From: an uncultured Planctomycetota bacterium | GTDB lineage: Bacteria > Planctomycetota > Planctomycetia > Gemmatales > Gemmataceae | DNA length: 64,000 bases | Direction of reading: 5' to 3' | Assembly: GCA_963849325.1 (NCBI GenBank) | Contig: CAWKHF010000010.1 | Span: 256,001-320,000, forward strand | Shown: piece after piece, positions 1 to 64,000 of the stretch | How the letters are laid out: the number at the start of each line of letters is the position of its first letter | Position numbering within the stretch: position 1 is the stretch's first letter | Made by a program: the position numbers and the translations under genes | The notes under the pieces: model-generated | What the model was told of the DNA's origin: nothing | What the model saw: the letters and a program-made list of their open reading frames with translations, nothing else | The model's database searches: none

Positions 1-38
1 CCGCAGATGATCCAGCGTGAACATTTCCTAGCCTCCTC

Positions 39-1379
39 TCAAGACAGCGAGCGCGAGACCGGATGACGGGAGCCAAGAGGATAGAACAATCGGAGGACGC
101 GCGGTCCCAGGCGTGCGACTTTCCGGCCCCAGCGTCCCAGCCAGTCCTCCCCGGGCGGCTGCGGCTGGCAGGCCGACAAGTTGGGCCGAAAGACCAACAG
201 GAGCAAGAGGGGCAAATACCACAGAACGTACACGCCACCCTGGTCGGCGTACCAGAACTGGATGCCGAGGAGGAGGGCGGCGGACAGGGCCAGCATGTGG
301 GCCAGGTTCTTGGGCGACGGCCAGAAGGCGGTGGCGCCGACAAGGACGACGTAGGCCAGGAAGATCGGCAAACGATAGGCCCAGTGGGAAGGAATGCCTT
401 GCCACAGGCCGCGCGTGTCAGAATCGGGACGCAGCCAGGACGACGGCTTCCAGCCGGAAGGGAGCGTGCGCGGCATCTCGCCGTTGACCCAGAGGATGGC
501 GCCGATGACGGCCAGGCACAGCCCAGCCGACAGGGCGAAGGCCAGGCCGAAGCGCCAGGCGCCGCGGCGGCGATAGAAGCTCAGCCACAGAGGAAAAAGG
601 AGAGCGGGGAAGAACACCGTACCCGCCGCCAGCCCAAGGAAAGCGCCGGCCACGGTGGGACGGCGATAGAAAAACACCGTCCAGATAATCAGCGCCATGG
701 GCCAGGCGTGGTCCCAGCGGCCGACGCCCAGCGCCGTCTCGGGCATGAGCAGATAGGTGTACGGCAAGAGCAGGTAACACGTCGCGGCGGCCATGCCGGC
801 GTGCAGGTCGTCGAAGTGCCGCCAGCCGATCAACAGCAGGCCATGCACGATCAGAAGGTGACATACGAGTGTCAGTCCGCGTTCGACCCACAGATGCAGG
901 GACGATTCGTCCAGCTCGGCCGGGGCCTGCTGCAAGATGACTTTCTCGCCCAGGCGTCGCATGGGGTCGATGGGCGCCGGGGCCGTCTCGCGGTAACGGG
1001 ACGGTTCGTTGGGATGGCGCACGGCCACGGCGATGAGGCTGGCGAACAGGGCGCCGGCCAACCACATCAGACCGGCCAGGCTGAGGTTCGGCGCCAGGGC
1101 CGGCCGCCGAACCAAGGTCAGGTCAAACAGGCAGCGCAGCAGATAATAGCCCGAGGCGGCCAGCAGCCACAGGTAGCCCCAGAAGCTCGCGCCGCCGCCC
1201 TCCAGAAGCAGCAGCAAGCCCGGCATCAGAAGGAACAGCGACAGCACGTCCCCGTTGCGGACACTCAGCAGGCGCGTGAACTTGAAAAACAGGGCCACCG
1301 CCAGCAACGCCGAGAAGTAGAACCAGGTCGTGGCGTTGGGCAGATTGATGTCCAGGAAAATCGAGCCGGTCGCGATCAT
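39..1379 (-). CDS. Polytopic membrane protein, possibly GT-C fold (GT87/DUF2029-like) glycosyltransferase
   Basis: 446-aa ORF with about 11-12 hydrophobic segments and W/Y/P-rich loops (YLLLPYT, FWYADQGGVYVLWYLP). The coding call is solid; the family call is tentative. Confidence 0.6.
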   Translation of the reverse strand: MIATGSIFLDINLPNATTWFYFSALLAVALFFKFTRLLSVRNGDVLSLFLLMPGLLLLLEGGGASFWGYLWLLAASGYYLLRCLFDLTLVRRPALAPNLSLAGLMWLAGALFASLIAVAVRHPNEPSRYRETAPAPIDPMRRLGEKVILQQAPAELDESSLHLWVERGLTLVCHLLIVHGLLLIGWRHFDDLHAGMAAATCYLLLPYTYLLMPETALGVGRWDHAWPMALIIWTVFFYRRPTVAGAFLGLAAGTVFFPALLFPLWLSFYRRRGAWRFGLAFALSAGLCLAVIGAILWVNGEMPRTLPSGWKPSSWLRPDSDTRGLWQGIPSHWAYRLPIFLAYVVLVGATAFWPSPKNLAHMLALSAALLLGIQFWYADQGGVYVLWYLPLLLLLVFRPNLSACQPQPPGEDWLGRWGRKVARLGPRVLRLFYPLGSRHPVSRSLS

Positions 1380-1485
1380 GTCCGCCCTCGCGTCGAGAGG
1401 ACGTTCCGAATAAGAGATTGTAGGGTCTGGAATGCTCCTGTCCAGCGCGCTTGCCGTTTCGCCGGGCCAACGGTGCCGCGACCGG

Positions 1486-1567
1486 CCAACCGAGCCGCGA
1501 CCGTCAGGGAGCGGTGCGTTCTCCGCTCGCTAACGCTCGCGGCTCGGGACGGTCGCGGCTCGGTTGG
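1486..1567. repeat. REP-like intergenic palindrome (CCGAGCCGCGACCGT.AGGGAGCGG family) with an extra partial arm
   Basis: Arms 1490-1514 and 1523-1547 are imperfect inverted repeats; 1549-1567 is the reverse complement of 1486-1504. Same family as 7861-7918. Confidence 0.85.
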
Positions 1568-1572
1568 TACGG

Positions 1573-1782
1573 TTATTTTCGAAAGACTTCGATGACGTGG
1601 GCGGTGTCCGAAAGAGAGGGCGAACCGGAGGATTGGGGCAACGGATCGGTCCTTTCCGCGGACCGCGATGCGGGTCGTGGGGCTTTCCCGCCGGCCTCCT
1701 CGTCGGTTTTCCGATCCGAGTCGGTCAGCAAGAACCACGCCAGGACGAGCAAAAAGACAGCCAGGATAGTCTGGACAATCAT
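1573..1782 (-). CDS. Small single-pass membrane protein (hypothetical)
   Basis: 69-aa ORF with ATG start, an N-terminal hydrophobic helix (IVQTILAVFLLVLAWFLL) and a polar tail. Confidence 0.5.
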   Translation of the reverse strand: MIVQTILAVFLLVLAWFLLTDSDRKTDEEAGGKAPRPASRSAERTDPLPQSSGSPSLSDTAHVIEVFRK

Positions 1783-1843
1783 GAAAGTGCGTCCAAATCA
1801 AACCCATCTATCTAGAACTAGGATAGCTTACGTCGCCCTCGTT

Positions 1844-1861
1844 TGTAAACCTCTGTTAACA
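1844..1861. promoter_or_regulatory. Putative operator TGTAAAC-N4-GTTAACA
   Basis: TGTAAACctctGTTAACA. Identical half-sites recur at 32624-32641. Confidence 0.55.
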
Positions 1862-1908
1862 CTTCCACTTCCGGCGCTTCGAAAAATAAGAAAACTTGAC
1901 CGATTCGC

Positions 1909-1937
1909 TTGACTGGGCAATTTGGGTAAGATACACT
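1909..1937 (+). promoter_or_regulatory. sigma70-type promoter
   Basis: TTGACT (1909-1914), 17-nt spacer, TACACT (1932-1937), in an AT-rich intergenic region upstream of the 2095 CDS. Confidence 0.6.
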
Positions 1938-2094
1938 CATCCCCAACTGTCTCGGTGCTCGTTAGGGGTGAGCATTCGGGTCCGAGCGCTCTTCGGAAAT
2001 CTCTTCCGGGAGAGGTTGTAGTTCGGAAAGAGTGGAACGGTTTGGCTGGAGTCCATCAACCGGACTCCTGGCCCATTGCGAGAGGAGGTCCATC

Positions 2095-2646
2095 GTGAGT
2101 TTCGTGGCAACGATCGGACAGAGGGTGCGGCGCGATGCGCCGCGAGCAATTCGGGGCGTCCTGGCTGTCGGGATTCTCCTCGCTGTCCCTGCCTTCGGAC
2201 TGACGCATTTCAGTTCCGATCTGCTCGCTTCCTGGCAGGGCGGCAGTGGGGAACAGGCGACCCTGTCCGCCGGCGGGCCGTTGACGTTCGACGCACCGGC
2301 TTCGACCGTGGCCCAGCTCCAGGCTCGGGAGAAAGACTCCGCCTCGGCGCGGGAGCGGGTGGACATGCCGCTGGAGTTGGCCGTTCTCCTGACGGATTGG
2401 CAGAACACGGGCCTGACCAACGACCAGAACATCGCGATTATCGCGCAGTTCCAGCAGGTCCTCAACACGTTGGTGATTAACGAGGTCAACCTCGACCTTG
2501 GTTTGATCTTCTTCGCCCCGACCTTCAACGTGGACGTGGTCCTTCTCCTGGAACTCCAGTTCAACAACGTGTTCACGCAGGAATTTCTGGGCATCCTGAA
2601 CATCACGCTCCAGACGCCGCCGACGCCCGCCTCTCCCATGAATTAA
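2095..2646 (+). CDS. Hypothetical secreted or membrane-anchored protein
   Basis: In the 2032..2646 ORF. GTG at 2095 follows a GAGGAGG RBS; basic-then-hydrophobic N-terminus, N/Q/F/L-rich C-half, ends PPTPASPMN. Confidence 0.7.
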   Translation: MSFVATIGQRVRRDAPRAIRGVLAVGILLAVPAFGLTHFSSDLLASWQGGSGEQATLSAGGPLTFDAPASTVAQLQAREKDSASARERVDMPLELAVLLTDWQNTGLTNDQNIAIIAQFQQVLNTLVINEVNLDLGLIFFAPTFNVDVVLLLELQFNNVFTQEFLGILNITLQTPPTPASPMN

Positions 2647-2736
2647 GTCGGAGAGAAGGGTGACTCCGTCCTGTCGGTTCGTGAGCCGGATTTCGCCGGG
2701 AGGGTGTCCGGCCGGACAGGGTTCTCGCTGATTTTC

Positions 2737-2790
2737 GGGGCGTTGGACGCTTCGGGCAGCCGAAGCGTCCAGCGCCCCTTGTGCTTTCTC
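2737..2790 (+). terminator. Putative intrinsic terminator hairpin
   Basis: 19-bp stem GGGGCGTTGGACGCTTCGG / CCGAAGCGTCCAGCGCCCC (one G-U pair), followed by TTGTGCTTTCTC, downstream of the 2646 stop. Confidence 0.5.
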
Positions 2791-2828
2791 GATTCCCCGC
2801 TCCACCGTGCTTGGGTCTTCGCGCCATC

Positions 2829-5430
2829 ATGTCATCCCTTGGGACAGCCCCTGAGAAAGACCACCGGACGGAGGGGCGATCCCGTTCGGTCTCGTGCCTG
2901 CGTCAACGGGCGGTCGCGGCCGTGGTGGCGGGGATGGAAACGCTGTTGCTCCTCCTGATCTGTCTCTCGCCGTGGACTTACGGGGCCGTCCATCCCGGCT
3001 TCGAGTTCCTCCTCGATTGCGGCGTTGGACTGCTGCTGGCACTCTGGGGCGTGCGCATGCTCCTGGAAGGCCAGCTGAGATGGAAAAAGAGTCCGGTGGC
3101 TCTATGTTTGGCCGGTCTGTTTCTGGTCGGCGTTTGGCAAATTCTACCATTGCCCCGTTCGTTGCTCGACCCTCTGTCGCCGGCCACGGCCCGGCTGTAC
3201 CACCAACTCTTGCCCGAGCAGCCGGAGACCGTCTCGGGAGTCACCGACCAACCGACTCACCGCCCGACCGCTGGTTCGACGCTCAGCCTTTACCCCGGCG
3301 CGACCCGGCGCGAACTCGCCCGCCTGCTGGCGGTGTTCCTGGTCTTCGCCGTCGTGCGCAACAACCTCACCGCGCCGGCCGTGCTGGTCCGCCTCAGTGT
3401 CGCCGCTCTGATCAATGGCACCCTGTTGGCGTTGTTCGCCCTCGCCCAGTATTTCAGCGCGCCTCCGCACACCATCTACTGGCGTTACCCGACTCTGGGG
3501 CAAGTGTTCGGTCCGTTCATCAACCGCAATCACTTCCCCTACTACGTTAACCTGTGCATCGGCCTGGGGTTTGGGCTGCTCGTCAGCCGAGGACGACACA
3601 GCCGGGCGGATCGACGCTCCGCGGAGCAGCCCAACGCCCTGGTCCGCATCCTGCACGATCCCCTCGCCCTGTGGATCGGCGCCGCCCTGGGGCTTATGGT
3701 CAGCAGCGTCGTCGTCAGTCGTTCGCGCGGGGGAATGTTGGCCCTGGCCGGCGCGGCCGTGGTCTGCGCCGTCCTCGGCCGACTGCGCCGGGCCGGTTCA
3801 TTCCGGCTCGGTACGGTGCTGCTGGTCGGCTCGGTGGCCCTCGCCCTGTGCGGCTGGTTTGGGCTGGATCTCGTCAAGGAGCGTCTGGGCACCATCTGGA
3901 CCGGCGAAGCCTTCGACACCCGGCTGCCGTTGTGGCTGCGCTCCCTGCCCATCGTGAGCGATTTCCCGCTCTGGGGGACGGGCTACGGGACCTATGGTTA
4001 CGTCGAACCGATGTACCGCGTCGAGGTCCCTCCGGGCGAGGCGTTCATCCTGTACGATCACGCTCACAACGACTATCTCGAAGTCCTGGTGGAATGCGGC
4101 ATCCCGGGGTTATTGCTGGCCCTGCTGACCATCGGGATCGTCTACCGGCTCGGCTATCGCGCGCTGAGCGTCCACCGGGACGGCCGTGGCGGCCTGGCGC
4201 TGGGGGCGCTGTTCGCCTTCACCACATTCGTCCTGCACAGCTTCGGCGAATTCGGGTCTCACGTGCCGGCCATCACCCTGATGGCGACGGTGATCTGCGC
4301 CCGATCTCTGCGCCCTGGGCCGGCGGAACCGTGTACCGAGAGAGCTGTCGGTGACAGACCCAGCGGCGGCCGGCGCCGAGGACGAATACGGCCTTCGTCT
4401 CGGCGGGACTGCCCCCGTCCTGGGGGCGGCCGCGGCCCTGTCCCTGGGGTTGGTGCTCAGCGCCGCCGGCTGGAAGGCCCATCAGATCAACCGTCTGCAC
4501 GAGGCGGCCTTCCGGGCGGGCGAGGACAACGAGGACCAACTTCGTCGCCGGGTTGCCTTGCTCGCCGCCGCCGCTCGCCTGGTACCGGACGACGCCAACC
4601 TTCTTTGCGAACTCGGACACGCCCGCACACGTCTGTTCGAGAAAACCTCCCGTGGCCTTCCGCCCCAGCGTGGTCCCGAGACGGCGGCGTCGGCGCAGGC
4701 GCTGCAAGCGTACTTGCGGGCGCGAGACGCATGTCCCATCCTGACCGACGCGCAGCTGGGCGTCGCCGCCCTGATGCCTCGTCTGGAGAAGGGGGATCCG
4801 CAAGAAGAATACCTCCGCCGTGTCAAGCTGCTCTCTCCGAGCCAGGCCGAACGCTGGTTCCTGTGCGGCCGGCTGGAGCTGGAAGCCGGACGCGAGGACG
4901 ACGCCTGGGCCAGCTGGAGGCGTTCCCTGCAGCTGTCGGATACGTACCTGTCGCAAATCCTGCCCCGGACGGTTCGGCGTCTGACGCCGGAGCAGCTGAT
5001 CGAAAAGGTACTGCCGGAGGATGCGGGTGTGTTGCTCAGCGCAGCGGCTCGCCTTCACCCGGATAGCGAGGCGGTCGAGGAACGACGCCCCTTCCTGGAG
5101 AAAGCCTTGCGCGTGCTCGACGCGAAATCGAGACAGCTCGCCGCGCGCGATTGGCGTGTGAAAGCGCTGACCCACCAGGCGCTGGGCCAACCGGAAAAGG
5201 CAGTCGAAGCGTATCGGGAGATGCTCGGCCGCGAGCCGCACCGCGTCGAATGGCGCTACGAATTCGCCCGCTACCTGTACGAACTCCACCAGCTGGACGA
5301 GTCGCGCCGCGAGCTGGTCATCGTCTTGAATCAGGATCCCAGCCACGGTTTGGCGCGGGAGTTGATCGAGACCGTCACGGCGGAACTGCTGCGCGAGAAG
5401 TGGGCCGATCGGAAAGGGAAAAGGGAATAG
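2829..5430 (+). CDS. O-antigen ligase (Wzy_C) family protein with C-terminal TPR domain; frameshift near 4305
   Basis: Motifs FGPFINRNH, SRSRGG, PLWGTGYGTY, HAHNDYLE in ORF 2781..5066; TPR helices in ORF 4351..5430 continue in another frame. Confidence 0.85.
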
Positions 5431-5497
5431 GGAATAGGGAATAGAGCGCGGCTTCCTCTCTTGCCCCTATTCCCTATTCCCTATTCCCTATTCCCTT
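5415..5497. repeat. Inverted pair of heptamer tandem repeats (AGGGAAT)n / (CCCTATT)n between convergent genes
   Basis: AGGGAAA + AGGGAAT x3 at 5415-5444 and CCCTATT x4 from 5465. Both flanking stop codons fall inside the repeats. Confidence 0.9.
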
Positions 5498-6183
5498 TCT
5501 GCTGCTGGGATCAAAAAGGCGAAGTCGGTCGCCTGGAGCCAGCGATGGATCTCGGTGATGTGGCAGTAGTATCCTTTGCCCCGGTTGGCGCCGCTGGCGA
5601 TGCCGAGGACATGGCCGCGGCGATCGAGGAGGGGTCCACCGGATCGGCCGGACATCTGGGCGGCGGCCGTCTCCCAGAACAGGGCCGACTTCCCTTTCTC
5701 TCCGCGGCGGACGAGCCGGGCCGCCGTCACCTTTTCAAGAAGACACACCGGCGCTCGCGCCACCCCGCAGCCGACGCTGAGCGCCGCAAATTCGTCCTTC
5801 TTCGGCACCAGCCCAAGAGAGCAGAGGGGAAGACTGTCCGGCGGTGGATCGTCCGTAGTGAGGCGAAGTAAAGCGAGATCGCGCAGGTCTCGGGTGCGGG
5901 CGACGACCTCGGCTTTGTCATGGACCTTCGCCGGACGTGGGTACGAGTCCGCGGAGAACGTGCTGATCTCCAGGCGCGTGGGGCGGTTGAGGAAGTGGGC
6001 GGCCGTCAAGAGGTAGACCGCCTTGTCCTTCCGGCCGATGACGACGCCGCTGCCCTCGATTTTCTCGGTACGATTGACGATCCGCACCGTCGCGGCCGCC
6101 GCCCGCTGTTGCAATTCCTTGCTGAACTCCTCCGACTCGACGAGTTGTCCGGGTGTCAGCAACAAGAGCAGCCACGGTGCCAT
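5488..6183 (-). CDS. Trypsin-like (S1) serine protease, secreted
   Basis: GSGVVI, LTAAH (His), DLALL (Asp), GRSGGPL (Ser). Short signal-like start MAPWLLLLL at ATG 6183. Confidence 0.88.
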   Translation of the reverse strand: MAPWLLLLLTPGQLVESEEFSKELQQRAAAATVRIVNRTEKIEGSGVVIGRKDKAVYLLTAAHFLNRPTRLEISTFSADSYPRPAKVHDKAEVVARTRDLRDLALLRLTTDDPPPDSLPLCSLGLVPKKDEFAALSVGCGVARAPVCLLEKVTAARLVRRGEKGKSALFWETAAAQMSGRSGGPLLDRRGHVLGIASGANRGKGYYCHITEIHRWLQATDFAFLIPAAERE

Positions 6184-6219
6184 GAATCGCTTGCCTTCCA
6201 GCAGAAAAAAGATAGTCAT

Positions 6220-6273
6220 CCGAGCCGGAAGCGTGAGCGAAGAAGGCAATCTTCGCTTACGCTTCCGGCTCGG
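6220..6273. repeat. REP-like palindrome (CCGAGCCGGAAGCGT.AGCGAAG family)
   Basis: 24-bp arms 6220-6243 and 6250-6273 with one mismatch. Same family as 55532-55590. Confidence 0.88.
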
Positions 6274-6508
6274 TTGTTCTCCAAGACGCCCCTCATCTTA
6301 CGCCGTCCGCTCTGGCTGTGTAAAGGACGCCTTCCTGACATTTTCCACCTCGCCGGAAGCAGAAAAAGTTCGGGTATCGGAGTACGATTTGCCTAGATGT
6401 TAAAGCCGTCACAAGCGGTACGCCGATAAAGACCCGCAGATTCACCGTCGTTGCGCCTGCGGCGTGCCGGCGAAGGCACGAAGATGCCATCGTTGAGGGT
6501 AGCTAATC

Positions 6509-7309
6509 ATGCGGTGGAAACGGATTGTCGGCGTGATCGGCCTGTGTCTGGGCGCGTCCGGCTGCCAGCTGGCCTCCGACATCACCCGTAACGCGGTCTT
6601 CGAGACCTACCTGTGTGCCAACGACATCAAGAGCAAAGTCTACTACCCGTGCGTGGCTCGCTCGGCCTGGAAAGAATATCAAGGCTGCCACCCCGACCTG
6701 TCCGATTCCAAGGACTTCGCCAAGGGCTTCCGGCTCGGTTACGCCGACTACCTGGAGTACGGCGACGGGCCATCGCGCCAGGTTCCGCCCATTCGTTACT
6801 GGAAGCTGCGCAACGAGACCGCGGAGGGCCGCGCCGCCTCGGAACGATGGATGGCGGGATTTCGGGCCGGGGCGGAGGCGGCCAAGGCGAGCGGACAGCG
6901 CGAGCTGATCGTCGTCCCAGTCGGCGATCGTGGTTCCGTGCCACCCGTGCCGTCTCCGGCGCCGCCCACCGGCCCACCGCTCGGCGAACCTCTTCCGACT
7001 CCCCAGGGACCGATCGCGCCGCCCATTCCGCAGGGACCGACATCGCCGCCTCTCCCGCAAGGGTTGACACCCCCTCCGGTGCCGGAACTGCCTCACCCAC
7101 GCTCGGTCTCGTCCTTGCCCTACTGGCAGACTAGCTGGCAAGGGCAGGCGGCCGTTCCCGTTGCTCCAACCCCGCCGTCCTCGCCGGGGCTTGAACCGAA
7201 AGGGCCGATCCTGGCACAAGAAGACAATTCTGCTCGCTTTCATCTCTATTCCGACGAGAACTGCGTGCGTCAAACGACCGTGCGAGGATTCTGGCGGCCG
7301 GCCGATTGA
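6509..7309 (+). CDS. Putative lipoprotein with Pro-rich C-terminal region
   Basis: Signal with lipobox-like GASGC; globular part SKDFAKGFRLGYADYL...WMAGFRAGA; then Pro-rich repeats. May be joined to the next ORF by a frameshift. Confidence 0.75.
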   Translation: MRWKRIVGVIGLCLGASGCQLASDITRNAVFETYLCANDIKSKVYYPCVARSAWKEYQGCHPDLSDSKDFAKGFRLGYADYLEYGDGPSRQVPPIRYWKLRNETAEGRAASERWMAGFRAGAEAAKASGQRELIVVPVGDRGSVPPVPSPAPPTGPPLGEPLPTPQGPIAPPIPQGPTSPPLPQGLTPPPVPELPHPRSVSSLPYWQTSWQGQAAVPVAPTPPSSPGLEPKGPILAQEDNSARFHLYSDENCVRQTTVRGFWRPAD

Positions 7310-7877
7310 GGATGGCGACGAAGCGCGGACGGATCAGGAGCGGCCTCCGTCGGTCGGGGAAGACCTCGCGCGCCTCCGGGAAATCGCGGCGGGAGGCGAG
7401 GCCGGAGTTCCGCACAGCCCGGAGTTGCTCTATCAGGTCGCCATGATGGCGCTGCGGGGAGGCTCCCGCGAAGAAGGGCTGGGCTGGCTGCATCGTGCCC
7501 TTCGGGAAGACCCCCACTACGAACCCGCCCTCAAGGCGCTGGCGGACTGCTACGCGCATCGCGGCGACCACGCTCTCGGGACGGAAGGACGTCCCCCGAC
7601 CGCGGCGAAGGCGGCGGACACAAGAGCCTTTGCGCGAGAGGGGATGCGCGGTTCGCAGGTGCTCTACCAGGTCGGCATGGCCGCCCTGCGTACCGGGGCC
7701 TTCGCGGAAGGGCTGCGCTGGCTAAATGACGCCCTGCGGGAAAACCCCAATCATGCGCCCACCCGCGCCGCGCTCACCAATTACTACCAGCACAACTGGC
7801 GACTCCAGTCGTACATCCAGGTGTCGCGGGGTGGGGATCGATTAACGATAGCGGACCAAACCGAGCCGCGACCGTAA
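7161..7877 (+). CDS. TPR-repeat protein (start uncertain; possibly the C-terminal part of the upstream lipoprotein)
   Basis: Two internally repeated TPR units (LYQVAMMALR..EEGLGWLHRALREDP / LYQVGMAALR..AEGLRWLNDALRENP). Confidence 0.65.
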   Translation: MLQPRRPRRGLNRKGRSWHKKTILLAFISIPTRTACVKRPCEDSGGRPIEDGDEARTDQERPPSVGEDLARLREIAAGGEAGVPHSPELLYQVAMMALRGGSREEGLGWLHRALREDPHYEPALKALADCYAHRGDHALGTEGRPPTAAKAADTRAFAREGMRGSQVLYQVGMAALRTGAFAEGLRWLNDALRENPNHAPTRAALTNYYQHNWRLQSYIQVSRGGDRLTIADQTEPRP

Positions 7878-7918
7878 GGGAGCGGGGCTCTCTCCGCTCC
7901 CTTACGGTCGCGGCTCGG
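7861..7918. repeat. REP-like perfect palindrome
   Basis: CCGAGCCGCGACCGTAAGGGAGCGG (7861-7885), 8-nt loop, exact reverse complement (7894-7918). Supplies the TAA stop of the TPR ORF. Confidence 0.92.
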
Positions 7919-7961
7919 ACAGCATCAGGTGCGGAATATGGGTCTGGCTCCAGGATGCAAA

Positions 7962-9458
7962 ATGGTTATGCGGAACTCCCTGCCCCTGCCGTTGCGGCGG
8001 CGCGTCGCGGCCCTGGTCTCGTCGGCCGCCTTGCTCGGCTGCCTGTTCGCGGCCGGCTGCGCGGCCATGACCAATCCGGGCGTGCAAGCCATCCCCGTGC
8101 GCCTGCTGCCGCCGGAGCTGCGCGGCAAAAGCGTCGAGGGGATGAAGCCGATCCCGCTCACTCTTCTGGGGCAAGAGAGACCGCAAAATTACCTGATCGA
8201 CGCCGGCGACGTGCTCGGCCTCTGGGTCGAAGGCGTCCTCGGCGATCACGGACAGCAGCCGCCGGTCCAACCGCCCGTGCGCCTCGACAACGTCGATCTG
8301 CCGCCCGCGACCGGCTATCCCATCCAGGTCCGCAAGGACGGGACCATATCCCTGCCCCTGATCGATCCTCTCAAGGTCGCCGGCATGACTTTCCAGGAGG
8401 CCGAGGACGCCATTCGCCGGACCTACATTGACCGCCAGATCCTCAAGGCCGGCCGCGCACGAATCCTCGTCAGCCTGATCCGTCCGCGGACGTACCATGT
8501 TCTGGTCCTTCGCCAGGACTCGCCCACTCCGATCCAAACCGTGGTCACCAGCCAGCTGGGCGGAGGTGGGCCGGAGTTCATCGGTGTCTCGCGGAAGGGG
8601 ACCGGCTGGGAGTTGACGTTGCCGGCTTACCAGAATGACGTGCTCACCGCCCTGGCCAAGACCGGCGGCTTGCCGGGGACCGACGCCGTCGATAGTGTCG
8701 TCGTCGAACGCAACGGTCAGCGGAGCCGCAATTGGGACCTCATCGCGCAAGAGTTCCAGGCCCAAGGTCCGCCCGCGTCCGTTCCCGGCGGCCCCATCAT
8801 GGAGATCCCGCTGCGCGTACGGCAGGGAACGATGCTGGGGTTCAAGGCCACGGACGTCATCCTCCACGATGGCGACGTCGTCTTCATCCCGGCCCGCGAG
8901 GAGCGGCTGTTCTTCACGGGCGGCCTGCTGGCGGCGGGGGAACACATTTTGCCTCGCGACCACGACCTCGACGTCCTGGAGGCCGTGGCGCGCGTCCGGG
9001 GTGTCATGTTCAACGGCGCCTTCTCCATGAGCAACCTGTCCGGCAACGTGCTGTTGCCGGGACTCGGTCAACCTTCGCCGAGTCTTCTGACCGTCGTTCG
9101 CCGCCTGCCGGGGTGCCGCGAGCAGGTTTCCATCCGCGTCGATCTCAACCGCGCCGTCAAAGACGCGCGGGAACGACTGCTGGTCCAGGCCGGCGACTTG
9201 CTCATTCTGCAAGAGACGCCGGCCCAGGGGATCGTCCGTTACGTCACCCAGGTGTTCGACGTGCCCTTCACCTGGAGGTTCCTGCAAACCTCGACGATGT
9301 TCGCCGGGACGACGTTCTCCGTCCCAGGCGGCGTGGCGCCGCAGACGATCAGTCCGATCGGCTTCGCCGTCAACCAGAGCAGCATCGTACAACAAAATGC
9401 GACCACCAGCGCGGTGACGCCGATTCAGACGCCTACGCCTACCCCTGCCGGTCGCTGA
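7962..9458 (+). CDS. Polysaccharide biosynthesis/export lipoprotein (Wza/Poly_export + SLBB-like)
   Basis: Lipobox FAAGC; YLIDAGDVLGL, DGTISLPLIDPLKVAGMT (Poly_export), DVLTALAKTGGLPG, LLVQAGDLLIL. Confidence 0.88.
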   Translation: MVMRNSLPLPLRRRVAALVSSAALLGCLFAAGCAAMTNPGVQAIPVRLLPPELRGKSVEGMKPIPLTLLGQERPQNYLIDAGDVLGLWVEGVLGDHGQQPPVQPPVRLDNVDLPPATGYPIQVRKDGTISLPLIDPLKVAGMTFQEAEDAIRRTYIDRQILKAGRARILVSLIRPRTYHVLVLRQDSPTPIQTVVTSQLGGGGPEFIGVSRKGTGWELTLPAYQNDVLTALAKTGGLPGTDAVDSVVVERNGQRSRNWDLIAQEFQAQGPPASVPGGPIMEIPLRVRQGTMLGFKATDVILHDGDVVFIPAREERLFFTGGLLAAGEHILPRDHDLDVLEAVARVRGVMFNGAFSMSNLSGNVLLPGLGQPSPSLLTVVRRLPGCREQVSIRVDLNRAVKDARERLLVQAGDLLILQETPAQGIVRYVTQVFDVPFTWRFLQTSTMFAGTTFSVPGGVAPQTISPIGFAVNQSSIVQQNATTSAVTPIQTPTPTPAGR

Positions 9459-9461
9459 GGA

Positions 9462-9520
9462 AAAGTTCTGAGTTCTGAGTTCTGAGTGAATGGCACTCAG
9501 AACTCAGAACTCAGAACTTT
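9462..9520. repeat. Perfect 27-bp inverted repeat built from heptamer (AGTTCTG)x3, between convergent genes
   Basis: AAAGTTCTGAGTTCTGAGTTCTGAGTG (9462-9488), AATGG, reverse complement (9494-9520). The wecB stop lies inside it; likely a bidirectional terminator. Confidence 0.9.
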
Positions 9521-10607
9521 GGAAGCGGTCGGCGATGGCGGTGGCGATTCGCGCGCTGGCCTTGCCGTCCCACAGGGAAGGAATGCGGCCGCGCTTGCCG
9601 CCCTCGCGCAAGATGCGGGCCACCTCCATGCGCAGCCGGTCCAGGTCGCGTCCGATCAACAGATTGCTACCCTGCTCGACGGTGATCGGCCTTTCGGTAT
9701 TCTCGCGCAGGGTCAGGCACGGGACGCCGAGAAACGTCGTCTCCTCCTGCATCCCGCCCGAGTCGGTGATGACCACGGTGGCGTGCTGTTGCAAGGCAAG
9801 GAAATCGAGATAGCCGACCGGATCGATCAGACGCGGCCCGGTCTCGCCGTCCGTGGCGGACGCGCTCGCCAGTCGCTGGCGCGTTCGCGGATGGACGGGG
9901 AAGACGACGGGCAGCCAGCCCGCGATGTCGCGCAGGGCGTCCACGATGCGCCCGAGGCTTTGCGGCTCATCGACGTTGGACGGCCGATGCAGCGTCACCA
10001 GGGCGTAGGGGTTGTCGCCCAAATCGAGGCGGGATCTCAGGGCCGGCCAGCGCTGCTCCGCCGTCGGCTGAAGCCGAACCAGCGTATCGATCATGACGTT
10101 GCCAACGAGGTGAATTTTCTCGACGGCGATCCCCTCGCGGCGCAGGTTCTCGTCGCCGTCGGGCGACGGCGTGAACAGCAGGTCGGCCAGCTGATCGGTC
10201 ACCAGCCGGTTGATCTCCTCCGGCATGGTGCGGTCGCCCGAGCGCAGTCCCGCCTCGACATGGCCGACGGGCACGAGCAGCTTGGCACACACCAGGGCCG
10301 CCGCCACGGTGGAATTGACGTCGCCATAAACGAGCACCAGGTCGGGCTTGCGTTCCAGGACCACCGGCTCGAAGCGGCTCATCACTTCCGCCGTCTGCCG
10401 ACTGTGGCTGCCGGAGCCGACCTCCAGGTTGACGTCCGGCCGCGGCAGGCCGAGTTGCTCGAAGAACACGTCCGACATGTTGGCGTCGTAGTGCTGCCCG
10501 GTGTGAACGAGGGTCTGCCGGGCGCCCGCGACCTCGGCCAGAGCGCGCAGCACGGGCGCGGCCTTCATGAAATTGGGGCGGGCGCCGACGACGTGGAGAA
10601 TGTGCAT
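9504..10607 (-). CDS. wecB: UDP-N-acetylglucosamine 2-epimerase (non-hydrolysing)
   Basis: VVGARPNFMK, HTGQHYD, VYGDVNST, HVEAGLRS, TLHRPSNVD, TDSGGMQEE, LRENTERP. Confidence 0.95.
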   Translation of the reverse strand: MHILHVVGARPNFMKAAPVLRALAEVAGARQTLVHTGQHYDANMSDVFFEQLGLPRPDVNLEVGSGSHSRQTAEVMSRFEPVVLERKPDLVLVYGDVNSTVAAALVCAKLLVPVGHVEAGLRSGDRTMPEEINRLVTDQLADLLFTPSPDGDENLRREGIAVEKIHLVGNVMIDTLVRLQPTAEQRWPALRSRLDLGDNPYALVTLHRPSNVDEPQSLGRIVDALRDIAGWLPVVFPVHPRTRQRLASASATDGETGPRLIDPVGYLDFLALQQHATVVITDSGGMQEETTFLGVPCLTLRENTERPITVEQGSNLLIGRDLDRLRMEVARILREGGKRGRIPSLWDGKASARIATAIADRFQSSEF

Positions 10608-11890
10608 GGTGGTTCAGCTCTTTCTCCCCTCTCCCCCGCTTCGGGAGAGAGGGGGGAGGAAACGGGACGAATCACCGACTCGAGAATATCCAGGTAGCGC
10701 CGGGCCAAGGCCCGGCGGTCGAACTGCTCCAGGACGAAGCGACGGCCGCGGCGTCCCATTTCCTCCAACTCCGCCCTGCGGCCGGCCAGCCGGCGGATGG
10801 TGTTCACCAGGGCCGGCACGTCCCCGGAGGGCACGTAGACACCGGCCTCCGCCGTCTCCACGACCTGCCGAGCCTCGCCGGCGACGTTGAGGAGGACGGC
10901 GCGCTCCATACCGAGATATTCAAAGATTTTGGAGGGCAGAACTTCCTGAAACAGCGGTGTGTTCCGCAGCATCACCAGGCCGAGGTCGCAGGCCGCGTAA
11001 AATAGCGGGATACGGCTTTTCGGCTGCTGATCGATAAAGCGGACGTTGGGCAGCTGAAGGCGGACGGCCTGACGTTTGAGGTTGTCCTTCTCCGCCCCCT
11101 CGCCGACGAAGACGAACAGCTTGTCCGGTTCGCCGCGCAGGGCGTCGGCCGCCTCCAGGACGTGATGCAGACCGTGGGCCATGCCGTGCGTGCCTACGTA
11201 CATGAGGACGAAGCGGTCCTCCCAGCCGTAGCGCTTGCGGACCTCGTTGTCCCGCGGGGACGGTACGAACAAGCTCGTGTCGATGCCGTTGCGCACGACC
11301 TCCATCTCGTGCTCGGGAATGCCGTATCGGCTGTGGATGCCGCGACGGTAGCCTTCGCCAACGGTGACAATCCGATCGCAGTGCTGGTACAGGAAGCAGG
11401 ACAGACGTTTCATGAGGCGAATGAGCGCGCTGTCCTTGAGGGCCTCGACCGCCAGGATGGATTCGGGCCAGAGATCGCGCACCTCGAAGACGAACGGGAC
11501 GCGCAAGGTCCGGGCCAAAAACCAGCCGACCGCGGCGCACAACAGCTGCGGCGAGGTGGCCACCACCACGTCCGGCTGCGGCACGCGCAGGCGGCCGATC
11601 GTCATGGCGGACAGCATGAACGAGGCGTAGGAGAGCATGCGCTTGAGCGTGCCCTTGTTCGCCGCGGCGTAGACGTAGGTGCGGAGCAATCGAATGCCGT
11701 CCACGCTCTCCTGCCGCGTCAGGACGCCCCGGTCGCGCGCGCGCCTTGAGGCCAGTCGGATGGTGAGCGAAGGCAGTCAGCACCGTCACGTCATGTCCCA
11801 GGCGGACCCATTCGCGCGACAGTTCATGGACGCGCGCGGCCGGGCGCCCATTTCCGGCGGGAAATATTGCGAGACATAGAGAATCCGCAT
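10565..11890 (-). CDS. Glycosyltransferase family 4 (WbuB-like); two compensating frameshifts near 11850 and 11735
   Basis: Start MRILYVSQYFPPE at 11890; ARVHELSREW..GHDVTVLT; VFEVRDLWPES; YVGTHGMAHGL; LPSKIFEY. Confidence 0.88.
10627..10655. repeat. CCCCTCTCCC..GGGAGAGAGGGG hairpin repeat unit
   Basis: Same hairpin unit as inside the 43100-43245 element; lies at the GT4/wecB junction. Confidence 0.6.
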
Positions 11891-13686
11891 TAGGCCCCTT
11901 CCACCAACGTGAGGACTTCAACCGGCAAACCACTCTCGCGGTGCCAGCTCAGGCGCGTGCATTCGATTTCACGGCCGTACTCCGGGTGGTAGGGACGGCG
12001 CTGCGAACGCAGCTGGGTTCCTTCCGGTCCTCGCACGGTCACGCGCACGCGCTCCCCTCCGTTGGTCAGAAGCCATCCACCCCCGACAGCGGCCGCCGTC
12101 CATTCGGGTCCAAGGAGCAACCCTCCCTCGACCTGGTGTCGGCCGCACCCCTCGATGCGATCGAGGAGAAGAAACTTTCCATCCGCTCCGAGATCGAGAC
12201 GGCGCGTGTGTCGCGGCCGTCCCGGCAAGTGATCGTAGCCCGTATGCGATCCCGTCGCCCTCATTCCCGCTGACGAAAAAGCGACGTCTACGTCGCGCGG
12301 GTAGGCGCGGCGGCCAACACGGAAGATGTGCCACACCTCGCTCGAATCCTGTCCGTCGATGACCACCGTGTTGTGGGCAGCGGTCGAACGGTCGTAGCGG
12401 CGGCGCTCGTCGAGGTCGTAGGCATACGTACCCGGGTCCACGAACAGTCGCCGTCCCCGAAAGGAGCACTCAACGCCAAGCGAGTCCGCGTGAGCATGGC
12501 CCGGCTGGTAATCCGGACCGACCGGCCCGACGTCAAAAAATATAGCCCACGAATTATCGTGGTGAACGACTAGGCCCGTTTGCGGAAAGTAACGTCCACC
12601 CCGAGGGATGGCCGTATCGATGTCCACGCCGATGCACTTCCCGAGGCGCAGCATCCGCGTCACCGTGTCCGCTCCTTGCCGTCCGCCGTCGTTGAACAGG
12701 GCCAGGTCGCCGTCGGGATGGCGCATCCAGACGAGGGCGTCGGCCATGCGCCTCCATGTCTCGCGGAGCCGCGTCCGCGCGTCCTCGTCCTCTACCAACA
12801 GCACCAGGGACAGCAGATCTTCCATGACGTGGAGATGATACGTGGGGCTGCGCTCGAAGTGACCACCGTCGGAGAGCACCTGTTCGGCGGCCTGCTCGAC
12901 GGCCAGGCGGGTGGCCATCTTCAACCACTCCTCCGCCCTGTTCTCCGCGAAAAACCGCCCGGCCCAGGCCAGCCCAACTGCGTCGCGCATCAGGTGATTG
13001 CCACGCAAGTCCCATTCGAGATGATCGCGTAGGTAGGCGGCCTGCTGCCATAGGGAGGCGAGATAAACCGGCTTGAACCGTCTCCAATCGCTGCAACCGG
13101 CCGCGCCCAGCAACGGATAAGTCCGAATCCACCAGGTCAACCTTGTGGCGATGGCATAGGAGTTCCAGGCCAATTCCCGCGCCCCCGGAGCATCGAGCGC
13201 ACAATGGGACAACCAGTCGGACAAGTAATGGCAGCACAAGGCAACGGCCTCGGCGGTTTGCGAGCCGCCGACTGCTTGCCGTGCCAGGTCATAAATCCAG
13301 GCGTGATAATGGAGGGTGATGGCCCACAAGCGCTGGGTGGACACCGAACCGAGTCGCCAGTCGGGATTATCATACTCGAACTTATGAGCTTGATTCAGCA
13401 GTTGTAACATCCCCCCAGACAATAAACGTCCATGCGCATCCCGCTCTATCTCATGGAAACGCGGTAATACCGGGAAATCCTCGTGCAAACGGGGCGGTCG
13501 ATCTCCGCCCCAGCGCCAGCGTCCGAGTGCTTTCGCGCTGGCCTTCCGCCGGCGTTCCCAAGCATAATGAATCCTCCAACCCAGTTGGGGCAGGGTTAAA
13601 TGACTCATTGTCCGGTAATAAGGTCCGAGTGCCTTCATACGGCTATTACAATTCGCAAGGTAAAAAGTCATGTCGCGGCCCGGCAC
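11890..13686 (-). CDS. Heparinase II/III-family (alginate lyase-like) protein
   Basis: HLEWDLRGNH, DGGHFERSPTYH, PGHAHAD, FVDPGTYAY, RSTAAHNTV. Confidence 0.88.
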   Translation of the reverse strand: MPGRDMTFYLANCNSRMKALGPYYRTMSHLTLPQLGWRIHYAWERRRKASAKALGRWRWGGDRPPRLHEDFPVLPRFHEIERDAHGRLLSGGMLQLLNQAHKFEYDNPDWRLGSVSTQRLWAITLHYHAWIYDLARQAVGGSQTAEAVALCCHYLSDWLSHCALDAPGARELAWNSYAIATRLTWWIRTYPLLGAAGCSDWRRFKPVYLASLWQQAAYLRDHLEWDLRGNHLMRDAVGLAWAGRFFAENRAEEWLKMATRLAVEQAAEQVLSDGGHFERSPTYHLHVMEDLLSLVLLVEDEDARTRLRETWRRMADALVWMRHPDGDLALFNDGGRQGADTVTRMLRLGKCIGVDIDTAIPRGGRYFPQTGLVVHHDNSWAIFFDVGPVGPDYQPGHAHADSLGVECSFRGRRLFVDPGTYAYDLDERRRYDRSTAAHNTVVIDGQDSSEVWHIFRVGRRAYPRDVDVAFSSAGMRATGSHTGYDHLPGRPRHTRRLDLGADGKFLLLDRIEGCGRHQVEGGLLLGPEWTAAAVGGGWLLTNGGERVRVTVRGPEGTQLRSQRRPYHPEYGREIECTRLSWHRESGLPVEVLTLVEGA

Positions 13687-14594
13687 ACGATCGCATAACT
13701 CGAAAAGTCAGGGCTGATTTCGTCCGGCCGCAATCGATCTCCGATGCCTCCATCATCACGGAGGGCGAAGACAGCGTATCCCATCGATTCCACTTGACGG
13801 AGAAGGTCCGCACTGGATTTGCCGAGAGCGGCGAGGTATGTCGATTCCACTTCCATCAACAGGTCCGGGCGGAACCGAGCGAGGGTTCGTTCGCCGCCCT
13901 GGAGAAAGAGCGGTTCGGCCCCTTGAATGTCGATTTTGGCGAAATCCAACCGCTCTAATCGGGACGTTTCCGCGAATTCATCGAGCGTCATCGTCCGGAC
14001 ATCGATCCGCCCGTCAAGTGCATCGTCATTTTGCAGCGCGACGGACCCTATCCCCTGATTGGAAGAATCCTCGTCCGTGATGGACATGGAGATCGTTCCC
14101 GTTTGGTCGGACAAGGCAATGGCATGAAGGCGCACAATGCTTTGAAATTGATTGCGCTCGACATGCTGCTGCAGACGCCGGAATACGTGGGGAACGGGTT
14201 CAAAACAGTGGACAACACCCGTTACCCCCGTCCTCCGGGCAAGATGAAGGCTGACGACCCCGATATTGGCCCCCACGTCCAGGCAAACCATACCCGGCCG
14301 GACGTGCTTGTCGATATAGTTTGCGGTCTGCGGATCATAAATGCCGAAGGCGATGATGTTGTAATCAATGAGGAAATGGGGATGCACCAGAAATTCGTTG
14401 TCGTATCGGTCGCGGTGCCAGCGAAAATCCGAGGCGAACACTTTTCTCTTGCCGTACGCCTTTCGGGCCAGCCAATGCGTGATCCGCCTCGGTGGGATGC
14501 CGCCGAACGGCTTGCCGACTCGAGCGAGCAATTGAAATGCTGTCGCGTACATCGATTCTCTCCTCCGAAGGTCCACGAACAGGTCAAGGACCAT
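13668..14594 (-). CDS. FkbM family methyltransferase
   Basis: LDVGANIG, FEPVP, KIDIQGAE motifs. ATG at 14594 (alternative 14552). Confidence 0.9.
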   Translation of the reverse strand: MVLDLFVDLRRRESMYATAFQLLARVGKPFGGIPPRRITHWLARKAYGKRKVFASDFRWHRDRYDNEFLVHPHFLIDYNIIAFGIYDPQTANYIDKHVRPGMVCLDVGANIGVVSLHLARRTGVTGVVHCFEPVPHVFRRLQQHVERNQFQSIVRLHAIALSDQTGTISMSITDEDSSNQGIGSVALQNDDALDGRIDVRTMTLDEFAETSRLERLDFAKIDIQGAEPLFLQGGERTLARFRPDLLMEVESTYLAALGKSSADLLRQVESMGYAVFALRDDGGIGDRLRPDEISPDFSSYAIVCRAAT

Positions 14595-16763
14595 CCGTCC
14601 CCTTTTCCGGCTGTCCCATTTCTTGCGCCACCTCGAACGGAACGCCTTCCCGGATGCTGCGCACGGCGAGGATGGAGGCGAGCGAAACCGCCCGCAGCTC
14701 CTCCCAGGGAATCGGGCACGGTCCACCCTCGGCGAGGGCCGTGGCGAAGGCTATTACCTCCTCGCGGTGTCCCTTGTCTTGCTGCCAGGCGCGGGACTTC
14801 TTCGTCTTGCCGCTGGCGCAGGTGATGACCGTGCGGAAGTCGTCGAGGACGGCCAACCGGCCGCCGCCCAGGATCTCGACGCGCTCCTTGGGGAACGCCT
14901 TATCGCCTCCGGCGAGGTAGGCGATGTTCGACACCGAACCGTTGGCATGGCGCAGAGTGAGGAAGCACTGATCGTCCGTGATGGCGGGAGCGTTGGGCCC
15001 GCCGACGGATTCAGCGAAGACGCGCACCGGCGGCGAGCCGGTGAGGAAGGTGGCCAGGTCGATCGCGTGGCACGCCTCGCCGACGATGCGGCCGCCGCCA
15101 ATCCGTTCGTCCTGCGTCCAGTGCTCTGCGGAGATCGGGCCCGCGTTGAAGCGGATGGACACGGTCAATGGAACTTGGACCTTGGCGAAAAACGGCTTCA
15201 CCTGCATGGCCGCAGGAGAAAAGCGGCGGTTGAAGCCGACCATCAGAAGCAGCCCCTTGGCCGCGTTGAGGGCGACTTCGATTTGCCCTAGCTCCTCCAC
15301 GGTGAGGGCGAGCGGCTTTTCGACGAACACGTGTTTGCCCGCGCACGCGCCTTGACCACCTGGCCGGCGTGCTGGTCGTGCCGCGTCAGGATGAAGACCG
15401 CACGCACGCCGGGATCCTGGAAAACCTCGTCTTCCTCGGCGGTGGCGGCCTCGAAGCCGAGTTTCTCACCGCTGTGGACGGCGGACAGTCCATTGGCCGA
15501 GCACAGAATGCGCGGATGCAGTGTGCCGCTCTTGCGGAGGGCCGGCAGCAGTACCATGCGGGCGAAGTTGCCGGCGCCCAGACAGCCGACTCCCACCTTG
15601 CCCTTCGTAAGAGGGAGCGTGGCGCGCAGCTCGACACGGCGATCGAGAGGACGCGATTCGACGTCCGGGTATTCCAGGGCGATGGCCACATACGGTTCGC
15701 GGCCCTCCTCGATCACCCGGTACGCCGTCTCCGCAACGGTAATGGGGAAGCGATGGGTGAGGAGCGGCGACAGGTCGAGCCGGCCGGCGGCCATCAGATC
15801 CAGCACCGCCTGCATGTTGCGCTGCTCCGTCCAGCGCACGTGCGCCGGCGGGTAATCGTGGCCGCGCTCCTCATACTCGGGGTCGTAGCGACCCGGGCCG
15901 TAGGAGCACGAAACGACGAATTCTGCCTCCTTGAAGTAGTACGGCCGTCGCGGCAGATGGAGGCCGACGGCGCCGACGGCCACGACGCGCCCCTTCGGAC
16001 GCACCGCCTCGCCGGCCAGGGCGACCGGTCCATCCGACGGTGTCGAGGCGGTCAGCAATACGGCGTCGGCCCCAAGCCCATGCGTCAACTCGCCGACCAG
16101 CCCGGCCCCCAGGCCAGGCTCCGCACACTCCGCGCCCATGCGCAGCGCCAGCCGGCACTTGTCCGCGTCGAGGTCGGTGCCGAGCACCCGGCAGCCGGTC
16201 GCACGCAGCAGGGCGACCGTGATTTGTCCGATCAGGCCCAGGCCAATGACGAACGCCGTCTCGCCCAGGCCGACGCGGGCCAGACGAACGCCCTGCAAGG
16301 CAATGGCGCCGAGCACGGTGAAGGCGGCACGATCGAAAGGCACCCCATCGGGGACGTGGGCGCACAGGTTTTTCGGTACGCAGACGATGCCGGCGTGCGG
16401 CCCGTTGGAGGCGACGCGCTCACCGGGCTTGAACGACTGCACGCCGGCGCCGCAGGCCAGCACGACGCCGGCGGAGGAATAGCCCATCGTCATCGGCTCG
16501 TCCAGCTTCTCCCGCACCTGCCGCAGCGTCTGAAAAAACCCCTCGTTCCGCAGCTTTTCCAGCACGCGGCGGACGTGGTCCGGCCGCGCGCGGGCCTTGC
16601 CCAGCAGCGACTTGCTCGCCAGTTCCAGGACCATCTTCTCGGTCCCGGCCGAGATGATCGAGCAGGCGTTGGCGATGAGCACGTGGCCGGGACGGGCCAC
16701 CGGGTCGGGGACGATCCCGACCCGCCGTTCGCCGTTTCGGATGTTTTGAATGAGTTGGTACAA
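14584..16763 (-). CDS. Bi-domain oxidoreductase (Zn-type alcohol dehydrogenase + Gfo/Idh/MocA); frameshift near 15345
   Basis: ISAGTE, MGYSSAG, GLGLIG, SYGPGRYDP, VRWTEQRN, GAGNFA; continues in a second frame with FVEKPLA, VGFNRRFS, GEACHAID. Confidence 0.9.
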
Positions 16764-16781
16764 GGTAGTCTCGCCGAGGGT

Positions 16782-18473
16782 TCACAATAGGGACGAGCGG
16801 ACGCCGACCTTCTTGTGGGCGACGGCCAACAGGAGCGATCCCACCAACCTCCGCCGCTGGAGCCGGCGCGGAAAGGGACCGCCGAAAACGACCATCGATC
16901 GGACATCGAAATCGAATTCCTCCAGAAAGCGCCGTAACCCTCTATGGCAATACTCATGTTTCGACAGCTCCAGGTAGCGCGGCCACGGCCGGCCCAGCGT
17001 GCGGGAAGCGCGGAATACGGAGACGAGGGCGCCGCGCAGGAGGGATTGTCGATTCGGCGCTGTCAGGAGCAAGACGCCGCCTGGCTTCAGCGTCCGCGAC
17101 AGCTCCGACAAACAGCGCGAAGGGCTATCGACGTATTCCAGGACGCTCGAACACAGGATGCCGTCGAACGCTCCATCCTCGAAAGGAAGGCGCTCGATGG
17201 TCTCGACATGCTGGAAGGACGGCTCCTCCGCAAGACCTTCGGTTCGGGCCATCTGGCGAGCGATCGCGAGCATGGAGGAGGAGGCATCGACTCCGCGCAC
17301 CCGGCACCCCTTGCGGGTCAGCAACCGGGAGAACCGGCCCGTGCCGCAGCCGGCATCGAGCCAGGTTGTTCCCTCCAACTTCAGATCTTCCAGGCAGCGA
17401 GCGATCAGGCGCTCCCGACTGGCGAAGGAACCCTTCTGATACTTGCCCTCCCACTGGTTGGCGAGCGCCTGATGATGCTGGATCGCCGGATGCATGTCCG
17501 GTCCCGTCCCAGCGCCGGGTCCGACGTCGTCCGGGTTGAGGCGATGGTCCTGCCTCGGCGTGGCATCGACCTGTTGCTGCAATTCGCTGCGAGCGACGAC
17601 GGGATGCGGAGCGCCTCGCGGCGGCCAGAGGATGACAGGCAACTGGCCCGTCGTTCGATGCTCGACCCGTTTCAGATCGATCCAGTACAGGAAGGCCGCA
17701 TACAGAAGCGCGTAGCGGAAGCCGGCCAGTCCATCCAGTAAACCCAGTCGCACGAAGTAGCGGTACAGAAAATACAGCAGGGCGCGTCCGGGTAAGCGGT
17801 AATACAGCTTGCGGAGTCTCATGCGCCGCTCGACGGGTGAGCCGAACAGACGGGGCTTGATGTCTCCGGTCAGGTTGCCGCGGATGAGGCTGATCGCCTC
17901 CAGCGAGGAATAACGGTTGTGCTTGTCGAGCCAGTCGGAAATCGACTTGTAATCGTGGTGTTCGACGTAGCTTTTCAGGAAAGCGGTTCGCCCTTGCACC
18001 ACGGCATGTTCGTTGACCGGCCGCTCCTCGAAGACGGCCCGGCCGGTGCGCCAAAGCCGCAGGTCATGGTTGCTCCGGGCGCCCCCGAAGCGGAGGGGAG
18101 AGCCGAGGAAGAAGAGACGGCGGCGGAACAGAACGCCGTGAAGGTCCGGCGGCGCGGTGCGCGTCAGCCGATCCACCTCCTCCTGGAACTCCGGCGTGAC
18201 GCGCTCATCGGCGTCGAGCTTGAGGGTCCATTCGGCGCGGACGGGAAGGCGTGACAAGGCCCAGTTCCACTGCGCCGAGTAGTTCTCGAAGCGATGCTGG
18301 ACCACGCGCGCGCCGTCGGCCTCGTAGGCCAGGGCGATCTCGACGGTTCGATCGGTGCTGTAGGAATCGACGACGAAGACCTCCGTGGCCCAGCCCTTGA
18401 CCGAGTCGAGGGCGGCGGCGAGGTTCGCCTCTTCGTTGAACGTCAGGATTATGACCGCGAGCGATGGCTTCAT
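16782..18473 (-). CDS. GT2 glycosyltransferase fused to a class I SAM methyltransferase
   Basis: N-terminal IILTFNEE, VVDSYSTD, LDADE, KHNRYS; C-terminal LDAGCGTG, LPFEDGAFD, SSVLEY, LKPGG. Confidence 0.85.
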   Translation of the reverse strand: MKPSLAVIILTFNEEANLAAALDSVKGWATEVFVVDSYSTDRTVEIALAYEADGARVVQHRFENYSAQWNWALSRLPVRAEWTLKLDADERVTPEFQEEVDRLTRTAPPDLHGVLFRRRLFFLGSPLRFGGARSNHDLRLWRTGRAVFEERPVNEHAVVQGRTAFLKSYVEHHDYKSISDWLDKHNRYSSLEAISLIRGNLTGDIKPRLFGSPVERRMRLRKLYYRLPGRALLYFLYRYFVRLGLLDGLAGFRYALLYAAFLYWIDLKRVEHRTTGQLPVILWPPRGAPHPVVARSELQQQVDATPRQDHRLNPDDVGPGAGTGPDMHPAIQHHQALANQWEGKYQKGSFASRERLIARCLEDLKLEGTTWLDAGCGTGRFSRLLTRKGCRVRGVDASSSMLAIARQMARTEGLAEEPSFQHVETIERLPFEDGAFDGILCSSVLEYVDSPSRCLSELSRTLKPGGVLLLTAPNRQSLLRGALVSVFRASRTLGRPWPRYLELSKHEYCHRGLRRFLEEFDFDVRSMVVFGGPFPRRLQRRRLVGSLLLAVAHKKVGVRSSLL

Positions 18474-18500
18474 GTCGGGTCCGTTCGTCTCCACAACAGG

Positions 18501-19457
18501 TCAGACCGGGGATGTCTCCACCTCGTCCGCCGTGGTCCCGCGCAAGCGGAGCCAGGCGCCGCGGGCCAGGTTGAACCAGCCGTCCAGCTTGGCGGCCAGC
18601 GTCGAGTCGGTATCCGATTCCTCCACGAAGAAGCGCCCCCAGGTAAAGGGGTCACTGTGCGGCCGAACGAGAACGGCTGCGGAGGAGAGGCTGCACAGCA
18701 GGCCGGCACGCCGGGCCGCGGCAATGAGAGTGGGGCCGGCGATGTCGAACGGAAACGAAAACGTCGCGTCCACCAGGCCGAAGCGCGCGTGCAGCACCTC
18801 CAGAGACGTGCCGATGTCTTGGACCATCGCATCGGGCCGGCCACGGAAGACGGCATGGGTATGCGTATGAGATCCCAGGTCGATGAGTCCCTGTCCGAGC
18901 ATCTCGGCGCATTGGGCCGACGTCAGCGGTTTCCACGACTCGGCGGGAACGTCGGGTGAGCCGGCGGACGGCCAATCGTCGAAAGGGAAAGGAGGGCCGC
19001 TGTCCAGGTAGGCGGTGGCCAGGAAGATCGTGGCCGGTACGCCGAGCGCGCGCAGGATGGGCCAGGCCCAATGGTAGACGCACTCGTAGCCGTCGTCGAA
19101 AGTCACCACAAACGTCCGAGGAGGGATCGGTCGGCCGGCGCGATGGAAGTCGAGAACCTTCCGCAGCGGCCACGCCTGATAACCCCGGTCGAGCAACCCC
19201 TCGATCTGACGCTGAAATCGTCGCGGGGTCACGTTCCACGTCGGCGCGGTGCCTCGGTCGGTCCACGGCATCGTCCGGTGATAACCCAGGATGCCCACCG
19301 CTCCGCCGGCGCGACTGCCGAGCAGCCGGGTCAGACAGCAACCTACCTCGCCAACGGCCCACTTTCCCGCCGCCTTGAGACGTTGCCGCGAACGAACCTT
19401 CTCACCGGCTCGATGCACCTGCGATTCTCCTTCTCCACTTCTTGCGATCCCATTCAT
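18501..19457 (-). CDS. Polysaccharide deacetylase (CE4/NodB)
   Basis: ILGYHR, VVTFDDGY, ATIFL, GSHTHTH, FSFPF. ATG 19457 with AGGAG RBS. Confidence 0.88.
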   Translation of the reverse strand: MNGIARSGEGESQVHRAGEKVRSRQRLKAAGKWAVGEVGCCLTRLLGSRAGGAVGILGYHRTMPWTDRGTAPTWNVTPRRFQRQIEGLLDRGYQAWPLRKVLDFHRAGRPIPPRTFVVTFDDGYECVYHWAWPILRALGVPATIFLATAYLDSGPPFPFDDWPSAGSPDVPAESWKPLTSAQCAEMLGQGLIDLGSHTHTHAVFRGRPDAMVQDIGTSLEVLHARFGLVDATFSFPFDIAGPTLIAAARRAGLLCSLSSAAVLVRPHSDPFTWGRFFVEESDTDSTLAAKLDGWFNLARGAWLRLRGTTADEVETSPV

Positions 19458-19507
19458 CGGCGATCCTCTACTCCTTTGACCTCCGCGCGAATGCCCCCCA
19501 CACGGAG

Positions 19508-20644
19508 CTAGTCTGTGTGGACCCACTCGGGCGGTGATCCTCCGCCGAGCAGCCAGCGGTACGTCTCCAGCATCCTCCGTCCGATGCGCTCCCAGGAAAA
19601 TTCCCGTTCCATCCACTGCCGGCCGCGCCGTCCCCGATCGCGCAGCTGCTCGGGCGTCAGGGCCAGCGCCGACCGAAGGCATTCGGCGAGCGAATCGACT
19701 CCCTGTTCGATCCACCAGCCGCACCCTCGGGTTTCCAGGTCCGCCCAGGGTGCGCCCTTTGTCACGACCGCCGGCAGTCCGTGCGCCAGCGCCTCGGCGA
19801 CGGCGACGCCGAAGTTCTCCGAGTGGGTGGGAAGGACGAACAGCCGTGCCTGCTGAAACTCCTTCGTCTTCTCCGACCCGAAGGCGGGGCCAGGGAAGTG
19901 GACCCGACGCAGACCGAGTTCGTCCGCCAGTTGCTGGAGCCGGGCGAGATAGCCGTCTTCGTCCATGCCGACGATGCGCAAGTCCCAGTCGGGAAATCGC
20001 GGTTCGAGCTGCTGCCAGGCTTGCAGCAAGATGTCGAGGCCTTTCACCGGATGAAGCCGGCCGATAAAGAGTAACCGTTTGCGTTCGTCCGCGTCGGGGA
20101 GGCTCGCCGGCTCGGGGAGGATGTCGATGCCGTTGGGAATGACGGCCACCGGCCCGCGCAGGCCGGCGGCGCGAATGTCGCGGTACTCGCTCTCCGCCGT
20201 CGCATGAAAACAGTGCGACGCCCGCACGGCCCTCCCCTGGGCGAGGAGCCACATCAATCGTTTCCTCCAGGCGGACCATTGCAGCGCCCACGGCGATAGG
20301 GTGCCGCGCGGCGACGTGACGAGGCGGCAGGACGTCCCGCGCGTCGCCCACGCCGGATAGACGTTGGGCAGCATCCACAGGCTATGATTGTGCATCACGG
20401 CGGCCCCACTCGCTTCTCGCCTCAGCTCGCGCCGCATCGCCGGGGACACGCCCAGCTCATTCGGGAAATGCCAACCCCGGTGGGCGTGGATTCGGTACGC
20501 TTCCGGCGCAACGTCCGTCGGGGCCAGGACGTGCAGATGGACCTCGGCACCCAATCGTCCCACGGACTCACACAGTCGCGGGACGCTGTACGCCGGGCCA
20601 CTGGCTTCATCCGCTATCCGCGGCACTATCTGGAGGACCTTCAA
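19508..20644 (-). CDS. Glycosyltransferase family 4
   Basis: HNHSLW, SPRGTL, FIGRLHPVKG, SENFGVAVAEALA. Confidence 0.92.
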   Translation of the reverse strand: MKVLQIVPRIADEASGPAYSVPRLCESVGRLGAEVHLHVLAPTDVAPEAYRIHAHRGWHFPNELGVSPAMRRELRREASGAAVMHNHSLWMLPNVYPAWATRGTSCRLVTSPRGTLSPWALQWSAWRKRLMWLLAQGRAVRASHCFHATAESEYRDIRAAGLRGPVAVIPNGIDILPEPASLPDADERKRLLFIGRLHPVKGLDILLQAWQQLEPRFPDWDLRIVGMDEDGYLARLQQLADELGLRRVHFPGPAFGSEKTKEFQQARLFVLPTHSENFGVAVAEALAHGLPAVVTKGAPWADLETRGCGWWIEQGVDSLAECLRSALALTPEQLRDRGRRGRQWMEREFSWERIGRRMLETYRWLLGGGSPPEWVHTD

Positions 20645-20709
20645 AATCTTACCTCATCTTTGGGTCCGGCCCCGCCATGCCACACATCGATACAAATCGC
20701 GGTTGGAAA

Positions 20710-21774
20710 TTATTGGTTCAGTAACTGGGTCAAGAGCGGCAAAAATCTTCTTTTGAAGGAACGATAGGCGAATTGTTCGCGCCAACGCTGCTGACCGTTC
20801 GACCCCAGTAGCGCCGCCCGATCGGGGTTCTTCAATAGATAGATGAGGCGCTCGGGCAACTCATCGGGCTTATCCAGATCCACGTTGTAACCCGTCACTC
20901 CGTCCAGGTTGATCTCGGGCGCGGCGTCGTGAATGGAGGCGACCACCGGCAGGCCGTAGCGCATGGCTTCCACATAGACGAGGCCAAATCCTTCGCCGCG
21001 ACTGGGCATGGCGAAGACGGTGCTTTCGCCCCAGATCTTGGGCAAGTCCTGGTCCGGGACGAAGCCGGTGAAGACGATGTGGTCGGCAACCGGCGACTCA
21101 CCGGCACGACGGCGGAACGCCTCCTGACGGGAGCCGCCGCTAACGATCAGCAGCCGTGCATCGGCGACGGCGCCGACCACTTTCGGCCAGCAATCGATCA
21201 ATTCGCGGTGTCCCTTGTAGTCCTCGTCCATCCGCCCGAGGATGACAACCGTGGGCTGGCACGCGCCGGCCACAACCATCGGCGGAGCAGCATCGGTCTC
21301 CGTTCCCAGCCAGCAGACCTCCGCGTGTCCGAAGCCTATGTGCAGCTTGTCGGCTCGTTCGCGGGTGTACGCGCTGTTGGCGATCAGGACAGCGGCGCTG
21401 CGGGCACGGCGCAGGCGGGAAGCATTGGCCTTCTCCCATACCTCGACCCCGTGGACCCAACTCAAAAAAGGACGCCGAAATAGAGGAAGGCGCCAGTGTG
21501 CCCGCGCCATGGCCAGGGAGTCGTACAGAAAATGCCGGCTGGACAGCGCCGCCTTTCGCACCTCCCAAATAAATCGTCCGCGCGAGCCTCCCGCGCTCCT
21601 CGTCGGCAGATAGGCGTCGGGGACGTCCTCGTCCAGCAAGCTCACCGCTCGCGCCCGGAGACGTCCGGCCTCTGCCTCCTCGGCCAGCACGCGGCCCATC
21701 AGGCGCGCGACGCGGGCGATGCCGCCGTTGCCGGCGCGGAGAGTGGCCGCCGCGAGGAGAACAGGCGCGGACAT
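20710..21774 (-). CDS. Glycosyltransferase family 4
   Basis: GGIARV, HGVEVW, GRMDEDYKG, EGFGLVYVEAM. ATG at 21774 overlaps the upstream stop. Confidence 0.9.
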   Translation of the reverse strand: MSAPVLLAAATLRAGNGGIARVARLMGRVLAEEAEAGRLRARAVSLLDEDVPDAYLPTRSAGGSRGRFIWEVRKAALSSRHFLYDSLAMARAHWRLPLFRRPFLSWVHGVEVWEKANASRLRRARSAAVLIANSAYTRERADKLHIGFGHAEVCWLGTETDAAPPMVVAGACQPTVVILGRMDEDYKGHRELIDCWPKVVGAVADARLLIVSGGSRQEAFRRRAGESPVADHIVFTGFVPDQDLPKIWGESTVFAMPSRGEGFGLVYVEAMRYGLPVVASIHDAAPEINLDGVTGYNVDLDKPDELPERLIYLLKNPDRAALLGSNGQQRWREQFAYRSFKRRFLPLLTQLLNQ

Positions 21775-23348
21775 CAGGGCCCTCCCGAACCGGCGTCCGT
21801 CATTCCCGGCCGCGTATGCCCCATCACCAGACGGATGAGTCCGTAATAGAGCAGATAAATAACGACGCCGTTGAGATACCCGGTTGCGAACCAGTCGTCG
21901 ATGTGGGCGCCAAGGCGCACGCCCATGAAGGCGCACGGTAGGAGCAACCATTCCGAGCGGACCAGGGCACCCAGCGCCATCCGCGACAACCAGGTGAAAA
22001 GGACGCCGACGTAGGCGCACGTCGCCAACAGCAGCGCCCAACCCCCGTTCCAGTAGGACTCGCCGAAGATGCCGATGCCCGTATGGCTTTCGCGGTTCCC
22101 GACGGCGATTTCCGTAAAGTCGGCCCCCGGTTCGAGCACGGGTTTGTCTGGCCACAGAAAGCGCGGCACCAGGCCATAAACGCACAGCTCGAACGAATCC
22201 CCCGGCCGCTCTCGATCGTACAAATACATGGCCAGCGCTTCGACGTTGGTATAGCACAACCTCGTCCACCAACTGCCTTCCTGACTGAATTCCATCTCTC
22301 CACTCGACCATTGGTCGAGTCCCCTGTGGACGATGTCCAATCGTTCCCCAAAAGAGGCATGATAATAATCGCCGTGCAGGAGGATGACCTCCTCGCGCCC
22401 CCAGGTGACGAGGGGCACGAGGAGAACGTAAGCGACAAAGGAGAGCGCCGCTCCGTAGAAGAGATCGATGATTTTTCCTCGGGCCAGATAGCGGCCGAGG
22501 ACGGCCATGACCAGGGTCATGACAAACGCTTCCTTGTTGAAGCGCAACAAATCGACAAACAATTCCGCGAAGAAGACCAACCAGAATAAATGACCCCAGC
22601 GGCCGCCGGATTTGCTGGCCAGGTAGGCCAGCATGAACACGCCGAGGGAAACGAGGTTGCAGAGGGACATGAGGACGCCCGGCAGGACAAAACTTAAACG
22701 TCCGAATTCGTAGGGCAAGATCAGGAAATACTGGAGGGGGAGCCCGACGCTCAGGAATACGTAAGTCGCGGCCTCGGCGCGCACCTGGTTGATCCGAGGC
22801 GAAGGCTTGGCGATGTGCCGCCGGGCGTGTCTGTCCGCCAGCCGAGAACTCGCCAGAAAAAAGGCCGTGATGACAAAAATGCCAACGGTATTGAGGAGAT
22901 TGGTGCGCCAGATCTCGTCCGGGATGACCGGGTGCATGTCGTCCATGCGGGCGATCATCTTCTCGCTGCCGAACTCATAGGCGAGCGCCCCGAAACCAAA
23001 AAAGGCCCCGGAAGAAGTGACGAACCACGGTATGGGGGTCCAGAGGGTGCGCGAGTTGGCACGCACGATGTCGAAGGCGGTCCACAGAGAGACGACGAAC
23101 AACGTCGCCGGCCCCATCCGGTTCACGAACTGTCGCCAATCCTCGCCGGACAGGAAATAGCCACTCAGGTAGAGCAAGCACAACACGCCCGTGACCCGCA
23201 AAAATCTCCCCATCGCCCGGTAGTTCATGGCGAGGACGTCCGGCGCGACGGCTCGTCCGACTCCCGACGCCGGAACCTCCTCGGCCGGACTCGCGCGTCC
23301 ACTTCGCCCCGCGACGGGGGCCACCGGCGCCGACTTGAGTTGGATCAT
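21774..23348 (-). CDS. Polytopic membrane protein, probable Wzy polysaccharide polymerase
   Basis: About 11 TM segments; VPRFLWPDKP and GIFGESYWNGG motifs typical of Wzy-like proteins; position among the GTs. Confidence 0.7.
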   Translation of the reverse strand: MIQLKSAPVAPVAGRSGRASPAEEVPASGVGRAVAPDVLAMNYRAMGRFLRVTGVLCLLYLSGYFLSGEDWRQFVNRMGPATLFVVSLWTAFDIVRANSRTLWTPIPWFVTSSGAFFGFGALAYEFGSEKMIARMDDMHPVIPDEIWRTNLLNTVGIFVITAFFLASSRLADRHARRHIAKPSPRINQVRAEAATYVFLSVGLPLQYFLILPYEFGRLSFVLPGVLMSLCNLVSLGVFMLAYLASKSGGRWGHLFWLVFFAELFVDLLRFNKEAFVMTLVMAVLGRYLARGKIIDLFYGAALSFVAYVLLVPLVTWGREEVILLHGDYYHASFGERLDIVHRGLDQWSSGEMEFSQEGSWWTRLCYTNVEALAMYLYDRERPGDSFELCVYGLVPRFLWPDKPVLEPGADFTEIAVGNRESHTGIGIFGESYWNGGWALLLATCAYVGVLFTWLSRMALGALVRSEWLLLPCAFMGVRLGAHIDDWFATGYLNGVVIYLLYYGLIRLVMGHTRPGMTDAGSGGP

Positions 23349-24425
23349 GACCGCAACACCTTTTCTGTCGGCGCGACGAGGAGGTCCGAGGATGGCGCTT
23401 CCATTAACACTCTAACCCGATCCACAATCTCCTTAACGCGGTCGGCGCTGCTGTATCCGCTCGACAGACAACGTGCCCGGCCAGCGGCGGCGATGCGTTG
23501 GCGCTCCTCCTCGTGTTCGAGATAGTAGCGTGCCTTGGACACCAACTCGTCCTCCGAGGAAAAGAACTCCGCTTCTTTCCCTTCCTCGAAGAGCGCCTGA
23601 TGCTCTTCGGTGCGCTGGGCGAGGAGAAACGCGCCGCAGGCGGGGATCTCGAGAGAGCGCGTGGTGCTGCGGTCGGGACAAAGGGGCGATAGAAGTCCCA
23701 GGCCGATTTTGGCGCAGCTCAGGGCCAGCGCGTAGTCGCGGCCGCCGACCTGCCGACCGCGAATGTATCGTTGCAGCTCCGGGGCACGGCAGCGCTGCCA
23801 AGAGTGGCCCCAGATCGCCAGATGGAAACCTGCTCGTGCCAGAGGGCTGAGATACTGTTCGCGCCCCTGCCCATACACTCCGGCAAAAACCGCGTCGGCG
23901 GCATACCGGGATGCCTCCGCCGGCGTCGGGGTTGGCGGTTGATGGACGTTCTCGATCGTAGCTGGGATATTGCAGCAGTACCTGCGCGCTCCGTAGCGTC
24001 GGTAATGCGGCACCTCATAAGCCTTGGTAGTGACAATTAGATCGTATTCGGGAATGGCATGCAGAAAGTGTCGGGTTCGATGAAATACAATCGCCGGATC
24101 GGGTGTGTAATGAACGAGGATTCGGGCGCCGACGCTGCGTACTGCGCAGCGTCTTCGAGGACACCCACACTCCTTTATCGATCCACAACACATCGGGCCA
24201 GCAGTACCGCGCCGCACGCACGATTTGGCGATTGAGTCCCCACAAGGGCGGTCCCCACTTCAGGCGGCGGAAAGGCACCCCGATCCAACGTCCCCCCCAG
24301 CGGTAATAAGGAAGCGCCTCCAGCGGCACCATATCCATGCCGAGCCGTCGCACTTCTTCCATGCGCATCCGACACGTCGAGACGTAGCCTTCGGGGTTCA
24401 ACTCGCCCACGTACAAGATTTTCAT
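23345..24425 (-). CDS. CgeB/YkvP-like glycosyltransferase; frameshifts near 24130 and 23980
   Basis: MKILYVG start, PDVLWIDKG, HYTPDP, STTRSLEIPACGAFLLA, FEEGKEAEFF. Confidence 0.8.
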
Positions 24426-25849
24426 CTTCCGTCACCCCCCGCGGGGTTTCCGCGTGAGACCCTGCCAGCGAGACAGATCGCCAGCAGCGCCTGGACGGCA
24501 TAGGCCGCGGCCGTCGCCATCGCCGCCCCCCACAGGTGCAGGCTGGCGATCAACGGGATTCCGAATGCGATCGTCCCCAGTGCCGCCGCACCCTCCGACC
24601 AAAGGACGTGATTGGGTTTCTTGCGGGCGAGGCTGATAGTGTTGAAAACGTGGGACAGGACCATGAGCGAGAAACCAACCGCCAACATCGGCATAATGGC
24701 GGTCCCCGACCGATACCTGGACCCCAACAACCATTCACTGACATATTCGCGCAGAAAGAACACACCCAATACACCCGCCAAGCACATGCCGGCGGTTGCA
24801 CCAATCCACAGACGCAGTGCTTGCTTCTCGACCGATCGGTCCCCCCGTGCAATCGCGTCATAATACACCGGACGCAGGGCCTGGAGCAGTATTCCGCTGC
24901 CCATCAGAAACGGACGACTTACGAGTCCGTAGGTGGCGGCGTAAATCCCCACTTGTTCCGGGCCGGCCCATTCGCCCAGGAGATAACGATCGGCCAGGGC
25001 CGTGACCCAATCGAGGATGCCCGAGGGGACCAGAGGACGGGAGTAGCAGCGGATCTCGTCAGCCAGTGCCTGGCGGGCCACGGTCTCCTCGGGATCGCTT
25101 CGCACCAACTCCCGCTGTCGCGCCAGCTGATAGACGAGCACAATACCCGCCGTGGCCACGGCGTATCCGGCGAGCAAGGCCGTCGGGGTCACGCCGAGGA
25201 CCAGGACGGCGAGCAGTCCCAGACCCGGCCGGGCGCAGCTCTCGACCACCCTCCACACCGCGACCGCCCGTTGCCTCCGCGCCGCACCCAGAAGACTGGT
25301 TTCATACGTGCTGAACACTTCGCCCACCAGCAGCACGGCGAGGACCACAAATACTGCGAAGGATAGCCCCGTCCACAGCGACCAGACGGCCCCGCCGACG
25401 AGGATTAGTCCGATCAGGATGCCGCAACTACGCCGGAGGCTTCGGCCCACCGTGCGCGCAGACGCGGCACCTGTCCCTCGCGGGCCAGCTCCGGGTAGAA
25501 GCGCATGGCCGCTTGCAGCAGAGGATTGCAGAAGAGGGTCGAACCCAACGTGGCGATACCGATCAGCAGGCTGACGGTCCCGAACACTTCCGGCGAAACG
25601 AACTCGGTCAGAAGACGGATGCCCAGGAGCAAGCCGGCGACGGAGACGACCTGTCCGAGCGTGACCCAGAACCGTGTCGCCGAGAAGTCGTTTTTTCCCC
25701 GGCGAAACGTCGCGCCACACGCTCCACCCTCCGGACCACCTGACCGAAGGCCGGAACTCGACCGAATCGGGCGCGGAGACGGATCGCCGCCCCGCGCCGA
25801 GACCGGCCGCGACAAGCTCTTTTTCCTCCGACCCCTTCTCCGTTCCCAC
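24422..25849 (-). CDS. Wzx-like oligosaccharide flippase; frameshifts near 25700 and 25450
   Basis: GIRLLTEFVSPEVFG in one frame; ADRYLLG..VGIYAATY and multiple TM helices in another. Confidence 0.8.
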   Translation of the reverse strand: MGTEKGSEEKELVAAGLGAGRRSVSAPDSVEFRPSVRWSGGWSVWRDVSPGKKRLLGDTVLGHARTGRLRRRLAPGHPSSDRVRFAGSVRDRQPADRYRHVGFDPLLQSSAASGHALLPGAGPRGTGAASARTVGRSLRRSCGILIGLILVGGAVWSLWTGLSFAVFVVLAVLLVGEVFSTYETSLLGAARRQRAVAVWRVVESCARPGLGLLAVLVLGVTPTALLAGYAVATAGIVLVYQLARQRELVRSDPEETVARQALADEIRCYSRPLVPSGILDWVTALADRYLLGEWAGPEQVGIYAATYGLVSRPFLMGSGILLQALRPVYYDAIARGDRSVEKQALRLWIGATAGMCLAGVLGVFFLREYVSEWLLGSRYRSGTAIMPMLAVGFSLMVLSHVFNTISLARKKPNHVLWSEGAAALGTIAFGIPLIASLHLWGAAMATAAAYAVQALLAICLAGRVSRGNPAGGDGR

Positions 25850-25861
25850 AGAGCTTCTCCT

Positions 25862-26638
25862 TCACCACAACCGCGACAACCACCCTCGGCCTTTTGGTTC
25901 CGGTTTGGGTACGCGCAACGGCAACCCTTGCAGAAGGGCCATGCCGAAGGTGCTGCAAACGCGGTCGGCGACGGCACTGCCGGCCCAGAGCCGGATCTGG
26001 TGGTAAGCCTCCGCCATCCGCGGCGGTCGTCGGGTGGGCGAGTGGCCGTCCGAACCGAGGCAATGGACAATCCCGCGCTGGAACCAATCCTTGAGCGCCT
26101 TGGCATCGGCCCGGCTTCGCGGCCGGGTCACACTGCCGGAGGACACCTGCACCAGGCATTCGGCCTCGATCAGCTGCTCGATCGCTCCCGGTTCGTGCAG
26201 CAGTTCCTCATTGCGCTCCGGGTGGGCCAGGATGGGCCGGACGCCCCGCTCGACCAGTCCCCGAACCGTCGCCTTCAGGTCGATGAAGCAGCCGTGCGGC
26301 ATCTCAATGAGCAGATAGCGCCGCCGATCCGCGACGCTCAACAGACGCCCCTCGGCCCAGGATAACTCGATGTCCGGATGTACCATGACCTCGGCGCAGG
26401 GGAATACGACCAGGGGGATGTCGGCATCCTTCAGCGACCGCAGCAGACGGTCCCAGCCCGCGCGGATGCGGTCGGGCGTCACGTCGGGCCAATGATCGTT
26501 CTGATGGGCCGTCGCCGCAACCATGCGCGTTCCCTCGGCGTAGGCGAGACGGCACATGGCCAGTGCATCCTCGTCGGTGCGCGGTCCATCGTCCAGGCCG
26601 GCCAGCAGATGACAGTGCATGTCGATCAGGGGAATCAT
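25862..26638 (-). CDS. CpsB/CapC PHP-family tyrosine-protein phosphatase
   Basis: IDMHCHLLAGLDDG, ATAH, LAHPERN, GSDGH. ATG at 26638. Confidence 0.92.
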   Translation of the reverse strand: MIPLIDMHCHLLAGLDDGPRTDEDALAMCRLAYAEGTRMVAATAHQNDHWPDVTPDRIRAGWDRLLRSLKDADIPLVVFPCAEVMVHPDIELSWAEGRLLSVADRRRYLLIEMPHGCFIDLKATVRGLVERGVRPILAHPERNEELLHEPGAIEQLIEAECLVQVSSGSVTRPRSRADAKALKDWFQRGIVHCLGSDGHSPTRRPPRMAEAYHQIRLWAGSAVADRVCSTFGMALLQGLPLRVPKPEPKGRGWLSRLW

Positions 26639-29099
26639 CGGTCCCTCCGGCAGCCGGCGCCGGCGCGATCCGCGCGGCGCCGCCTCCCTCATGCCTCGGG
26701 ACCGGACGTCCCATTGGTTCCGGGCGCCGCCTCCGCACCTTCGACACGCACGCCGCGCGTGCGGTCGTTCGGTCGCCGGCGTCCTCCCCCTCGTCGTAGT
26801 AGCCGGAACTTCCCGCGTAGTAACCGTAAGCGTGCTTGCCCTGCTCCTCCTGGTTGGCATTGACGATCACGCCAAAAATCGTCACGCCGAGCGTGGTGAG
26901 GACTTCCTTGGCGCGTTCGGCCTCGACGCGGCCCCTTTTCGCCGAGCGCAGGGTCAGCAGGACACCATCGACTTGCGGCCCGACAACGCCGGGATCGGTC
27001 ACCGCCAGCAGGGGAGGCGTATCGACCAGGACGTAATCGTAGCGTTCGCGCATCCAGGCCAGCATTTCCGCGAGGCGGGGCGAGGTCAACAGTTCCGCCG
27101 GGTTCGGCGGGGTGGGTCCGCAGGGCAGGACGGATAGGCCGGGGATGGCCGTTTCCTGAATGGCCTCGGGCGGCTCCGCCCGCCCCTCCAGCACGGAGGC
27201 GAAACCGATCGCGCTGGAGATCTGGAACAGTTTATCGACGCGCGGCCGGCGCAGGTCGGCATCGACGAGCAGGACGCGCTTGCCCGACTGGGCGATGGAG
27301 ATGGCCAGGTTGGCGGCCAGGGTGCTTTTGCCGTCGCCGGCGTTGGGGCTGGTGACCTGGATGACCTTGAAGCCCTCGCCGCGCGTGCTGAAATAGAGGG
27401 CGGTTCGCACGCCGCGATAAGCCTCCGCCTCCTTCGACTTCGGCCGATACCAGGCGCACAGGCTCGGGTCCAGGACCACGCTCGCTCCGACGGGGACCAC
27501 CTTCGCGGACTTGGTTCCCTGCTTGAGCACGGGGATGACGCCCATGACCGGCAGACCGAGCCGGCGGCGAACGTCTTCGGGCGAGCGGAAACTCTTGTCC
27601 GTCAGCTCGGCCAGGTAGGCCAGGCCGCCTCCCAGAAGCAGCCCCAGCAGTGCGGCCATCGGCAGCACGAGCGAGCCGCGCGGGGCGACCTTCTCCGCTA
27701 TCGTCGGCGGCGTAATCACCTGGGCGTCAAATCCGCCGAAACTGCTGATGACGTCTAATTCTTGCAGGCGTTTGATGATGTTGTCGTACAGCAGCTGGCT
27801 GCGGTCGATGGAGCGGCGATAGGCGTCGTCCTGGGTCTCATAGGGGAAGGCTTTTTTGGCCTCGCGCAGCTCGGCCTCGAAAAGGACGTCCAGGGATGCG
27901 GAGGTGCGTTTCACTTCCTGGAGTTCCTGCTTGAACTGGGCGATTTTCAAATCGACCATGGTCTCCTGGGCTCGGGCATCGCGCTGGCGCTGCTGCGGCG
28001 TGTCGGCTTCCGCAGTGGTGGAAGGGGCCAGCAGGCTGCGGATGGTCTGCATGCGCTCGCGGACCTCCTTGACCTGGGGATACTTGGGACCATATTCCTC
28101 CAGCAGCTCGCCTTCGCGCAGTCGCAGCTGGACTAGCTCCTGCTCCAGCGTGGCCGGCAGGGTAGCGGCGGAGGTCATTTCTTCCGTCATCCGCGCACCG
28201 GGCCTCTTCCCGGTCATCGGCGTCCGCGGCACCGGCGTGACGCCGGGCAGTGCCGAGACGACCTCCAGCAGTTCCGCCCGCGAACGACCCTGCGTCAGCG
28301 CGGCATCCACCGCGTCCAGCGTGGCCCGGATCTGCGTGGCGCGGACGGTCAGGGCCGCCCGCTGGGCGTCGATGTTCCCCAGCCGTTCCTGGTGCAGCGT
28401 GGTCCCGTACTGGGTCTTCCACAACACCGGCGTGTTCCGCCGAAAGTCGGCATACGCTTTCTCCTTCTGCTCCAGGTCGTTCTGCACGAGATCGCGGGCC
28501 TTGGTGATGAGTTCCAGCGCTTCCTTGGTGGAGCCGCGCGTGCTGTTGTTGAGGAAATCGTGGTAGCTGTCGATGACGGAGGCCAGCACTCGACCGCAAT
28601 CCTCGGGATGGCCACAGCGAAAAGATATATTAAGGATCTGACTATTGGAATAACGACCGGCGCTCTTGTCGCGGTCGCGGTTGACCTTGAGCGACTCGAC
28701 GAGGTTGTGCGCCGGACGGGTGCTGGCCTGGAAGGTCGGCAGGTCGGCGAGTCCGCCCTTGGCGAGGGCGTTGTTGATGACCACCGAACTGCGGATCACC
28801 GTCTGATGCGTGTCCAGGAAGTCGTCGGTCGGCGCCGGGACGGCGGCCCCATTGGCGTTGGCCGCTCCCGGGGCGGAGATGGGCGTGTCCGGCCGTTTCT
28901 TGAGGACCAGGATCTGCGCCGACGATTCATACGTCCGCGGCGCCATGGCGTAGTACAGCACACCCAGCGCCACGCCGATGACGACGCCAAGCGAGACGTA
29001 GGCCTTGCGCTGCCACAGGATCTCCCACAGGCTCGGGCCTGACGCCGCGAACGAAGCATCGCTCGCGGGGAGTGAGTCCGGCAACCGATTGTACGTCAT
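26635..29099 (-). CDS. wzc: Polysaccharide co-polymerase / tyrosine autokinase (Wzc); 3' end approximate
   Basis: Two TM helices, coiled coil, EAYRGVRT, Walker A TSPNAGDGKS, VDADLRRP, DTPP, Tyr cluster AYGYYAGSSGYY. The computed ORF reads through to 26304, probably via a frameshift. Confidence 0.88.
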
Positions 29100-29143
29100 G
29101 TTGTTCTCCTCTGACCGTTGAGCGGCGGACGGAAAGAACCGTC

Positions 29144-30538
29144 TCAGGCCCGAACAATCCGCCCTTCGACATTTCGGACGCCGCGTGTCGCATTCCGTGT
29201 ATCCACAACGAGAGGGGCGTGCTCCACAATTCGCTCCCAGTCATACGCCGAGTGGTCGGTCACGATGACGACGCAGTCCCGCGTCCGCAGATATTCCGGC
29301 GTCAACTCCTGGCTTCTCATCTCCAGGGTGGGGTGGCGTCGGGTCCGCGGCAGCTGGGGGATGTGCGGGTCGTTGTAGTGGACGACGGCACCCTTGCGCA
29401 GCAACAGCTCCATCAATTCCAGGCCCGGCGACTCGCGCGAGTCGTCCACGTCCTTCTTGTAGGCCACGCCGAGCAGGGTGATCTTGCTGCCGCGAACCGG
29501 CTTGCCGCGGTCGTTCAGCGCGTCGCTGATCCGTCCCACGACATACGTGGGCATGGCGGTGTTGATCTCGCCGGCCAACTCGATGAAGCGCGTGTTGAGT
29601 CCGTGCTTGCGGGCCGCCCAGCTGAGGTAGAACGGATCGATGGGGATGCAGTGTCCGCCCAGGCCGGGACCGGGATAGAAGGCCTGGAAGCCGAACGGCT
29701 TGGTCTTGGCCGCCTCGATCACCTCCCAGACGTCGATGCCCATGCGTTCGTAAAGCACCTTCAGCTCGTTGACCAGGGCGATGTTGACGGCCCGATAGGT
29801 GTTCTCCAGGATCTTGCACGCCTCGGCGACTTCGGGACTGGAGACGCGAACGATAGCGGTCATCGCCTGGCCGTACAGGCTGGCGGCGAGTTCGAGACTG
29901 CGCGGCTCGATGCCGCCCACCACCTTGGGAATGGTCGGTGCCGAGAATTGCGGGTTGCCGGGATCCTCGCGCTCCGGGCTGAAGGCCAGGAAGAAGTCGG
30001 TGCCGACGCGCAAGCCGTGCCTTTCCAGGATCGGCAGAACGACCTGCCGCGTGGTCCCCGGATAGGTGGTGCTCTCCAGCACGATCAGCTGTCCCGGCCG
30101 CAGGCAGGCGGCGACGGCCTCGGTGGAACTGGTCACGAAGCTGAGGTCCGGTTCGCGCGCCTCGGTCAAGGGCGTAGGGACGCAGATCAACACGGCGTCC
30201 GCTTCGGCCAGGCGCTGGAAACGGTCGGTGGCCTCGAAGCCGTTCGCGCTCATCTCGACGATGGCCGCGTCCGGGATGTGGCCGATGTAGCTCTCGCCGC
30301 GTCGCAGCTGCACGACCTTGGCGGCGTCGATGTCGAAGCCGAGGACCGAATAGCCTTTGGCGGTGAAGGCGCGCGCCAGAGGTAGGCCAACGTAGCCGAG
30401 TCCGATGATGCCGACGCGGGCCGTCTTGTCCCGGATGTGCGTGTGCAATTCGGCGAAGACGTCGTCCGGCATCGGCATGGTATCCGATTCGGGACGCGCG
30501 ATCGGGTTGGCGACAAGACTTTCGGTTGCTTGGATCAT
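29144..30538 (-). CDS. UDP-N-acetyl-hexosamine / nucleotide-sugar 6-dehydrogenase (WbpA/WecC/CapO-like)
   Basis: GLGYVG, CVPTP, ESTTYPG, SPEREDPGN, ENTYRAVN, GGHCIPIDP, AYKKDVDD. Confidence 0.93.
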   Translation of the reverse strand: MIQATESLVANPIARPESDTMPMPDDVFAELHTHIRDKTARVGIIGLGYVGLPLARAFTAKGYSVLGFDIDAAKVVQLRRGESYIGHIPDAAIVEMSANGFEATDRFQRLAEADAVLICVPTPLTEAREPDLSFVTSSTEAVAACLRPGQLIVLESTTYPGTTRQVVLPILERHGLRVGTDFFLAFSPEREDPGNPQFSAPTIPKVVGGIEPRSLELAASLYGQAMTAIVRVSSPEVAEACKILENTYRAVNIALVNELKVLYERMGIDVWEVIEAAKTKPFGFQAFYPGPGLGGHCIPIDPFYLSWAARKHGLNTRFIELAGEINTAMPTYVVGRISDALNDRGKPVRGSKITLLGVAYKKDVDDSRESPGLELMELLLRKGAVVHYNDPHIPQLPRTRRHPTLEMRSQELTPEYLRTRDCVVIVTDHSAYDWERIVEHAPLVVDTRNATRGVRNVEGRIVRA

Positions 30539-30588
30539 AAACGAACCTCTGGGACGCCGGCAAAGGACCTGTTCAACTTTCTCGTTCT

Positions 30589-30618
30589 GCCGCGCTCCGC
30601 TGCGCGTCGCGGCTAAAC
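30589..30618. repeat. Single REP-like hairpin unit (GCCGCGCTCCGCTGCGCGTCGCGGCTAAAC)
   Basis: GCCGCG...CGCGGC stem in an intergenic position, followed by CACTTTT x2. Confidence 0.5.
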
Positions 30619-30645
30619 AGTTCACTTTTCACTTTTCCTTGATTC

Positions 30646-32192
30646 CTACAGGCTTGCTCGATGTAGTCCTGGCTCTTCCGTGCCGCCGGTGCAGATCGTG
30701 TCCGGGGAGGCCATCTCCTGCCGGGGCTGGGGATGGGAGACGTTGTCGGCGGCCGGCGTTGGGGCGGCGAAGTCAAAATCGCGGAGAATGCGAGACAGGC
30801 GAGCGATCTTGTCCTCGATCGGTTCGCCGTCGTAGTGGCCGGCGATGTCCAGTGCGCCGATCGTGCCGCTTGGGACGGCCAGGGCAGCTGCGCACGCCAC
30901 AAGCCGGCCTCCTCTTCCGGGGCTTCGTGCGCCCGGTCCCAGCGCGCGTGATAGCCTTCGCCCAGCGAAGGAGCGTTGACGTCGAGACGGACGCGGTACA
31001 GATTCAGTGCATCCGCGGAGGCGAGAATCCTCGTCCACAGCTCGCGCCAGTCGGCGCTGCCTTGCAGACGCACCTCAATCTGGCGCGGCTCATCCGGGGG
31101 CAGCACGCGCAGCAAGGATTGTAACATCGTCCGCAGTCGTTGCGCGACCAGAGACAGTTCCGCATGGCCGAAAAGGCGCGTGGCGATCAACGTGACCACG
31201 ACGACGAGACTGCTGAGGACGACCACCGACTCGCTCCCCAGCATCTTGCCGGCGACGGCCCCGACCGCGGTGGCCAGACAGCAGCCGGAGACGACGAGCA
31301 GGACGCGACGCGGATGGACGAAACGGCGAAGCAGGCAGTGGTGCAGATGGCCGCGATCCGTACTGTAGATGCTGCGGCCGGTCAATTTGCGGCGCAGAAT
31401 GGCCGCTACCGTATCGAGAATGGGGATGGTCAGCAGCGCCGCCGGGGTTGCCAGCGCGATGGTGGCGGGGCGTTTGAGCGAGCTACCAATGGCCACGGCG
31501 CCGATGGCCAGTCCGATCAACATGCTGCCCGAGTCGCCCAGGAAGATCGTCGCGGGCGGAAAGTTGAAGTACAGGAAAGCGAGCAGGGCCGCGGCCAACG
31601 TGAAGGCCACGGCGGCGGTAACGTCGCGGCCGCCGAGCACGGCGATGGAACCGAACGAGACGCAAATGATGAGCGCCACGCTAGTCAGCAGTCCGTCCAT
31701 GCCGTCGATTAGATTCAACGAGTTGATGGCGCCCAGCAAGAAGAACGCGGTGAACGGGACGCCCATCACCCCCAGGTCGAAGTCGGCGTCGAACACGTGC
31801 ATCCGATCGATCCGCACTCCGGAGGCGATCAGCACGAAGACCGCCAGCAATTGGCCGAGCAGTTTGTGACGCCCGCGCAGCCGGCCCAGGTCGTCGAGAA
31901 GACCCACGCCGCAGATCACCACGGAAGCCAGGAGCAGCCCGATCAGATGGTCCCACGGGACGTCCGCCTGCGAGGGCAGCTTTCTGGATCGCAGGAACGC
32001 CACCAGCAAGGCCCCACCGACCGAGAGGAGGAGGATCGGCCCGCCGACCACCGGGACGGATCGTCCGTGCAATTTCCGTCGGCCATCAGGGTTGTCCACC
32101 AGGCGCAGTCGCAGGGCGAGGTTCCGAATCCTCGGCGTCACCAGCAAGGACAGGCTGAAACTCACGGCGGCAGCGATGAACAATTCAACCAT
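30646..32192 (-). CDS. wecA: MraY/WecA-family undecaprenyl-phosphate GlcNAc-1-P transferase with C-terminal extension; frameshift near 30880
   Basis: RKLHGRSVPVVGG, GLLDD, NLIDGMDG, NFPPATIFLGDSGS, DRGHLHH. ATG 32192; first gene of the minus-strand EPS operon. Confidence 0.85.
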
Positions 32193-32591
32193 TCTCGATC
32201 CCGGGTTCGATTGAGGGCGAGACACTCAAGGGTTGGCGATTACCGCCGCGCTGAGTGTCGGTCAATCATCCTGATCTTCGATCGGATTGCTCCGCATGTC
32301 CGTTCGCTGGAGGCCCGAAGTCCGAGCCGGCGGATGGTGGTTCTCCTTTAACCGCGGGCGGCCATCAAACCGTAATTCCGTTTAAGTTGACTCAAAGGTC
32401 CGAATCTGCCCAAGTTCGCCAAAGTATACAGGGAATGACACTAACAACATAAGGGCAAAAAGCAAGAAAAAACCAAGGATTGCAGTCATTTTCCCCATCT
32501 TCACGGCGGATTCGCTGCTGAGGCAGAGATTGCGAAGCAACTCTTGTTCCTTCTCGTAACAACATGCGGTTATGTGTTCCTACGTTTCTGA

Positions 32592-32641
32592 GATTAACAT
32601 TCGTTAACAGCGGATGATAGCGATGTAAACAATTGTTAACA
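32592..32641. promoter_or_regulatory. Two tandem operator-like sites upstream of the EPS operon
   Basis: GATTAACattcGTTAACA (32592-32609) and TGTAAACaattGTTAACA (32624-32641), 32 bp apart, in the AT-rich divergent intergenic region. Confidence 0.55.
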
Positions 32642-32733
32642 GGGGACACCCCTTCAATAAGTCGATTACACCTTTCCGCGTGCTTGATAGGATGAGGGTG
32701 GATAGAGGCCATCGGTCGGAAGGAGCATTGCGG

Positions 32734-33491
32734 ATGAAAGACCATGATCGCGAGTTGGCGAGGGCCTTTGACCGGCGAGCGGCGCAGTTCGAGCGGCGCC
32801 GGTGCAAAGTGATCCGTCGGCCCTCGCCCAGCTGGTTCAGTTCGCGGATTTTCCCTCGGGGGCGTGGGTGTTGGATGCCGGCTGTGGGCCGGGTCTGGTC
32901 GGCGAGGCGCTGCTGCGGACGGGACTGCGCGTCCTGGGTGTCGATCTATCGGCGGAGATGATCGAGCGAGCGCGGCAGCGCTGCGCCTCGTTCGGCGATC
33001 GCGCCTGCTTCGAACAGAAATCGGTCTTCGACGCCTCGCTGATCGGCCCGTTCGACGGAGTGGTGTCGCGCTTCGTCCTCCATCACGCGCCGGACCCAAC
33101 GGCTTTCGTCCGCCGCCAGGTTGAGCTGCTGAGGCCGGGCGGCGTCCTGGTGTCGGCCGACCACACGACGGACCCCGACGCCGCCCGCGCGGCGTGGCAC
33201 CAGGACATCGAGCGCGGCCGCGACCACACGCACACCCGTAACCTCACCCCCGGCGAACTCGTGGATCTGCTGGCCGGCGCCGGCTTGATCGACCTGCGTT
33301 TGATCGAGGCGCCCATTGTCCTGGACTTCGACGAGTGGTTCGATCGCGGGACGCCGGCGGAAACCAAGGAGGCCGTTCGCGCTCGGATGCGGGTCGGGCC
33401 GGCGGCCCGCGGGTTTCAGCCGATGCCGATGGAAAGCGGAGTACGGATTGATGGTTGGCTGGCGTTGGTCCGAGGCGTGAAACCTGGCTGA
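32734..33491 (+). CDS. Class I SAM-dependent methyltransferase; frameshift near 32800
   Basis: AAGGAG RBS then MKDHDRELARAF; LDAGCGPG, GVDLS, SRFVLHH, LRPGG. Confidence 0.85.
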
Positions 33492-33629
33492 TGCCAACGA
33501 GCGGCAGCCTCCCGCCGATACATCGCCGTTCCCGAAGAGCGAAAAGATGAGAAATCGAAGATGTTTCGCAGGGCGGAAATATCCTTGACCGCTGCGCAAG
33601 CCTGCGGATAGATAAGGAGAGCCGTGCTA
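32992..33629 (+). repeat. Direct duplication, copy 1 (3' part of the methyltransferase + ~140 bp downstream)
   Basis: Aligns by eye with 36987-37623 throughout, with scattered substitutions. Confidence 0.92.
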
Positions 33630-33727
33630 GGTCGCGCATCAGCCGCGCTAGGCCGCGCAGACCCTTGCTAGATCGCGCAACAGCCTTGCTGGATCGCGCA
33701 AGCGCGCGACCTAAACAGATGTTCGGC
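33621..33727 (+). other. attI-like site: four ~21-bp direct repeats followed by CCTAAACAGAT-GTTCGGC
   Basis: Units 33621-41, 33642-61, 33662-82, 33683-703 (consensus gcc.tgcta.g.tcgcgca); core GTTCGGC at 33721-33727, just before the RBS and GTG of the GNAT. Confidence 0.5.
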
Positions 33728-33743
33728 GAAGGAGGGCTTCGAC

Positions 33744-34292
33744 GTGGAGGTCTTGATCCGGTCGGCAACCGAAGCAGATCTCGGCGCCGTCCGCGACATC
33801 TACAATTATTACGTCAGTCGCTCCACCTGCACGTTCCAGATCGAGTTGGATACGGAGGCAAAGCGGCTGGCGTGGTTCCGCGACCGCTCACCGTCCCATC
33901 CGGTTATTGTCGCCGAAGTGGCGAGCGCGGTTGTCGGTTGGGCAGCCCTCTCCGCGTGGAACTCGCGCTGCGGTTACTCCCGGACAGTGGAGGCGTCGGT
34001 CTACATTCGCCATGATCTACACCGGCGTGGAGTCGGAATGTCGTTGATGCTCGACCTGATTGAACGAGCGCGTTCAGCCGGCCACCATACAATCATCGGT
34101 GGCGCTTGTACCGAGCAGACCGCGAGCCTGGCTTTGCAAGCGGCGCTGGGGTTTGAGCAGGTGGCGCGCTTTCGGGAGGTGGGGTACAAGTTCGGCCGCT
34201 GGCTCGACGTGGCCTACATGCAGTTATTTCTGGACGGCAAAGATATGCCGAGCAAGACGCTACAGCAGGCCGGCCAGGCGACACAAGGTTAG
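33744..34292 (+). CDS. GNAT N-acetyltransferase (phosphinothricin acetyltransferase / YncA-MnaT type), cassette-like
   Basis: IYNYYV..STCTF, VEASVY, RRGVG, VGYKFGRWLDV; GGAGG RBS. Confidence 0.92.
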   Translation: MEVLIRSATEADLGAVRDIYNYYVSRSTCTFQIELDTEAKRLAWFRDRSPSHPVIVAEVASAVVGWAALSAWNSRCGYSRTVEASVYIRHDLHRRGVGMSLMLDLIERARSAGHHTIIGGACTEQTASLALQAALGFEQVARFREVGYKFGRWLDVAYMQLFLDGKDMPSKTLQQAGQATQG

Positions 34293-34348
34293 TCGAGTCA
34301 TCACACGCCAAGCCCGCGTAAGCCGGCTGGTGAGCTTGGTCGGTGGGG
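34247..34348 (+). other. Degenerate attC-like recombination site
   Basis: R''-like GCCGAGC, 5-nt spacer, L'' GCT(A)CAGCAG(G)CCGGC pairing with L' GCCGGCTGGTGAGC (34322-34335) with two unpaired bases, 6-nt spacer, degenerate R' GGTGGGG. Confidence 0.55.
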
Positions 34349-34363
34349 AGTCTTGTGGCGAAA

Positions 34364-34502
34364 GCCAGGGCGATGTTGGCGAAGCGACTTGCTCGGCACG
34401 ATCTGGCAGTGACAGGCGGCGCTTTGGGAGCGGTGTTGTCCCAGCGGGCGGCGTCGGTCTCTGTGCACGACCTCGGGGATGAATTCCACGACCAAGGCCG
34501 TC
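34364..34502 (+). pseudogene. Remnant of a paralogous ECF sigma factor gene
   Basis: Translates ARAMLAKRLARHDLAVTGGALGAVLSQRAAS...MNSTTKAV, matching ARALLAKRLARHGLAVLGGALTEVLSQQAAS...MSSTIKAV at 35226-35363. Confidence 0.8.
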
Positions 34503-34664
34503 TGTTCGTTTTCTAGCCGATTGCCGCGGAAAGCATCATGAATCCTCAATGGCGATAGGCCAAACTAACGGTTGAAGTGTTCCGGCGTGCAAAACCGTGG
34601 ATCAAACCGACTGGAGCGGGTAATACCATTGTAGAGGGCGAAGCAGACACGTAAGAGGACTCGG

Positions 34665-36710
34665 ATGGCGACAAGCCAGATGAGTAAGGTCATCCAACAC
34701 CTGCGCAACACCTTGCTGCTGCGTCAAGGGCGGGACCTGACCGATGGACAACTACTGGAGTCATTCGTCAGCTGCCGTGAGCCAGCGGCGCTCGAAGCCC
34801 TCGTGCGCCGCCACGGCCCGATGGTTTGGGGCGTCTGCCGCCGAATCCTCCGCAATCACCACGATGCCGAGGATGCGTTCCAGGCCACCTTCCTCGTCCT
34901 GGTCCGCAAGGCCGCTTCCATTGTGCCCAGAGAAATGGTCGGCAACTGGCTCTACGGAGTGGCCCAGCAGACGGCACTCAAGGCGAGGGCGACGACAGCC
35001 AAGCGGCGGACGAGAGAGCGGCCAGAGACAGAGGCGTCCGAACCCGCCATGACAGAACGAGACTTATCGCAAGACTTGCAACCGCTGCTCGATCAGGAGT
35101 TGAGTCTTCTGCCGGACAAGTACCGAGTCGTAATTGTCTTGTGCGACCTGGAAGGCAAGACTCGCCAGAAAGTGGCCCGACAACTTGGTTGTCCTGAAGG
35201 GACCGTGGCGAGCCGGCTGGCTCGGGCGCGGGCGTTGTTGGCGAAGCGACTTGCTCGGCATGGTCTGGCAGTGTTGGGTGGCGCCCTGACGGAAGTGCTT
35301 TCGCAACAGGCGGCGTCCTCCTGCGTGCCGACTGCGGTGATGAGTTCCACGATCAAGGCCGTGACTCTGGTTGCGGCGGGGCAAGCGGCGACTACCGGCC
35401 TGATCTCGGCCAAGGCAGCTGCTCTCGCAGAAGGAATGGTGAAAACCATGTTGCTGACCAAACTCAAGACGGTGACAGCCGTGCTGCTCGTGCTGGCCAC
35501 ATTCGGATTCGGTGGAGGGCTATACTCGTACCAGCTGGGAGTACAGCAGAGTCCTGCCGTTAAACCGCTCGCTGGAAGCGACAAGGGGCAGAGGGGCAAC
35601 GAGGAAGAAAAAGACCCCGACAGGCAAGCCAAGAAACAGGCCAAACCGAACAAGAACATAGAGGAACAGCAGCTGGAGCAGATACGGGCGGCTGAGGCTA
35701 AGCTACAGGCGGCCGAGGCTGATCTATTGCGGGCCAAGAAAGACGCCATCGCGAAAGAGTTGAAGGCGCTGGAAGGGACGTGGGAAGCTGTCGCTGGCGT
35801 CCGGGATGGGGATAATGTGAATTTCAACGGGGACAAAAAGCTACGGATTACGCTCGGCGCGGATGGAGCGTACACGGTCGAGTGCGGCGGCGAAGTCATC
35901 GCCGGCGGCAAGTGGGATCTGTACCCGTGGCAAAAGCCCAAGGCCGTGGACGATACCACCGCGAACGGCAAGTTAGTCCTCGGCATCTACGAATTGGCGG
36001 GGGACGAATTGCGGTTGTGCCAGGGAATGCCCCACTACAATGGTCCGGTGACGCCCCGAATGGCTCGGCCCACCACATTCTCCTCGAAGCGCGGCAGCAA
36101 GCGCTGGCTTACCACCTTCCGCCGGGAGAAGCCCGAACAGATAGACAAAGGCGTGGAGGGCAAGAGGGTGGACAAGGCGGATGCCGTGGTGTGGGGGAAG
36201 GAGGTCGATGGCCTGCAAGCGGGCGTGGGCCAGCGGCCTGGCAACAACGAAGGCGACGAGGCCAGTGAGACGATACGACTGGTGGTGAAGGTCCGTAATG
36301 TCGGCAAGTTGCCAGTCGCGGTCACATATTCTTCTCAACCCTTCGATGACTTTCCTCCAACGGTACAGAACAAAAGCGGCGAGTTCCTACGGACTTTCAT
36401 GCCCCCATTTGCCCTCTATAAAAGGCGAAATATCGAGGAGACGCTTAAGCCCGGAGAGGAACTCGAATTCGGCAAAAATGAGTCGGCCACAGGCCCGGAC
36501 GAGAAGCTTATCGATCTTCACCCGCCACTACTTGGCGTAGCCGATCCGAAGACCCAACCGAAGCAGCCAGAGGTGGACTTCCCGACCGTATACGCCCCAA
36601 CCGGAGTGTATAAAATCAGCTATAGGGGCTTTATCCATAATCACCCGACGCTCTCAACCGGGGAACTGGGGATCGAAGTCACGACCTGCATAAAGCTACT
36701 GGAGCGCTAA
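34665..36710 (+). CDS. Planctomycete-type ECF sigma-70 factor with TM segment, TIGR03067-like domain and an additional C-terminal domain
   Basis: RRHGPMVWGVCRR, DAEDAFQATFLVL (region 2), LCDLEG..GTVASRLARAR (region 4), TM helix, LKALEGTWEAV..GIYELAGDELRLC, WGKEVDGLQAG; AGAGGA RBS. Confidence 0.93.
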   Translation: MATSQMSKVIQHLRNTLLLRQGRDLTDGQLLESFVSCREPAALEALVRRHGPMVWGVCRRILRNHHDAEDAFQATFLVLVRKAASIVPREMVGNWLYGVAQQTALKARATTAKRRTRERPETEASEPAMTERDLSQDLQPLLDQELSLLPDKYRVVIVLCDLEGKTRQKVARQLGCPEGTVASRLARARALLAKRLARHGLAVLGGALTEVLSQQAASSCVPTAVMSSTIKAVTLVAAGQAATTGLISAKAAALAEGMVKTMLLTKLKTVTAVLLVLATFGFGGGLYSYQLGVQQSPAVKPLAGSDKGQRGNEEEKDPDRQAKKQAKPNKNIEEQQLEQIRAAEAKLQAAEADLLRAKKDAIAKELKALEGTWEAVAGVRDGDNVNFNGDKKLRITLGADGAYTVECGGEVIAGGKWDLYPWQKPKAVDDTTANGKLVLGIYELAGDELRLCQGMPHYNGPVTPRMARPTTFSSKRGSKRWLTTFRREKPEQIDKGVEGKRVDKADAVVWGKEVDGLQAGVGQRPGNNEGDEASETIRLVVKVRNVGKLPVAVTYSSQPFDDFPPTVQNKSGEFLRTFMPPFALYKRRNIEETLKPGEELEFGKNESATGPDEKLIDLHPPLLGVADPKTQPKQPEVDFPTVYAPTGVYKISYRGFIHNHPTLSTGELGIEVTTCIKLLER

Positions 36711-36928
36711 ACTGCCGCAATTGGGAGCAGGGCCGTCAGCATCAGGTTGAACGGCTTCGCGTACCGCCCGCGTGTAGTGAAAGTGCTTGTCTTGCCCCGG
36801 CCCCAGCCGCGACCGATCTGCTCCTGCGTCGCCAATACCGGGTCACCCATCTTCTTATCGCAATCGACCGCCGACCGCTCCGGCGGCACTGTTGTCACCA
36901 TCCCGCTCCCGACAGAAGGAAAAGGGCG

Positions 36929-36986
36929 TCAGAAAAGGTTTCAGGAACCTTTTTCGATCGAAAAAGGCTCCTGAAACCTTTTCTGA
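36929..36986. repeat. 58-bp near-perfect palindrome (AAAAGG..TCAGGAACCTTTT family)
   Basis: TCAGAAAAGGTTTCAGGAACCTTTTTCGA|TCGAAAAAGGCTCCTGAAACCTTTTCTGA, no loop, one mismatch. Confidence 0.92.
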
Positions 36987-37484
36987 TCGGCGATCGCGCC
37001 TGCTTCGAGCAGAAGTCGGTCTTCGACGATTCGCTGATTGGCCCGTTCGATGGAGCGGTATCGCGCTTCGTCCTCCATCACGCGCCGGACCCGGCGGCCT
37101 TCGTTCGCCGCCAGGTTGAACTGCTGCGACCGGGCGGCGTCCTGGTGGCGGCCGACCACACGACGGACCCCGACGCCGCCCGCGCGGCGTGGCACCAGGA
37201 CATCGAGCGCGGACGGGACCACACGCACACCCGCAACCTCACGCCGGGCGAACTCGTGGACCTGCTGGCCGCTGCCGGCTTGATCGACCTGCGTTTGGTC
37301 GAGGCGCCTATTGTTCTGGACTTCGACGAGTGGTTCGACCGAGGCACCCCGGCGGAGACCAAGGAGGCCGTTCGCGCGGATGCTGTCTGGGCCGATGGCC
37401 CGCGGGTTTCAGCCGACGCCGAGAGAAAGCGGAGTGCGGATCGACGGTTGGCTGGCGCTCGTCCGAGGCGTGAAACCCGGGTGA
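36987..37484 (+). pseudogene. 5'-truncated, frameshifted second copy of the class I methyltransferase
   Basis: Starts abruptly after the palindrome at codons GDRACFEQKS, lacks the SAM-binding motif, and has an indel near 37380. Confidence 0.88.
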
Positions 37485-37623
37485 TCCCATCGAGCGGCAG
37501 ACCCCCGCGGTTACATCGCCGTTCCCGAGGAGCGAAAAAATGAGAAATCGAAGATGTTTCGCAGGGTCGAGATGTTCCTTGACGGCTGCGCAAGCTTGCG
37601 GATAGATAAGGAGAGCCGTGCTA
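36987..37623 (+). repeat. Direct duplication, copy 2
   Basis: Homologous to 32992-33629; homology ends at GAGAGCCGTGCTA in both copies. Confidence 0.92.
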
Positions 37624-37707
37624 ACATCTCGCGCGAGCGCGCGTGTTCGATAAGCGTTCCACTCGGACGGCGGCAAGCAATTTCAGAAGAGCCTCAAGAC
37701 GCACGCG

Positions 37708-38013
37708 GCCCAAACGCACCGTCACCTCATCAGCACCCTTCAGCCGCTCGTCCCAAACCACAAGCTCGAACGTGCCGTCGCTCCGTTGCAGCAGCAGTTC
37801 ATGCACGGTGGCCGGCTGCTCCGGGATGGAGTAATGGAGTTGGCCGGGCTTGGCGAGGGAACCCTTATCGGCCAGGGTCGTCGTGAGGTTGTGCAGGTAG
37901 ACGGCGGCTTTGCGCGGCGCGTAGTCCGACTTGAAAAACCCGAAGCTTTGATTGCCACCTTCGTCCGTGCGGTCGCGCAGAAGGTAGACGGCGGTGTAAC
38001 TCCAACCCCGCTT
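37708..38013 (-). pseudogene. Internal fragment of a glycoside-hydrolase-like gene
   Basis: KRGWSYTAVYLLRD..FGFFKSDYAPRKAAVYLHNLT..ELVVW reads as the C-terminal strands of a GH-A-like barrel plus a beta domain; no start codon or N-terminus. Confidence 0.55.
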
Positions 38014-38026
38014 GAGCGGACTATCC

Positions 38027-39337
38027 CTACAGAACCTTCCGTGACGGCAGCGCGCGCAGGCCGTTGGCCTCGTCGTCTCCGAGGAACTGCTCCTTGGCCG
38101 GATCCAGATGCAGCTTGCGATTGAGCAACCACGACAGGGCCGCCGCATGGCAGGCGATGTGCGAGCGGCGCATCACCTGCGAGTTGGCTGCCGGACGTCC
38201 ACGCGACTTGACGCAGTCGAAAAAGTTCCGCGCATGGGCCGACACGTCCAGTCCCTTCTCCCGCTTGCCCCCCAGATCCTTCAGCTCCTCTCGGAGCGAA
38301 GCCGGATGCACCTCGATCCCGCCGCTGTCGCCGACCTCGACCCAGCCCTCGTCTCCGACGAACCGCACCGGGCAGGTACCCAGCGATTGCACCCAGCCGG
38401 GACGCTCCTTGAACGGCGTCTTGAGAAAGTCGAGTACGAGTTTGACCCCGTTGGCGTAGCGGGCCGTCACGTTGGTGGCCGACGGCTCGTACTCCACCGG
38501 CATGGTGTCGTCCGCTTTGTTGGCCCACTGGCAGAGATCCACGGTGTGGGCGCCCCAGTCCAGGAGCCGAGCCCCCGAGTCGAAGTCCCAGTAGCCGCGC
38601 CAGCCTCCCTGTACGTATGCCTTGTTGTACGGCCGCCAGGGGGCTGGCCCCAGCCACAGATCCCAGTCCACCACGTCGCGCGGCGGTGTCGGCTCCGCCG
38701 GCAGCCAGGCCGTCTGCACCTGCGGTGTGTACACCGAAGCGTACAGCGTGTGCAGCTTGCCGAGCTTGCCGCTGTGCGCCAGCCGCACGGCCGCCTGGAA
38801 GTTCGCCACGCTGCGACGCTGTGTGCCGGCCTGGAACACGCGCTTCGTCTTGCGAATTGTGTCGTCGAGAGTCTGACACCAGGCGATGGTGAGGCCGCAG
38901 GGCTTCTCGCTGTAAATGTCCTTGCCGGCCCGCGCAGCCAGGATCGACGCCGGCGCGTGCCAGCGGTCGCCGGTGGCGATGAGTACGGCGTCGATGTCGC
39001 GCCGCGCCAGCAACTCGTGGAAGTCGCGGTAGGTCGTGCAGTCCTTGGTCTGGTAGTGGGAGTCCACGAGCTTCTTGCCCGCCTCGCGCCGGCTGGCCTG
39101 CACATCACAGACGGCCAGGCACCGCACGTCGGGCAGCTTGAGAATCGCCTGGAGGTCGTAGGTGCAGCGTGGGCCGAAGCCGATGACACCCAGCGTGATG
39201 CGCTCGGACGGGGCCGTTTTGCCGTCCCGGCCGAGCGCGGCCGCGGGCACGAACCAGGGAGCCGCCAGCGCCGCCCCCGCCGTCGCCGACCGCATCAGCA
39301 CGTCCCGCCGTGTCAGACTATCCTTCGACGTATGCAT
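38027..39337 (-). CDS. Gfo/Idh/MocA family oxidoreductase with Tat signal
   Basis: TRRDVL twin-arginine motif; VIGFG, IATGDRWH, YSEKP, GTQRRS, WDLWLGPAP, DWGAH; GGAGGA RBS. Confidence 0.93.
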   Translation of the reverse strand: MHTSKDSLTRRDVLMRSATAGAALAAPWFVPAAALGRDGKTAPSERITLGVIGFGPRCTYDLQAILKLPDVRCLAVCDVQASRREAGKKLVDSHYQTKDCTTYRDFHELLARRDIDAVLIATGDRWHAPASILAARAGKDIYSEKPCGLTIAWCQTLDDTIRKTKRVFQAGTQRRSVANFQAAVRLAHSGKLGKLHTLYASVYTPQVQTAWLPAEPTPPRDVVDWDLWLGPAPWRPYNKAYVQGGWRGYWDFDSGARLLDWGAHTVDLCQWANKADDTMPVEYEPSATNVTARYANGVKLVLDFLKTPFKERPGWVQSLGTCPVRFVGDEGWVEVGDSGGIEVHPASLREELKDLGGKREKGLDVSAHARNFFDCVKSRGRPAANSQVMRRSHIACHAAALSWLLNRKLHLDPAKEQFLGDDEANGLRALPSRKVL

Positions 39338-39502
39338 GATCGTTTCCTCCGGTCCCCCTGTGCGCTCATTCGACGTGTGGGTCGGTCGGAGCGCCACTTC
39401 TGCTTACGATAATCCCGGCTCCCCATCGCACGCAAGAGAGCAACACCCCATTCGCCCCTTCGAGCGACGTAGTTCCCATCGCTGTCACCCGACCGACGGC
39501 GA

Positions 39503-41296
39503 CTAGCGTAGCATATCCGTCAGCGCTCCGGGCGACCTTACGCCGTCCGTAACGGCGTGGTACGTCGGCGCGTCGGCGGGCAGGAAGGGAGTGAACGGCG
39601 GCATCTCCTCGCGGCCTAGGCGAAGCTCAAGCACGCCCGGCCGGTTGGTCCAGGACGAGCTGTCTTCCAGGGCTTCGTTCAACTCCTCGATGGTGCCCGC
39701 CGAGCCTACCCAGAGGCGGTGAGGGGGACCGAACCCCCGGGCGACCTTGGCCACGGAAATGGGAGAATACCGCGAGCACTCGATCCTCCCCTCGAAGTAG
39801 AGCTGTTGCCGGGTGACACACATGCCGTGCATGCCGTTGTTGAAAACGACGAAGAGAATAGGCAGCTGATGATCGACGGCGGTATGCACCTCGGCGCCGA
39901 GCATCAGGAAGGCACCATCGCCGCAGAAGACCATTGTCCGCGAGCCGCGCGGGGAGCCTATCTGCGCGCCGATGGCCCCGGCGATGGCGTAGCCCATGCC
40001 CCCCATCCCCAGGGCGATCGTGGCGCTGACGTTCGCAGGGATGCGCAGGTAGTGCAGGGCGGCCGCGGCACAGTTGCCGGCGTCGAAGAGCACGTGGCCT
40101 TTCGCGGGCAGGAACGGCTGAAGCATCTCGAGAGCCTGACTCTGTCGCAGATCTCCGGTCATGGGGACCGAGTGCGAACGGCACCTGTCCAGGGGCAGGT
40201 CGGGGGCCAACTCGGGCGTGAAGCGGGTGACGGGCACCGGGACGGGCACTCGGGGAACCACGTAGGCCTGGTCCGCTAACTGATTGAGTTGGTCGAAGAC
40301 GACTCCCGCGTCCGCCTCGATGGACAACGAGGAGCGGACGATGCGGGACACCTCGCCCATGTCGATGTTCACGACGGCCAACCGCTCCGGATGAAGGGCC
40401 TTCTGGATCGGCTGAGCCGTCATCACATTCAGGCCGGTTCCGACCGCGACGATGAGGTCCGCCTGCTCCGCCAGGAACCGATGCGCCGACGGCTCGCCGG
40501 CCACGCCCACGGTTCCCAGGTACAGAGGGTCGTCGTTGGGGAACACCCCCTTACTGGCGAGGGTCGTCGCCGTCCGCACCCCCAGGCGGCGCGCGAACGC
40601 GACGACTGCGGCGGGATTGCTGCACCGGTCCACTCCACTCCCGAGCAGCAGCACGGGTGTCTCGGCCGTGCGGATGGCGTCGAACAGTTTGGCGACCGCA
40701 TCGGCCGGCGCGTACCACAGGCCGTTCAGCTCGTTCAGACGGTCGGGCATCCAGCTGGGTCGTGGGCCGACGTCGCTGTCGAACAGGTCGCGGGGGATCA
40801 GCAGCACGGAGGGACCGGGCCGACCACTCATCGCGGCCGTGACCGCGCAGTCCAGGCACCGCCAGAATTGGCCGGGCTCCGTGATTCGCGCCTGATACTT
40901 GGAGATGGCGGCCCAGAGCCTGTCCGCGTTCACGGATCGACCGATGCCGGAAGAATCTTGAAAGGCGCCTCGACCTTCGAGCCGAGTAGGCGGTTGGCCG
41001 ACGATGGCCAGCATCGGCACCGACTCCGCGAACGCCTCGGCGACGCCCACGGCCAGGTTCATCATCCCGCCACCGGATGTGCTGCAGCAGACCCCCAGAG
41101 TGCGATGCACCCGGGCTCGGCAGTCGGCCATGAAGGCAGCGCCCACTTCGGACTTGGCGCACACGGAGCGGAAGCCCTCGCCGCCCAGCCGATGCACGGC
41201 GTCGTGCAGGTGCTCGATATTGGCGCCGCTGACACCAAACAGGTATCCCAGACCCCAGTCGCGCAAGGTCGTAACCAGAGCTTCTGCCAGTTTCAT
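39503..41296 (-). CDS. Thiamine diphosphate-dependent enzyme (acetolactate-synthase-like carboligase; NzsH/CqsB3-like by context)
   Basis: FGVSGA, SEVGAAFMAD, TSGGG, AFQD; ThDP motif GDGAF...VVFNN. Confidence 0.9.
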   Translation of the reverse strand: MKLAEALVTTLRDWGLGYLFGVSGANIEHLHDAVHRLGGEGFRSVCAKSEVGAAFMADCRARVHRTLGVCCSTSGGGMMNLAVGVAEAFAESVPMLAIVGQPPTRLEGRGAFQDSSGIGRSVNADRLWAAISKYQARITEPGQFWRCLDCAVTAAMSGRPGPSVLLIPRDLFDSDVGPRPSWMPDRLNELNGLWYAPADAVAKLFDAIRTAETPVLLLGSGVDRCSNPAAVVAFARRLGVRTATTLASKGVFPNDDPLYLGTVGVAGEPSAHRFLAEQADLIVAVGTGLNVMTAQPIQKALHPERLAVVNIDMGEVSRIVRSSLSIEADAGVVFDQLNQLADQAYVVPRVPVPVPVTRFTPELAPDLPLDRCRSHSVPMTGDLRQSQALEMLQPFLPAKGHVLFDAGNCAAAALHYLRIPANVSATIALGMGGMGYAIAGAIGAQIGSPRGSRTMVFCGDGAFLMLGAEVHTAVDHQLPILFVVFNNGMHGMCVTRQQLYFEGRIECSRYSPISVAKVARGFGPPHRLWVGSAGTIEELNEALEDSSSWTNRPGVLELRLGREEMPPFTPFLPADAPTYHAVTDGVRSPGALTDMLR

Positions 41297-41348
41297 GAGA
41301 GGGCCTTTCCATCGCTTGCCGAATGTGCCGTGTGTCTACTGCTTCCAA

Positions 41349-42350
41349 CTATGCCGGCTTCCAGTGGATGACAGCCGAGGCGGCGAAGTCTCCGGCGTGG
41401 GCAAATCCACCGAGCACGAGATGAGAGTTCGCCTTCAATTGCCCGCTGTCGATGGCCTCCTCGAGGCAGATCGGCAGGGCGGCGCCGAACAGGTTGCCGT
41501 GCCGCTCGAAGGTCGATACGTGTCTTTGCGTTGGCACCTGCAGCGCTTCGCGCCAGTTGCGCAGGAACAGGTTGTTGGGCTGGTTCGTGATGAGCGTGCC
41601 GATCTCACTGGGAGGAAGTTCGGCACGGCGGCAAGCCTCGCGGATGGCCTCCGGGACGATGCGGTTGGCACGGCTCATAATGTGGCACAGCTTCGCCTCG
41701 TTGAAATCCACGGAGGTACATGCCGTGCTCGGCTCCCACCATGCGGTGCCATCGGCACGGACGACAGCCATGTCGCCGGCATACTCGCAATAGTTCTGAT
41801 GCACGACCGCCTTGACCGGCGATTCCCCCGAGGCCACGAGATAGCCCACGCCACAGCCGTCGCCAGGGATGCGGGCCTGCTTGAGCTTGCGGGTCTGTTC
41901 ACTGCCGAACAGACGGCCGGCCGAATTCTGGACGTTGCACAACAGGGCCGTCTTCGCCCCGTGGCAGCTCATCAGCGCCTGGGCCTGGGCGATCATGTAG
42001 ACGAACGAGACGCATCCTCCATTGTGGATGTCGAGGATCCAGCTAGGGCGAATCCCCAGCGCCTTGGCGGCGTCGGCCCCGCAGCCGGTGAACGGCTGGT
42101 CCGGGGAGGTGACGTTGGTCATGAGGATATCAACGTCCTTGTGCAAGTTGAGGTTCAGGCGAGCCGCCAATTTGCGGGCGGCATGGACGATCATCACACT
42201 CGCCGTTTCATCGCGGGAAACGTGATGCCGCTGTTTCACGCCGCGAAACATGAGGGGCGCTCGCTCCGAATCGCTGTTCTGAAAGAAGGAGTTCTCGACG
42301 ATTCGTCGCGGCAGGTAACTGGCCGCGCCAACCAGGCTTACGGTCTTCAT
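41349..42350 (-). CDS. 3-oxoacyl-ACP synthase III (FabH-like) family protein
   Basis: ASYLP, DIHNGGCVSF (catalytic Cys), PGDGCG, TNQPN, HGNLFGA, GGFAHAG. ATG 42350 is translationally coupled to the upstream gene. Confidence 0.9.
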   Translation of the reverse strand: MKTVSLVGAASYLPRRIVENSFFQNSDSERAPLMFRGVKQRHHVSRDETASVMIVHAARKLAARLNLNLHKDVDILMTNVTSPDQPFTGCGADAAKALGIRPSWILDIHNGGCVSFVYMIAQAQALMSCHGAKTALLCNVQNSAGRLFGSEQTRKLKQARIPGDGCGVGYLVASGESPVKAVVHQNYCEYAGDMAVVRADGTAWWEPSTACTSVDFNEAKLCHIMSRANRIVPEAIREACRRAELPPSEIGTLITNQPNNLFLRNWREALQVPTQRHVSTFERHGNLFGAALPICLEEAIDSGQLKANSHLVLGGFAHAGDFAASAVIHWKPA

Positions 42351-42988
42351 GGCCGACCTCCCATGGTCATGGGCAGCCCGTTGGCATGGCGGTACTCGAG
42401 AATGTGCTTGAGGTTGTCTAGCTCGATCTTGTGGCCCGCGTAGAAGAACGGCCACATGTCCCCCACCCAGACCTTGCGGCCCTTGGGCGACCTGTCCGGG
42501 AACGGGTTGTTGTCGTAGTAGGGGTGCCGGCAGTTGGTCCAGAGCACGACACAGCCGGGCCGGTTGAGCACCAGCTTCGCGGGCACGACGCGCATCAGGT
42601 AGATCATCCACAGTTCGTCGCCCTGGTCCCAGGCGCAGTGGTAATCCACCGTCATCGCCTCGGGGTTGGCGACCACCCGTGTGTAGATCTTCGTGGCGCC
42701 GCCGATGCGGTCGGTGGCAACGACCATCCCGGTTTCGTCCATCGGCGTGAAATCGCGCAGGCTGTACGTCCACTCCTGCAGCGTGTACACATCGGCCAGG
42801 TACTCAAACGCCTTCTCGGGCGGGCAATCGACGTAATCCTGCAGCGAGCAATACTGGCCGTAAACCTCGTCGTGCGGGTAAACGGCGTGCGTCATTTCCA
42901 TCGTCAGATCGGTCATTTCATCCTTGCAGCAGTTCTCGATGCGACGTACGCCGGGTAGGCGGTCGATGGCAGCCGAAATGAGATTCAT
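42347..42988 (-). CDS. SRPBCC/START-fold cyclase-aromatase-like protein (NzsI/CqsB2-like by context)
   Basis: 213 aa from ATG 42988 (GGAG RBS); CPPEKAFEYLAD..LQEW, DYHCAWDQG, WMIYLMRV, C-terminal helix ELDNLKHILE typical of SRPBCC. Confidence 0.8.
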   Translation of the reverse strand: MNLISAAIDRLPGVRRIENCCKDEMTDLTMEMTHAVYPHDEVYGQYCSLQDYVDCPPEKAFEYLADVYTLQEWTYSLRDFTPMDETGMVVATDRIGGATKIYTRVVANPEAMTVDYHCAWDQGDELWMIYLMRVVPAKLVLNRPGCVVLWTNCRHPYYDNNPFPDRSPKGRKVWVGDMWPFFYAGHKIELDNLKHILEYRHANGLPMTMGGRP

Positions 42989-43096
42989 CGCGTGTACTCC
43001 TTGTTCGTAACTCGAGCAGTGAAATGGCAGACTTGAGGTCGAAGCGTGATGCCTTGCTAAAGTCTTATATTGCGTCCAATCGAAACTGTGACGGCT

Positions 43097-43248
43097 TGAG
43101 AGTCTGTTCCCGAAGCTCCCCTCTCCCCTGTACTCAGGGGAGAGGGGTTGGGGGTGAGGGGTGAGAAACCCACGAAAAACCCGCCCCCTCACCCCAACCC
43201 CTCTCCCCCGGAGTACCGGGGGAGAGGGGCTTTCGGAACAGACTCTGA
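43097..43248. mobile_element. MITE-like element (146 bp) with 11-bp terminal inverted repeats and TGA target duplication
   Basis: GAGTCTGTTCC (43100-43110) ... GGAACAGACTC (43235-43245), flanked by TGA (43097-99, 43246-48). The interior is two inverted CCCCTCACCCC.ACCCCTCTCCCC..GGGGAGAGGGG units. Confidence 0.7.
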
Positions 43249-43410
43249 TATCTCCGATCACCCCACGTAGGACTTCATCAGGCGCGGCCTCATCAAGCGT
43301 GCGCGGCGCCGGGATTGTTCCTGGCGGGCCTGTCACAAGTGATCGCGCGGGGGCTACCAGAGGGTGAAGAACATTCTCGTCATTGCGGATTTCAGACGGC
43401 GGATTGCAGA

Positions 43411-44592
43411 ATGAAGAAGCTACTCCCTGAGCATCTGCTGTCCCGGAAATCCGCCAGGCTCAAGCTGCCCTACTCGCTAACCACTGTCTGGCGACAACAG
43501 CTGCGCTATCTTCCGGCGGTGTTCGCCGTCGCCTTCAGTGCGGTCCTCAGCACCCTGCAGTGCGGACTTCTGGTGGGCATCCTCAACATCGCGGCCCGGC
43601 CGATCCACCGCAGCGATGCCCACGTCTGGCTGGCTTCTCCCGGCGTGCGTGGCCTGGGGTTTGGCCGTCCCATCCCTCTGGCCTGGAAGACCCGCCTGCT
43701 GTCGCAGCCGGAGGTAGAGCGAGTGGAAGAGTACCTGTGCGGCTTTGCCCAGTTCCAGAGGCCCGACGGCAGCACCGACCAGTGCAGCGTCGTCGGCATG
43801 AGGCTGGAGGCGGGCTCCCTGGGAGCGCTGGCGGACCTTACGCCGGAGATGCGCCAGAGCCTGACGCGGCCGGGCACGGCCGTGGTGTACGAGTCGGAAC
43901 TGCCGCTCCTGGGACTGCGGGATACGCCGGGAGAGGTCGGAGAGGTGGAGGGCCACCGTGTGGAGATTGTCGGCACCCTTCGGGGAGGCGACGGGGCAGG
44001 GTTGACTCCCGGGCTGTACTGTTCGCTGCGAACCGCTCGTGGGCTGTTGGCCTCGGTGTCGGGGCGACAGACGACTTACCTGTTGGCCCGGTGCCATGCT
44101 CCCGAACAAGGCCCTCTCCTGGCCCGAAAGCTGGAGGCGAGCTATCGAGACATGGACGCGATGACGAGCGGAGAGCTGGCCTGGCGAACCCAGTGTTACT
44201 GGCTGATCAAGACCCGGGCAGGGCTCGTCCTCGGCTTCGCCGCGGCGCTGGGCCTGATGGTCGGCGCGGTGGTCACTTCGCAGACGCTCTACGGGGCGAG
44301 CGTGGCCTCGCTCCGCGAGTACGCGGTCCTTCTCGCCCTGGGCATCCCACGTTGGCGGCTGCGGCGGCTGGTGCTCGGCCAGTCCTTCTGGGTCACTCTG
44401 GCCGGGCTCACGCTGGCCCTGCCGCTGACCGTGATCCTGGCCCACATCGCCCGCCCGATGAACGTGGAAGTGCTCCTACCGCCCTGGCTCGTGGCCGCGG
44501 TCGGAGGCCTTACGCTGGCGGTCGGCCTGCTGTCGGGGACCACCGCCCTGCGCTCGCTCCGCCAGGCTGATCCCGCCACGTTGCTGCGTTAA
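43411..44592 (+). CDS. ABC exporter permease, DevC/FtsX family (copy 1)
   Basis: RYLPAVFAVAFSA, periplasmic MacB-like domain, VVTSQTLY, REYAVLLALG, C-terminal ADPATLLR. Confidence 0.88.
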   Translation: MKKLLPEHLLSRKSARLKLPYSLTTVWRQQLRYLPAVFAVAFSAVLSTLQCGLLVGILNIAARPIHRSDAHVWLASPGVRGLGFGRPIPLAWKTRLLSQPEVERVEEYLCGFAQFQRPDGSTDQCSVVGMRLEAGSLGALADLTPEMRQSLTRPGTAVVYESELPLLGLRDTPGEVGEVEGHRVEIVGTLRGGDGAGLTPGLYCSLRTARGLLASVSGRQTTYLLARCHAPEQGPLLARKLEASYRDMDAMTSGELAWRTQCYWLIKTRAGLVLGFAAALGLMVGAVVTSQTLYGASVASLREYAVLLALGIPRWRLRRLVLGQSFWVTLAGLTLALPLTVILAHIARPMNVEVLLPPWLVAAVGGLTLAVGLLSGTTALRSLRQADPATLLR

Positions 44593-44607
44593 AGAGGAAA
44601 AAGGACC

Positions 44608-45324
44608 GTGAAGACACTAATCGCCCGTAACCTGACGCGCAGCTTCGGCAGCGGCGACACCCGCGTGGTCGCCCTGGACGATGTCTCTCTGGAGCTGCGC
44701 CCTGGGGAGTTCTCGCTGCTCATGGGGCCGTCGGGGTCGGGCAAGTCCACTCTCCTGGCCGTGCTCTCCGGGTTGGTGCCGCCCGACAGTGGCCAGGTCG
44801 TCGCCCTGGGCCAGAAGGTGTGGGCCCTGTCACCTCTCCAACGAGAGGAATTCCGCCGCCAATCGACCGGATTTATCTTTCAGGGCTACAACCTGTTCCC
44901 CGCCTTGACCGTCCGCGAGCAACTGGAGATGGTTTTGCTCTGGGCAGTCGGGGTGCCGCCCGACGAGGCCGAGCACAAGGTGGAGGCCATGCTGGACCTC
45001 CTGGGCCTGGCCGAGAAAGCCGACTGCCTCCCCGAGCAATTGTCCGGCGGCGAGAAGCAACGAGTGGCCATCGCCCGCGCCCTGATCAAGGATCCCCAAC
45101 TCCTCTTCGCCGACGAACCCACCAGCGCCCTCGACTGGCAGCGCGGCCGGCAGATCGTCGAGCTGTTGCAGGCCAGCGCCCGCGAGCGGGGGGCAGTCCT
45201 GGTCGTGGTCTCCCACGACAACCGGCTCCTCCCCTATGCCGACCGCGTGCTCCACCTCGAGGACGGCTGCCTCGATCGGCCGGAAGCGCCGGCTGGACCC
45301 GAACCCCACAAGAGGAGTCCATGA
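44608..45324 (+). CDS. ABC exporter ATP-binding protein, DevA/LolD family (copy 1)
   Basis: GPSGSGKS, LSGGEKQR, FADEPTSALD, VSHD. Confidence 0.95.
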   Translation: MKTLIARNLTRSFGSGDTRVVALDDVSLELRPGEFSLLMGPSGSGKSTLLAVLSGLVPPDSGQVVALGQKVWALSPLQREEFRRQSTGFIFQGYNLFPALTVREQLEMVLLWAVGVPPDEAEHKVEAMLDLLGLAEKADCLPEQLSGGEKQRVAIARALIKDPQLLFADEPTSALDWQRGRQIVELLQASARERGAVLVVVSHDNRLLPYADRVLHLEDGCLDRPEAPAGPEPHKRSP

Positions 45325-46373
45325 AAGTCTTCCGTCCCCGCACGTTGGTTTGGCTGCTGGCCGTGGCCGTGGTGCTGGTCGGCCTGAGCGGCGCCGCCGG
45401 CGTTTTCCGCCTGCCGCTGGCCCTGTTCGGCTGCAGGCAGCCGGATTCGGAACGGCCCGGCCTGCAAGGCGTGGAGTGCCTTGGCCGGGTCGATGTCGAG
45501 GGCGGCCTGCTCGAACTCGCTCCTGTCCGCTCGGGTCGTGTCGTGGCAGTGAGCGTCCACGAGGGAGAGGCGGTGCCTGCAGGGGCGGTGTTGCTGCGAC
45601 TGGATGAGCAGCCGGCCCAACTGCTCGTTCAGCAGGCCCGCGCGGCCCAGCAGGTGGCCGAGACCCAGGTCGCTCTTGCTGAGGAGGCGGCCAGGCTGCA
45701 CACCTTCCGGGTGGCCGGCCAGGAGGCGCTTGCCCGGGCGGCTCGGAATCGCGTGCCGGCCGCCCGCGAGCAGATGGAGCGTAAGGAACGACTCTTCGAC
45801 CAGGGACTGATCGACAAGGAGGAGAAGGCCGCCGCCCGGCAAGAGGTGAAAACGCTGGAGTCCCTGGCGGAAGCTGAGGAGAAGCGGGTGGAGGGCTTGC
45901 GCGGCGAGAACCCTTGTTTGCGCGTTCAGCAGGCCAGGGCGGAGCTGGCGCGGGCGGAGGCGCTGCTGGCGGAGGCGCGGTACGCTCTGGACCAGTGCGT
46001 GGTGAAAGCGCCCGTGGCAGGCAGTGTGCTCCGGCTGCGCTGCAGCGCCGGCGAGGTCATCTCACCGCAGCTGGCCGTAATCGTGTTCGCCCCGGCGCGG
46101 CCTCGTATCGTCCGTGTCGAGGTGGAGCAGGAGCTGATCCATCGGGTCGAGGTCAGTCAGCCCGCCGTGGTGAGGGACGAAATGCACCCGGAACGATCCT
46201 GGAACGGCCGGGTCGTCCGGATGAGCGACTGGTACTCCGACAATCCCACCATCCCCCGCCGGATGGCAAGGTTCACGGACATCCCGACGGTGCAGTGCGA
46301 GATCGCGCTGGACCCCGGACACCCGCCATTGCGCATCGGCCAGCGGATGACGGTGCTTCTTGGCGGCCCGTGA
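45321..46373 (+). CDS. HlyD/DevB-family membrane fusion protein (copy 1)
   Basis: ATGA overlap with the ATPase; N-terminal TM, lipoyl-like GRVVAVSVHEGEAV, coiled coil, KAPVAGSV, LRIGQR. Confidence 0.9.
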   Translation: MKVFRPRTLVWLLAVAVVLVGLSGAAGVFRLPLALFGCRQPDSERPGLQGVECLGRVDVEGGLLELAPVRSGRVVAVSVHEGEAVPAGAVLLRLDEQPAQLLVQQARAAQQVAETQVALAEEAARLHTFRVAGQEALARAARNRVPAAREQMERKERLFDQGLIDKEEKAAARQEVKTLESLAEAEEKRVEGLRGENPCLRVQQARAELARAEALLAEARYALDQCVVKAPVAGSVLRLRCSAGEVISPQLAVIVFAPARPRIVRVEVEQELIHRVEVSQPAVVRDEMHPERSWNGRVVRMSDWYSDNPTIPRRMARFTDIPTVQCEIALDPGHPPLRIGQRMTVLLGGP

Positions 46374-46755
46374 CCCAGCCGTGACTGCAGCAACGGGTCG
46401 TGGGACTCGTGCTGGTCGGGCATAGCTCGCTGCAGCGCATCGAAGGTCTTCCGCCTTCGCTCGCATGGGCTGCGGCAACCCGGCTGGGCATCCGTCTCCA
46501 AATCGCATCCGGTCTGTCTTCTCTTGACCACATCGGTGAGGACGAACCCGCCGTTCTCCGTATGGTCGCCTCGTTCTCCCTCTCGATTTGCGAAGCGATT
46601 GTCACAGCTCCCCGTTCAGGTCGAAGAAGAGATGGAGCGGAAACGCTTCCTCCCCTGATAACCACACGCTTGGGAGATGGGCATGGCGCCGGCCTCCAGC
46701 CGCGCCGGGTCCGTGCATCGTCTTGCTTCTTGGATTCTGAACAACGGAAGGTCCC

Positions 46756-49503
46756 ATGAGCCACATGCTACTGAGTGTCCCGAGTCCACTGCTGTCCTCC
46801 GCAACGAGCGGATCGCCGGCGCCGGCCCCCTCCGCGGAACGAGAGCCGCGCCGTCAGGGGCAGACCGAGGGACATCCATACGCGCGCTGCGTCAACCCCT
46901 ACCTGGCCGACCTGCTGAATAAGCTGTGGCTGGACAAGCGGTTCGTGAGCGGCGAGGGCTGTGAGCTAATCGACGACACGGGCCGGCGCTACCTCGACGC
47001 CGTGGCAGCCTACGGGGCACTGCCCTTCGGCTTCAATCCTCCCGAGATCTGGCGCAGCTTGCTGGAGGTGCAGCGGAGCGGCGAGCCGAGCTTCGTGCAG
47101 CCCTCGTTGCTGGATGCGGCCGGCGAGCTGGCCGAACGCTTGCTGGCCGTGGCGCCGGCGAACCTCCGCTACGTGACGTTCGCCAACAGCGGCGCCGAAG
47201 CGGTCGAGGCCGCCGTCAAGATGTGCCGGGTCGCCACCGGGCGGCTGGGCATCCTGGCCACGAATGGCAGCTTCCACGGCAAGACCCTGGGGGCGCTGTC
47301 CGCGACCGGCAACGCCCATTACCAGGACGGCTTCGGCGCTCCGGCCGGCGATTTCCGCCACATCCCCTTCGGCGATGCGGCCGCGCTGCGCCGCGAGCTG
47401 GAGGCCCATCCGGGCTACTATGCCGCCTTCCTGGTCGAACCGATCCAGGGCGAGGGCGGCGTGATCGTGCCGCCGCCGGGCTATCTCGTCGAGGTGCGCG
47501 ACATCTGCACCCGCGCGGGCGTTCTCCTGGTGCTGGACGAGATTCAGACCGGGCTGGGACGAACCGGCGCCCTGTTCGCCTGCGAGGCCGAGGACGTTCA
47601 GCCGGATGTCCTGACGCTCGCCAAGGCCCTGGGCGGCGGACTGCTCCCGATCGGGGCCGTCCTCAGCAGCGAAAAAGCCTACTCCGAGACGTTCGCCCTC
47701 AAGCATTCCTCGACGTTCGCGGCCAACGCCCTGGCCTGCCGAGCCGGGCTGGCCGCCCTCGACCTGCTGACGCGCGACGACGGCGCCCTGGTGCGGCGCG
47801 TGGCTCGCAACGGCGCCCGTCTCCAGGAAGGCTTGCTGGCCTTGCAACGGCGCTTTCCGCAGTTGATCGCCGAGGTGCGCGGCCGGGGCTTCTTGCTCGG
47901 CCTCCGCTTCACCACCGATCGTGCTCTCTGGCCGGAGGGTCTGCTGGGCGTGGCGCTCGAACAGGAGTTCTTTACGCCCGTGTTCGCCAGCTACATGCTC
48001 AACGTGGAAGCGGTTCGCGTCGCCCCGACCCTCAACGGCAAGGCGGTCCTCCGCATCGAACCGGCGTTGACGATGTCCTGGCCGCAGTGCCAGCGGTTGC
48101 TGTCCGCGCTGGAGCGGGCGCTGACCGTGTTCGCGGCCGGAGACACGGGGCGGATTCTGGCATCGATCCTGGAAGGTCGGCCCTGCCCGCCGGCGCGGTC
48201 GATGCCGCTGCCGAAGCCGTGGCTTGAGGTCAAGCTCCGTCCAGCCGAACGCCGCTTCGCCTTCCTGATGCACCCCCTCGACTATGCCAACGCCGTCGAT
48301 TTCGATCCGTCGCTGGCCTACCTCGATGCGTCCTCTCTGGAGACGGTGGTGCGCAAGGTCGCTTCGTTCGTGGAGCCGTTCGTGGTCAGCCACGGGCGTG
48401 TGGTGTCGGCGACCGGCGAGACGATCTACGGCGAGTTCATCACCCTGCCGCGCACCGCCGAGGAGCTGACGCGGATGCGTCGCAAGGAGGCGATCGAGTA
48501 CGTCCGAGGGGCGCTGCACCTGGCGCGAGACCGCGGCGCTCAGCTCGTCGGGCTGGGGGCGTTCACCTCCGTGGTGACGCTCGGCGGCCGAGCGGTGGCG
48601 GAAGAGGGAGTGCCGATCACCACCGGCAATTCGTACACGTCGGTCGCGTCCGCCGAGGCCATCCGCAAGGCCCTGGCGCTGGTGGGTCGCGGGGAGAAGA
48701 CGCCTCCTACAGCGGCCATCATCGGAGCGACCGGCGCCATCGGCCGTACCCTGGCCCTGCTGCTCGCCGAGGACGTGGGCCGGCTCATTTTGGTGGGCAA
48801 CCCGGACTCCTCCGCCAAGTACGTCCGCGAGCGCTTGCTGGCGACGGCCGGCGATGTCGTCCGCTTTGTCAGCGCCCGGCACGCCGAGGGTTCGACCTTC
48901 CGGCCGGGCACCTTCGCCGCCCAGTTGCTCGCTCATCTGCCCGGTGGCGTGGTCGAGCAAGCCGCGATCGACGAGGTCGTCAGCCGGCTGGAACAGACCG
49001 GCTGGTTGGCGATCACGCAGGAGACGGCCGCCGCCGTGCGCCAGGCTCGGGTGGTGGTCACGGCGACCAGCGCCACCGGCACCGTCGTGCGGCCGGAAGA
49101 CCTGCGCCGGCGGGCGGTGGTTTGCGATGTCTCGCGGCCGGCCAACGTCGGCCAGGAGATCCTCGAAACGCGGCCCGACGTGCTGGTGATCGACGGCGGC
49201 GTCATCGCGGCGCCCGCCGGATCGGCCCTCAGCCAATTCGGACTGGGCGACGGCCTGATCTACGGCTGCATGGCGGAAACGATGATGCTCACCCTGGCCG
49301 GGCACCTGCGCAACACCAGCCTCGGCACCGACCTGACGCCCGAGACGCTGCACCTGTTGCGGACGCTGGCCGACAAGCATGGCTTCCACGTCGCCAAGCT
49401 ACGCAGCTTCGGCCGGCCGCTGGAAGAAGCCGACTTTCACCGCTTCCGCTCGGCGGAGGCTTCCAACAGGAGTGACAACCGTCTGTCACGAGCGGCATCC
49501 TAA
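46756..49503 (+). CDS. Class III PLP aminotransferase fused to a C-terminal acyl-ACP-reductase-like NAD(P)-binding domain
   Basis: N: NSGAEAVE, SFHGKT, EPIQGEGG, DEIQTGLGRTG, TLAKALGGG. C: FAFLMHP, GLGAFTS, TTGNSYT, GATGAIG, DVSRP, YGCMAE. Confidence 0.9.
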   Translation: MSHMLLSVPSPLLSSATSGSPAPAPSAEREPRRQGQTEGHPYARCVNPYLADLLNKLWLDKRFVSGEGCELIDDTGRRYLDAVAAYGALPFGFNPPEIWRSLLEVQRSGEPSFVQPSLLDAAGELAERLLAVAPANLRYVTFANSGAEAVEAAVKMCRVATGRLGILATNGSFHGKTLGALSATGNAHYQDGFGAPAGDFRHIPFGDAAALRRELEAHPGYYAAFLVEPIQGEGGVIVPPPGYLVEVRDICTRAGVLLVLDEIQTGLGRTGALFACEAEDVQPDVLTLAKALGGGLLPIGAVLSSEKAYSETFALKHSSTFAANALACRAGLAALDLLTRDDGALVRRVARNGARLQEGLLALQRRFPQLIAEVRGRGFLLGLRFTTDRALWPEGLLGVALEQEFFTPVFASYMLNVEAVRVAPTLNGKAVLRIEPALTMSWPQCQRLLSALERALTVFAAGDTGRILASILEGRPCPPARSMPLPKPWLEVKLRPAERRFAFLMHPLDYANAVDFDPSLAYLDASSLETVVRKVASFVEPFVVSHGRVVSATGETIYGEFITLPRTAEELTRMRRKEAIEYVRGALHLARDRGAQLVGLGAFTSVVTLGGRAVAEEGVPITTGNSYTSVASAEAIRKALALVGRGEKTPPTAAIIGATGAIGRTLALLLAEDVGRLILVGNPDSSAKYVRERLLATAGDVVRFVSARHAEGSTFRPGTFAAQLLAHLPGGVVEQAAIDEVVSRLEQTGWLAITQETAAAVRQARVVVTATSATGTVVRPEDLRRRAVVCDVSRPANVGQEILETRPDVLVIDGGVIAAPAGSALSQFGLGDGLIYGCMAETMMLTLAGHLRNTSLGTDLTPETLHLLRTLADKHGFHVAKLRSFGRPLEEADFHRFRSAEASNRSDNRLSRAAS

Positions 49504-49561
49504 TTGGTCGGATGTCGTGTCCTGGTCCCTGAATCCACTCGTAATTCCAAGGAGATAGTCA

Positions 49562-50755
49562 ATGACTCTGTCTTACCAGCTCTACGAAACGATCAATCAG
49601 ATCCCCCTGGACGACTGGCGCGAGGCATCCCAGGAGGATTCGCACGGCTTCATGGACCCGAACTTCTTGCTTGCCCTGGAGAAGGGATTGGAGGGCCAGG
49701 CGCGAATCTTTCACGTCCTGATCCGCGCGGAGGACGGCCGGCCCGCCGCCTGCGCCAGCCTGTCGCTCCTGCCGCTCGATCTTTTGCTGCTGGCGGGGCC
49801 GCGCCTTCAGAAGGCGTTCGGCTGGGTCCGCAAGCTGGCCCCCAACCTGGGGAAAGTAAACGTCCTCCTGTGTGGCCTGCCCTTTTCGGCGGGGCAGAGC
49901 CACCTGGCGTTCGCGCCGGGCGCCAACCGGGCACGGGCGGTGCTGCTGCTGGACACCCTGCTGCGGCAACTGGCCCGGAGCCACCGCGCTCGGCTGATCG
50001 TCTTCAAGGAATTCGGCGACGATGCCCGCGCGTACCTGGACCCGTTGCTCGAGCACGGCTATTGCCGTGCCGCCAGCCCCGCGTCGTACGTGATGCCGAA
50101 ATCGTTCGCCAGCCTGGCCGACTACTGTGCCGCCCTCAAGCGGCACTACCGTTACAACATCCGCAGTTCCCAGCAGAAGTTCGAGCGGGCCGGCTGCCGG
50201 GCCGTCCACCTGGAGGATCCCGACGAGATCCGCCGCGTGTACACGCCAGAAGTGCATCAGCTCTATGAAGCGGTCGTCGGCAAGTCCGACCTCAAGCTCG
50301 AAGTTCTGCCGCATGCTTTCTTTCACGAGTTGGTGAATCGGCTTCCAGGCCAGGTCGCGTTGACGGTGGTCTATCGCCAGGAGCGCGCGATCGCTATCGC
50401 CTGGGGCCTCTCGGCCGATCCCGAGTATCACGGCCTGTTTTGCGGGATCGACTACGAACACAACGCCGAGTGCGATCTCTATTTCAACGTCGTGTACCAG
50501 CATCTCGACTACGCTTTCCGGCGCGGCAGCCGGCTCATCACCCTGGGCCAGACCGCGGAAAGCTTCAAGACCCGCCTCGGCTGCGTGGGCAAGGCACGCC
50601 ACGTCTATGCTCGCGGGGCAGGCCCGCTCCTGTCCCGGGTGTTGCGGCGCAGCGCCGGCTTCCTCTTCCCCGATCGACCGATCGCGCCCGCGCACGACGT
50701 GTTCAAGGCGATCGAGCCGGCCCGTCCGCGCAAGCAGGCGCTGCCCGTCAGTTGA
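49562..50755 (+). CDS. Large GNAT-fold acyltransferase (FemAB / BioF2-like acetyltransferase type)
   Basis: 397 aa; IVFKEF, SFASLADYCAALKRHYRYNIR, GIDY, LYFN, LGQTAESFKTRLG; AAGGAG RBS. Confidence 0.82.
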   Translation: MTLSYQLYETINQIPLDDWREASQEDSHGFMDPNFLLALEKGLEGQARIFHVLIRAEDGRPAACASLSLLPLDLLLLAGPRLQKAFGWVRKLAPNLGKVNVLLCGLPFSAGQSHLAFAPGANRARAVLLLDTLLRQLARSHRARLIVFKEFGDDARAYLDPLLEHGYCRAASPASYVMPKSFASLADYCAALKRHYRYNIRSSQQKFERAGCRAVHLEDPDEIRRVYTPEVHQLYEAVVGKSDLKLEVLPHAFFHELVNRLPGQVALTVVYRQERAIAIAWGLSADPEYHGLFCGIDYEHNAECDLYFNVVYQHLDYAFRRGSRLITLGQTAESFKTRLGCVGKARHVYARGAGPLLSRVLRRSAGFLFPDRPIAPAHDVFKAIEPARPRKQALPVS

Positions 50756-50844
50756 TTTCGTTCGATTCGAGACGGTGAGTCGGAATACGAGCTATCCCCG
50801 AGCGTGTAGGTAAAGCCCCCCGGAGAAGGAAGCGAGTTGGACCT

Positions 50845-51963
50845 ATGGGTTATGCACTGACAATCCTGTGGCACGATCGACAGCGCTATCTGCCCGCCAT
50901 GCTGGCGGTGACGTTCAGCGCCCTGCTAGTGGCCCTGCAATTCGGCCTGCTCCTGGGGACGTTCTCGATGGTGTCGATCCCCATCGACCATACCAGCGCC
51001 GACGTCTGGGTGGGCCAACCCCAGGTCAGCAGCGTTGACATGAGCCTGTCCGTGCCCGAGCGCTGGCGCGACCGGATGGAAGGTCTGCCCGAGATCGTCC
51101 AGACGGAGCCTTACATCCAGTCGTTTATGAGCTGGTCCAAACCGCGCGGCGGCACGGAACACATCATCGTCATCGGCTCGCGGCTGCACGACGGCGCCCT
51201 CGGAGCGGTGACGGAGTTGACGCCGCAGCTGCGCCGGAAGCTGGTCGAACCGGGCGCGGTGGTGGTGGACCAGGCGGAATTCGGACGCCTGGGTTTGACC
51301 AAGGGGATTGGCGAAAGTGCCGAGGTCAATGGCCTGCGGGTACGGGTCGTCGGCGTGGTGCGCGGTCTCAAGGGGCTGGGAGGACCATACATCTTCTGTT
51401 CGCTGGAGACGGCCCGCCGTCTGGTGCGGATGGCGCCGGACGAGGTGACGTACCTGCTGGCCCGTTGTCGCAATCCGCAAGACGCCGGGCGGGTCGTGGC
51501 GCGGTTGCGCCGCTATCCGAACATGTCGGCGTTCACCAGCGCCGAATTCTCGTTCCGCTCGCGCTGGCACTGGCTGGTGATGAGCGGCGGCGGCATCGCG
51601 CTGGGCTGTGCCGCCCTGCTGGGCCTGCTGGTCGGGGCGGTGGTCACCAGCCAGACGCTGTACGCGGCGACGGCCGCCTCGTTCCGCGAATTCGCGGTGC
51701 TGCGAGCGCTGGGCGTGCCGCAGAGGCGCCTGGCCGGTACCATCCTGGCGCAGGCCTGCTGGCTGGGGGTCGCCGGCGTCCTGCTGGCCCTGCCGGTCGT
51801 CTACGCCCTCTCCAGCGTCGCCGGCTGCCTGGGCGCTCGCGTGTTCTTGCCGCCATGGGTGCTGGGTTCGTCCGCCGGTCTCACTCTGATTACGGCCCTG
51901 ATCGCCGGCCTAGCCGCTCTGCGCTCGCTACGCCACCTGCAACTGGCGACGCTATTGCGGTGA
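50845..51963 (+). CDS. ABC exporter permease, DevC/FtsX family (copy 2)
   Basis: RQRYLPAMLAVTFSA, VVTSQTLY, REFAVLRALG; paralog of 43411..44592. Confidence 0.9.
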   Translation: MGYALTILWHDRQRYLPAMLAVTFSALLVALQFGLLLGTFSMVSIPIDHTSADVWVGQPQVSSVDMSLSVPERWRDRMEGLPEIVQTEPYIQSFMSWSKPRGGTEHIIVIGSRLHDGALGAVTELTPQLRRKLVEPGAVVVDQAEFGRLGLTKGIGESAEVNGLRVRVVGVVRGLKGLGGPYIFCSLETARRLVRMAPDEVTYLLARCRNPQDAGRVVARLRRYPNMSAFTSAEFSFRSRWHWLVMSGGGIALGCAALLGLLVGAVVTSQTLYAATAASFREFAVLRALGVPQRRLAGTILAQACWLGVAGVLLALPVVYALSSVAGCLGARVFLPPWVLGSSAGLTLITALIAGLAALRSLRHLQLATLLR

Positions 51964-52034
51964 AAGTCGTCACATTCTGATCTCCGCCAAGAATGAGATG
52001 ATGAATAGGGCCATTAAGAGGCACTAACCAAATA

Positions 52035-52100
52035 GGCGAGCGGGGGGCGTAAGCCCCCTGTTGACGGCGAAAAACAGGGGGCTTACGCCCCCCGCTCGCC
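52035..52100. repeat. REP-like perfect palindrome (GGCGAGCGGGGGGCGTAAGCCCCCTGTT)
   Basis: 28-bp arms 52035-52062 and 52073-52100, 10-nt loop. Confidence 0.92.
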
Positions 52101-52131
52101 AAAAAGTTACAGCTTCTAAGGAGATAGTGAG

Positions 52132-52874
52132 ATGTTTCCGGAAAAGCCAACTCTGAGAGCTTGCAACCTGGTCCGCACGTTCGAGCAGAACGACATCGTA
52201 ACGACCGTCTTGCGGGACGTGTCGATGGCGCTGCATCGCGGCGAGCTGTCCCTGCTCATGGGGCCTTCGGGCAGCGGCAAATCGACGTTGCTCGCCGTGC
52301 TCTCCGGGTTGCTCCGTCCGACGGCCGGGCAAGTGCTGGCCCTGGGACAGGATTACTGGAGTCGAAGCGCCATCGAGCAGGAGCGATTCCGGCAGGGGCA
52401 TTTCAGCTACATCTTCCAGGGTTACAATCTGCTGCCGGCCTTGACGGCGCGGCAGCAACTGGAGCTGGTGTTGCGCTGGGCGGAGGGAACGACCGTGCGC
52501 GCGAGGCTCGGCGGCGAACCGAGCGGATGCTGGGGATGCTGGGGCTTAGTGGCAAGGCGCATCTGCGGCCGGCCCAGCTCTCCGGCGGCGAAAAACAGCG
52601 GGTGGCCATCGGCCGTGCCCTGGTCATGGAACCGGATTTCTGCTTCGCGGACGAGCCAACCAGCGCCCTGGACTGGACGCATGGCGAGGAAGTCATTCGG
52701 CTGCTGCAAGAAGCCGCCCGCCAGCGCGGCACCACCGTCCTGGTGGTCAGCCATGACGCACGCCTCCTGCCATATGCGGATCGGTCGTTCCACCTGGAAG
52801 ACGGTCGCTTGCACGAGGAGCGTGTGCTCCAGACAACGAGTGCGGAAGAAGAACTGGTTGCGGCGAGCATCTGA
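52132..52874 (+). CDS. ABC exporter ATP-binding protein, DevA family (copy 2); frameshift near 52495
   Basis: GPSGSGKS in the 52132 frame; LSGGEKQR, FADEPTSALD, VSHD in the 52161 frame; TAAGGAG RBS. Confidence 0.9.
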
Positions 52875-52904
52875 ACGGGGTGAGAAATCCCCCTGGAGGT
52901 CCTC

Positions 52905-53963
52905 ATGGCGAAAACAAGGCGATTGGGCTGGGTGCGTTGGCTGCTGGGCGGGATCGTGTTCACGGCCGGCATGGCCGGCGCGGGAGCGAACTTCCCGAAG
53001 TCCAGCGCCGTCAGCGCGCCGGCGGACGCGAGTCCTGTCGCGGAGCCGGTGGCTTGCTCCGGCCACGTGGATGTCAAGCACGGAGTCGTCTCGCTCTCGC
53101 CGAGTCCGTCCGGCCGAGTGGCCGAGGTGCTGGCCGAGGAGAACGAAACCGTCAAGGCCGGCGCCTTGTTGCTGCGCCTGGATGATACCGTGGCCCGGCT
53201 GCGCATCCAAGAAGTCGAGGCGGACCTGGCGGCGTCTCGACTTCAGCTGGCCCAGGCCCGCAAACGGCCTGAGCAACACCAGGCCCGGCTCGCCCAGGTG
53301 CAGGCCGGCATCGAGGCGGCGCAGAACCGCCTGGCCGCGGCCCGGCACGAACGCGATCGGAAGACAGACTTGCTCGCCAAGGACTTGCTCCCGGAGGCGG
53401 AACTCAACATCGCCGGCGATCAGGTGAAGGAGGCGGAAGCGCTGCTGCGGGCGGAAAGGGAGAAACAGGCCGAGCTGCAGCTGCACGATCCCGCCGCCGA
53501 CATCCGCCGGGCGGAGGTGAACGTCCGGGCCAGCGAGGCCCGGCTGCAACAGGCCCAGGAAGCTCTCAAGGAATGTAGTCTGCGGGCGCCCTCCGACGGC
53601 AAGGTACTCCGCGTCCTCGTGGGGCCGGGCGAGATGCTCGGGGCACAAGCGAAGCAGCCCGCGCTGCTCTTCTGCCCGGACGGGGCGCGCTTCATCCGGG
53701 CCGAGGTGGAACAGGAGTTCGCCCACCGGGTCCGGGTCGGCGATCCGGCGACCATCCGCGATGAAAGTGATGACCCGTGCGTCTGGCGGGGTCGTGTGAG
53801 CCTGATGTCCGACTGGTTCACGCAACGACGCTCGGTCCTGCAAGAGCCGCTCCAACTGAATGATGTCCGTACCCTGGAATGCCGGATCATCCTGGAGCCG
53901 GGTCAACCGCCGTTGCGGATTGGCCAGCGCGTCCGGGTGCTGATCGGCACGAACCCTTCCTGA
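52905..53963 (+). CDS. HlyD/DevB-family membrane fusion protein (copy 2)
   Basis: TM anchor, SGRVAEVLAEENETVKAG, coiled coil, LRAPSDGKV, LRIGQRV; GGAGG RBS. Confidence 0.92.
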   Translation: MAKTRRLGWVRWLLGGIVFTAGMAGAGANFPKSSAVSAPADASPVAEPVACSGHVDVKHGVVSLSPSPSGRVAEVLAEENETVKAGALLLRLDDTVARLRIQEVEADLAASRLQLAQARKRPEQHQARLAQVQAGIEAAQNRLAAARHERDRKTDLLAKDLLPEAELNIAGDQVKEAEALLRAEREKQAELQLHDPAADIRRAEVNVRASEARLQQAQEALKECSLRAPSDGKVLRVLVGPGEMLGAQAKQPALLFCPDGARFIRAEVEQEFAHRVRVGDPATIRDESDDPCVWRGRVSLMSDWFTQRRSVLQEPLQLNDVRTLECRIILEPGQPPLRIGQRVRVLIGTNPS

Positions 53964-53988
53964 CAAGGATTGGCAAAGCGAGGACCGA

Positions 53989-54832
53989 ATGATTTCGCCT
54001 TCTTACTACAACTGGCGGACCGAAGAGCGGCCCGCGCCCTGGTCTGGATCGTGCTGCCGAGCGAACCTCTCCTGCCAAGAGCGGCATCGGGGTCCGCGTC
54101 TTCCTCGATGTCCCCTACCGGGTTAACGCGGGAGAGCGGCACAAGCTGGATTTGTACCTGCCCAACCAGCGGGAGTTTCCGGTAGTCGTCTTCGCACACG
54201 GCGGAGCCTGGGTTTCGGGCGACAAGGCACTGCACGGCCACCTGGGTTGTTTCCTGGCGAAGCACGGCATCGGCGCCGTGCTGGTGAATTACCGGCTGGC
54301 GCCGCAGGTGCGTCATCCCGTCCCGACGCAGGATCTGGGCCGGGCCTTCGCCTGGACGCACCGCCACATCCGCCGCCTACGGCGGCGATGCCGATCGGCT
54401 CTACCTGTGCGGCCACTCCGCGGGCGGACACAGCGCCGCGCTCTTGGGAACGGATGAATCGTTCCTGGCCGACGAGGGACTTGGCTTCGAGCACGTCCAG
54501 GGCGTGATCGCCATTAGCGGCGTTTACAAGATCCACTGGAACGTCACCCTGGCCCGTCTAGGCTTCGTCTTCCGCAACAGCGATAAGACGGCCGCCTCGC
54601 CGCTCTGGAACATCCAGGCGGGGTGTCCGCCCTTCCTGGTCCTGCCGCCGGCAAGGAGCTTTGGACGCTCTCCAGCCAGGCGTTCGCGTTTCACAAGACG
54701 CTTCTGCGGCACAAGTGCCGGTCGCGCTTGCTGGTGGCCCATGGGGAGGATCACAGCTCGATCATCCAGACCGTCTCTTCGCCCTCGGCCAGCCACGGAG
54801 AGGCGATGGTGAAGTTTATCCGGGGAGGATGA
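53989..54832 (+). CDS. Alpha/beta hydrolase (HSL / BD-FAE-like); at least 3 frameshifts
   Basis: KLDLYLP, FAHGGAW, VNYRLAP, CGHSAGGH (nucleophile Ser), AISGVY, ASP, GEDH, spread across frames. Confidence 0.75.
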
Positions 54833-54879
54833 ACGCGGTCGGTTTGGGCACTGCTATGTAACCACGTCTTGCAGCACCT

Positions 54880-55360
54880 TTCCTTGTCGAGAAGGCTTGT
54901 CCCTCCTCATTCATGATGCCGATGATCGTGTCGCATTTATCCGATAGGGGGACTTTGCCCATAAACCAGATTCAATTAGAGGTTTATGGGCAAAGCGGTG
55001 CGGTAGATGGAGGAGGGAATTGGAGAGAGAAACGAGAAGTGCGGCTGGCGGAAAATCAGCAAGGGGGTCAAATGGTCTCAACGGCTCAGGCTTTTGGGCG
55101 ATAGGCGAGGGCGAAGCGGGCAATGGGCAATTCAGGCGATGGGCGACGGGCGATTGCTGAGCCTTGGAGACCTTTTGACCCTCCTGTTTGCCGATGCCCC
55201 TCTGGACGCGAGGCTCTCTTCTCGTTCCGACGAGGGGCGAGAGACGGCGTGGACGACCGCCGTACAAAGCACCCCGGGCGAGTCTCGGGTGCGAACCAGC
55301 CAAGAAAAGGGCTGGCTTCTTAACTCGATGTCACGCTTTCGCGTGTCTCGCTTCGTGCCA
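54880..55360. ncRNA. Candidate structured non-coding RNA (unassigned family; strand uncertain)
   Basis: No credible ORF. Perfect 15-bp IR 54953-54995; 25-bp IR 55065-55181 enclosing 8 RGGCRA motifs; five short hairpins 55221-55345; adjacent sigma54-like promoter. Confidence 0.4.
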
Positions 55361-55369
55361 ATCTATGAT

Positions 55370-55386
55370 AGCATTTGGAGTGCCAA
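55370..55386 (-). promoter_or_regulatory. sigma54 (-24/-12)-like promoter
   Basis: Minus strand TTGGCACTCCAAATGCT = GG-N10-GC with TGGCAC. Palindrome AACTGTCG-N7-CGACAGTT at 55500-55522 lies at an enhancer-like distance. Confidence 0.5.
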
Positions 55387-55531
55387 AACGTCTCTTTTCC
55401 GGATCTTTTCTGCAAAGTCAATGAAAAAGAGCACTTGAGGCGAGAGGCCCATTTCGACGACAAACGGAAGGGTCGGAAAAAGCGCCGGATTTTTCGTACA
55501 ACTGTCGTATTATCCGACAGTTCGCAGAGCC

Positions 55532-55590
55532 TCCGAGCCTGAAGCGTAAGTGAAGGAAGACCAAAACTTCGCTTACGCTTCAGGCTCGGA
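55532..55590. repeat. REP-like palindrome (CCGAGCCTGAAGCGTAAG family)
   Basis: 24-bp arms 55532-55555 and 55567-55590, one mismatch; just downstream of the DUF3500 stop. Same family as 6220-6273. Confidence 0.88.
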
Positions 55591-55596
55591 TGAAAC

Positions 55597-56631
55597 TTAC
55601 TTCGTTTCGATGCCGAAGTCGCCTTTGAGGTTCCGCCAGCAGCTGTGGATGTGATTGGCGGGGTTGCCGGCCGAATCCGACTGGACGTTGAGGAACTCGA
55701 TGACGAACGTCGGTCCCTGAACGCGGTAGGTGTACGGCCGGCCAGGTTTATCCGCCTCCACGGCGAAGGCGAAATGGACCTTGTCGAGTCCGGCGGCTTT
55801 GACCTCAGCCATCTCCGCCTGCGTCACCTCGGCCGGCATGCGGTCGGCGTAAGTCTGGATCAACTGCTGGAGCAGATTGCGTTGTTTCTCGTTCATCTTG
55901 GCGGCGGGCAAGCCCTTGGCGGGTCCGACGTGCGGGACGGCCTTGGCCTGCTCGATCTCCGGATATTGCCTGGGCTGACGGGCGACCTTGCGCTGATCGT
56001 CGTCGAGGGCGGCGAACAATTCCTTGGCCAGTTCCTCCGCCTGTGGCAGCGTACGTTGTCCCTTCTTCGGCCCGCTCTTGATTTCGGCGGGGTTGGCGCC
56101 GAAGAAGGCGGGGGTCGCGGCCACGATCTTGCCGCGGTCGATCACGAAGTTCAGCGACAGGTGATGGCCCTCCACGCGCCAGCCCCACTTGCCGGCCTTC
56201 GTGGGCGTGCCGAAGATGCTGACGAAGTACCAGCCGGGATCGCGGACGTTGGCGCCATTCTTCTCCAGTTCGGCCAGCACCGCTTCCAGGCTCATGATGG
56301 TCGTCGCCTTGAGGAAGCCGGAGGCGCTGGTGCCGGCGCGAAGGAGTGCCTTGGCCGTCTCCTTCTGCTCGGCCGTCATCTGGTCGAAACGCAGCCCCTT
56401 GCGCAGCGGCTTCTTCTTATCCTGTAGCGGAACGAAGTTCCAGTTGGTCCGTTCCTTGTCGTCGAAGGCGAACAGTGTCTTGCCCTTCTGATCGCCGTTG
56501 AGACTGTTGACGAACTGGGCGGCGGTATCGCTCATGCGAACGCCGGCCGACGCTTCGTCCTTGCTCAGACAGGCCGCCCCCACCAAGCCGGCGGCCAGGA
56601 CCGACACGAACAGCAGTTGTTTGAGTTTCAT
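55597..56631 (-). CDS. DUF3500 domain-containing secreted protein
   Basis: Signal peptide MKLKQLLFVSVLAAGLVGAAC; WNFVP, YFVSIFGTP, WGWRVEGHHLSLN, TPAFFGANP, YRVQGP, NHIHSCWR. Confidence 0.88.
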   Translation of the reverse strand: MKLKQLLFVSVLAAGLVGAACLSKDEASAGVRMSDTAAQFVNSLNGDQKGKTLFAFDDKERTNWNFVPLQDKKKPLRKGLRFDQMTAEQKETAKALLRAGTSASGFLKATTIMSLEAVLAELEKNGANVRDPGWYFVSIFGTPTKAGKWGWRVEGHHLSLNFVIDRGKIVAATPAFFGANPAEIKSGPKKGQRTLPQAEELAKELFAALDDDQRKVARQPRQYPEIEQAKAVPHVGPAKGLPAAKMNEKQRNLLQQLIQTYADRMPAEVTQAEMAEVKAAGLDKVHFAFAVEADKPGRPYTYRVQGPTFVIEFLNVQSDSAGNPANHIHSCWRNLKGDFGIETK

Positions 56632-56658
56632 CTCCCCCCCTTGGTCAGATCCATAATT

Positions 56659-56747
56659 AACCACGGATAACACGGATGAACACGGATAAATACAAAAAAG
56701 TTGACTTCTTTGATTATTATCCGTGCTCATCCGTGTTATCCGTGGTT
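56659..56747. repeat. Inverted pair of CACGGAT-unit tandem repeats
   Basis: AACCACGGATAACACGGATGAACACGGATAA (56659-56689) and its reverse complement with one mismatch (56717-56747). Confidence 0.9.
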
Positions 56748-56757
56748 CATTTCTTTT

Positions 56758-58304
56758 TCACAGCGTCGGGCCAATCGCCCACGGGGCGAACTCTTCCTCG
56801 CCGACGCCGTTGATCTCGCTCTTGGTCTTTTGGCCGCCGGCGACGGCGAGAACCTCCTCGAAGATCTGCCGGCCGACCTCCTCGACCGGCGTGCCGTCGA
56901 GGATGGCGCCGGCGTTGATGTCCATGTCGTCGATCATGTGATGGTACATGGGCGTGTTGGTGGCGACCTTGATCGACGGAGCGGGTTTGCAGCCGAACAC
57001 GGAGCCGCGGCCGGTCGTGAACACCAGCACGTTGGCGCCGCCGGCGACGATGCCGGTCATGCTGACCGGATCGTATCCCGGCGTGTCCATGACCACGAAG
57101 CCTTTCGCCTTGACCGGCTCGGCGTAGCCAACCACGTCCACCAGGGCCGTGCTGCCGCCCTTGGCGATGGCACCCAGCGATTTCTCGTAGATGGTCGTCA
57201 GCCCGCCTTCCTTGTTGCCGGGCGAGGGGTTGTTGTTGATCTCGGTGCCGAAAATGCCGGTGTACCACTCCCACCACTTGATGCGGGCGACGAGCTTTTC
57301 GCCGACGGCCCGGCTGACGGCCCGGCGCGTCAGCAGATGTTCGGCGCCATAAATCTCCGGTGTCTCACCGAGGATGCTGGTGCCGCCCTGGGCGACGAGC
57401 AGGTCCGAGGCGACGCCGACGGCGGGGTTGGCCGTGACGCCGCTGTTGCCGTCGGAGCCGCCGCAGTTGGTGCCGAGAAGGATCTTGTCGGCCGACAGCC
57501 GCGTCCGCTTCACGTCGTTGACCTGCGGCAACAATTCGGCGATGGCCCGCACGCCCGCATCCACCGTCTTGCGGATACCGCCGCACTCCTGGATGCTGAG
57601 CACCAGCGGTTTCTTCCGCGAGCCGTTGAGTTGGAGAAGACCCTGGTGCTCGATCAGGTGGATGGCCTCGCCCGTTTCGCAGCCAAGTCCGACGAGGATG
57701 TAGGCGGCGACGTTGGAATGCCGAGCGAAACCGGCGAGGGTACGGTCGAGCTGTTCGTGGTCGGCGCCGCCATACTGCATGGCGCAGCCGGCCTTGTGCG
57801 TGATCGCCACCACGCCGTCCACGTTGGGGTATTGCCGCAACAAATCGGTGGCGCGGAAGCGTTCGGAGATGTACTTGCTGGTGCTGGCCGAGCAGTTGAC
57901 GGTGCTGATGAGGGCGATGTAATTGCGCGTGCCGTAGCGGCCGTCGCCGCGATCGTAGCCCATCCAGTAGCGCGGCTCGGGGCGCGGCGGCGGCGGCGGA
58001 CAATCGCGGCAAAAAGCGTAATCGCGCTCGAAGGCGTCGGCGGACAGATTGTGGACGTGTACCAGATCTCCGGGAGCGATGTCGGCGGCGGCGAAGCCGA
58101 TGATCTGGCCGTACTTGTGTACCGCCTCGCCCTTGCGAATGGGCGCAGGGCGATCTTGTGACCCAGGCCAATGCGCTGGGACAGCGTGAGAGTGGCCCCG
58201 TTGTACTGCAACGGCGTACCCGCTTGCAGAGGCCGGGCGGCGACGGCAACGTTGTCCTCGGGCCGCAGGTGAACGGCGAACTGCGAAAGCGGGGGGGCGG
58301 GCAT
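56758..58304 (-). CDS. uxaA: Altronate/galactarate dehydratase family protein (SAF + GD_AH_C); frameshift near 58150
   Basis: DNVAVA..GHKIAL (SAF), GTRNYI, TVNCS, CGGSD, ETPEIYGAE, NPSPGNKEGG, EKSLG, FTTGRG. Confidence 0.85.
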
Positions 58305-58436
58305 CAAGCGATCTCCGCGAGCCTAAAAGGATAGCTTCTGTCACGATACAACCGGGCAGCGCGGTTGCAAAGGGGACATCCGGCTAACCGGTTCCGAGCG
58401 GCCGCGACGGGCGCTCGGGCGGGAACGGCCCTTACC

Positions 58437-58466
58437 TGGACTTCCGCGCCTGCTTCCGGGTATAAT
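58437..58466 (+). promoter_or_regulatory. sigma70-type promoter
   Basis: TGGACT, 18-nt spacer, TATAAT (58461-58466), 35 nt before ATG 58502. Confidence 0.55.
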
Positions 58467-58501
58467 CCTCCCACTAAGGTCTCCCCGCGCGGAGAGAGCG
58501 C

Positions 58502-58702
58502 ATGAGCTGGCAGGATGACGATGACGACACGGTCCCGTGTCCCTACTGCCGGCGAGCCATCCACGAAGAATCCGTGCGCTGTCCGCACTGCGAGAACTAC
58601 CTCTCCGAAGACGACGCGCCCTCTCCCCGCTCGTGGTGGTTCCTTCTGTGTGCGGTTGTCTGCCTGCTGCTCGCAGTGGGCTGGGCCTTGCAGATGCTGT
58701 GA
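58502..58702 (+). CDS. Small zinc-ribbon protein with C-terminal TM helix
   Basis: CPYC...CPHC, acidic N-terminus, hydrophobic C-terminus; GGAGA RBS. Confidence 0.8.
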   Translation: MSWQDDDDDTVPCPYCRRAIHEESVRCPHCENYLSEDDAPSPRSWWFLLCAVVCLLLAVGWALQML

Positions 58703-58707
58703 ACGTC

Positions 58708-59498
58708 ATGGCCGATCCCCTCGTCACGCTGACCACCGATTTCGGCAACGGCTCGCATTACGTCGCCGCCGCCAAGGGCGTCATCCTCGCCCTCAATCCG
58801 GAGGTCCGCATCGTCGATCTCTGCCACGACATTCCCGCGCAGGATCTGCGCCAGGCCGCTTTCTTCCTGGCGTCCACGCTGCACTACTTCCCGCCGGAGA
58901 CGATCCACGTCGTCGTCGTCGATCCGGGCGTCGGCAGCAACCGGCCCATCCTCTACGTCGAGTTGGCCAACCTGCGCGTGCTGGTGCCGGATAACGGTTG
59001 CTGGACGTGGCTGATCGAGGGCGGCCGACGGCGTCCGCGCGTCATCCGCCTGGCCGAGCAGCGCTTCTGGCGCAGCCGCGTCAGCTCCACCTTTCACGGC
59101 CGCGACATCTTCGCCCCGTGGCCGCCAACCTCAGTCTCGGCCTGGACCCGCGCGAGCTGGGGCCGATCATCTCCGACTGGGTGCGTCTCGACCGGCCGGC
59201 CCCAGGGCACCATCCTGGAGGTGTCGTCGGCGAAGTGATCTACGTCGATCATTTCGGCAACCTTATCAGCAACATCCCCGGCGAAACCCTGACGCTCGAC
59301 GATCGACCCAAGCGCGTTCGCGTCGCCGGCTACGAGGTGTCGCACATCGTCCGCACCTACTCCAACGTCCCAGCCGGCGTCCTCGTTGCCCTGGTTTCGA
59401 GCGGAGAATGGCTGGAGGTGGCCGTCTCCCAGGGCGACGCCGCCCGCTGGTTGGACGCGGGCGTCGGCACGCCGGTGACGATCGACTGGGAGACGTAA
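58708..59498 (+). CDS. DUF62 SAM hydroxide adenosyltransferase (SAM-dependent chlorinase/fluorinase superfamily); frameshift near 59118
   Basis: TLTTDFG, VVDPGVGSNR, PDNG, STFHGRDIFAP, VDHFGNL. Confidence 0.88.
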
Positions 59499-59510
59499 AC
59501 GGCCTTCCCC

Positions 59511-60953
<1,443 letters not shown>

Positions 60954-61096
60954 GGTGTTAGTTCCTCGGCGGACCCTGGTCGCGGCAGGTGCGAAAGCAG
61001 GAGATGAAGTGTAGTATGACAGCGTTCGCGCCCTGTTGCCAGGTAATCTCGACGTCGATGTGCGGTGCTCGTTTTCCCGTGCGGTGAGGGACCATC

Positions 61097-64000
61097 ATGA
61101 CGGTATCGGGCTGGAAGCAGTTGCTGGAGGATGTGCCGTGGTTCCGTGGTCCGGAGAGCTATCCGATCGCGGCGTATTCCGAGTTCATGCCGCCGCCGCG
61201 CGAGATCGCCAAACCGTACCAGGGTTATCTCGTCAACGAACTGGACGAGAACGACCCGTGGGGCTGGCCGGTCAGCGAATGGGAGGAAGCCCGTCAACTG
61301 CGGCCGGGCCTGGAGCACGTGGCCGACCTGGTGGTCCGCGCCCTGGTCGATTTGGCCCACGGCATCCCGGTACACGGACTATCCAAGGTCAAGCTGGCCG
61401 GCAATCCCGCCTGGCCCTCCGCGCTGGTCCAAAAAGGCCTCCTCGCCCACGAACGTTATGTGACGCTGCTGCCCCTGGCCCTGTCGAAGACGCTGGACGA
61501 CAAGGGCCGTATACGCTGGACGCTGTTCGGTTCCAGTGAGCAGGGCCCGGCCCGCGCCTTCTGGCGCGGCTTCTTCACCACGCCGCGCCGGCAGGCGCCG
61601 GCGGAGTTGGGTGAGAGTTTCATCCGCCGCCTGCTGCATACGGTGTACGGCATTCCGCTGGAGGAGCTGAGCGACTTGCGCCAGGCGGGTTTCCGCATCC
61701 TGCCGCTGGAAAAATATCTGGCCTGGCCTCACTGGCGCGAGGAGCCGCTGCCGGCCTGGACGAAGCCGTATCTGTGGGCGAAGAACCGGTCGTCGCGAGG
61801 CGTCCGCTTTCTGCTGACCTTCCGTCCGTTCGCCACGCTGCCCGACAACATCCAGCAAGCCTACCTGAGTGAACAGCTGCACCTGCTGCCGTGCCCGGCG
61901 AGCCTGTTGTTCTGGGGTGTGCCGGGCAACCTGCGTTTACAGCACGAATTGCCTTTCGCGGCGCACGTCCCCTTGCTGCACGTCCACAAGCGCCGCGAGG
62001 AGGTCATCGGCCTGCGCATCCCGCAAGCTGGCTGGCTGCACGAACCGCACCCCGACCATCCCGCCCCCGATGACCCGCAACTGGCCGTGCGCAACACCTA
62101 CCTGCGCACCCATCGCTGGGCCAAGCTGCACCGGCACGAGGACGAACTATCCGCGTTGACGAAAAAAGAAAGACAGGCCAGAGAGGACAAATTGGTCCAT
62201 GTGCTGTTCAGCACCGCCGAGGACGATCTCGGCCTGTATGGCAAACCGATGGCTCGCAACGTGCAGCTGTGGACGAAGGATTATCACCTGCTTCTCGATG
62301 GGCCTCGTGCCAGCCGCGAGGAGATCTTGCGGGCGGCGCAGCGCGTCGCGCGAGGGCGGCCTGTTCGGCTATCGCTTCCAGTTCCCGCCGATGCACGTGG
62401 GCCGGCATGAGGTTTACTGGCATCGGCCGCTGGTGGCGTACCTAGATCCCGTCCGCAACGAGCCGGCCGTTCTGCCCGATGCGCCGCTTGGCTACCTGAC
62501 GGCCTACTCCGTGGAGAAACCCGACCTGGCCAGGCCGGTGGAGCTGTGGCCGCGTCTGCTCCACCGCGAGCCGTACCGGGAAGCGTTGGAGCTATTCCAG
62601 CTCCGGCACGATCGCAGCTATCACAAGACGGCCCTCAACGTCCGATTGCTGCTCGATACCTGGCACCTGCGCGGTGAATCGCCCTTGCCACGATCTCTGG
62701 CCCGGCAAATTCTGCTGCCCGAGGGAGAGCACACGCTGGAGGCATGGCTGGCGTCGCTGCCGGATCGTTCGACCGATCCGCTGCGCGGACAGCGACTCAT
62801 GGAGACGATGGAGGACCATCTGGGACCGCTGACCGGGCCTGGCGCCGAGACCCCCGTGGGCCAGACGTTCGCGTTCACAACGCGCCGGTCCTTCGAGGTG
62901 AATTACTGGAAGAAGATCGCTCACCTGTCCGAGGGACGGTTTGTCAACAAGTGCAATGCCGATTACGTCCGCGACAAACCGACCGAAAAGCAGCTGGCCC
63001 ACCTGTCCCGCGACTTGGAACCGCTGGGTGACTACCTGCTGAAGTATTACCGCCGCATGGTGGCCAAGGCCGGTCTGAACGGCAAGGCGCTGGTCGGAGA
63101 GATACCGTTCCAATGGCGAACCGATTTCGAGTTCCAATGGATGGACGGCTGGTTGAAGAACCAGGAGCACGTGTTGCACGAGCGCGACCTGATCGTCGTC
63201 ATTCCGGGCCGCGATCGCGGCCGTGCCGTCATCATGGCCGACCACTACGATACGGCGTACATGCTGGATCGTTATGATCCGGATTACGGAGGCACGGGCG
63301 CCCGTCTCGCCGCCGCGGGGGCAGACGACAACCACTCGGCGACCGTCGCCCTCATGCAGGCGGCGCCGATCTTTTTGGACATGAGCCGTAAGAAGCAGCT
63401 CGGCTGCGATGTTTGGCTGGTGCATCTGACCGGCGAGGAGTTCCCCGCCGACTGCCTGGGGGCGCGGCATCTGACGCAGTTGCTCGTCGAGGGCCGCTTG
63501 AAAGTGCGTCTGGAGAAAGACCGCTGGCGCGACCTGTCGAAAGTCCGCGTCCAGGGCGTGTACGTGCTCGACATGGTGGCGCACAACAACGACAACGAGC
63601 CGGACGTCTTCCAGATTTCGCCGGGTACAGGCCGGCGTTCGCTGTGGTTGGCCGAGCAGGCGCACCTGGCCAACGAGGCGTGGAACGCCGCCTGCGAGCG
63701 GTTGAACCAGCGAGCCGGGCGACGCGGCATCGGGCGCGGCAAGCGCAGCCGGGACGGCAGCCAGGTGCCCGCGACGGCGGCCCATCTGCCACTCAGCGGC
63801 GAGGTACGCCTTCCGCAGAACCCGCGCAGCACGCTGTACAACACGGACGGACAGATCTTCTCCGACGCTGGCGTGCCGGTTGTGCTGTTCATGGAAAACT
63901 ACGACATCAATCGCACCGGCTACCACGACACGCACGACACGATGGCGAACATCGATCTGGATTATGGTTCGGCAGTCACGGCCATCGCCATCGAATCGGT
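61097..64000 (+). CDS. M28-family metallopeptidase with a ~650-aa N-terminal extension; frameshift near 62355; truncated by the window edge
   Basis: ORF 61097..62410 continues in another frame to the end with ADHYDT, GADDNHS, TGEEFP, LDM, TDG, GYHDTHDT. Confidence 0.85.

Follow-up and report, generated by a model that had tools for sequence, protein, structure and literature searches.

Two probably independent biosynthetic modules side by side in a variable genomic island of a planctomycete

The carbazole core of Streptomyces metabolites is built by a three-gene unit of a ThDP enzyme, a KAS III-like enzyme and a cyclase, known as CqsB3/B1/B2, NzsH/J/I or CbzD/F/E (PMC7466098, PMC11610953). 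PtTamH of tambjamine YP1 (PMC9594044) and KecF of koreenceine (PMC6498172) each consist of a class III transaminase followed by an AAR-like thioester reductase, with a PLP lysine, a GxxGxxG motif and a catalytic cysteine, while PigE of prodigiosin MAP synthesis has the same two domains and a ThDP enzyme, PigD, nearby (PMC8341465). Azodyrecin and valanimycin formation takes a fatty acid of primary metabolism through aldehyde and amine to a tRNA-dependent transferase, the clusters also hold an ABC transporter and an alpha/beta hydrolase, and an aminoacyl amide appears when the N-hydroxylase is missing (PMC9379638, bioRxiv 10.1101/2023.10.13.562208); the azdH mutant of the azodyrecin pathway gives alanyl amides of the fatty amine (bioRxiv 10.1101/2023.10.13.562208). 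Four further tRNA-dependent enzymes, FemX, DhpH-C, PacB and Orf11/Sbb17, have in common a double-GNAT fold, a basic helix that opens domain 2 and a Phe-Lys pair near the C-terminus (PMC12945691). By word search, carbazole and alkaloid are both absent from a 2025 review of planctomycete metabolites (PMC12078418).

Relatives of both kinds of gene set lie next to each other in an uncultured planctomycete of the Gemmataceae, in a 15-kb block (39503-54832) of the window, the whole 64,000-nucleotide stretch analysed. All genes of the block are judged real, two right-arm genes being frameshifted, and its gene coordinates and divergent layout, as given by the first-pass annotation, were verified. The features are as follows.

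39503-46373: module A, with cyclase, KAS III-like enzyme and ThDP enzyme on the minus strand and exporter 1 on the plus strand
39503-41296, minus: ThDP-dependent carboligase, 597 aa, in the CqsB3/NzsH position of the triad (three TPP Pfam domains; E50, GDG and NN motifs intact)
41349-42350, minus: KAS III-like condensing enzyme, 333 aa (PF08541; alignment to FabH)
42347-42988, minus: CqsB2-like (SRPBCC-like) cyclase, 213 aa, WM[IV]YL sister group (PDB 6ipv; tree)
43097-43246, no strand: dispersed palindromic intergenic repeat, with inverted repeats in the divergent promoter region
43411-46373, plus: exporter 1 (module A), with FtsX-type permease (43411-44592), ABC ATPase (44608-45324) and HlyD-type membrane-fusion protein (45321-46373) (Pfam, NCBIfam)
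46460-54857, plus: module B, with transaminase-thioester reductase, GNAT, exporter 2 and hydrolase
46460-46755, plus: module B's own upstream region (blastn block 46460-54857; alignment)
46756-49503, plus: TamH-type fusion, 915 aa, N-terminal class III transaminase (PF00202) and C-terminal acyl-ACP-reductase-like thioester reductase
49562-50755, plus: Fem-type double-GNAT transferase, 397 aa, predicted to be aminoacyl-tRNA-dependent (PF13480, PF04339)
50845-53963, plus: exporter 2 (module B), with permease (50845-51963), ATPase (52132-52874, frameshift) and membrane-fusion protein (52905-53963)
about 53989-54832, plus: alpha/beta hydrolase of BD-FAE type (module B; PF20434; three indels)

We put at about 85% the probability that the block consists of two biosynthetic modules, each independent of the other, which have gathered in a variable genomic island, and not of one new pathway; that this holds together with the routes proposed below for both modules is also likely, at a lower level of confidence. 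The single pathway earlier drawn from both arms is not supported: for each arm there is a genome that keeps it whole, along with its exporter, and in which the other arm was not found. One such genome (G080, 91% complete) has the triad and exporter 1 whole, at 66-75% DNA identity and followed by unrelated genes; a search for the module B reductase and GNAT found neither there. Its exporter 1 orthologues (58-79% identity) likewise lie next to the triad and diverge from it, so that exporter 1, at first counted with the right arm, travels with the left. The other (G009, 97% complete and of the same genus) carries the whole of module B as one 8450-column block at 87% DNA identity with different flanks; the cyclase was not found there, and the only KAS matches are FabH-like (22-31%). 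What the analysis of the block shows directly is the identity of the genes, the intactness of their catalytic motifs, the folds and this separate distribution.

The first-pass annotation had let its proposal stand or fall in part with linkage of the two arms elsewhere, and homologues of both are linked in no other genome searched. The search covered 150 relatives, 251 family genomes, a 400-genome sample of the phylum (cyclase only), 80 cyclase loci and 33 fusion loci, and linked arms were found nowhere among the relatives, the family genomes or the two sets of loci. A module B enzyme is present in none of the 80 cyclase loci, 61 of which have at least 8 kb upstream, and the triad in none of the 33 fusion loci. 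These 33 were kept out of 79 metagenome loci, 46 that matched only in the aminotransferase part (31-35%) having been dropped before the count, and one of the 33 duplicates a module B locus already counted. The ThDP enzyme was found neither in any of the 33 nor in 12 further regions examined; it accompanies the cyclase and KAS III in 78 of the 80 cyclase loci. Among the 251 other family genomes, the comparison genomes being mostly incomplete MAGs, the cyclase occurs in 3, the reductase in 24 and both in none; as only about 0.3 double carriers would be expected from 3 and 24 among 251, the zero overlap speaks for independence of inheritance, not for exclusion. Of five further triad genomes, one (G702) matches the reductase distantly (36-37%), at a place other than its triad locus. 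The cyclase lineage of module A is widespread, with at least 590 confirmed genome matches, and was found in 0 of the 400 genomes of the phylum sample.

The earlier reading of the left arm as carbazole-core-like stands, its ThDP enzyme, KAS III and cyclase forming a CqsB1/2/3-like triad, and the sequences place module A in an uncharacterised lineage that is sister to the carbazole core of Streptomyces. The cyclase matches CqsB2 (PDB 6ipv) at E 6.4e-54 with about 48% identity (92 identical positions in the alignment by eye count). Going by the catalytic residue list of PMC7466098, four of five residues are identical, Y130, Y158, H186 and E189 corresponding to CqsB2 Y144, Y172, H206 and E209, and all 82 homologues compared keep these four. 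The fifth, Glu105 in CqsB2, is Asp93 in the window cyclase and Asp in 81 of 82 loci; Asp turns up in the WMRY clade as well. In the cyclase tree, which does not include CqsB2 itself and in which WMRY stands for its motif by alignment, a 16-row clade (100/98) holds every WMRY row and the window cyclase lies outside it, in an 8-row planctomycete clade. The gene start of the KAS III-like enzyme overlaps the cyclase stop (ATGA); the enzyme has Cys113, Asn256 and Asn286, with Asn at the position of the FabH catalytic His, as in 81 of 81 homologous loci. For the ThDP enzyme the best PDB matches are BbmA (E 2.6e-60) and CsmA (E 1e-42), on which the literature search found nothing. In contrast to the Streptomyces core, the order here is cyclase-KAS-ThDP, the cyclase carries Asp in place of Glu105 and falls in the WM[IV]YL sister group, the host is a planctomycete, a three-part ABC exporter is alongside, and the locus is without a tryptophan aminotransferase, prenyltransferase or methyltransferase, O-methyltransferase included. 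An O-methyltransferase does adjoin the triad in G080 and at two other loci (L004, L012), as one does in the carbazomycin cluster (PMC11610953); for the G080 gene no close orthologue was found in the window's own genome (best 27%). No product for this sister lineage was found in the literature searched; the supplements to the CqsB2, NzsI and azodyrecin papers may name homologues from planctomycetes.

Substrates, products and exporter assignments of both modules, as well as the role of the hydrolase, are what we infer. In module A the ThDP enzyme would couple an aryl-pyruvate, probably indole-3-pyruvate supplied via housekeeping transamination, to pyruvate; the CqsB2-like cyclase would shut an oxygenated aromatic ring, and exporter 1 would secrete the product. 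The statement that no ACP gene is present was borne out, there being no carrier-protein domain in the window (12 PF00550 matches genome-wide, 0 in C10:256001-320000). The use of acyl carriers of primary metabolism proposed along with it is plausible, since the table of the seven-gene carbazomycin (cbz) cluster also lists no ACP (PMC11610953).

The fusion enzyme that opens module B has PLP Lys289, GxxGxxG at 657 (GATGAIG) and Cys838 (GCMAE), and its C-terminal half matches PigE at E 8e-32 and cyanobacterial AAR at E 5e-16. By analogy with TamH, whose transaminase-first domain order it shares, it should yield a fatty amine, as had been proposed. The accompanying PigD/PigE logic was not retained, because the ThDP enzyme goes with the cyclase and KAS III; in addition the domain order is the reverse of that in PigE, the fusion reaches 545 bits where NF053554 has its cut-off at 850, the ThDP enzyme was found in none of the fusion loci searched and the other pig genes are absent. 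Module B also differs from the TamH and KecF systems in that it has a Fem-type transferase as partner and is without a type II PKS; a TamA-like ligase-ACP and bipyrrole genes were not found in the block. No publication that pairs a fusion of this kind with a Fem-type transferase was found.

The structure model of the GNAT (pLDDT 91) has FemX as its best fold match (Foldseek, rank 1, E 2e-13; VIA, Z 21.4, rmsd 4.9, 305 aligned). Fold ranks 1-4, which are FemX, Sbb17 and FemA, have Z 20.8-21.4 versus 18.4 for the best other tandem GNAT. A helix modelled at 194-209, the start of domain 2, has a conserved basic stretch (193-206), with K/R in 75-99% of 73 rows at 193, 197, 201, 202, 205 and 206. 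Phe335-Lys336, present in 71 of 73 rows, is a candidate counterpart of the catalytic lysine (FemX Lys305, DhpH Lys329), which it would match in position and in its likeness to the Phe328-Lys329 pair. The family profile finds no Fem protein by sequence, and neither the single sequence nor the profile finds a solved relative; identity to FemX, DhpH-C, PacB and Sbb17 is 10-16%, and the predicted acceptor is a fatty amine, theirs being a peptide or amino sugar. The Fem-type fold leads other tandem GNATs by about 3 Z units, and the JGI label for the family is 'predicted N-acyltransferase'. In the 18 fusion loci read closely, a Fem-type gene is present in 10, a PF09924 VlmA-family gene instead in 3 and neither in 3, the remaining 2 being cut by the contig end; the ten are not independent, since six have the two domains in reverse and come mostly from closely related sources.

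Module B may work as follows. The reductase domain would free a fatty acyl-ACP as aldehyde, the transaminase domain would turn this into a primary fatty amine, and the Fem-type enzyme would move an amino acid from aminoacyl-tRNA onto it; exporter 2 would expel the N-aminoacyl fatty amine, which the hydrolase may edit or recycle. For such a product we see an even chance. Compared with azodyrecin and valanimycin, the reductase and transaminase are fused and the transferase is of PF13480/PF04339 type, not PF09924, a PF09924 transferase not having been found in the block. Queried with a flavoenzyme of genome G081, which is not VlmH itself, genomes G000 (85% complete) and G009 gave no match. An azoxy bond is not predicted, since the search turned up no flavoenzyme resembling an N-hydroxylase; the azoxy reading was set aside with the PF09924/VlmH-like pair missing.

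DevBCA is the glycolipid exporter of heterocyst cyanobacteria, and both exporters of the block share its trio of permease, ATPase and membrane-fusion protein. The best NCBIfam models are DevC for the permease and DevA for the ATPase, with all scores below cut-off: 57 versus 290 for TIGR01185, 225 versus 296 for TIGR02982, and 66 and 74 versus 129 for TIGR02971, the frameshifted ATPase 2 being left out. The DevBCA-based glycolipid argument made earlier is accordingly without sequence support and was rejected. The genome holds five copies of this exporter type, one of them beside a PKS. Exporter 2 recurs in G009 (permease 95% and membrane-fusion protein 89% identical) and G081 (permease 69-81%), and in both it is followed by the hydrolase.

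The alternatives at the level of the block turn on its junction and its frameshifts. A hybrid pathway, in which the fatty amine of module B would be attached to what module A makes, either the acyloin or the cyclised product, so that an N-containing lipid or alkylamino-carbazole is exported, draws on the adjacency of the arms and on the co-directional right arm: exporter 1 and module B are 382 bp apart, with no terminator-like site found between them, in a scan that was uninformative (6 such sites versus 9.7 in shuffles). Aminated and N-acylated carbazoles exist, and CqsB1/CqsB2 accept 3-hydroxymyristoyl-CoA (PMC7466098). Module B is also closer to G009 (87%) than are the flanking genes (79-83%), so it may be a recent arrival, open to recruitment. 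We nevertheless consider a hybrid improbable, as no second genome has both arms linked, each arm has its own exporter, no joining enzyme is evident, and module B has its own upstream region: G009 similarity begins at 46460, just past the end of exporter 1, and 46460-46755 is single-copy in the genome. Improbable, too, is that this lineage has newly joined the modules, so that the free fatty amine, or one bearing an aminoacyl group from tRNA, is coupled to the catechol or quinone ring and the cell exports an alkylamino-carbazole lipid whose making needs no PKS, NRPS or dedicated ACP. The repeat at 43097-43246 is not cluster-specific (75 matching places in the own genome, many in G009 and G080), a promoter scan with 0 sigma-70-like sites was uninformative, and a repeat search found no boundary repeats or insertion-sequence ends. 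Nor is there much to recommend a decaying island in which real frameshifts have ended export by module B. There are four indels across two genes, versus intact G009 orthologues, a 2-nt insertion near 52497 in the exporter 2 ATPase and three indels in the hydrolase (near 54025, 54370 and 54645), and short gene-like fragments near 37705-38015; against this, the five core enzymes are all intact with GC3 0.80-0.87, exporter paralogues could supply an ATPase, and other genes of the assembly also have split reading frames. As these include paralogues, sequencing error is the likely cause.

With two independent modules as the preferred reading, each product has its own rival. A carbazole is the most likely product of module A, if by no wide measure of confidence. 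A ring other than carbazole, made by the same three-step logic with phenylpyruvate, hydroxyphenylpyruvate or some aliphatic keto acid as precursor, is a tentative but real possibility: the cyclase identity to CqsB2 compares with 68-80% among characterised carbazole cyclases (PMC7466098 and related work), the cyclase is outside the WMRY clade, the locus has no tryptophan aminotransferase and the KAS has Asn for His. The invariance of four of the five indole-cyclising site residues argues the other way, as do related triads flanked by carbazomycin-type O-methyltransferases and class I/II aminotransferases. For the GNAT, the N-acylation first proposed would mean use of acyl-CoA or acyl-ACP, not aminoacyl-tRNA, and the product would be a lipid resembling a ceramide or a wax, namely an N-acyl fatty amide. 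Tandem GNATs and N-myristoyltransferases do match the fold (Z 15-18), the database label points that way, and genome G165 pairs a distant GNAT homologue with a class I/II PLP enzyme. However, the four top fold matches are all tRNA-dependent enzymes, the basic helix and FK motif are conserved, and a PF09924 gene takes the place of the GNAT in three loci; N-acylation therefore seems rather unlikely, and the structure model favours tRNA-dependent aminoacylation.

Because every enzyme type in the block is already known, what it offers is a new combination, not new chemistry. It is evenly balanced whether module B by itself gives planctomycetes a hitherto undescribed way to N-aminoacyl fatty amines that depends on tRNA, an amide-forming sister of the azoxy pathways. 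If so, two enzymes would make a cationic aminolipid or surfactant, starting from fatty acyl-ACP and aminoacyl-tRNA, and would be useful as biocatalysts, and the module might represent a precursor state of the azoxy pathways. Planctomycetes have few linked gene-compound pairs, and the block gives two small, directly testable gene sets.

Every gene listed in the first-pass annotation is found in the window, and the noted absence of an ACP gene is borne out by zero carrier-protein domains within the 64 kb. The genome itself (G000; 8.16 Mb in 14 contigs, 85% complete, with the window at C10:256001-320000) has 12 PF00550 matches, all outside the window, three of them in short frames and candidates for free-standing ACPs. 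The host is placed among the planctomycetes by how its nearest homologues are labelled. While the observation was largely right, the reading of one pathway is not supported, and two modules take its place:

37705-38015: 310 bp, 88-90% identical to G009 and G006 (comparison genomes), flanked by genes for an ECF sigma factor and a Gfo/Idh/MocA protein
39503-46373: module A; ThDP enzyme, KAS III-like enzyme and cyclase (the triad) on the minus strand, exporter 1 on the plus strand
46460-54857: module B; transaminase-thioester reductase fusion, Fem-type GNAT, exporter 2, alpha/beta hydrolase
36929-36986: palindromic intergenic repeat, 4 matching places in the genome
43097-43246: palindromic intergenic repeat, 75 matching places
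52035-52100: palindromic intergenic repeat, 76 matching places
55532-55590: palindromic intergenic repeat, 182 matching places

Linkage of both arms in other genomes, the check proposed for the unified pathway, fails, as none of 251 other family genomes carries both. Of these genomes, 24 have the reductase domain and 11 have the GNAT; the three that have the cyclase (G016, G075, G080) have neither. Chance would give just about 0.3 double carriers among 251 genomes, and so the distribution is one of separate inheritance of the two arms, not of exclusion. In G080 the triad diverges from exporter 1 just as it does in the window, and unrelated genes follow (40 kb of contig). In G009, a 97% complete genome from the same genus, 46460-54857 is matched by a single block with 87% identity that begins about 300 bp ahead of the fusion and ends shortly after the hydrolase; both flanks differ from the window, and no cyclase was found in that genome. 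In G081 the fusion, exporter 2 and hydrolase are all retained, separated by other enzymes. With module A in G080 and module B in G009, a single unifying pathway lacks support, and the boundary lies between exporter 1 and the fusion rather than at the divergent promoter. No module B enzyme is seen in 80 cyclase loci (the best 80 of at least 590 relatives; 61 extend 8 kb or more upstream), nor a triad in 33 fusion loci (of 28 full-length, 17 with at least 7.5 kb upstream), and a phylum sample of 400 genomes yielded no cyclase. Module B is closer to G009 than are the downstream genes (79-83%), which suggests that it was transferred recently, as one unit. Across the block GC content stays even, and GC3 of the core enzymes is 0.80-0.87. 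The segment at 37705-38015 looks like a gene remnant, compatible with a variable island. The exporter 2 ATPase and the hydrolase are frameshifted relative to intact G009 orthologues, probably by sequencing errors since split paralogues are also present elsewhere in the assembly.

The 213-aa cyclase of module A has no Pfam match; it matches the carbazole synthase CqsB2 (E 6.4e-54). PMC7466098 names five active-site residues, of which four are identical here and one, Glu105, is Asp. In the KAS III-like enzyme Cys113 and Asn286 are retained and Asn256 occupies the FabH His position, Asn being there in 81/81 homologous loci. The motifs of the ThDP enzyme are intact, and the solved structures nearest to it are BbmA and CsmA. 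Genome scanning confirmed at least 590 cyclase relatives; among the best 80, from Mycobacterium, Nocardia, Streptomyces, Myxococcota, Bacteriovoracaceae and Planctomycetota, 78 have the complete triad and the other two run off contig edges. That the triad is widespread was already known from the review PMC7466098. In a 56-row tree (35 chosen from the window and 82 loci, 21 near-full-length from 150 cluster representatives) the window cyclase falls in an 8-row planctomycete clade (support 96/84), and every row that carries the WMRY motif seen in CqsB2, itself not a row, falls in a separate 16-row clade (100/98). The proposal of a carbazole core thus stands in part: triad, CqsB2 match and residues favor it, but the cyclase is outside the WMRY clade, and so the left arm would work like a carbazole core by likeness rather than by established membership. 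Partners of planctomycete triads vary from locus to locus: MMPL proteins in L001, L002 and L005, another ABC exporter in L006, an O-methyltransferase and P450 in L004, and an O-methyltransferase with exporter 1 in G080. L065, a Candidatus Anammoxibacter record, has ThDP-cyclase-KAS order, and its cyclase clusters with Bacteriovoracaceae, apart from other planctomycetes.

Glycolipid export of DevBCA type, suggested earlier, finds no backing: both exporters score under the DevA, DevB and DevC cut-offs and nothing indicates such a cargo. Between them the two permeases share 43-44% identity, against 75-79% (exporter 1, G080) and 95% (exporter 2, G009) with orthologues. G000 has three further copies of the exporter type, one adjoining a PKS; a type I PKS region at C12:553678-567110 is divergent to one such copy.

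The 915-aa fusion of module B starts with a class III transaminase and ends with a domain resembling the PigE reductase and cyanobacterial acyl-ACP reductase, and it has Lys289, GxxGxxG and Cys838. Its domain order is that of TamH, reported to convert C12 acyl-ACP, and not acyl-CoA, to dodecylamine (PMC9594044), and of KecF (PMC6498172), whereas PigE (PMC8341465) has the opposite order. The GNAT (397 aa, PF13480 and PF04339) gave no sequence match to Fem proteins as single query or profile, and an acyl thioester may serve as its donor in place of aminoacyl-tRNA. The top fold matches of its model (pLDDT 91, built with 73 of 90 homologues found) are FemX, Sbb17 and FemA, all aminoacyl-tRNA-dependent (Z 20.8-21.4), against 18.4 or less for other tandem GNATs and about 17 for MprF-type domains. 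Its second domain opens with a conserved basic helix, and Phe335-Lys336 is in 71/73 rows, in line with the hallmarks described for tRNA-dependent GNAT-fold transferases (PMC12945691).

Eighteen fusion loci, window included, from matches in relatives and family genomes, were read over wider regions. A Fem-type gene is within 9 kb of the fusion in ten, four in TamH order and six, mostly close kin including a second G000 copy at C2, in PigE order; a PF09924 gene replaces it in three, both are absent from three, and contig ends interrupt two. VlmA, the tRNA-dependent azoxy-pathway enzyme, belongs to PF09924 (PMC9379638); two families, one tRNA-dependent and one predicted to be so, therefore recur beside the same putative amine-making enzyme. 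An acyl-CoA-dehydrogenase-like flavoenzyme is in all three PF09924 genomes (G081 and G043 have it within the locus, G006 on a different contig) and was not found in G000 (85% complete), G009 or G203. Azodyrecin synthesis is described as N-hydroxylation of a fatty amine, then aminoacylation, with the alanyl amide of the amine produced without the hydroxylase (bioRxiv 10.1101/2023.10.13.562208). For the window, the most economical scheme is that acyl-ACP would be reduced to an aldehyde, the aldehyde converted to an amine, the amine to an N-aminoacyl amine, and this exported.

Other fusion loci differ in content. L117:5523-20000 (G081:C3:925.5-940 kb) has the fusion, a DszC-like flavoenzyme, a desaturase, two FAD oxidoreductases, a PF09924 transferase, exporter 2 and hydrolase, seemingly a planctomycete gene set of azodyrecin type; it also encodes a 137-aa protein that matches no Pfam family, the G048 protein at that position being SRPBCC-type. 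L121:1717-11609 (G006) and L122:3056-11465 (G043) are candidate valanimycin-like azoxy clusters, in which PF09924 and a kinase of YegS type (PF19279, to which PMC9379638 assigns VlmJ) accompany the fusion; L121 adds a putative ferritin-like protein (a lead, Atlas score 0.92) and L122 a flavoenzyme. The second G000 fusion (C2:961866-965689; L120:9866-13689), in PigE order, faces a Fem-type GNAT of 39% identity, a pair also in G003, G007, G009 and G038. In L119:9545-16518 (G146) and L143:808-7838 the fusion immediately follows an NRPS with a nitroreductase-type domain, and the G146 fusion bears a TubC_N docking domain. Many full-length fusions on metagenome contigs (L132-L164; 46-55% identity) are solitary amid housekeeping genes.

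The enzyme types of both modules are already known. The search of open-access literature found no description of a planctomycete cluster of carbazole type, nor any report of a TamH-type fusion accompanied by a Fem-type transferase. Each of the two modules is a variation on known logic, and each is easy to test.

Follow-up and report, generated by a model that had tools for sequence, protein, structure and literature searches.

Carquinostatin, neocarazostatin and the carbazomycins are bacterial carbazoles that act as radical scavengers and antibiotics. To our knowledge, bacterial carbazoles have so far come from actinomycetes only, and few natural products are known from Planctomycetota. In scytonemin biosynthesis, a ThDP-dependent acyloin synthase (ScyA) acts on indole-3-pyruvate and is followed by a cyclase (ScyC); we know of no KAS III step in that pathway.

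The carquinostatin (CQS) and neocarazostatin (NZS) systems of Streptomyces combine a KAS III-like enzyme (CqsB1, NzsJ), a cyclase (CqsB2, NzsI) and a ThDP enzyme (CqsB3, NzsH). We represented them by the CqsB2 structure (PDB 6ipv) and by locus L081 of Embleya sp. NBC_00896, whose cyclase matches CqsB2 with 459.8 bits. Like the NZS and CQS clusters, L081 also carries an ACP and a phytoene-synthase-like (SQS_PSY) gene. The carbazomycin (cbz: CbzB/D/E/F) and chlocarbazomycin (chlCz1/2/3/5) clusters are small and share the same core without prenylation, and simple acyl donors such as acetyl-ACP have been proposed for them (PMC7466098, PMC10100901, PMC11610953). According to Table 1 of PMC11610953, the indole-3-pyruvate maker in NZS, CQS and cbz is a class I/II aminotransferase. 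Triads outside actinomycetes were already noted in section 4 of a 2020 review (PMC7466098). Here we compare these systems with a triad in a 64 kb stretch of planctomycete DNA, referred to as the window.

A three-gene locus and its enzymes

The locus consists of three genes on the minus strand. Their common orientation, their sizes and an ATGA overlap had been given in a first-pass annotation and were borne out by the ORF coordinates. The CqsB2-like SRPBCC cyclase (213 aa) occupies 42347..42988, stop codon included, with its ATG at 42988 and its TGA at 42347. A Shine-Dalgarno-like AAGGAG, read off the sequence at 42997..43002 on the same strand, stands 8 nt ahead of this ATG. The KAS III-like condensing enzyme (333 aa) is encoded at 41349..42350, and its ATG at 42350 overlaps the cyclase TGA in the ATGA at 42350-42347. 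The third gene (39503..41296) begins 52 nt behind the KAS stop and codes for a putative CqsB3/NzsH-type, ThDP-dependent acyloin synthase of 597 aa. None of the three reading frames is broken or shortened. GC3 is 0.83 in the ThDP gene, similar to neighboring genes, and 0.69 in the KAS gene when measured on the longest ORF, with an upstream extension counted in. The annotation's planctomycete host is consistent with a GC content of 61-69% in the window and a DUF1501 gene at 59511-60953 (Pfam), a family typical of Planctomycetota; the five nearest loci also all belong to this phylum.

The cyclase aligned with CqsB2 (6ipv) by phmmer at an E value of 6.4e-54, residues 18-204 against 31-224. The NzsI/CqsB2-like reading, which a lack of significant similarity would have overturned, therefore stands. 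Its identity to CQS/NZS-type cyclases is 45-50%, with 50% for the cyclase of the carquinostatin-type locus L081, compared with 141 of 207 positions identical to CqsB2 for the cbz/chlocarbazomycin cyclase (PMC11610953, Table 1). In Pfam the only match was a weak one to Polyketide_cyc2, under the cutoff (E 0.0055). The AlphaFold model is of moderate quality (pLDDT 68, with one of five models above 41); the monomer shows the helix-grip core, and residues 17-42 fall below 50. In CqsB2, a helix-grip protein, the N-terminal arm caps the pocket of the partner in the dimer. When this moderate model was compared with solved structures by Foldseek, 6ipv ranked first (E 4.4e-19, TM 0.65), in agreement with the annotation, and the next hits, at about 1e-6, were Bet v1-like proteins, among them thebaine synthase and the PYR/PYL receptors. 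CqsB2 resembles type II polyketide aromatase/cyclases (PMC7466098). Such enzymes (TcmN, WhiE-ORFVI) and Bet v1/SRPBCC proteins share the helix-grip fold modelled for the window cyclase but are only 10-18% identical to it.

Proposed catalytic residues of CqsB2 are Tyr144, Tyr172, His206 and Glu209, together with Glu105 for enolate stabilisation (PMC7466098). Counted by hand along the phmmer alignment to 6ipv, the first four correspond to Y130, Y158, H186 and E189 of the window cyclase, so that four of the five are kept. The fifth is Asp93, still acidic but with a side chain one carbon shorter. D93, Y130, Y158, H186 and E189 were the same in all 18 homologues aligned, and both tyrosines were present in all 81 rows of a wider alignment; across cyclase representatives at 50% identity, the Asp93 position varies between Asp and Glu. 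A quick tree, which has several long branches, joined the window with every sampled locus in a clade (98*) that excludes P0126, the representative nearest CqsB2 (225.7 bits). In this tree the window cyclase lies in a sister clade of P0126 and not in one clade with the characterised CqsB2-type enzymes.

The KAS matched Pfam ACP_syn_III_C (4e-17) and ACP_syn_III (3e-4), and its best solved relative is the FabH 1ub7 (E 3e-20). It has the KAS III fold, with Cys113 aligned to the active-site Cys of FabH. Compared with the Cys-His-Asn triad of FabH and of the L081 KAS, however, Asn256 occupies the position of FabH His244, whereas the third residue is kept as Asn286. C113, N256 and N286 were invariant in 21 of 21 KAS sequences. 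The window motif TNQPN reads THQPN in L081, with His kept, and T-N-Q was found in 80 of 80 rows of the clade. Identity to the L081 KAS is 28% (130.7 bits); the highest-scoring solved FabH reached 76 bits, and the NCBIfam FabH model scored 114 against a cutoff of 249. Judged by these bit scores, the enzyme is nearer to the CqsB1-type proxy than to any solved FabH, yet distant from it; across its clade, identity to this proxy is 22-28%. The annotation's NzsJ-like KAS III is thus right as to enzyme class, but the sequence departs from that type, both in overall identity to the proxy and in having Asn for the catalytic His. The acyl donor, and even the reaction, may differ from those of the CqsB1 type.

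Pfam assigned the domains TPP_enzyme_N, M and C to the ThDP enzyme, each with an E value near 1e-27. With the CqsB3-type enzyme of L081 it shares 54% identity and scores 649 bits; the best AHAS reaches 152 bits. In a tree that held no AHAS sequence, the window and L081 enzymes lay on one side of a 100* split. The grouping apart from true acetolactate synthases, on which the annotation had made its reading depend, was found in these comparisons. The catalytic Glu, in AKSEVGAAF, was present in all 68 rows listed of 75, and the GDG of the ThDP motif GDG...NN in 75 of 75; the motifs were also seen in the alignment with BbmA. BbmA (PDB 8x3x, 208 bits) and CsmA (8x3z, 150 bits) are the best solved relatives but reach about one third of the score of the CqsB3-type proxy; we found nothing relevant in the literature on the function of either. 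A biosynthetic acetolactate synthase (IlvB with IlvN) was considered and rejected. The NCBIfam AHAS equivalog gave 234 bits against a cutoff of 538, and Pfam scans of 52 window ORFs (15 + 37) gave no ACT-type small subunit, as the annotation had stated for ilvN/ilvH near the gene.

Distribution and surroundings of the triad

Species-level genomes encode close relatives of the cyclase at no fewer than 596 places. All three genes were adjacent in 78 of the 80 loci that we examined, which span five phyla; the remaining two are truncated where their contigs end. Because of this adjacency in related loci, the triad arrangement exceeds chance. A 4-nt overlap of cyclase stop and KAS start was seen in 45 of 79 loci, an approximate count with starts chosen by alignment. 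The module is therefore not as rare as the annotation had implied, and five further Planctomycetota genomes carry the triad. These five nearest loci are all of the same type as the window, and a locus from Anammoxibacter is of the other type. We regard the module, here called clade W, as a sister version of the core shared by neocarazostatin and carquinostatin, distinct, widespread and with a KAS lineage of its own. It occurs in Planctomycetota, Myxococcota, Pseudomonadota, Bdellovibrionota, many Mycobacterium, Nocardia and Streptomyces, with cyclases 53-84% identical across phyla. Natural fusions of KAS III and cyclase were found in six of the 11 long or odd-length forms scanned (P0128, P0211, P0218, P0260 and two fragments). 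Our literature search found no product for any clade W module.

Like the CQS/NZS systems, the window has the three enzyme classes side by side, and the cyclase gene always adjoins the KAS gene. The order is cyclase-KAS-ThDP in the window, against KAS-cyclase-ThDP-prenyltransferase in L081. Clade W loci of Actinomycetota (Streptomyces, Mycobacterium, Nocardia; L013-L079) have the order ThDP-cyclase-KAS, and usually a class I/II aminotransferase gene comes next. Such a gene accompanies the triad in 48 of the 80 loci, in 46 of them right behind the KAS gene and in the same orientation. The actinobacterial cyclases and KAS enzymes are 59-66% and 41-47% identical to those of the window, and they share with it TNQPN, Asp93 and the conserved cyclase-KAS junction. 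In contrast, their ThDP enzyme belongs to another lineage (30-41% identity, on the opposite side of the 100* split). Their regulators differ by lineage: they are of the AraC/DJ-1 kind in Streptomyces and comprise an ECF sigma factor with anti-sigma factor and MarR in Mycobacterium and Nocardia.

Compared with CQS/NZS clusters, the window lacks several accessory genes. No phytoene-synthase-like prenyltransferase, free-standing ACP or second (NzsF-type) KAS III was found by Pfam in the 52 ORFs, and no class I/II (NzsD-type) aminotransferase or P450 homologue by tblastn across the whole 64 kb. This agrees with the annotation, which had seen no prenyltransferase or aromatic aminotransferase next to the triad. 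The sole aminotransferase in the window is of class III (915 aa, 46756-49503, opposite strand). By these scans, a complete prenylated carbazole cluster of the NZS/CQS type is not present around the triad. The cbz and chlocarbazomycin clusters, too, differ from the window in carrying an aminotransferase, a methyltransferase and redox tailoring genes. Among the five closest Planctomycetota loci, Pfam scans of the flanks likewise gave no aminotransferase, ACP, second KAS III, prenyltransferase or P450 in four; L004 has a P450 and an O-methyltransferase there. In L001, L002 and L005, which are among these five, an MMPL transporter gene comes directly after the triad; it is absent from the whole window. 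Seven window neighbors were tested, and none was common to any related locus. A scan limited to sigma-70-like promoters found none.

The core carbazole chemistry would thus have a sister version far more widespread than the characterised clusters, underexplored phyla included. The window by itself is a moderate finding, a further host and a further variant and not another kind of pathway; novelty would rest only on a product from Planctomycetota. With only three genes in 3.5 kb, the module should be easy to express and test.

Proposed product and competing readings

We think it rather likely that the triad is one translationally coupled operon, most probably making a carbazole-type compound, a cyclised indole derived from an acyloin. 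This is close to the earlier reading of a carbazole or related acyloin-derived ring, which came through the similarity searches and the checks on the cyclase and the ThDP enzyme. The following steps are proposed by homology, with the published pathway and catalytic residues as given in PMC7466098. The ThDP enzyme would decarboxylate pyruvate, and the hydroxyethyl-ThDP carbanion would attack an arylpyruvate, in all likelihood indole-3-pyruvate, at its keto group. The KAS would load its Cys113 with an acyl group that primary metabolism supplies as acyl-ACP or acyl-CoA, and would condense it with the beta-keto acid during loss of CO2, Asn256 and Asn286 presumably standing in for the His/Asn pair of FabH. 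The cyclase would then take the unstable product from the KAS and, with Tyr130, Tyr158, His186, Glu189 and Asp93, carry out a cofactor-free closure and aromatisation of the new ring. The predicted outcome is a catechol or ortho-quinone. Since dedicated aminotransferase, ACP and tailoring genes are missing from the window, the arylpyruvate and the acyl donor would come from general metabolism or from elsewhere in the genome.

This supply bears on the substrate. Phenylpyruvate and 4-hydroxyphenylpyruvate are ordinary intermediates, unlike indole-3-pyruvate, which is not a biosynthetic intermediate. The same kind of module might use one of the former, or another type of acyl donor, and form a non-carbazole ring (naphthalene-like, cyclopentenone-like or an ester/lactone shunt-type product). 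The lack of a dedicated aminotransferase in the window and the five nearest Planctomycetota loci would fit, as would the distance of the clade W KAS from the CqsB1-type proxy with His replaced by Asn in every row, and the separate cyclase clade. The window cyclase also matches, weakly, the NCBIfam model of ScyC, which cyclises a different indole/phenol acyloin (E 2.6e-5, 23.7 bits over 88 residues, far under the cutoff of 400). We nevertheless hold such chemistry to be possible but on the unlikely side. The enzyme that chooses the arylpyruvate is the ThDP enzyme, and it shares 54% identity and a side of the split with the CqsB3 type. The proposed catalytic positions of CqsB2 are kept in the cyclase, with Asp93 in place of Glu105, and actinomycete clade W loci have the same aminotransferase class as carbazole clusters. 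On chemical grounds, ring closure wants a nucleophilic aromatic carbon, for which indole C2 is better than a benzene ring.

Loss of function is quite improbable, although several observations would suit an inactive remnant of a larger cluster that has lost its tailoring, carrier and export genes and is no longer expressed or productive: the MMPL gene of three near relatives is missing, none of the seven window neighbors tested is shared with related loci, and no promoter was detected among sigma-70-like ones, the only type scanned. The frames are intact and full length with their catalytic residues, the ribosome-binding site and coupled start are retained, and GC3 of the ThDP gene is like that of its neighbors, the KAS value including the upstream extension. 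Even harder to credit is a chance neighborhood of primary metabolism genes, in which a FabH and the large subunit of an acetolactate synthase would lie beside an SRPBCC protein that binds lipids and has nothing to do with them. The Pfam and NCBIfam superfamilies are indeed AHAS-like and FabH-like, but all NCBIfam AHAS and FabH models score far under their cutoffs, no small subunit was found among the 52 window ORFs scanned, and the KAS lacks the catalytic His of FabH. The cyclase matches CqsB2 at 6e-54, and the triad is kept in nearly all loci across five phyla while none of the seven window neighbors is conserved.

Returning to the indole product of a coupled operon, a broader proposal is more doubtful. 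The orphan clade W module, with its Cys-Asn-Asn KAS, might make one conserved, undescribed, lipophilic and redox-active indole quinone or catechol from tryptophan- and fatty-acid-derived precursors in all these phyla. The degree of sequence constraint on the cyclase across phyla would speak for a single conserved product. Its role might be physiological, as an antioxidant or signal, and not that of a strain-specific antibiotic. In planctomycetes, the compound might be exported through the MMPL transporter whose gene comes after the triad in the nearest relatives.

The gene triad and its cyclase

The three genes lie on the minus strand of the window. The SRPBCC cyclase gene (213 aa) runs from an ATG at 42988 to a TGA at 42347, with AAGGAG 8 nt upstream of its start. 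The KAS III-like gene (333 aa, 42350 to 41349) begins with an ATG that overlaps the cyclase stop as ATGA, and the ThDP enzyme gene (597 aa, 41296 to 39503) starts 52 nt past the KAS stop. The positions, sizes, common orientation and overlap given by the first-pass annotation thus agreed with our reading of the sequence. In Pfam, the KAS showed ACP_syn_III domains and the ThDP enzyme three TPP-enzyme domains; the cyclase gave a weak, below-cutoff match to Polyketide_cyc2 (E 0.0055).

When compared with solved structures, the cyclase matched one family only. This was CqsB2 (6ipv), which acts as carbazole synthase in the carquinostatin pathway (E 6.4e-54, residues 18–204). The next matches were at E 0.02. 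The similarity to NzsI/CqsB2 that had been claimed for the SRPBCC protein was therefore borne out. An AlphaFold model built with 18 homologues was of moderate quality (pLDDT 68, with residues 17–42 poor). Foldseek with this model, the structural comparison that the annotation had proposed, again placed 6ipv at the top (E 4.4e-19, 45% identity), followed by generic Bet v1-like proteins at about 1e-6.

In a 2020 review, the residues proposed to take part in catalysis by CqsB2 are Glu105, Tyr144, Tyr172, His206 and Glu209 (PMC7466098). By our count along the alignment, their counterparts in the window cyclase are, in the same order, Asp93, Tyr130, Tyr158, His186 and Glu189, none of which varies among the 18 close homologues compared. 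Among more distant representatives, the Asp93 position is Asp or Glu by turns, and the other four residues are kept in the nearer clusters.

Comparison with a carquinostatin-type locus

In place of NzsH/I/J and CqsB1-3, a stand-in locus was sought among stored sequences. The 50%-identity protein representative nearest to CqsB2 was P0126 (225.7 bits). Its tblastn search against plasmid records led to a replicon of Embleya sp. NBC_00896, whose cyclase matches CqsB2 with 459.8 bits (E 1.8e-137) across 222 residues. At this locus a KAS III-like gene precedes the cyclase and ThDP enzyme genes, and after these come a squalene/phytoene-synthase-like gene, a single unassigned gene and an ACP gene. A phytoene-synthase-like prenyltransferase and a free-standing ACP are described in the review excerpt as hallmarks of the NZS and CQS clusters (PMC7466098), so we took the Embleya locus as carquinostatin-type. 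The cluster (7702–13761) is unannotated. The linear 3.1-Mb replicon that carries it is recorded as a plasmid and has an IS605-type transposase gene at 15910–17103.

The window cyclase is 50% identical to its Embleya counterpart (phmmer 193.7 bits, against 186.2 for CqsB2, the best solved relative). For the ThDP enzyme the identity is 54%, with 649.1 bits against 208 for BbmA and 152 for the best AHAS among solved structures. The KAS is 28% identical (130.7 bits, against 76 for the best solved FabH).

Judged by sequence, the ThDP enzyme is CqsB3-like and not an acetolactate synthase. A grouping with true acetolactate synthases, named earlier as the outcome that would speak against a carbazole reading, is contradicted by the gap between the Embleya and AHAS scores. 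None of the NCBIfam AHAS models reached its cutoff, and the biosynthetic large-subunit equivalog gave 234 bits where 538 are required. Pfam scans of 52 of the window's ORFs detected no acetolactate-synthase small subunit, in agreement with the annotation, which had seen no ilvN/ilvH nearby. The enzyme has both the catalytic Glu and the GDG motif. A quick tree of 26 ThDP enzymes, built with no AHAS outgroup, split into two groups with support of 100. One holds the enzymes of the window, other Planctomycetota, Myxococcota, Pseudomonadota and Embleya; the other holds those from actinomycete-type loci. Our literature search found no relevant paper on what BbmA or CsmA, the best solved relatives (PDB 8x3x, 8x3z), is.

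The KAS gave a different picture. When it was aligned with five solved FabH enzymes, the active-site Cys (Cys113) and Asn (Asn286) were in place, and the position of FabH His244 was occupied by Asn256 in the motif TNQPN. T-N-Q is kept in 80 of 80 clade rows, and C113, N256 and N286 are invariant in all 21 aligned sequences. In contrast, the CqsB1-type KAS of the Embleya locus carries THQPN and is only 22–28% identical to any clade member. From the altered Cys/Asn/Asn residues and this low identity, the condensing enzyme of the module is assigned to a separate KAS III lineage, set apart from the CqsB1 type through the Embleya proxy.

A second KAS copy of the window's type was seen in the Antrihabitans sp. 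locus (L074, 12751–13779), about 1 kb downstream of the triad and 55% identical to Mycobacterium and Streptomyces members. The other additional ORFs of the KAS cluster in the loci were 14 short ones (98–152 aa), none of which matched the KAS set in blastp.

Distribution, gene order and coupling

The cyclase family is compact: of 1.84 billion representatives, 160 belong to it at E≤1e-3, a number that falls to 28 at E≤1e-30. At 90% identity, 1159 of 1185 candidate clusters were homologues at E≤1e-5, and the best 120 were 66–87% identical. In contigs from one genome per species, at least 599 stretches fit our search patterns and at least 596 encode a cyclase relative. These places are mostly of the window's own type, since the second search pattern misfits the printed CqsB2 sequence. 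We examined the best 80 of the at least 596.

The triad is adjacent in 78 of the 80 loci; the other two (L032 and L061) are truncated by contig ends. The window's order, cyclase-KAS-ThDP, was found in 15 complete loci and L032, from Planctomycetota (L001–L005), Myxococcota, Pseudomonadota and a Legionella. The order ThDP-cyclase-KAS was found in 63 complete loci and L061, comprising 62 Actinomycetota, one Bacteriovoracaceae MAG and one Candidatus Anammoxibacter MAG. The cyclase tree divided along the same line, with SH-aLRT support for the split at a modest 86. The window cyclase branches with those of the five Planctomycetota (support 84, and 94 in a wider-sampled tree). In the wider tree, a quick one with several long branches, the cyclases of the window and of every sampled locus group in one clade (support 98), with P0126 and the other representatives outside. 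Streptomyces and Mycobacterium cyclases of this clade score 170 and 167 bits against CqsB2, no nearer than the 186 of the window cyclase. The ThDP enzymes of the actinomycete loci (L013–L079) are of the other lineage, 30–41% identical to that of the window.

The KAS gene always lies directly downstream of the cyclase gene, with the ThDP gene on either side. With starts chosen by alignment, a 4-nt cyclase–KAS overlap was counted in 45 of 79 loci, and the spacing of the two genes is between −16 and +17 nt in 73 of 79. Natural fusions of a KAS III with a C-terminal cyclase also occur (P0128, P0211, P0218, P0260 and two fragments, making 6 of the 11 scanned representatives of long or odd length). 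P0260 has an SDR (short-chain dehydrogenase) domain as well. The fused KAS domains belong to other lineages; that of P0128 shares 50% identity with the Embleya type and 26% with the window KAS. According to the review excerpt, CqsB1 and CqsB2 must act in concert because their shared intermediate is unstable (PMC7466098). The coupling and the fusions fit such concerted action. In P0161, the end of a ThDP enzyme is joined to the start of a cyclase; this may reflect a fusion or read-through during gene calling.

Gene neighbourhood and proposed pathway

Companion genes differ between lineages. A class I/II aminotransferase gene occurs in 48 of 80 loci, mostly directly past the KAS, in nearly all cases in actinomycetes, plus two loci that belong to a single Myxococcota MAG. 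P450 genes occur in 22 of 80 loci at various places. AraC/DJ-1-type regulators are found in 29 of 80 (Streptomyces), and loci from Mycobacterium and Nocardia have MarR as well as ECF sigma factors paired with a zf-HC2 anti-sigma. These lineage-specific regulators beside the actinomycete triads suggest stress-linked regulation. Of the five nearest Planctomycetota loci, three have an MMPL-family transporter gene immediately after the ThDP gene (L001, 13469–15763; L002, 13541–15910; L005, 3757–6225). These transporter genes are orthologous, with mutual identity of 63–69%. The ThDP gene is followed by an O-methyltransferase and a P450 gene in L004, and by an ECF sigma gene in L003.

The whole window has no MMPL homologue, and tblastn across it found no class I/II aminotransferase or P450. 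Pfam scans of 52 of its ORFs gave no prenyltransferase or ACP. The annotation's remark that no prenyltransferase or aromatic aminotransferase is adjacent thus held. Seven window neighbours were considered as cluster parts: the GFO/IDH/MocA oxidoreductase (39397..38027), the FtsX/ABC/HlyD efflux genes (43315–46373), a class III aminotransferase (46756–49503), a FemAB-like GNAT and a MacB-like permease. All were rejected, as none had a homologue beside the triad in any of the 80 loci (E≤1e-10). ABC matches in 15 loci were generic, 27–43% identical and at varied positions.

Carbazole-core logic is the best-supported reading of the triad, with every step drawn from homology. The ThDP enzyme would join pyruvate and indole-3-pyruvate by acyloin condensation, the KAS would carry out a decarboxylative acylation, and the cyclase would close the ring without a cofactor. 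The main doubt on this reading comes from the divergence of the KAS and from the lack of aminotransferase, ACP and tailoring genes, and it extends to the arylpyruvate, the acyl donor and hence the product. Among the papers listed by our searches, with planctomycete matches judged by titles and abstract starts, none dealt with a product of this clade or a planctomycete carbazole. The review excerpt already places NzsJ/I/H-type triads in Streptomyces cattleya, Sorangium cellulosum and Scytonema (PMC7466098). Planctomycetota would thus be a new host phylum for carbazole-type chemistry, the pathway kind itself being known.

The remainder of the window holds an ECF sigma gene, efflux genes, a DUF1501 gene and a large polysaccharide biosynthesis and export region (~2781–32225). 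This region encodes Wzy-like, Poly_export and UDP-GlcNAc 2-epimerase proteins, several glycosyltransferases, a heparinase II/III-like protein, a polysaccharide deacetylase, a UDP-glucose dehydrogenase and a chain-length-regulator-like ATPase. The 915-aa protein encoded at 46756–49503 (plus strand) has its class III aminotransferase domain at the N terminus. In NCBIfam it comes closest to PigE, from prodigiosin MAP biosynthesis (545 bits, cutoff 850); its ~450 C-terminal residues have no family match. Its gene, whose adjacency to the triad is not conserved in other loci, is followed by the FemAB-like GNAT gene (49562–50755, plus strand) and flanked by MacB/FtsX/HlyD efflux genes.

A regulatory-element scan found no sigma-70-like promoter, and its sole terminator-like site lies inside the GFO gene. 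An Rfam scan of 37000–44000 found no riboswitch. The intergenic stretch that separates the triad from the divergently oriented FtsX gene contains a long GC-rich composite palindrome (43099–43246), which in Rfam matched only sub-threshold microRNA-hairpin models. Its RNA fold has an energy of −118.8 kcal/mol, with a z of −10 relative to shuffled sequences. Within the window the 17-nt core of the palindrome is confined to the two arms, and it occurs in 0 of 81 loci. The palindrome may represent a bidirectional terminator, a hairpin with a regulatory role or an element of the MITE/REP type.

Follow-up and report, generated by a model that had tools for sequence, protein, structure and literature searches.

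The window, the whole 64-kb stretch of planctomycete DNA that was analyzed, contains a gene coding for a class III transaminase (TA) followed in the same polypeptide by a putative thioester reductase (TR) that resembles the acyl-ACP reductase (AAR) of cyanobacteria. A gene for a Fem-like protein is located directly downstream, and genes resembling those for DevBCA-type ABC exporters are found on both sides of the pair. A further ORF of 119 aa (46400-46759) was not counted as a gene; it had no family match, and only a 68-aa similarity to it was detected in the orthologous locus (L001).

Table 1. Positions in the window of the fusion gene, its domains and catalytic landmarks, and the neighboring genes
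Feature	Position	Strand	Basis
TA-TR fusion gene (P0001)	46756..49503	+	Intact ORF, 915 aa, without internal stop
Class III (omega) aminotransferase domain, residues 65-456	46948..48123	+	Pfam PF00202 (Aminotran_3), E 3e-83
Lys290 codon, predicted PLP Schiff-base lysine	47623..47625	+	Invariant (32/32); analogy with PtTamH K340 (PMC9594044)
AAR-like thioester reductase domain, approximately residues 498-900	48247..49455	+	PDB sequence matches, TIGR04058, VIA-align
GATGAIG nucleotide-binding motif (G657, G660, G663), residues 657-663	48724..48744	+	Glycines invariant; aligned over AAR GATGDIG
Cys838 codon, predicted acyl-enzyme nucleophile (YGCMAE, residues 836-841)	49267..49269	+	Invariant; aligned with the AAR and PigE Cys
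Fem-like tandem-GNAT "predicted N-acyltransferase" (P0122, 397 aa)	49562..50755	+	Acetyltransf_6, E 2e-15; FemAB_like, E 5.5e-14
DevC/MacB-like ABC exporter permease	50845..51963	+	Pfam MacB_PCD, FtsX; NCBIfam devC, E 1e-15, below cut-off
DevA/LolD-like ABC ATPase	52132..52874	+	Two frames in the assembly, apparent frameshift near 52,500
DevB/HlyD-like membrane-fusion protein	52905..53963	+	Pfam HlyD_3, HlyD_D23; NCBIfam DevB, E 1e-20, below cut-off
Second, upstream DevC-/DevA-/DevB-like set	43315..46373 (43315-44592, 44608-45324, about 45351-46373)	+	Pfam and NCBIfam matches

Domains and catalytic landmarks of the fusion protein

Every motif quoted in the first-pass annotation of this DNA was located in the 915-aa protein, far beyond chance. 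DEIQTG corresponds to residues 261-266, TLAKALGGG, which includes Lys290, to residues 287-295, and TTGNSYT to residues 622-628. In an alignment of 32 family members, K290, D261/E262/Q264, T622/G624/N625, G657/G660/G663, and C838/M839/E841 were all invariant. The intact class III aminotransferase described in that annotation is thus borne out by the Pfam match, by DEIQTG, and by a lysine that is the same in all 32 sequences. A role in NADP(H) binding has been stated for the GxxGxxG motif (PMC10829540), and C294 of AAR is described as catalytic (PMC9594044, PMC10829540). The ortholog at L001, a protein from a Gemmataceae metagenome-assembled genome, is 91% identical to the fusion protein. Source annotations give the name "predicted amino acid dehydrogenase."

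The AlphaFold model of the fusion protein had a mean pLDDT of 82.8. Structural matches of the transaminase domain included 2ord_A and 8r2p_A (both Z 46.9) and the transaminase domain of PigE (4ppm_B, Z 46.7), which was also the top Foldseek match, with 39% identity. The reductase part (model residues 500-895) was superimposed by VIA-align on the whole AAR chain 6jzq_A with a Z score of 34.0 and an rmsd of 3.1 Å, 322 of 340 residues being aligned. A Foldseek search with the whole model returned transaminases only, and the AAR match was seen only in the wide VIA-align search. In comparisons with PDB sequences, the C-terminal 441 aa matched the N-terminal half of PigE (4ppm; E 6.6e-32, 114 bits) and cyanobacterial AAR (6jzq; E 4e-16, 62 bits). 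GCMAE of the fusion protein aligned over GCMAE of PigE and ACFAE of AAR, and TTGN aligned over TTGN of AAR. The match to NCBIfam TIGR04058 (long-chain acyl-ACP reductase; E 5e-20, 72 bits) was below the cut-off of 449.7. On sequence grounds, the C-terminal domain is classed as a homologue of AAR and not as a TIGR04058 equivalog.

Among the best 150 cluster representatives of the reductase domain, 89 were transaminase first and none was reductase first. Ten of these 150 were TA-TR-AMP-binding forms of ∼1,400 aa. Other relatives included a 1,523-aa FAAL-ACP-TA-TR protein (L038), ACP-TA-TR forms, a TA-TR protein with a docking domain that follows a nonribosomal peptide synthetase (NRPS) (L042), and TA-TR proteins that follow a type I polyketide synthase (PKS) (L047 and L058). 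Many relatives in Bacillota are located among housekeeping genes without a biosynthetic cluster. Eight full-length relatives were found in a plasmid collection, from Paraburkholderia, Rhodovulum, Haematobacter, and Leisingera; TamH was not among them. Fusion of the Fem-like domain to TA-TR was considered and rejected, the ∼1,400-aa forms carrying an AMP-binding domain instead.

The Fem-like neighbor and the flanking exporters

The Fem-like protein scored above the Pfam gathering cut-offs for both PF13480 (57.6 bits; cut-off, 22) and PF04339 (52.5 bits; cut-off, 27). The best Foldseek matches of its model (pLDDT 89.4) were FemX and the aminoacyl-tRNA-dependent peptide synthases Sbb17 and Sba18, and the match to 7z6a_A had an E value of 3e-13 and TM scores of 0.52/0.61. 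The Foldseek list also included the acyl-CoA-dependent N-myristoyltransferase and a tandem GNAT of clavulanate biosynthesis. The tandem-GNAT fold is common to FemX-type proteins, AzdA, VlmA, and the Fem-like protein, but identity to solved structures is only 9 to 16%, and the Pfam family of the Fem-like protein (PF04339/PF13480, COG3146) is distinct from that of FemX, AzdA, and VlmA. AzdA, for which a role in the tRNA-dependent addition of alanine to a fatty (hydroxyl)amine has been proposed in azodyrecin biosynthesis (bioRxiv 10.1101/2023.10.13.562208), is a precedent for tRNA-dependent aminoacyl transfer onto a fatty amine. In those parts of the literature that were searched, no tested function was described for the PF04339/COG3146 family. 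The literature searched also yielded nothing relevant on the pairing of a TA-TR fusion with a Fem-like gene and no mention of a planctomycete fatty amine or alkylamine.

A scan with the single Fem-like sequence retrieved one locus only, and a profile scan retrieved 41 loci. At 26 of the 41, both TA and TR domains were encoded within 6 kb, and these 26 loci carried seven phylum or class labels. The Fem-like gene is directly downstream of the fusion gene at L001, L002, L003, and L059; a search with the fusion protein yielded 79 loci, only 4 of which have it. Apart from the Fem-like gene, the sole neighbor common to L002 and L003 is an unannotated 276-aa ORF. In 301 evenly sampled genomes of the phylum, the reductase domain was detected in 24 and the Fem-like protein in 15, and only the genome from which the window comes had both. 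The distribution of the pair is patchy within the genus (2 of 11 genomes). A paralogue of the fusion with the PigE domain order, on contig 2 of the window genome, adjoins a paralogue of the Fem-like gene, and the same arrangement is found in three congeners. The fusion gene and the Fem-like gene form a conserved, but not universal, two-gene module.

At four heterocystous cyanobacterial loci (L099, L100, L103, and L127), a relative of the Fem-like protein is found with a stand-alone transaminase, an acyl-CoA-dehydrogenase-like protein, a nitric-oxide-synthase (NOS) oxygenase, and a formyltransferase. Homology between the Fem-like protein and a tandem GNAT that follows TA-TR in Hydrogenedentota was rejected (hhalign probability, 0.18); therefore, the two partners can at most be analogous.

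In the window and also in the ortholog locus, the Fem-like gene is followed by a DevBCA-like set. In the latter (L001/L087), the counterparts of the permease and the membrane-fusion protein are 95% and 89% identical, respectively. In the ATPase gene, positions 1 to 80 of the ABC_tran profile are matched in the frame of 52132 and positions 79 to 137 in the frame of 52161-52874, and in tblastn the match passes from frame 1 into frame 3; the counterpart in L001 is uninterrupted. None of the proteins reached its NCBIfam cut-off (DevA, 225 bits versus 295.8; DevC, 57 versus 290; DevB, 74 versus 129). Judged by these scores, the flanking exporters resemble the DevBCA glycolipid exporter but are not members of those families. 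Exporters of the lipid type recurred near the module, DevC-like permeases being encoded at 5 of the 41 loci retrieved with the Fem-like profile and MMPL proteins at 5 of the 41. The upstream exporter set is 38 to 44% identical to the downstream set and was not found by tblastn within 8 kb upstream of the L001 ortholog; whether it is part of the module is uncertain.

The PP-binding carrier domain (PF00550) had 12 matches in the genome but none in the 64-kb window, and no adenylating gene was found in the window. A pathway like that of PigD and PigE, with the divergent KASIII-like gene (41349-42773) and the gene for an acetolactate-synthase-like ThDP enzyme (39503-41296), was considered but was unsupported; in tblastn searches, neither gene was found within 8 kb upstream of the L001 ortholog or at any of the 79 related loci.

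Proposed function and competing explanations

The fusion protein has the homology, the fold, and the conserved catalytic landmarks of TamH/KecF-type enzymes, and by analogy it would convert an acyl thioester to an aldehyde and the aldehyde to an amine. It is probable (roughly 0.8) that it is a bifunctional enzyme of this type that works in a module with the Fem-like transferase and an exporter. A single-chain conversion of this kind, as the first-pass annotation had envisaged, is supported by homology and by the published relatives, the route from thioester through aldehyde to amine having been described for both TamH and PigE (PMC9594044, PMC8341465).

In the AAR-like domain, Cys838 would accept the acyl group of a thioester, the donor being most likely an acyl carrier protein. 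The acyl-enzyme would then be reduced by NAD(P)H, held at G657xxGxxG663, so that the aldehyde is released, and the transaminase, with PLP on Lys290, would turn the aldehyde into a primary amine with an amino acid as the donor. Because there is no carrier-protein or adenylating gene in the window, primary metabolism may supply the substrate in the form of fatty acyl-ACP, as is the case for AAR in cyanobacteria. The identity of the thioester donor is a guess, because the reductase activity and the natural substrates of the closest characterized fusions (TsFusion, TmFusion, TfFusion, and PpKTFusion) were left undetermined in PMC10829540 and because PtTamH did not accept acyl-CoA (PMC9594044). The Fem-like transferase may acylate the new amine, probably with aminoacyl-tRNA or alternatively with acyl-CoA as the donor, and the flanking DevBCA-like ABC pump may export the resulting lipid. 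We infer that the product is an exported N-acylated or N-aminoacylated alkylamine.

A more specific proposal, which we regard as tentative and rather doubtful, is that the fusion and the COG3146 tandem GNAT constitute an undescribed, self-contained pathway for tRNA-made N-aminoacyl alkylamines with export of the DevBCA or MMPL type. This proposal covers all seven phylum or class labels and both domain orders and envisages cationic lipoamines that are sent to the cell envelope. If it is true, it would provide the first substrate for the uncharacterized COG3146/PF04339 family.

Other explanations for the locus were considered. The pair might be the front end of an N-N/N-O (azoxy/oxadiazine) pathway, in which the amine is N-hydroxylated and the hydroxylamine is aminoacylated by the Fem-like enzyme. 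In the reactions of AzdA and VlmA, an (N-hydroxy)amine receives an amino acid from tRNA (bioRxiv 10.1101/2023.10.13.562208), and the NOS oxygenase, acyl-CoA-dehydrogenase-like, and formyltransferase neighbors at the four cyanobacterial loci are consistent with such chemistry. However, the Pfam-scanned ORFs of the window included no gene for an N-oxygenase, a flavin monooxygenase, or a protein like VlmB or VlmO, and L002 and L003 have no annotated neighbor in common besides the Fem-like gene; thus, a pathway of this type seems improbable. Operation in the catabolic direction, from an alkylamine or polyamine through an aldehyde to an acyl thioester formed by the AAR-like domain, would suit a transaminase domain whose best match after PigE is putrescine aminotransferase (NF008570, E 3e-95; YgjG structures) and would also suit the Bacillota relatives located among housekeeping genes. 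It is quite unlikely, given that the characterized relatives work reductively and form the amine (PMC9594044, PMC8341465), that other relatives are fused with thioester-supplying modules (adenylation, carrier, PKS, and NRPS), and that the gene in the window is accompanied by an acyltransferase and exporters rather than by genes for uptake or beta-oxidation.

It is also hardly credible that the protein is a transaminase only, its C-terminal domain being either a generic dehydrogenase for amino acids, shikimate, or a semialdehyde or a Rossmann domain without activity. Pfam matches to this domain were limited to sub-threshold Rossmann families (Shikimate_DH, Semialdhyde_dh, and THF_DHG_CYH_C), source annotations point to an amino acid dehydrogenase, and activity of the homologous reductase domain could not be demonstrated in PMC10829540. 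However, AAR is the specific match in both sequence and fold, along its whole chain; the catalytic Cys, TTGN, and GxxGxxG do not vary in any of the 32 aligned sequences; and the homologous domain of TamH is required for conversion of acyl-ACP to amine (PMC9594044). The first-pass annotation had stated that resemblance to shikimate or amino-acid dehydrogenases, with loss of the thioester-forming Cys, would speak against its proposal; the domain proved to be AAR-like, with Cys838 retained. The same annotation had regarded the protein as an independently fused fatty-amine synthase with a new architecture, its domains being in the opposite order to those of PigE and TamH alike. The order is truly the reverse of that in PigE (PMC8341465), as is also seen in the swapped matches to the PigE profile NF053554, and the PigE order has been called a sign of convergent evolution (PMC10829540). 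In TamH, contrary to what that annotation states, the transaminase comes first and the reductase last (PMC9594044). The order is not new, because TamH, KecF, and the published transaminase (TAm) fusions, one of them 54.5% identical, have it, and the predominance of transaminase-first forms among the reductase-domain representatives likewise argues against novelty. Furthermore, the reductase domain matched 4ppm with a higher score than AAR, and 4ppm was also the top Foldseek match of the transaminase domain. For either domain, the nearest solved structure is that of PigE; therefore, shared, rearranged domain lineages fit better than fresh recruitment. The data do not require an independent fusion, and a newly fused enzyme of novel design is very improbable.

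The preferred explanation, a TamH/KecF-type enzyme in a module with the Fem-like transferase and an exporter, leaves knowledge of a family that has already been studied for the production of amines from fatty acids unchanged as far as the fusion enzyme itself is concerned, and the new questions concern only the partner gene and the product. The COG3146/PF04339 gene recurs beside TA-TR fusions in many phyla, whichever their domain order, and this pairing allows a concrete, testable proposal on what becomes of the amine in nature and on what COG3146 proteins do. Both domain orders are present in one genus, each next to a separate Fem-like paralogue, and this genus offers a natural system for studying the origin of the two orders.

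Comparison with known systems

PtTamH of Pseudoalteromonas tunicata, which functions in the synthesis of tambjamine YP1, has a transaminase (M1-K500), a linker, and an AAR-like thioester reductase (K547-S941), with landmarks K340, G707xxG710xxG713, and C887 (PMC9594044). Compared by this published description, the window fusion has the same design. The spacing from the Lys to the first Gly is 367 residues in both proteins, and that from the first Gly to the Cys is 180 residues in PtTamH and 181 in the window fusion. PtTamH converts a C12 acyl group bound to the ACP of TamA to dodecylamine with NADH and L-Glu (PMC9594044; bioRxiv 10.1101/2025.08.11.669332). Whereas TamH belongs to a bipyrrole pigment cluster and has a dedicated ANL-ACP partner, TamA, the window fusion has a Fem-like partner, and there is no pigment cluster and no dedicated carrier or ligase in the 64 kb.

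The "natural transaminase fusions" described in 2024 (TsFusion, TmFusion, TfFusion, and PpKTFusion) have the TA-then-TR order and showed transaminase activity on aliphatic aldehydes and amines in vitro (PMC10829540). TsFusion (WP_006903020.1, P0073) is 54.5% identical to the window fusion over 890 aa, and its Cys815 is located in the same CMAE motif as Cys838. These fusions are from Bacillota and Pseudomonas, whereas the window fusion is from Planctomycetes; the parts of PMC10829540 that were consulted mention no Fem-like neighbor for them. KecF, from the koreenceine cluster of Pseudomonas koreensis described in 2019, has the same order and was proposed to reduce an ACP-bound polyketide and then transaminate the aldehyde (PMC6498172). 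A transposon mutant in the PLP-dependent aminotransferase gene of that cluster, which we take to be kecF, lost inhibitory activity (PMC6498172). The KecF cluster encodes a type II PKS for tetrahydropyridine alkaloids, and the window has no such PKS genes.

In PigE, from the MAP pathway of Serratia prodigiosin biosynthesis, the order is reversed (reductase, residues 2-341; transaminase, residues 394-848; 4ppm, PMC8341465). PigE and the window fusion have the same two domain families and, by analogy, the same sequence of thioester reduction and then transamination. The window fusion does not have the reductase-then-transaminase order that characterizes PigE, and its score against the PigE equivalog NF053554 was 545.3 bits, compared to a cut-off of 850, with the halves swapped: residues 30-388 matched profile positions 371-730, and the C-terminal part matched positions 206-362. 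AAR (6jzq/6jzu) has the fold, TTGN motif, GxxGxxG, and catalytic Cys in common with the TR domain of the window fusion, but AAR is a free-standing enzyme of ∼340 aa whose product goes to an aldehyde-deformylating oxygenase in the formation of alkanes, and the TR domain is part of a fusion and has ∼27% identity to it.

As far as these published descriptions extend, the TA-then-TR order has already been reported, and PigE alone among these systems is reversed. The window fusion has a transaminase with the PLP lysine and a C-terminal AAR-like domain with GxxGxxG and the Cys, in that order in one uninterrupted polypeptide, and full-length similarity to an experimentally studied member, TsFusion. 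It is an enzyme of the TamH/KecF/"natural transaminase fusion" type, one more member of this group, from Planctomycetes.

Domain makeup of the fusion protein

The fusion open reading frame is free of stops exactly over its tabulated interval, and all motifs quoted in the first-pass annotation were found in its product. The Pfam class-III aminotransferase family matched residues 65-456 (E, 3e-83), and outside this range Pfam returned only Rossmann matches, all sub-threshold. When the C-terminal 441 residues were also used as a separate query, they aligned with the N-terminal half of the NCBIfam PigE profile (E, 2e-50) and matched TIGR04058, the long-chain acyl-ACP reductase (AAR) model (E, 5e-20). 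In solved structures, the matches of the same residues were to PigE, within its N-terminal half (4ppm; E, 6.6e-32), and to AAR from cyanobacteria (6jzq and 6jzu; E, 4e-16). In these alignments GCMAE of the fusion fell on GCMAE of PigE and ACFAE of AAR, and TTGN fell on TTGN of AAR.

Coordinates of the fusion gene, its motifs and associated features
Feature	Position	Orientation	Remarks
Polysaccharide locus	2781-33491
KASIII-like gene, acetolactate-synthase-like ThDP enzyme, GFO/IDH/MocA oxidoreductase	38027-42773	- strand	further upstream of the fusion gene
Second exporter set	43315-46373		upstream of the fusion gene; 38-44% identical to the downstream set
Transaminase-reductase fusion	46756-49503	+ strand	915 residues
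DEIQTG	fusion residues 261-266
TLAKALGGG	fusion residues 287-295		includes Lys290
TTGNSYT	fusion residues 622-628
GATGAIG	fusion residues 657-663
YGCMAE	fusion residues 836-841		includes Cys838
Fem-like protein (Acetyltransf_6 + FemAB_like)	49562-50755	as fusion	downstream; 397 aa
DevC/MacB-like permease	50845-51963	as fusion	downstream
DevA/LolD-like ABC ATPase	52132-52874	as fusion	downstream; split over two frames near 52,500
DevB/HlyD-like adaptor	52905-53963	as fusion	downstream
PigE-order gene and Fem-like paralogue	contig 2, 961866-965800 (locus L080, 7867-11801)		same genome
Fem-like paralogue	locus L080, 10512-11801	convergent with PigE-order gene	39% identical to the window's Fem-like protein

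In a 32-member alignment of sequences 49-91% identical to the fusion protein, K290, D261/E262/Q264, T622/G624/N625, G657/G660/G663 and C838/M839/E841 were invariant. The AlphaFold model built from this alignment had a mean pLDDT of 82.8 and a pTM of 0.78. A Foldseek search with the whole model returned transaminases only, with the transaminase domain of PigE first (39% identity) and YgjG also present. AAR 6jzq_A superposed on model residues 500-895 (VIA-align, 48,161 chains; Z, 34.0; rmsd, 3.1 Å; 322/340 residues). The observation of a transaminase joined to an AAR-like domain is thus confirmed. The reductase half (model m9841f8e7afc8, residues 454-908) also matched 9e4s_A, which is titled 'TAD from Carmabin Biosynthetic Pathway' (Z, 29.8; 17% identity).

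The Fem-like partner gene

Genes for DUF1501 and DUF3500 proteins lie close to the fusion gene, and no PP-binding domain was found within the 64-kb window. The string of KASIII-like, ThDP and oxidoreductase genes, in which the KASIII-like protein has an N-terminal extension of ∼140 aa and the ThDP enzyme is 597 aa long, is a superficial reminder of PigD-type chemistry. It was rejected as part of the system because no counterpart of these genes was found within 8 kb upstream of the fusion ortholog of locus L001 (91% identical) or close to the other related loci. A locus for biosynthesis and export of polysaccharide takes up the first 33 kb of the window and encodes a Wzy_C ligase/polymerase, Poly_export, UDP-GlcNAc 2-epimerase, several glycosyltransferases, a WecA-like GT4, a UDP-sugar dehydrogenase and heparinase II/III-like, flippase-like and P-loop chain-length-regulator-like proteins.

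The neighborhood that is conserved is the pairing with the Fem-like gene, which lies directly downstream of the fusion gene in 4 of the 79 loci that a search with the fusion protein yielded (L001, L002, L003 and L059) and not in the remainder, mostly from Bacillota. Eleven fusion homologues (72-88% identity) and 11 Fem-like homologues had longest contigs of identical size (including 4614, 5219 and 7273 bases), from which we infer that they are co-encoded.

In the reverse test, the Fem-like family profile alone was searched against the genome collection, and both fusion domains were sought within 6 kb of the 41 loci obtained. Transaminase and reductase, transaminase first, were directly upstream on the same strand in 18 loci and on the opposite strand in 1; reductase-first counterparts were on the opposite strand in 7. 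Six loci had only the transaminase and nine had neither domain, with the contig ending <1.1 kb upstream of the Fem-like gene in four of the nine. The 26 positive loci, which include related genomes that are not independent and five contigs already retrieved before, were labeled Planctomycetota, Rokuibacteriota, Verrucomicrobiota, Binatia, Cyanobacteria (Xenococcus and Crocosphaera), Acidobacteriota and Alphaproteobacteria; one locus was labeled Solirubrobacterales. The link dissolves at larger distance: among 301 genomes drawn evenly from the phylum, 24 had the reductase domain and 15 the Fem-like protein (E ≤ 1e-10), and only the window's own genome had both. No description of the pairing was found in the literature searched, outside which lie the supplements of PMC10829540 and PMC9594044, and it is the pairing that deserves follow-up.

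The Fem-like protein was modeled as a tandem GNAT (mean pLDDT, 89.4). Its best Foldseek matches included FemX of Weissella (E, 3e-13; TM, 0.52/0.61), the aminoacyl-tRNA-dependent peptide synthases Sbb17 and Sba18, FemA, aminoacyl-phosphatidylglycerol synthases, an acyl-CoA-dependent N-myristoyltransferase and a clavulanate tandem GNAT. All of these share 9-16% sequence identity with it, so the donor of the predicted transferase may be an aminoacyl-tRNA or, alternatively, an acyl-CoA. No tested function of COG3146/PF04339 was found in the literature searched. Exporters of the lipid type are recurrent neighbors of the pair: DevC-like permeases were present in 5 of the 41 Fem-like loci and MMPL proteins in 5.

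A Fem-like relative ∼40% identical is part of a conserved cluster in heterocystous cyanobacteria (L099, L100 [a Chlorogloeopsis fritschii plasmid], L103 and L127), together with a stand-alone class-III transaminase, an SRPBCC protein, an acyl-CoA-dehydrogenase-like protein, a nitric-oxide-synthase oxygenase domain, NAD_binding_4 reductases, a formyltransferase and a DevBCA-like exporter. This cluster may encode the synthesis of an N-N or N-O compound.

Second module and spread of the architecture

The same genome carries, on contig 2, a paralogue in PigE order (reductase first). Its gene has two frame changes in the transaminase part in the assembly, but three congeners, G309, G307 and G303 (L084, L085 and L086; 875 aa in L085), have it in a single frame, and there the Fem-like paralogue adjoins it too. 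These frameshifts, together with the uninterrupted counterpart in L001 of the split ABC ATPase, suggest that both interruptions are assembly indel errors rather than pseudogenes. The transaminase-first module was found in 2 of 11 genomes of the genus searched (the window's own and G309), so within one genus each domain order goes with a partner from the same transferase family.

A word-indexed search (8000 scored) gave 2376 proteins similar to the fusion protein at E ≤ 0.001. Nearly all of the 120 matches listed were similar in length and most covered 93-100% of the query; about a dozen were shorter, with a coverage of 41-87%. Among these listed matches, the closest named relatives were Gemmataceae MAG proteins (91% identity), the named taxa were Gemmataceae, Singulisphaera, Pirellulales, Thermaerobacter, Symbiobacterium, Archangium and Ignavibacteriales, and some proteins had an extra PP-binding or AMP-binding domain. 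An exhaustive HMMER search of 1.84 billion cluster representatives with the reductase domain gave 2632 matches at E ≤ 1e-3, 1837 at E ≤ 1e-10 and 468 at E ≤ 1e-30. Among the best 150 of the 2632, 63 were plain transaminase-then-reductase proteins, 16 had the same order but were extended at the N terminus (by FAAL and carrier domains in the two scanned) and 10 at the C terminus (by AMP-binding in the four scanned). The reductase stood alone in 56 proteins of ≤600 aa, many probably fragments, and in 5 of >600 aa; none of the 150 was reductase-then-transaminase.

In a subfamily of ∼1400 aa (P0222, P0229, P0242 and P0273), an adenylating AMP-binding domain follows the reductase domain; on a Leisingera plasmid (L082, 9013-13200) such a gene precedes one for an MMPL transporter. 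The fusion gene follows a 2559-aa type I PKS in two Hydrogenedentota loci (L047 and L058) and, via a TubC-type docking domain, an NRPS module in a Planctomycetota locus (L042). Adjoining it is a 351-aa tandem GNAT, for which no sequence relation to the Fem-like family was detected (hhalign probability, 0.18). The arrangement seems analogous, in that an amine would be made and then acylated. In many Bacillota loci (within L004-L061) the fusion gene sits amid housekeeping genes; a conserved 188-aa ORF (18 loci) and a ∼307-aa ORF (8 loci), both without a Pfam family, recur near it, directly upstream where genes were mapped.

Proposed chemistry and characterized relatives

Domain homology, fold, invariant catalytic landmarks, domain order and a conserved neighborhood are established by the present data. 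By analogy with characterized relatives, the acyl group would be transferred to Cys838 of the reductase domain, hydride from NAD(P)H would release the aldehyde, and the aldehyde would be transaminated on PLP-Lys290. Genomic context suggests that the substrate may be an acyl-ACP of primary metabolism and that the amine may be N-acylated or N-aminoacylated by the Fem-like enzyme and exported by the DevBCA-like pump. The thioester-to-aldehyde-to-amine function put forward in the first-pass annotation is a sound proposal.

Other explanations, all unlikely, concern the direction, product and competence of the enzyme as well as its origin. The fusion might run in the catabolic direction; PtTamH, together with TamA, converts fatty acids to amines and refuses acyl-CoA (PMC9594044; bioRxiv 10.1101/2025.08.11.669332). 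The reductase domain might be inactive; its cysteine is among the invariant residues, and the study "Natural transaminase fusions for biocatalysis" (PMC10829540), which characterizes four such fusions as transaminases and maps AAR C294 onto their cysteines, states that their reductase activity was not determined. An azoxy-type pathway is a further alternative. The azodyrecin preprint (bioRxiv 10.1101/2023.10.13.562208) proposes that AzdA moves alanine from tRNA onto a fatty amine that has been N-hydroxylated and, in a side reaction, onto the plain amine, and AzdA is likewise a precedent for the predicted Fem-like role. Finally, the protein might be an independent, novel fusion, as was first proposed from a domain order thought to be the reverse of both PigE and TamH.

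According to the published domain limits, the order is reversed relative to PigE only (reductase, residues 2-341; transaminase, 394-848; PMC8341465). The claim of a new order fails because it assigned TamH the wrong order: in the 941-aa PtTamH the transaminase (M1-K500) precedes the AAR-like thioester reductase (K547-S941), as in the window protein (PMC9594044). From the PtTamH landmarks K340, G707xxG710xxG713 and C887, lysine and first glycine are 367 residues apart in both proteins, and first glycine and cysteine are 180 apart in PtTamH and 181 in the window protein. One of the four fusions of PMC10829540, TsFusion (WP_006903020.1; search hit P0073), shares 54.5% identity with the window protein across 890 residues and has the cysteine of its CMAE motif at position 815, in agreement with that paper. 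The window protein is a new member of an already known and characterized kind of enzyme.

Follow-up and report, generated by a model that had tools for sequence, protein, structure and literature searches.

The locus and its features

The window analysed here (the whole stretch of 64,000 nt) carries a plus-strand alpha/beta-hydrolase frame and a minus-strand DUF3500 gene. Between them, a double palindrome, a sigma-54-type promoter sequence, six hairpins (H1 to H6) and a U/pyrimidine-rich tail follow one another on the minus strand (Table 1). The hydrolase frame is in at least three pieces, and is either a pseudogene or broken by assembly frameshifts. We observed that the features listed in the original prediction were all present in the sequence, with offsets of no more than 1-2 nt. 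On the minus strand, the promoter sequence reads TGGCACTCCAAATGCT at 55385-55370.

Table 1. Features at and around the locus. Positions are those of the window, except for the repeat copies in the last line, which lie on other contigs of the same genome.
Feature	Position	Strand	Remarks
Alpha/beta-hydrolase gene, frameshifted	53970-54832	+	BD-FAE/Abhydrolase_3-like
U/pyrimidine-rich tail UUUUCCGCC after H6	55045..55054	-	probable 3' end, predicted termination
H6, long terminal hairpin	55055..55195	-	~30 bp with bulges, 67-nt apical loop 55156-55090
H5, composite hairpin	55196..55238	-	helices 4-7: 86-91% of cells paired, 10/15 pairs compensatory
H4 hairpin	55244..55263	-	compensatory changes in 5/5 pairs
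H3 hairpin GCACCC[GAGACUCGCCCG]GGGUGC	55269..55292	-	nearly invariant; UCGCCC motif in loop
H2 hairpin	55294..55317	-	compensatory changes in 6/6 pairs, 22 sequences
H1, 5' hairpin, GAAA loop	55332..55345	-	fold
Predicted transcription start	55357..55361	-	placed ~12 nt past the -12 GC, as is typical of sigma-54 promoters
Sigma-54-type promoter TGGCAC-N5-ATGCT	55370..55385	-	GG at 55384-83, GC at 55372-71
Candidate enhancer (UAS)	55482..55520	-	two adjacent ~17-bp palindromic sites
UAS proximal site CGAAAAATCCGGCGC	55496-55482	-	palindromic
UAS distal site CTGTCGGATAATACGACAG	55520-55502	-	palindrome CTGTCG...CGACAG at 55502-55520
DUF3500 gene	55597-56730	-	upstream of the RNA
Conserved block 1			arms of the long stem, with 3-8 GGGCGA heptamers between
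Conserved block 2	up to ~55320		hairpins
Conserved block 3			island AGCAY-N5-RTGCCA; minus strand TGGCAY-N5-RTGCT, a sigma-54 -24/-12 box facing the conserved hairpins
Conserved block 4	around 55482-55520		island
Repeat copies, CCCCTCTCCCCCG...CGGGGGAGAGGGG	C10:146560-146720, C12:516720-516870, C5:665540-665690, C6:217870-218080

The H6 stem (55065-89/55157-81) encloses a 67-nt loop (55090-55156) that holds exactly eight RGGCRA motifs. Their minus-strand form is UYGCCY, in most cases UCGCCC, with a spacing of 7 nt, and C accounts for 31 of the 67 loop residues. No denser cluster occurs on either strand of the 8.16-Mb genome, and the runner-up, with six copies, lay in low-complexity coding DNA. 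Another UCGCCC was seen on the 5' side of H5 and the linker preceding it.

When we searched the whole window with Rfam 15 at the gathering score, there were no matches, the CsrB/RsmZ-family models included. At E <=10, the interval 54700-55700 gave only chance matches to miRNA and lncRNA models, mostly at a repeat hairpin at 55529-55595. A tRNA/tmRNA scan was likewise empty; the original prediction had seen no tmRNA, RNase P or SRP signature. A literature search (PMC12316311 and PMC3045617 included) found no study of regulatory or small RNAs of Gemmata or Planctomycetes in the parts of the sources covered. Simple scans for sigma-70 promoters and for terminators gave none of either in 54700-55700; the terminator scan finds nothing at H6 because the 67-nt loop exceeds its limit.

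The region had been described as free of open reading frames. Taken literally this did not hold, as two mechanical ORFs (143 and 130 aa) cross it; neither has a Pfam match, and in eight same-genus relatives compared with the window we counted 6-11 indels each whose length was not a multiple of three. These frame-breaking indels, along with the absent Pfam match, indicate that the element is not coding, and a coding reading of the region was thus excluded.

Conservation, folding and strand

The distribution of the core was evaluated using DNA searches and covariance models. By DNA search, the core was present in nine of ten same-genus genomes, always in one copy and at 71-86% identity; the tenth (64% complete) had only the dispersed repeat of 55532-55591 and no core. 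In all the same-genus genomes having it, the core adjoined a DUF3500 homologue (the genomes with DUF3500 loci are all metagenome-assembled). The covariance model of the core, R1, gave one match per genome in 23 of 151 sampled genomes of the family, and a second model, R2, had matches in 20 of the 151. Outside the family, R2 was run on 120 genomes of the class, belonging to 16 other families, and gave no matches. Covariance-model matches were kept only where the promoter or the enhancer was also present, and after this filtering the RNA was found outside the genus in 15 genomes of 13 other genera, for a total of ~25 genomes and ~14 genera. This taxonomic range was computed directly, as was the single-copy status given below. 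Five matches (L034, L037, L038, L039 and L040, with E from 2.6e-4 to 5.7e-3) were rejected as false, having neither a sigma-54 box nor an enhancer match, and lying between coding-like flanks.

In the plus-strand alignment of the genus, four conserved blocks stood out amid variable sequence (Table 1), and left of ~55042 there was no conservation in any relative. The original prediction had counted a hairpin at 54901-55018 as a part of the RNA. In this hairpin, CCCTCCTCAT (54901-10) pairs with ATGGAGGAGGG (55007-17), and the inner 15-bp stem (54953-67/54981-95) is perfect. Since it is not conserved, it is genome-specific and does not belong to the RNA element; the whole interval 54880-55050 was conserved in no relative and lies outside the RNA. 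The hairpin itself is single-copy, has a 10-bp outer pairing, and is nested between the RNA 3' end and the convergent hydrolase pseudogene, where it may be a bidirectional terminator.

We also evaluated the predicted fold. For 55061-55359, the minus strand had a folding z-score of -3.2, which 1 of 200 shuffles matched; for the plus strand the score was -1.95, matched by 5 of 200. In the core alignment of 22 sequences, 93.2% of the cells were paired and 22 of 33 pairs had compensatory changes, although these pair counts were taken on alignments fitted to the covariance model, which flatters the structure. In the controls, none of 500 shuffles reached any of the five measures, and slid partners were only 31-56% paired. 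The best-conserved part of the RNA was the H3 stem, invariant or nearly so in the 22 sequences with 98.7% of its cells paired. At the position of H1, every same-genus relative carried a hairpin, the sequence being different in each. A long hairpin of the H6 type was seen at the equivalent place in all of the 22 homologues by single-sequence folding. In the 14 sequences that could be aligned by the third model, R3, 95.8% of its cells were paired and 19 of 27 pairs were compensatory; R3, the terminal-hairpin model, recovered just 5 of 15 distant homologues where expected, and the other 10 rest on the single-sequence folds. After H6, the 3' flank had UGCUGAU and a U/C-rich tail in the genus and in one distant locus (L041), and U-runs in four others (L023, L015, L027 and L033).

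The strand was assessed from the kinds of pairs. Read on the minus strand, the core had 40 G-U cells as against 17 A-C cells, and the terminal hairpin had 17 as against 5; this excess favours an RNA on the minus strand. The original prediction had taken the G-U pairs in some stems to favour the plus strand and had left the orientation unresolved; the counts favour the opposite strand. The G-U bias, the promoter direction and the tail after H6 agree with each other, and on these sequence criteria we consider the orientation of the predicted RNA to be resolved in favour of the minus strand.

A different reading is that there is no RNA gene here, and that the element works at the level of DNA, as a repeat of the heptamer simple-sequence or REP type or as an array of iterons to which a protein binds, with an unrelated sigma-54 promoter next to it. 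The genome does build many hairpins from tandem heptamers or nonamers, and a REP-like hairpin (55532-55591) begins just 10 nt beyond 55522, the right end of the originally predicted region. Against this, the element was single-copy in every genome: by DNA search, 55052-55327 was found once in its own genome and once per relative, without the many scattered copies of a REP or other dispersed repeat, and only 55532-55591 was dispersed. Further, its six helices are maintained by compensatory changes, the excess of G-U over A-C is specific to one strand, and the promoter and enhancer hold a constant spacing in 14 genera. Covariation and the presence of one copy per genome have already largely refuted a purely DNA-level element, which we regard as extremely unlikely. 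The homologues were conserved, covariation was present and the locus was single-copy; thus, none of the outcomes that the original prediction had set against itself was seen on these points.

Several kinds of repeats were observed in the course of this work. The hairpin at 55532-55591, which immediately follows the stop codon of DUF3500, belongs to a dispersed, REP-like palindromic repeat with ~40 or more copies in its own genome and many in the same-genus genomes; Rfam miRNA models match it by chance, and it is probably also a terminator. Hairpins in which a tandem array of a 7-nt or 9-nt unit faces its complement were seen at 5411-5496, 9464-9518 and 56662-56744, and also at 43136-43165, with stems such as (GGGAATA)n/(TATTCCC)n, (AGTTCTG)n/(CAGAACT)n and (CACGGATAA)3/(TTATCCGTG)3. 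Making stems from short tandem repeats thus looks like a genome-wide habit. One other dispersed palindromic family, CCCCTCTCCCCCG...CGGGGGAGAGGGG, often occurs as tandem pairs.

Predicted promoter and enhancer, and neighbouring genes

The sigma-54 -24/-12 box was kept in 20 of the 22 homologues. In 19 of the 22, a strong box was found at a distance of 51-85 nt upstream of where the model starts, and in one more at -190; two loci (L023 and L032) had only weak matches. In the genus, the promoter formed a conserved island within variable sequence in all ten of the rows covering it. Matches of such quality were rare: with a cut-off of at least 19 of 20 on our own weighted match score to TGGCAC-N5-TTGCW, there were 182 in 16.3 Mb (both strands), or ~0.001 per 100 nt of one strand.

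The candidate enhancer was computed as a gap-free 39-nt block of two adjacent palindromes, which all 21 of the 21 loci share ~100-140 nt further upstream than the promoter and whose consensus is approximately CTGTCGGAtttTCCGACA and then CGaAAAATCCGGCGC. When the paired sites were sought with a loose regular expression, 739 chance pairs came up in this genome of 65% G+C, and a profile search was used instead. The 39-nt profile found only the RNA locus in its own genome (E 1.6e-8). It also matched L070, L071, L051, L055 and, weakly, L023, none of which had been used in building it. A second match in the same genome (contig C5, E 0.02) was rejected, as it was inside coding sequence and had no sigma-54 box.

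Two dimer sites, a spacer and a -24/-12 box make up the classical enhancer-dependent arrangement, and the layout here consists of two dimer sites, an A/T-rich spacer of ~100 bp and a -24/-12 box. This suggests that the 39-nt block would be bound by an enhancer-binding protein that activates the promoter. The genome has one RpoN gene and at least 14 full-length genes for sigma-54 activators, and none of these activator genes was found within the window or next to the RNA locus.

The genes around the locus were compared among the homologues. A DUF3500 gene was upstream on the same strand at all the same-genus loci and at 8 distant ones, and absent at five (L025, L029, L030, L033 and L035). The gene downstream of the RNA was an SDR at 7 loci, a NUDIX gene at 4, a methyltransferase at 2, and a CBS and an AAA_16 gene at 1 each. 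The downstream SDR is gluconate-5-dehydrogenase/KduD-like, with scores under the curated cut-offs. At 5 loci (the window, L015, L026, L031 and L032), the downstream gene is convergent.

These arrangements bear on whether the element is a stand-alone gene or a cis-acting leader, that is, a long 5' UTR or attenuator of a sigma-54 operon, ancestrally with an SDR, in which the terminal hairpin is a regulated terminator. Sigma-54 promoters usually drive protein-coding operons, and 15 of ~21 loci have a same-strand gene within ~100-200 nt downstream, so that read-through is possible. This gene is the SDR at seven loci (G009, G007, G002, G008, L025, L033 and L041), which come from at least 4 genera. 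An altronate/galactarate dehydratase-like gene, the DUF3500 gene and a PfkB kinase (at L026) nearby would suggest the use of sugar acids. However, the promoter, enhancer and RNA are intact in the window and at L015, L026, L031 and L032 in spite of the convergent next gene. The remaining downstream genes come from at least 4 unrelated families, so that there was no constant same-strand family downstream of the kind that marks a leader or riboswitch. The terminal hairpin also carries a U-rich tail in many homologues. We consider a leader quite improbable; a module that stays intact with no gene to read into, together with the U/pyrimidine-rich tails, favours a stand-alone RNA.

The structure, promoter, enhancer and non-coding nature are supported by sequence comparison, and the RNA is a candidate for the functional class of sigma-54/enhancer-dependent sRNAs. 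Apparently, the product of this locus is a folded RNA of ~310 nt that does not code for protein and had not been catalogued in Gemmataceae, running on the minus strand from ~55359 to ~55050. A real sigma-54-dependent RNA gene is very probable at this place. The claim of the original prediction on this point, a sigma-54-controlled non-coding RNA that on the minus strand would start near 55359, appears to be well supported by the conserved promoter and enhancer and by the covarying structure in ~25 genomes. We infer the transcription of this RNA and both of its ends.

Two further loci of the same genome should be mentioned. At ~344220-344520 (+) of contig C2 (L072), the sigma-54-like box GGCACGGGCCTTGCT precedes several UCCCCC-loop hairpins and a terminator-like hairpin with a U-tail; this locus is single-copy, is kept in all of the 10 same-genus genomes, and is a second candidate for a sigma-54 C-rich sRNA. 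A third candidate lies at ~73600-73920 (-) of the same contig (L073), with a sigma-54-like box, GGCATTCGAGTTGCT, UCCCCC-type loops and a strong terminator, and its core is kept in 8 of 10 same-genus genomes. Taken along with the RNA locus, these two point to a putative class of sigma-54-driven RNAs with C-rich words in Gemmataceae.

Possible mode of action and comparison with known systems

The order of events that we propose starts with a dedicated enhancer-binding protein, which would probably occupy the double palindrome ~100-150 nt upstream of the promoter. The bound activator would then probably switch on the sigma-54 RNA polymerase at TGGCAC-N5-ATGCT. The transcript is likely to fold into five hairpins and the long terminal hairpin H6, which would probably also end transcription. 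The C-rich word UCGCCC would be exposed unpaired at three places, namely the invariant H3 loop, the H4/H5 linker and the H6 terminal loop. Through these words the RNA would act in trans, likeliest by pairing with GGGCGA-like, G-rich sites of mRNAs without Hfq; both the action in trans and the partner are proposals of ours.

The words themselves were compared among the homologues. UCGCC was present in the invariant H3 loop across the 22 sequences, and words of the CGCCC type were seen in the terminal loop of most homologues, including distant ones. The terminal loop has 3-8 motif copies within the genus and 0-2 outside it, which indicates that one older word has been multiplied in this lineage to give the array. 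The many hairpins of tandem heptamers and nonamers in this genome fit such an expansion by slippage.

Base-pairing through the C-rich words is quite possible as the mode of action, though we would not call it probable. We looked for complementary GGGCGA arrays, or other UCGCCC arrays, elsewhere in the genome and found two chance clusters of 4 exact words; with degenerate words, there were only clusters of 5-6 in low-complexity coding DNA. As there is no GGGCGA array elsewhere, the eight tandem seeds would lack an obvious repeated target, which argues against pairing. In addition, a regular 7-nt array within one loop is easier to picture as the docking site of a multimeric protein than as a seed.

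The same sigma-54 RNA could instead be a sponge or decoy, as the original prediction proposed, whose UCGCCC words titrate an RNA-binding protein, as CsrB/RsmZ do with CsrA and CrcZ with Hfq/Crc. A large unpaired loop in which eight near-identical words are spaced at 7 nt fits a sponge, as do the drift of the copy number from 3 to 8 between species with the word itself kept, and the lack of a complementary RNA array in the genome. One dedicated enhancer serving one RNA gene also recalls LuxO-Qrr, GlrR-GlmY and CbrB-CrcZ. Nine CsrA-family genes are present in the genome. One of them (C5:320684-320836) has a sigma-54 activator gene (C5:319577-320068) ~600 bp away and rpoN at a distance of 15 kb; the nearness of the activator gene would also suit a sponge. 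However, the word differs from the GGA that CsrA needs. GGA triplets in the folded RNA are found only within the stems of H5 and H6, and because the loops have no GGA, canonical CsrA binding is unlikely; a CsrA sponge was excluded on this ground. The Pfam model of Hfq had no match in the genome (84.7% complete), there is no candidate protein with a C-rich preference, and the presence of only 0-2 copies in the terminal loop outside the genus indicates that a high copy number is not ancestral. Titration of a protein is, in our view, somewhat unlikely taken as a specific proposal, and motif pairing and protein titration are about equally open as readings of the words. For the explanation as a whole (a stand-alone RNA gene, enhancer control through sigma-54, and a mechanism of mRNA pairing), which is the one that we prefer, we would put the chance a little below even.

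The wider possibility, which we think unlikely but worth stating, is that Gemmataceae, seemingly without Hfq, run several sigma-54 circuits of one dedicated activator and one regulatory RNA with C-rich words each (at least three loci here), with the terminator loop of the present RNA as an evolvable array tuned by slippage. If this were true, heptamer slippage would set the number of words and so adjust the amount of a G-rich partner (RNA or protein) that one molecule can hold. A variable heptamer array within a terminator loop is also an unusual route to changing the number of functional words in an RNA. Apart from this, a whole control module of enhancer, sigma-54 promoter, RNA and terminator can be read from the sequence and is kept over ~14 genera. 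It provides a practical starting point for work on post-transcriptional control in a phylum with unusual cell biology, and the enhancer block defines a binding site that can be used for finding the cognate activator and its signal.

Among the known systems, CrcZ/CrcY of Pseudomonas is a sigma-54/CbrB-dependent sponge of Hfq/Crc, in which the word is A-rich (CA motifs) and Hfq is needed. The RNA described here resembles it in being a stand-alone structured RNA of several hundred nt with one short word repeated unpaired, in its sigma-54 promoter with an upstream activator site (from sequence evidence here), and in the link to carbon-source genes. It differs in the word, which is UCGCCC rather than CA motifs, and in that Hfq was not found in its genome; it also has no Rfam match, no adjacent activator gene, and no homology of sequence or structure to CrcZ/CrcY.

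With CsrB/RsmY/RsmZ it shares the many copies of one unpaired word, in a number that varies by species, and a genome with nine CsrA-family genes. However, it has no GGA-in-loop motif, a different type of promoter and no Rfam match to that family.

The RNAs sX13 (Xanthomonas) and RsaE/RoxS (Firmicute) are ~100 nt long and have CCCC/UCCC words in 2-4 loops; we know of no sigma-54 dependence for them. As in these RNAs, a C-rich word is present in several loops or unpaired stretches, could pair with G-rich mRNA, and might plausibly act free of Hfq. Here, however, the word is UCGCCC, up to 8 tandem copies are gathered in one terminator loop, and there is no Rfam match.

GlmY/GlmZ of Enterobacteriaceae (sigma-54, GlrR, IHF) offer a likeness in the promoter, an sRNA gene promoter with upstream palindromic activation sites. 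The consensus quoted for GlrR is TGTCN10GACA (PMC3045617); the sites here resemble it but are TGTC-N9-GACA, one base shorter, and there are two adjacent ones where GlrR has three. The RNA itself is not related to GlmY/GlmZ (no Rfam match), and GlmY is a RapZ decoy without repeated words. From these comparisons of sequence, we would place the RNA as a new family of a regulatory kind that is already known, in which the variable array of words in the terminator loop is the unusual part.
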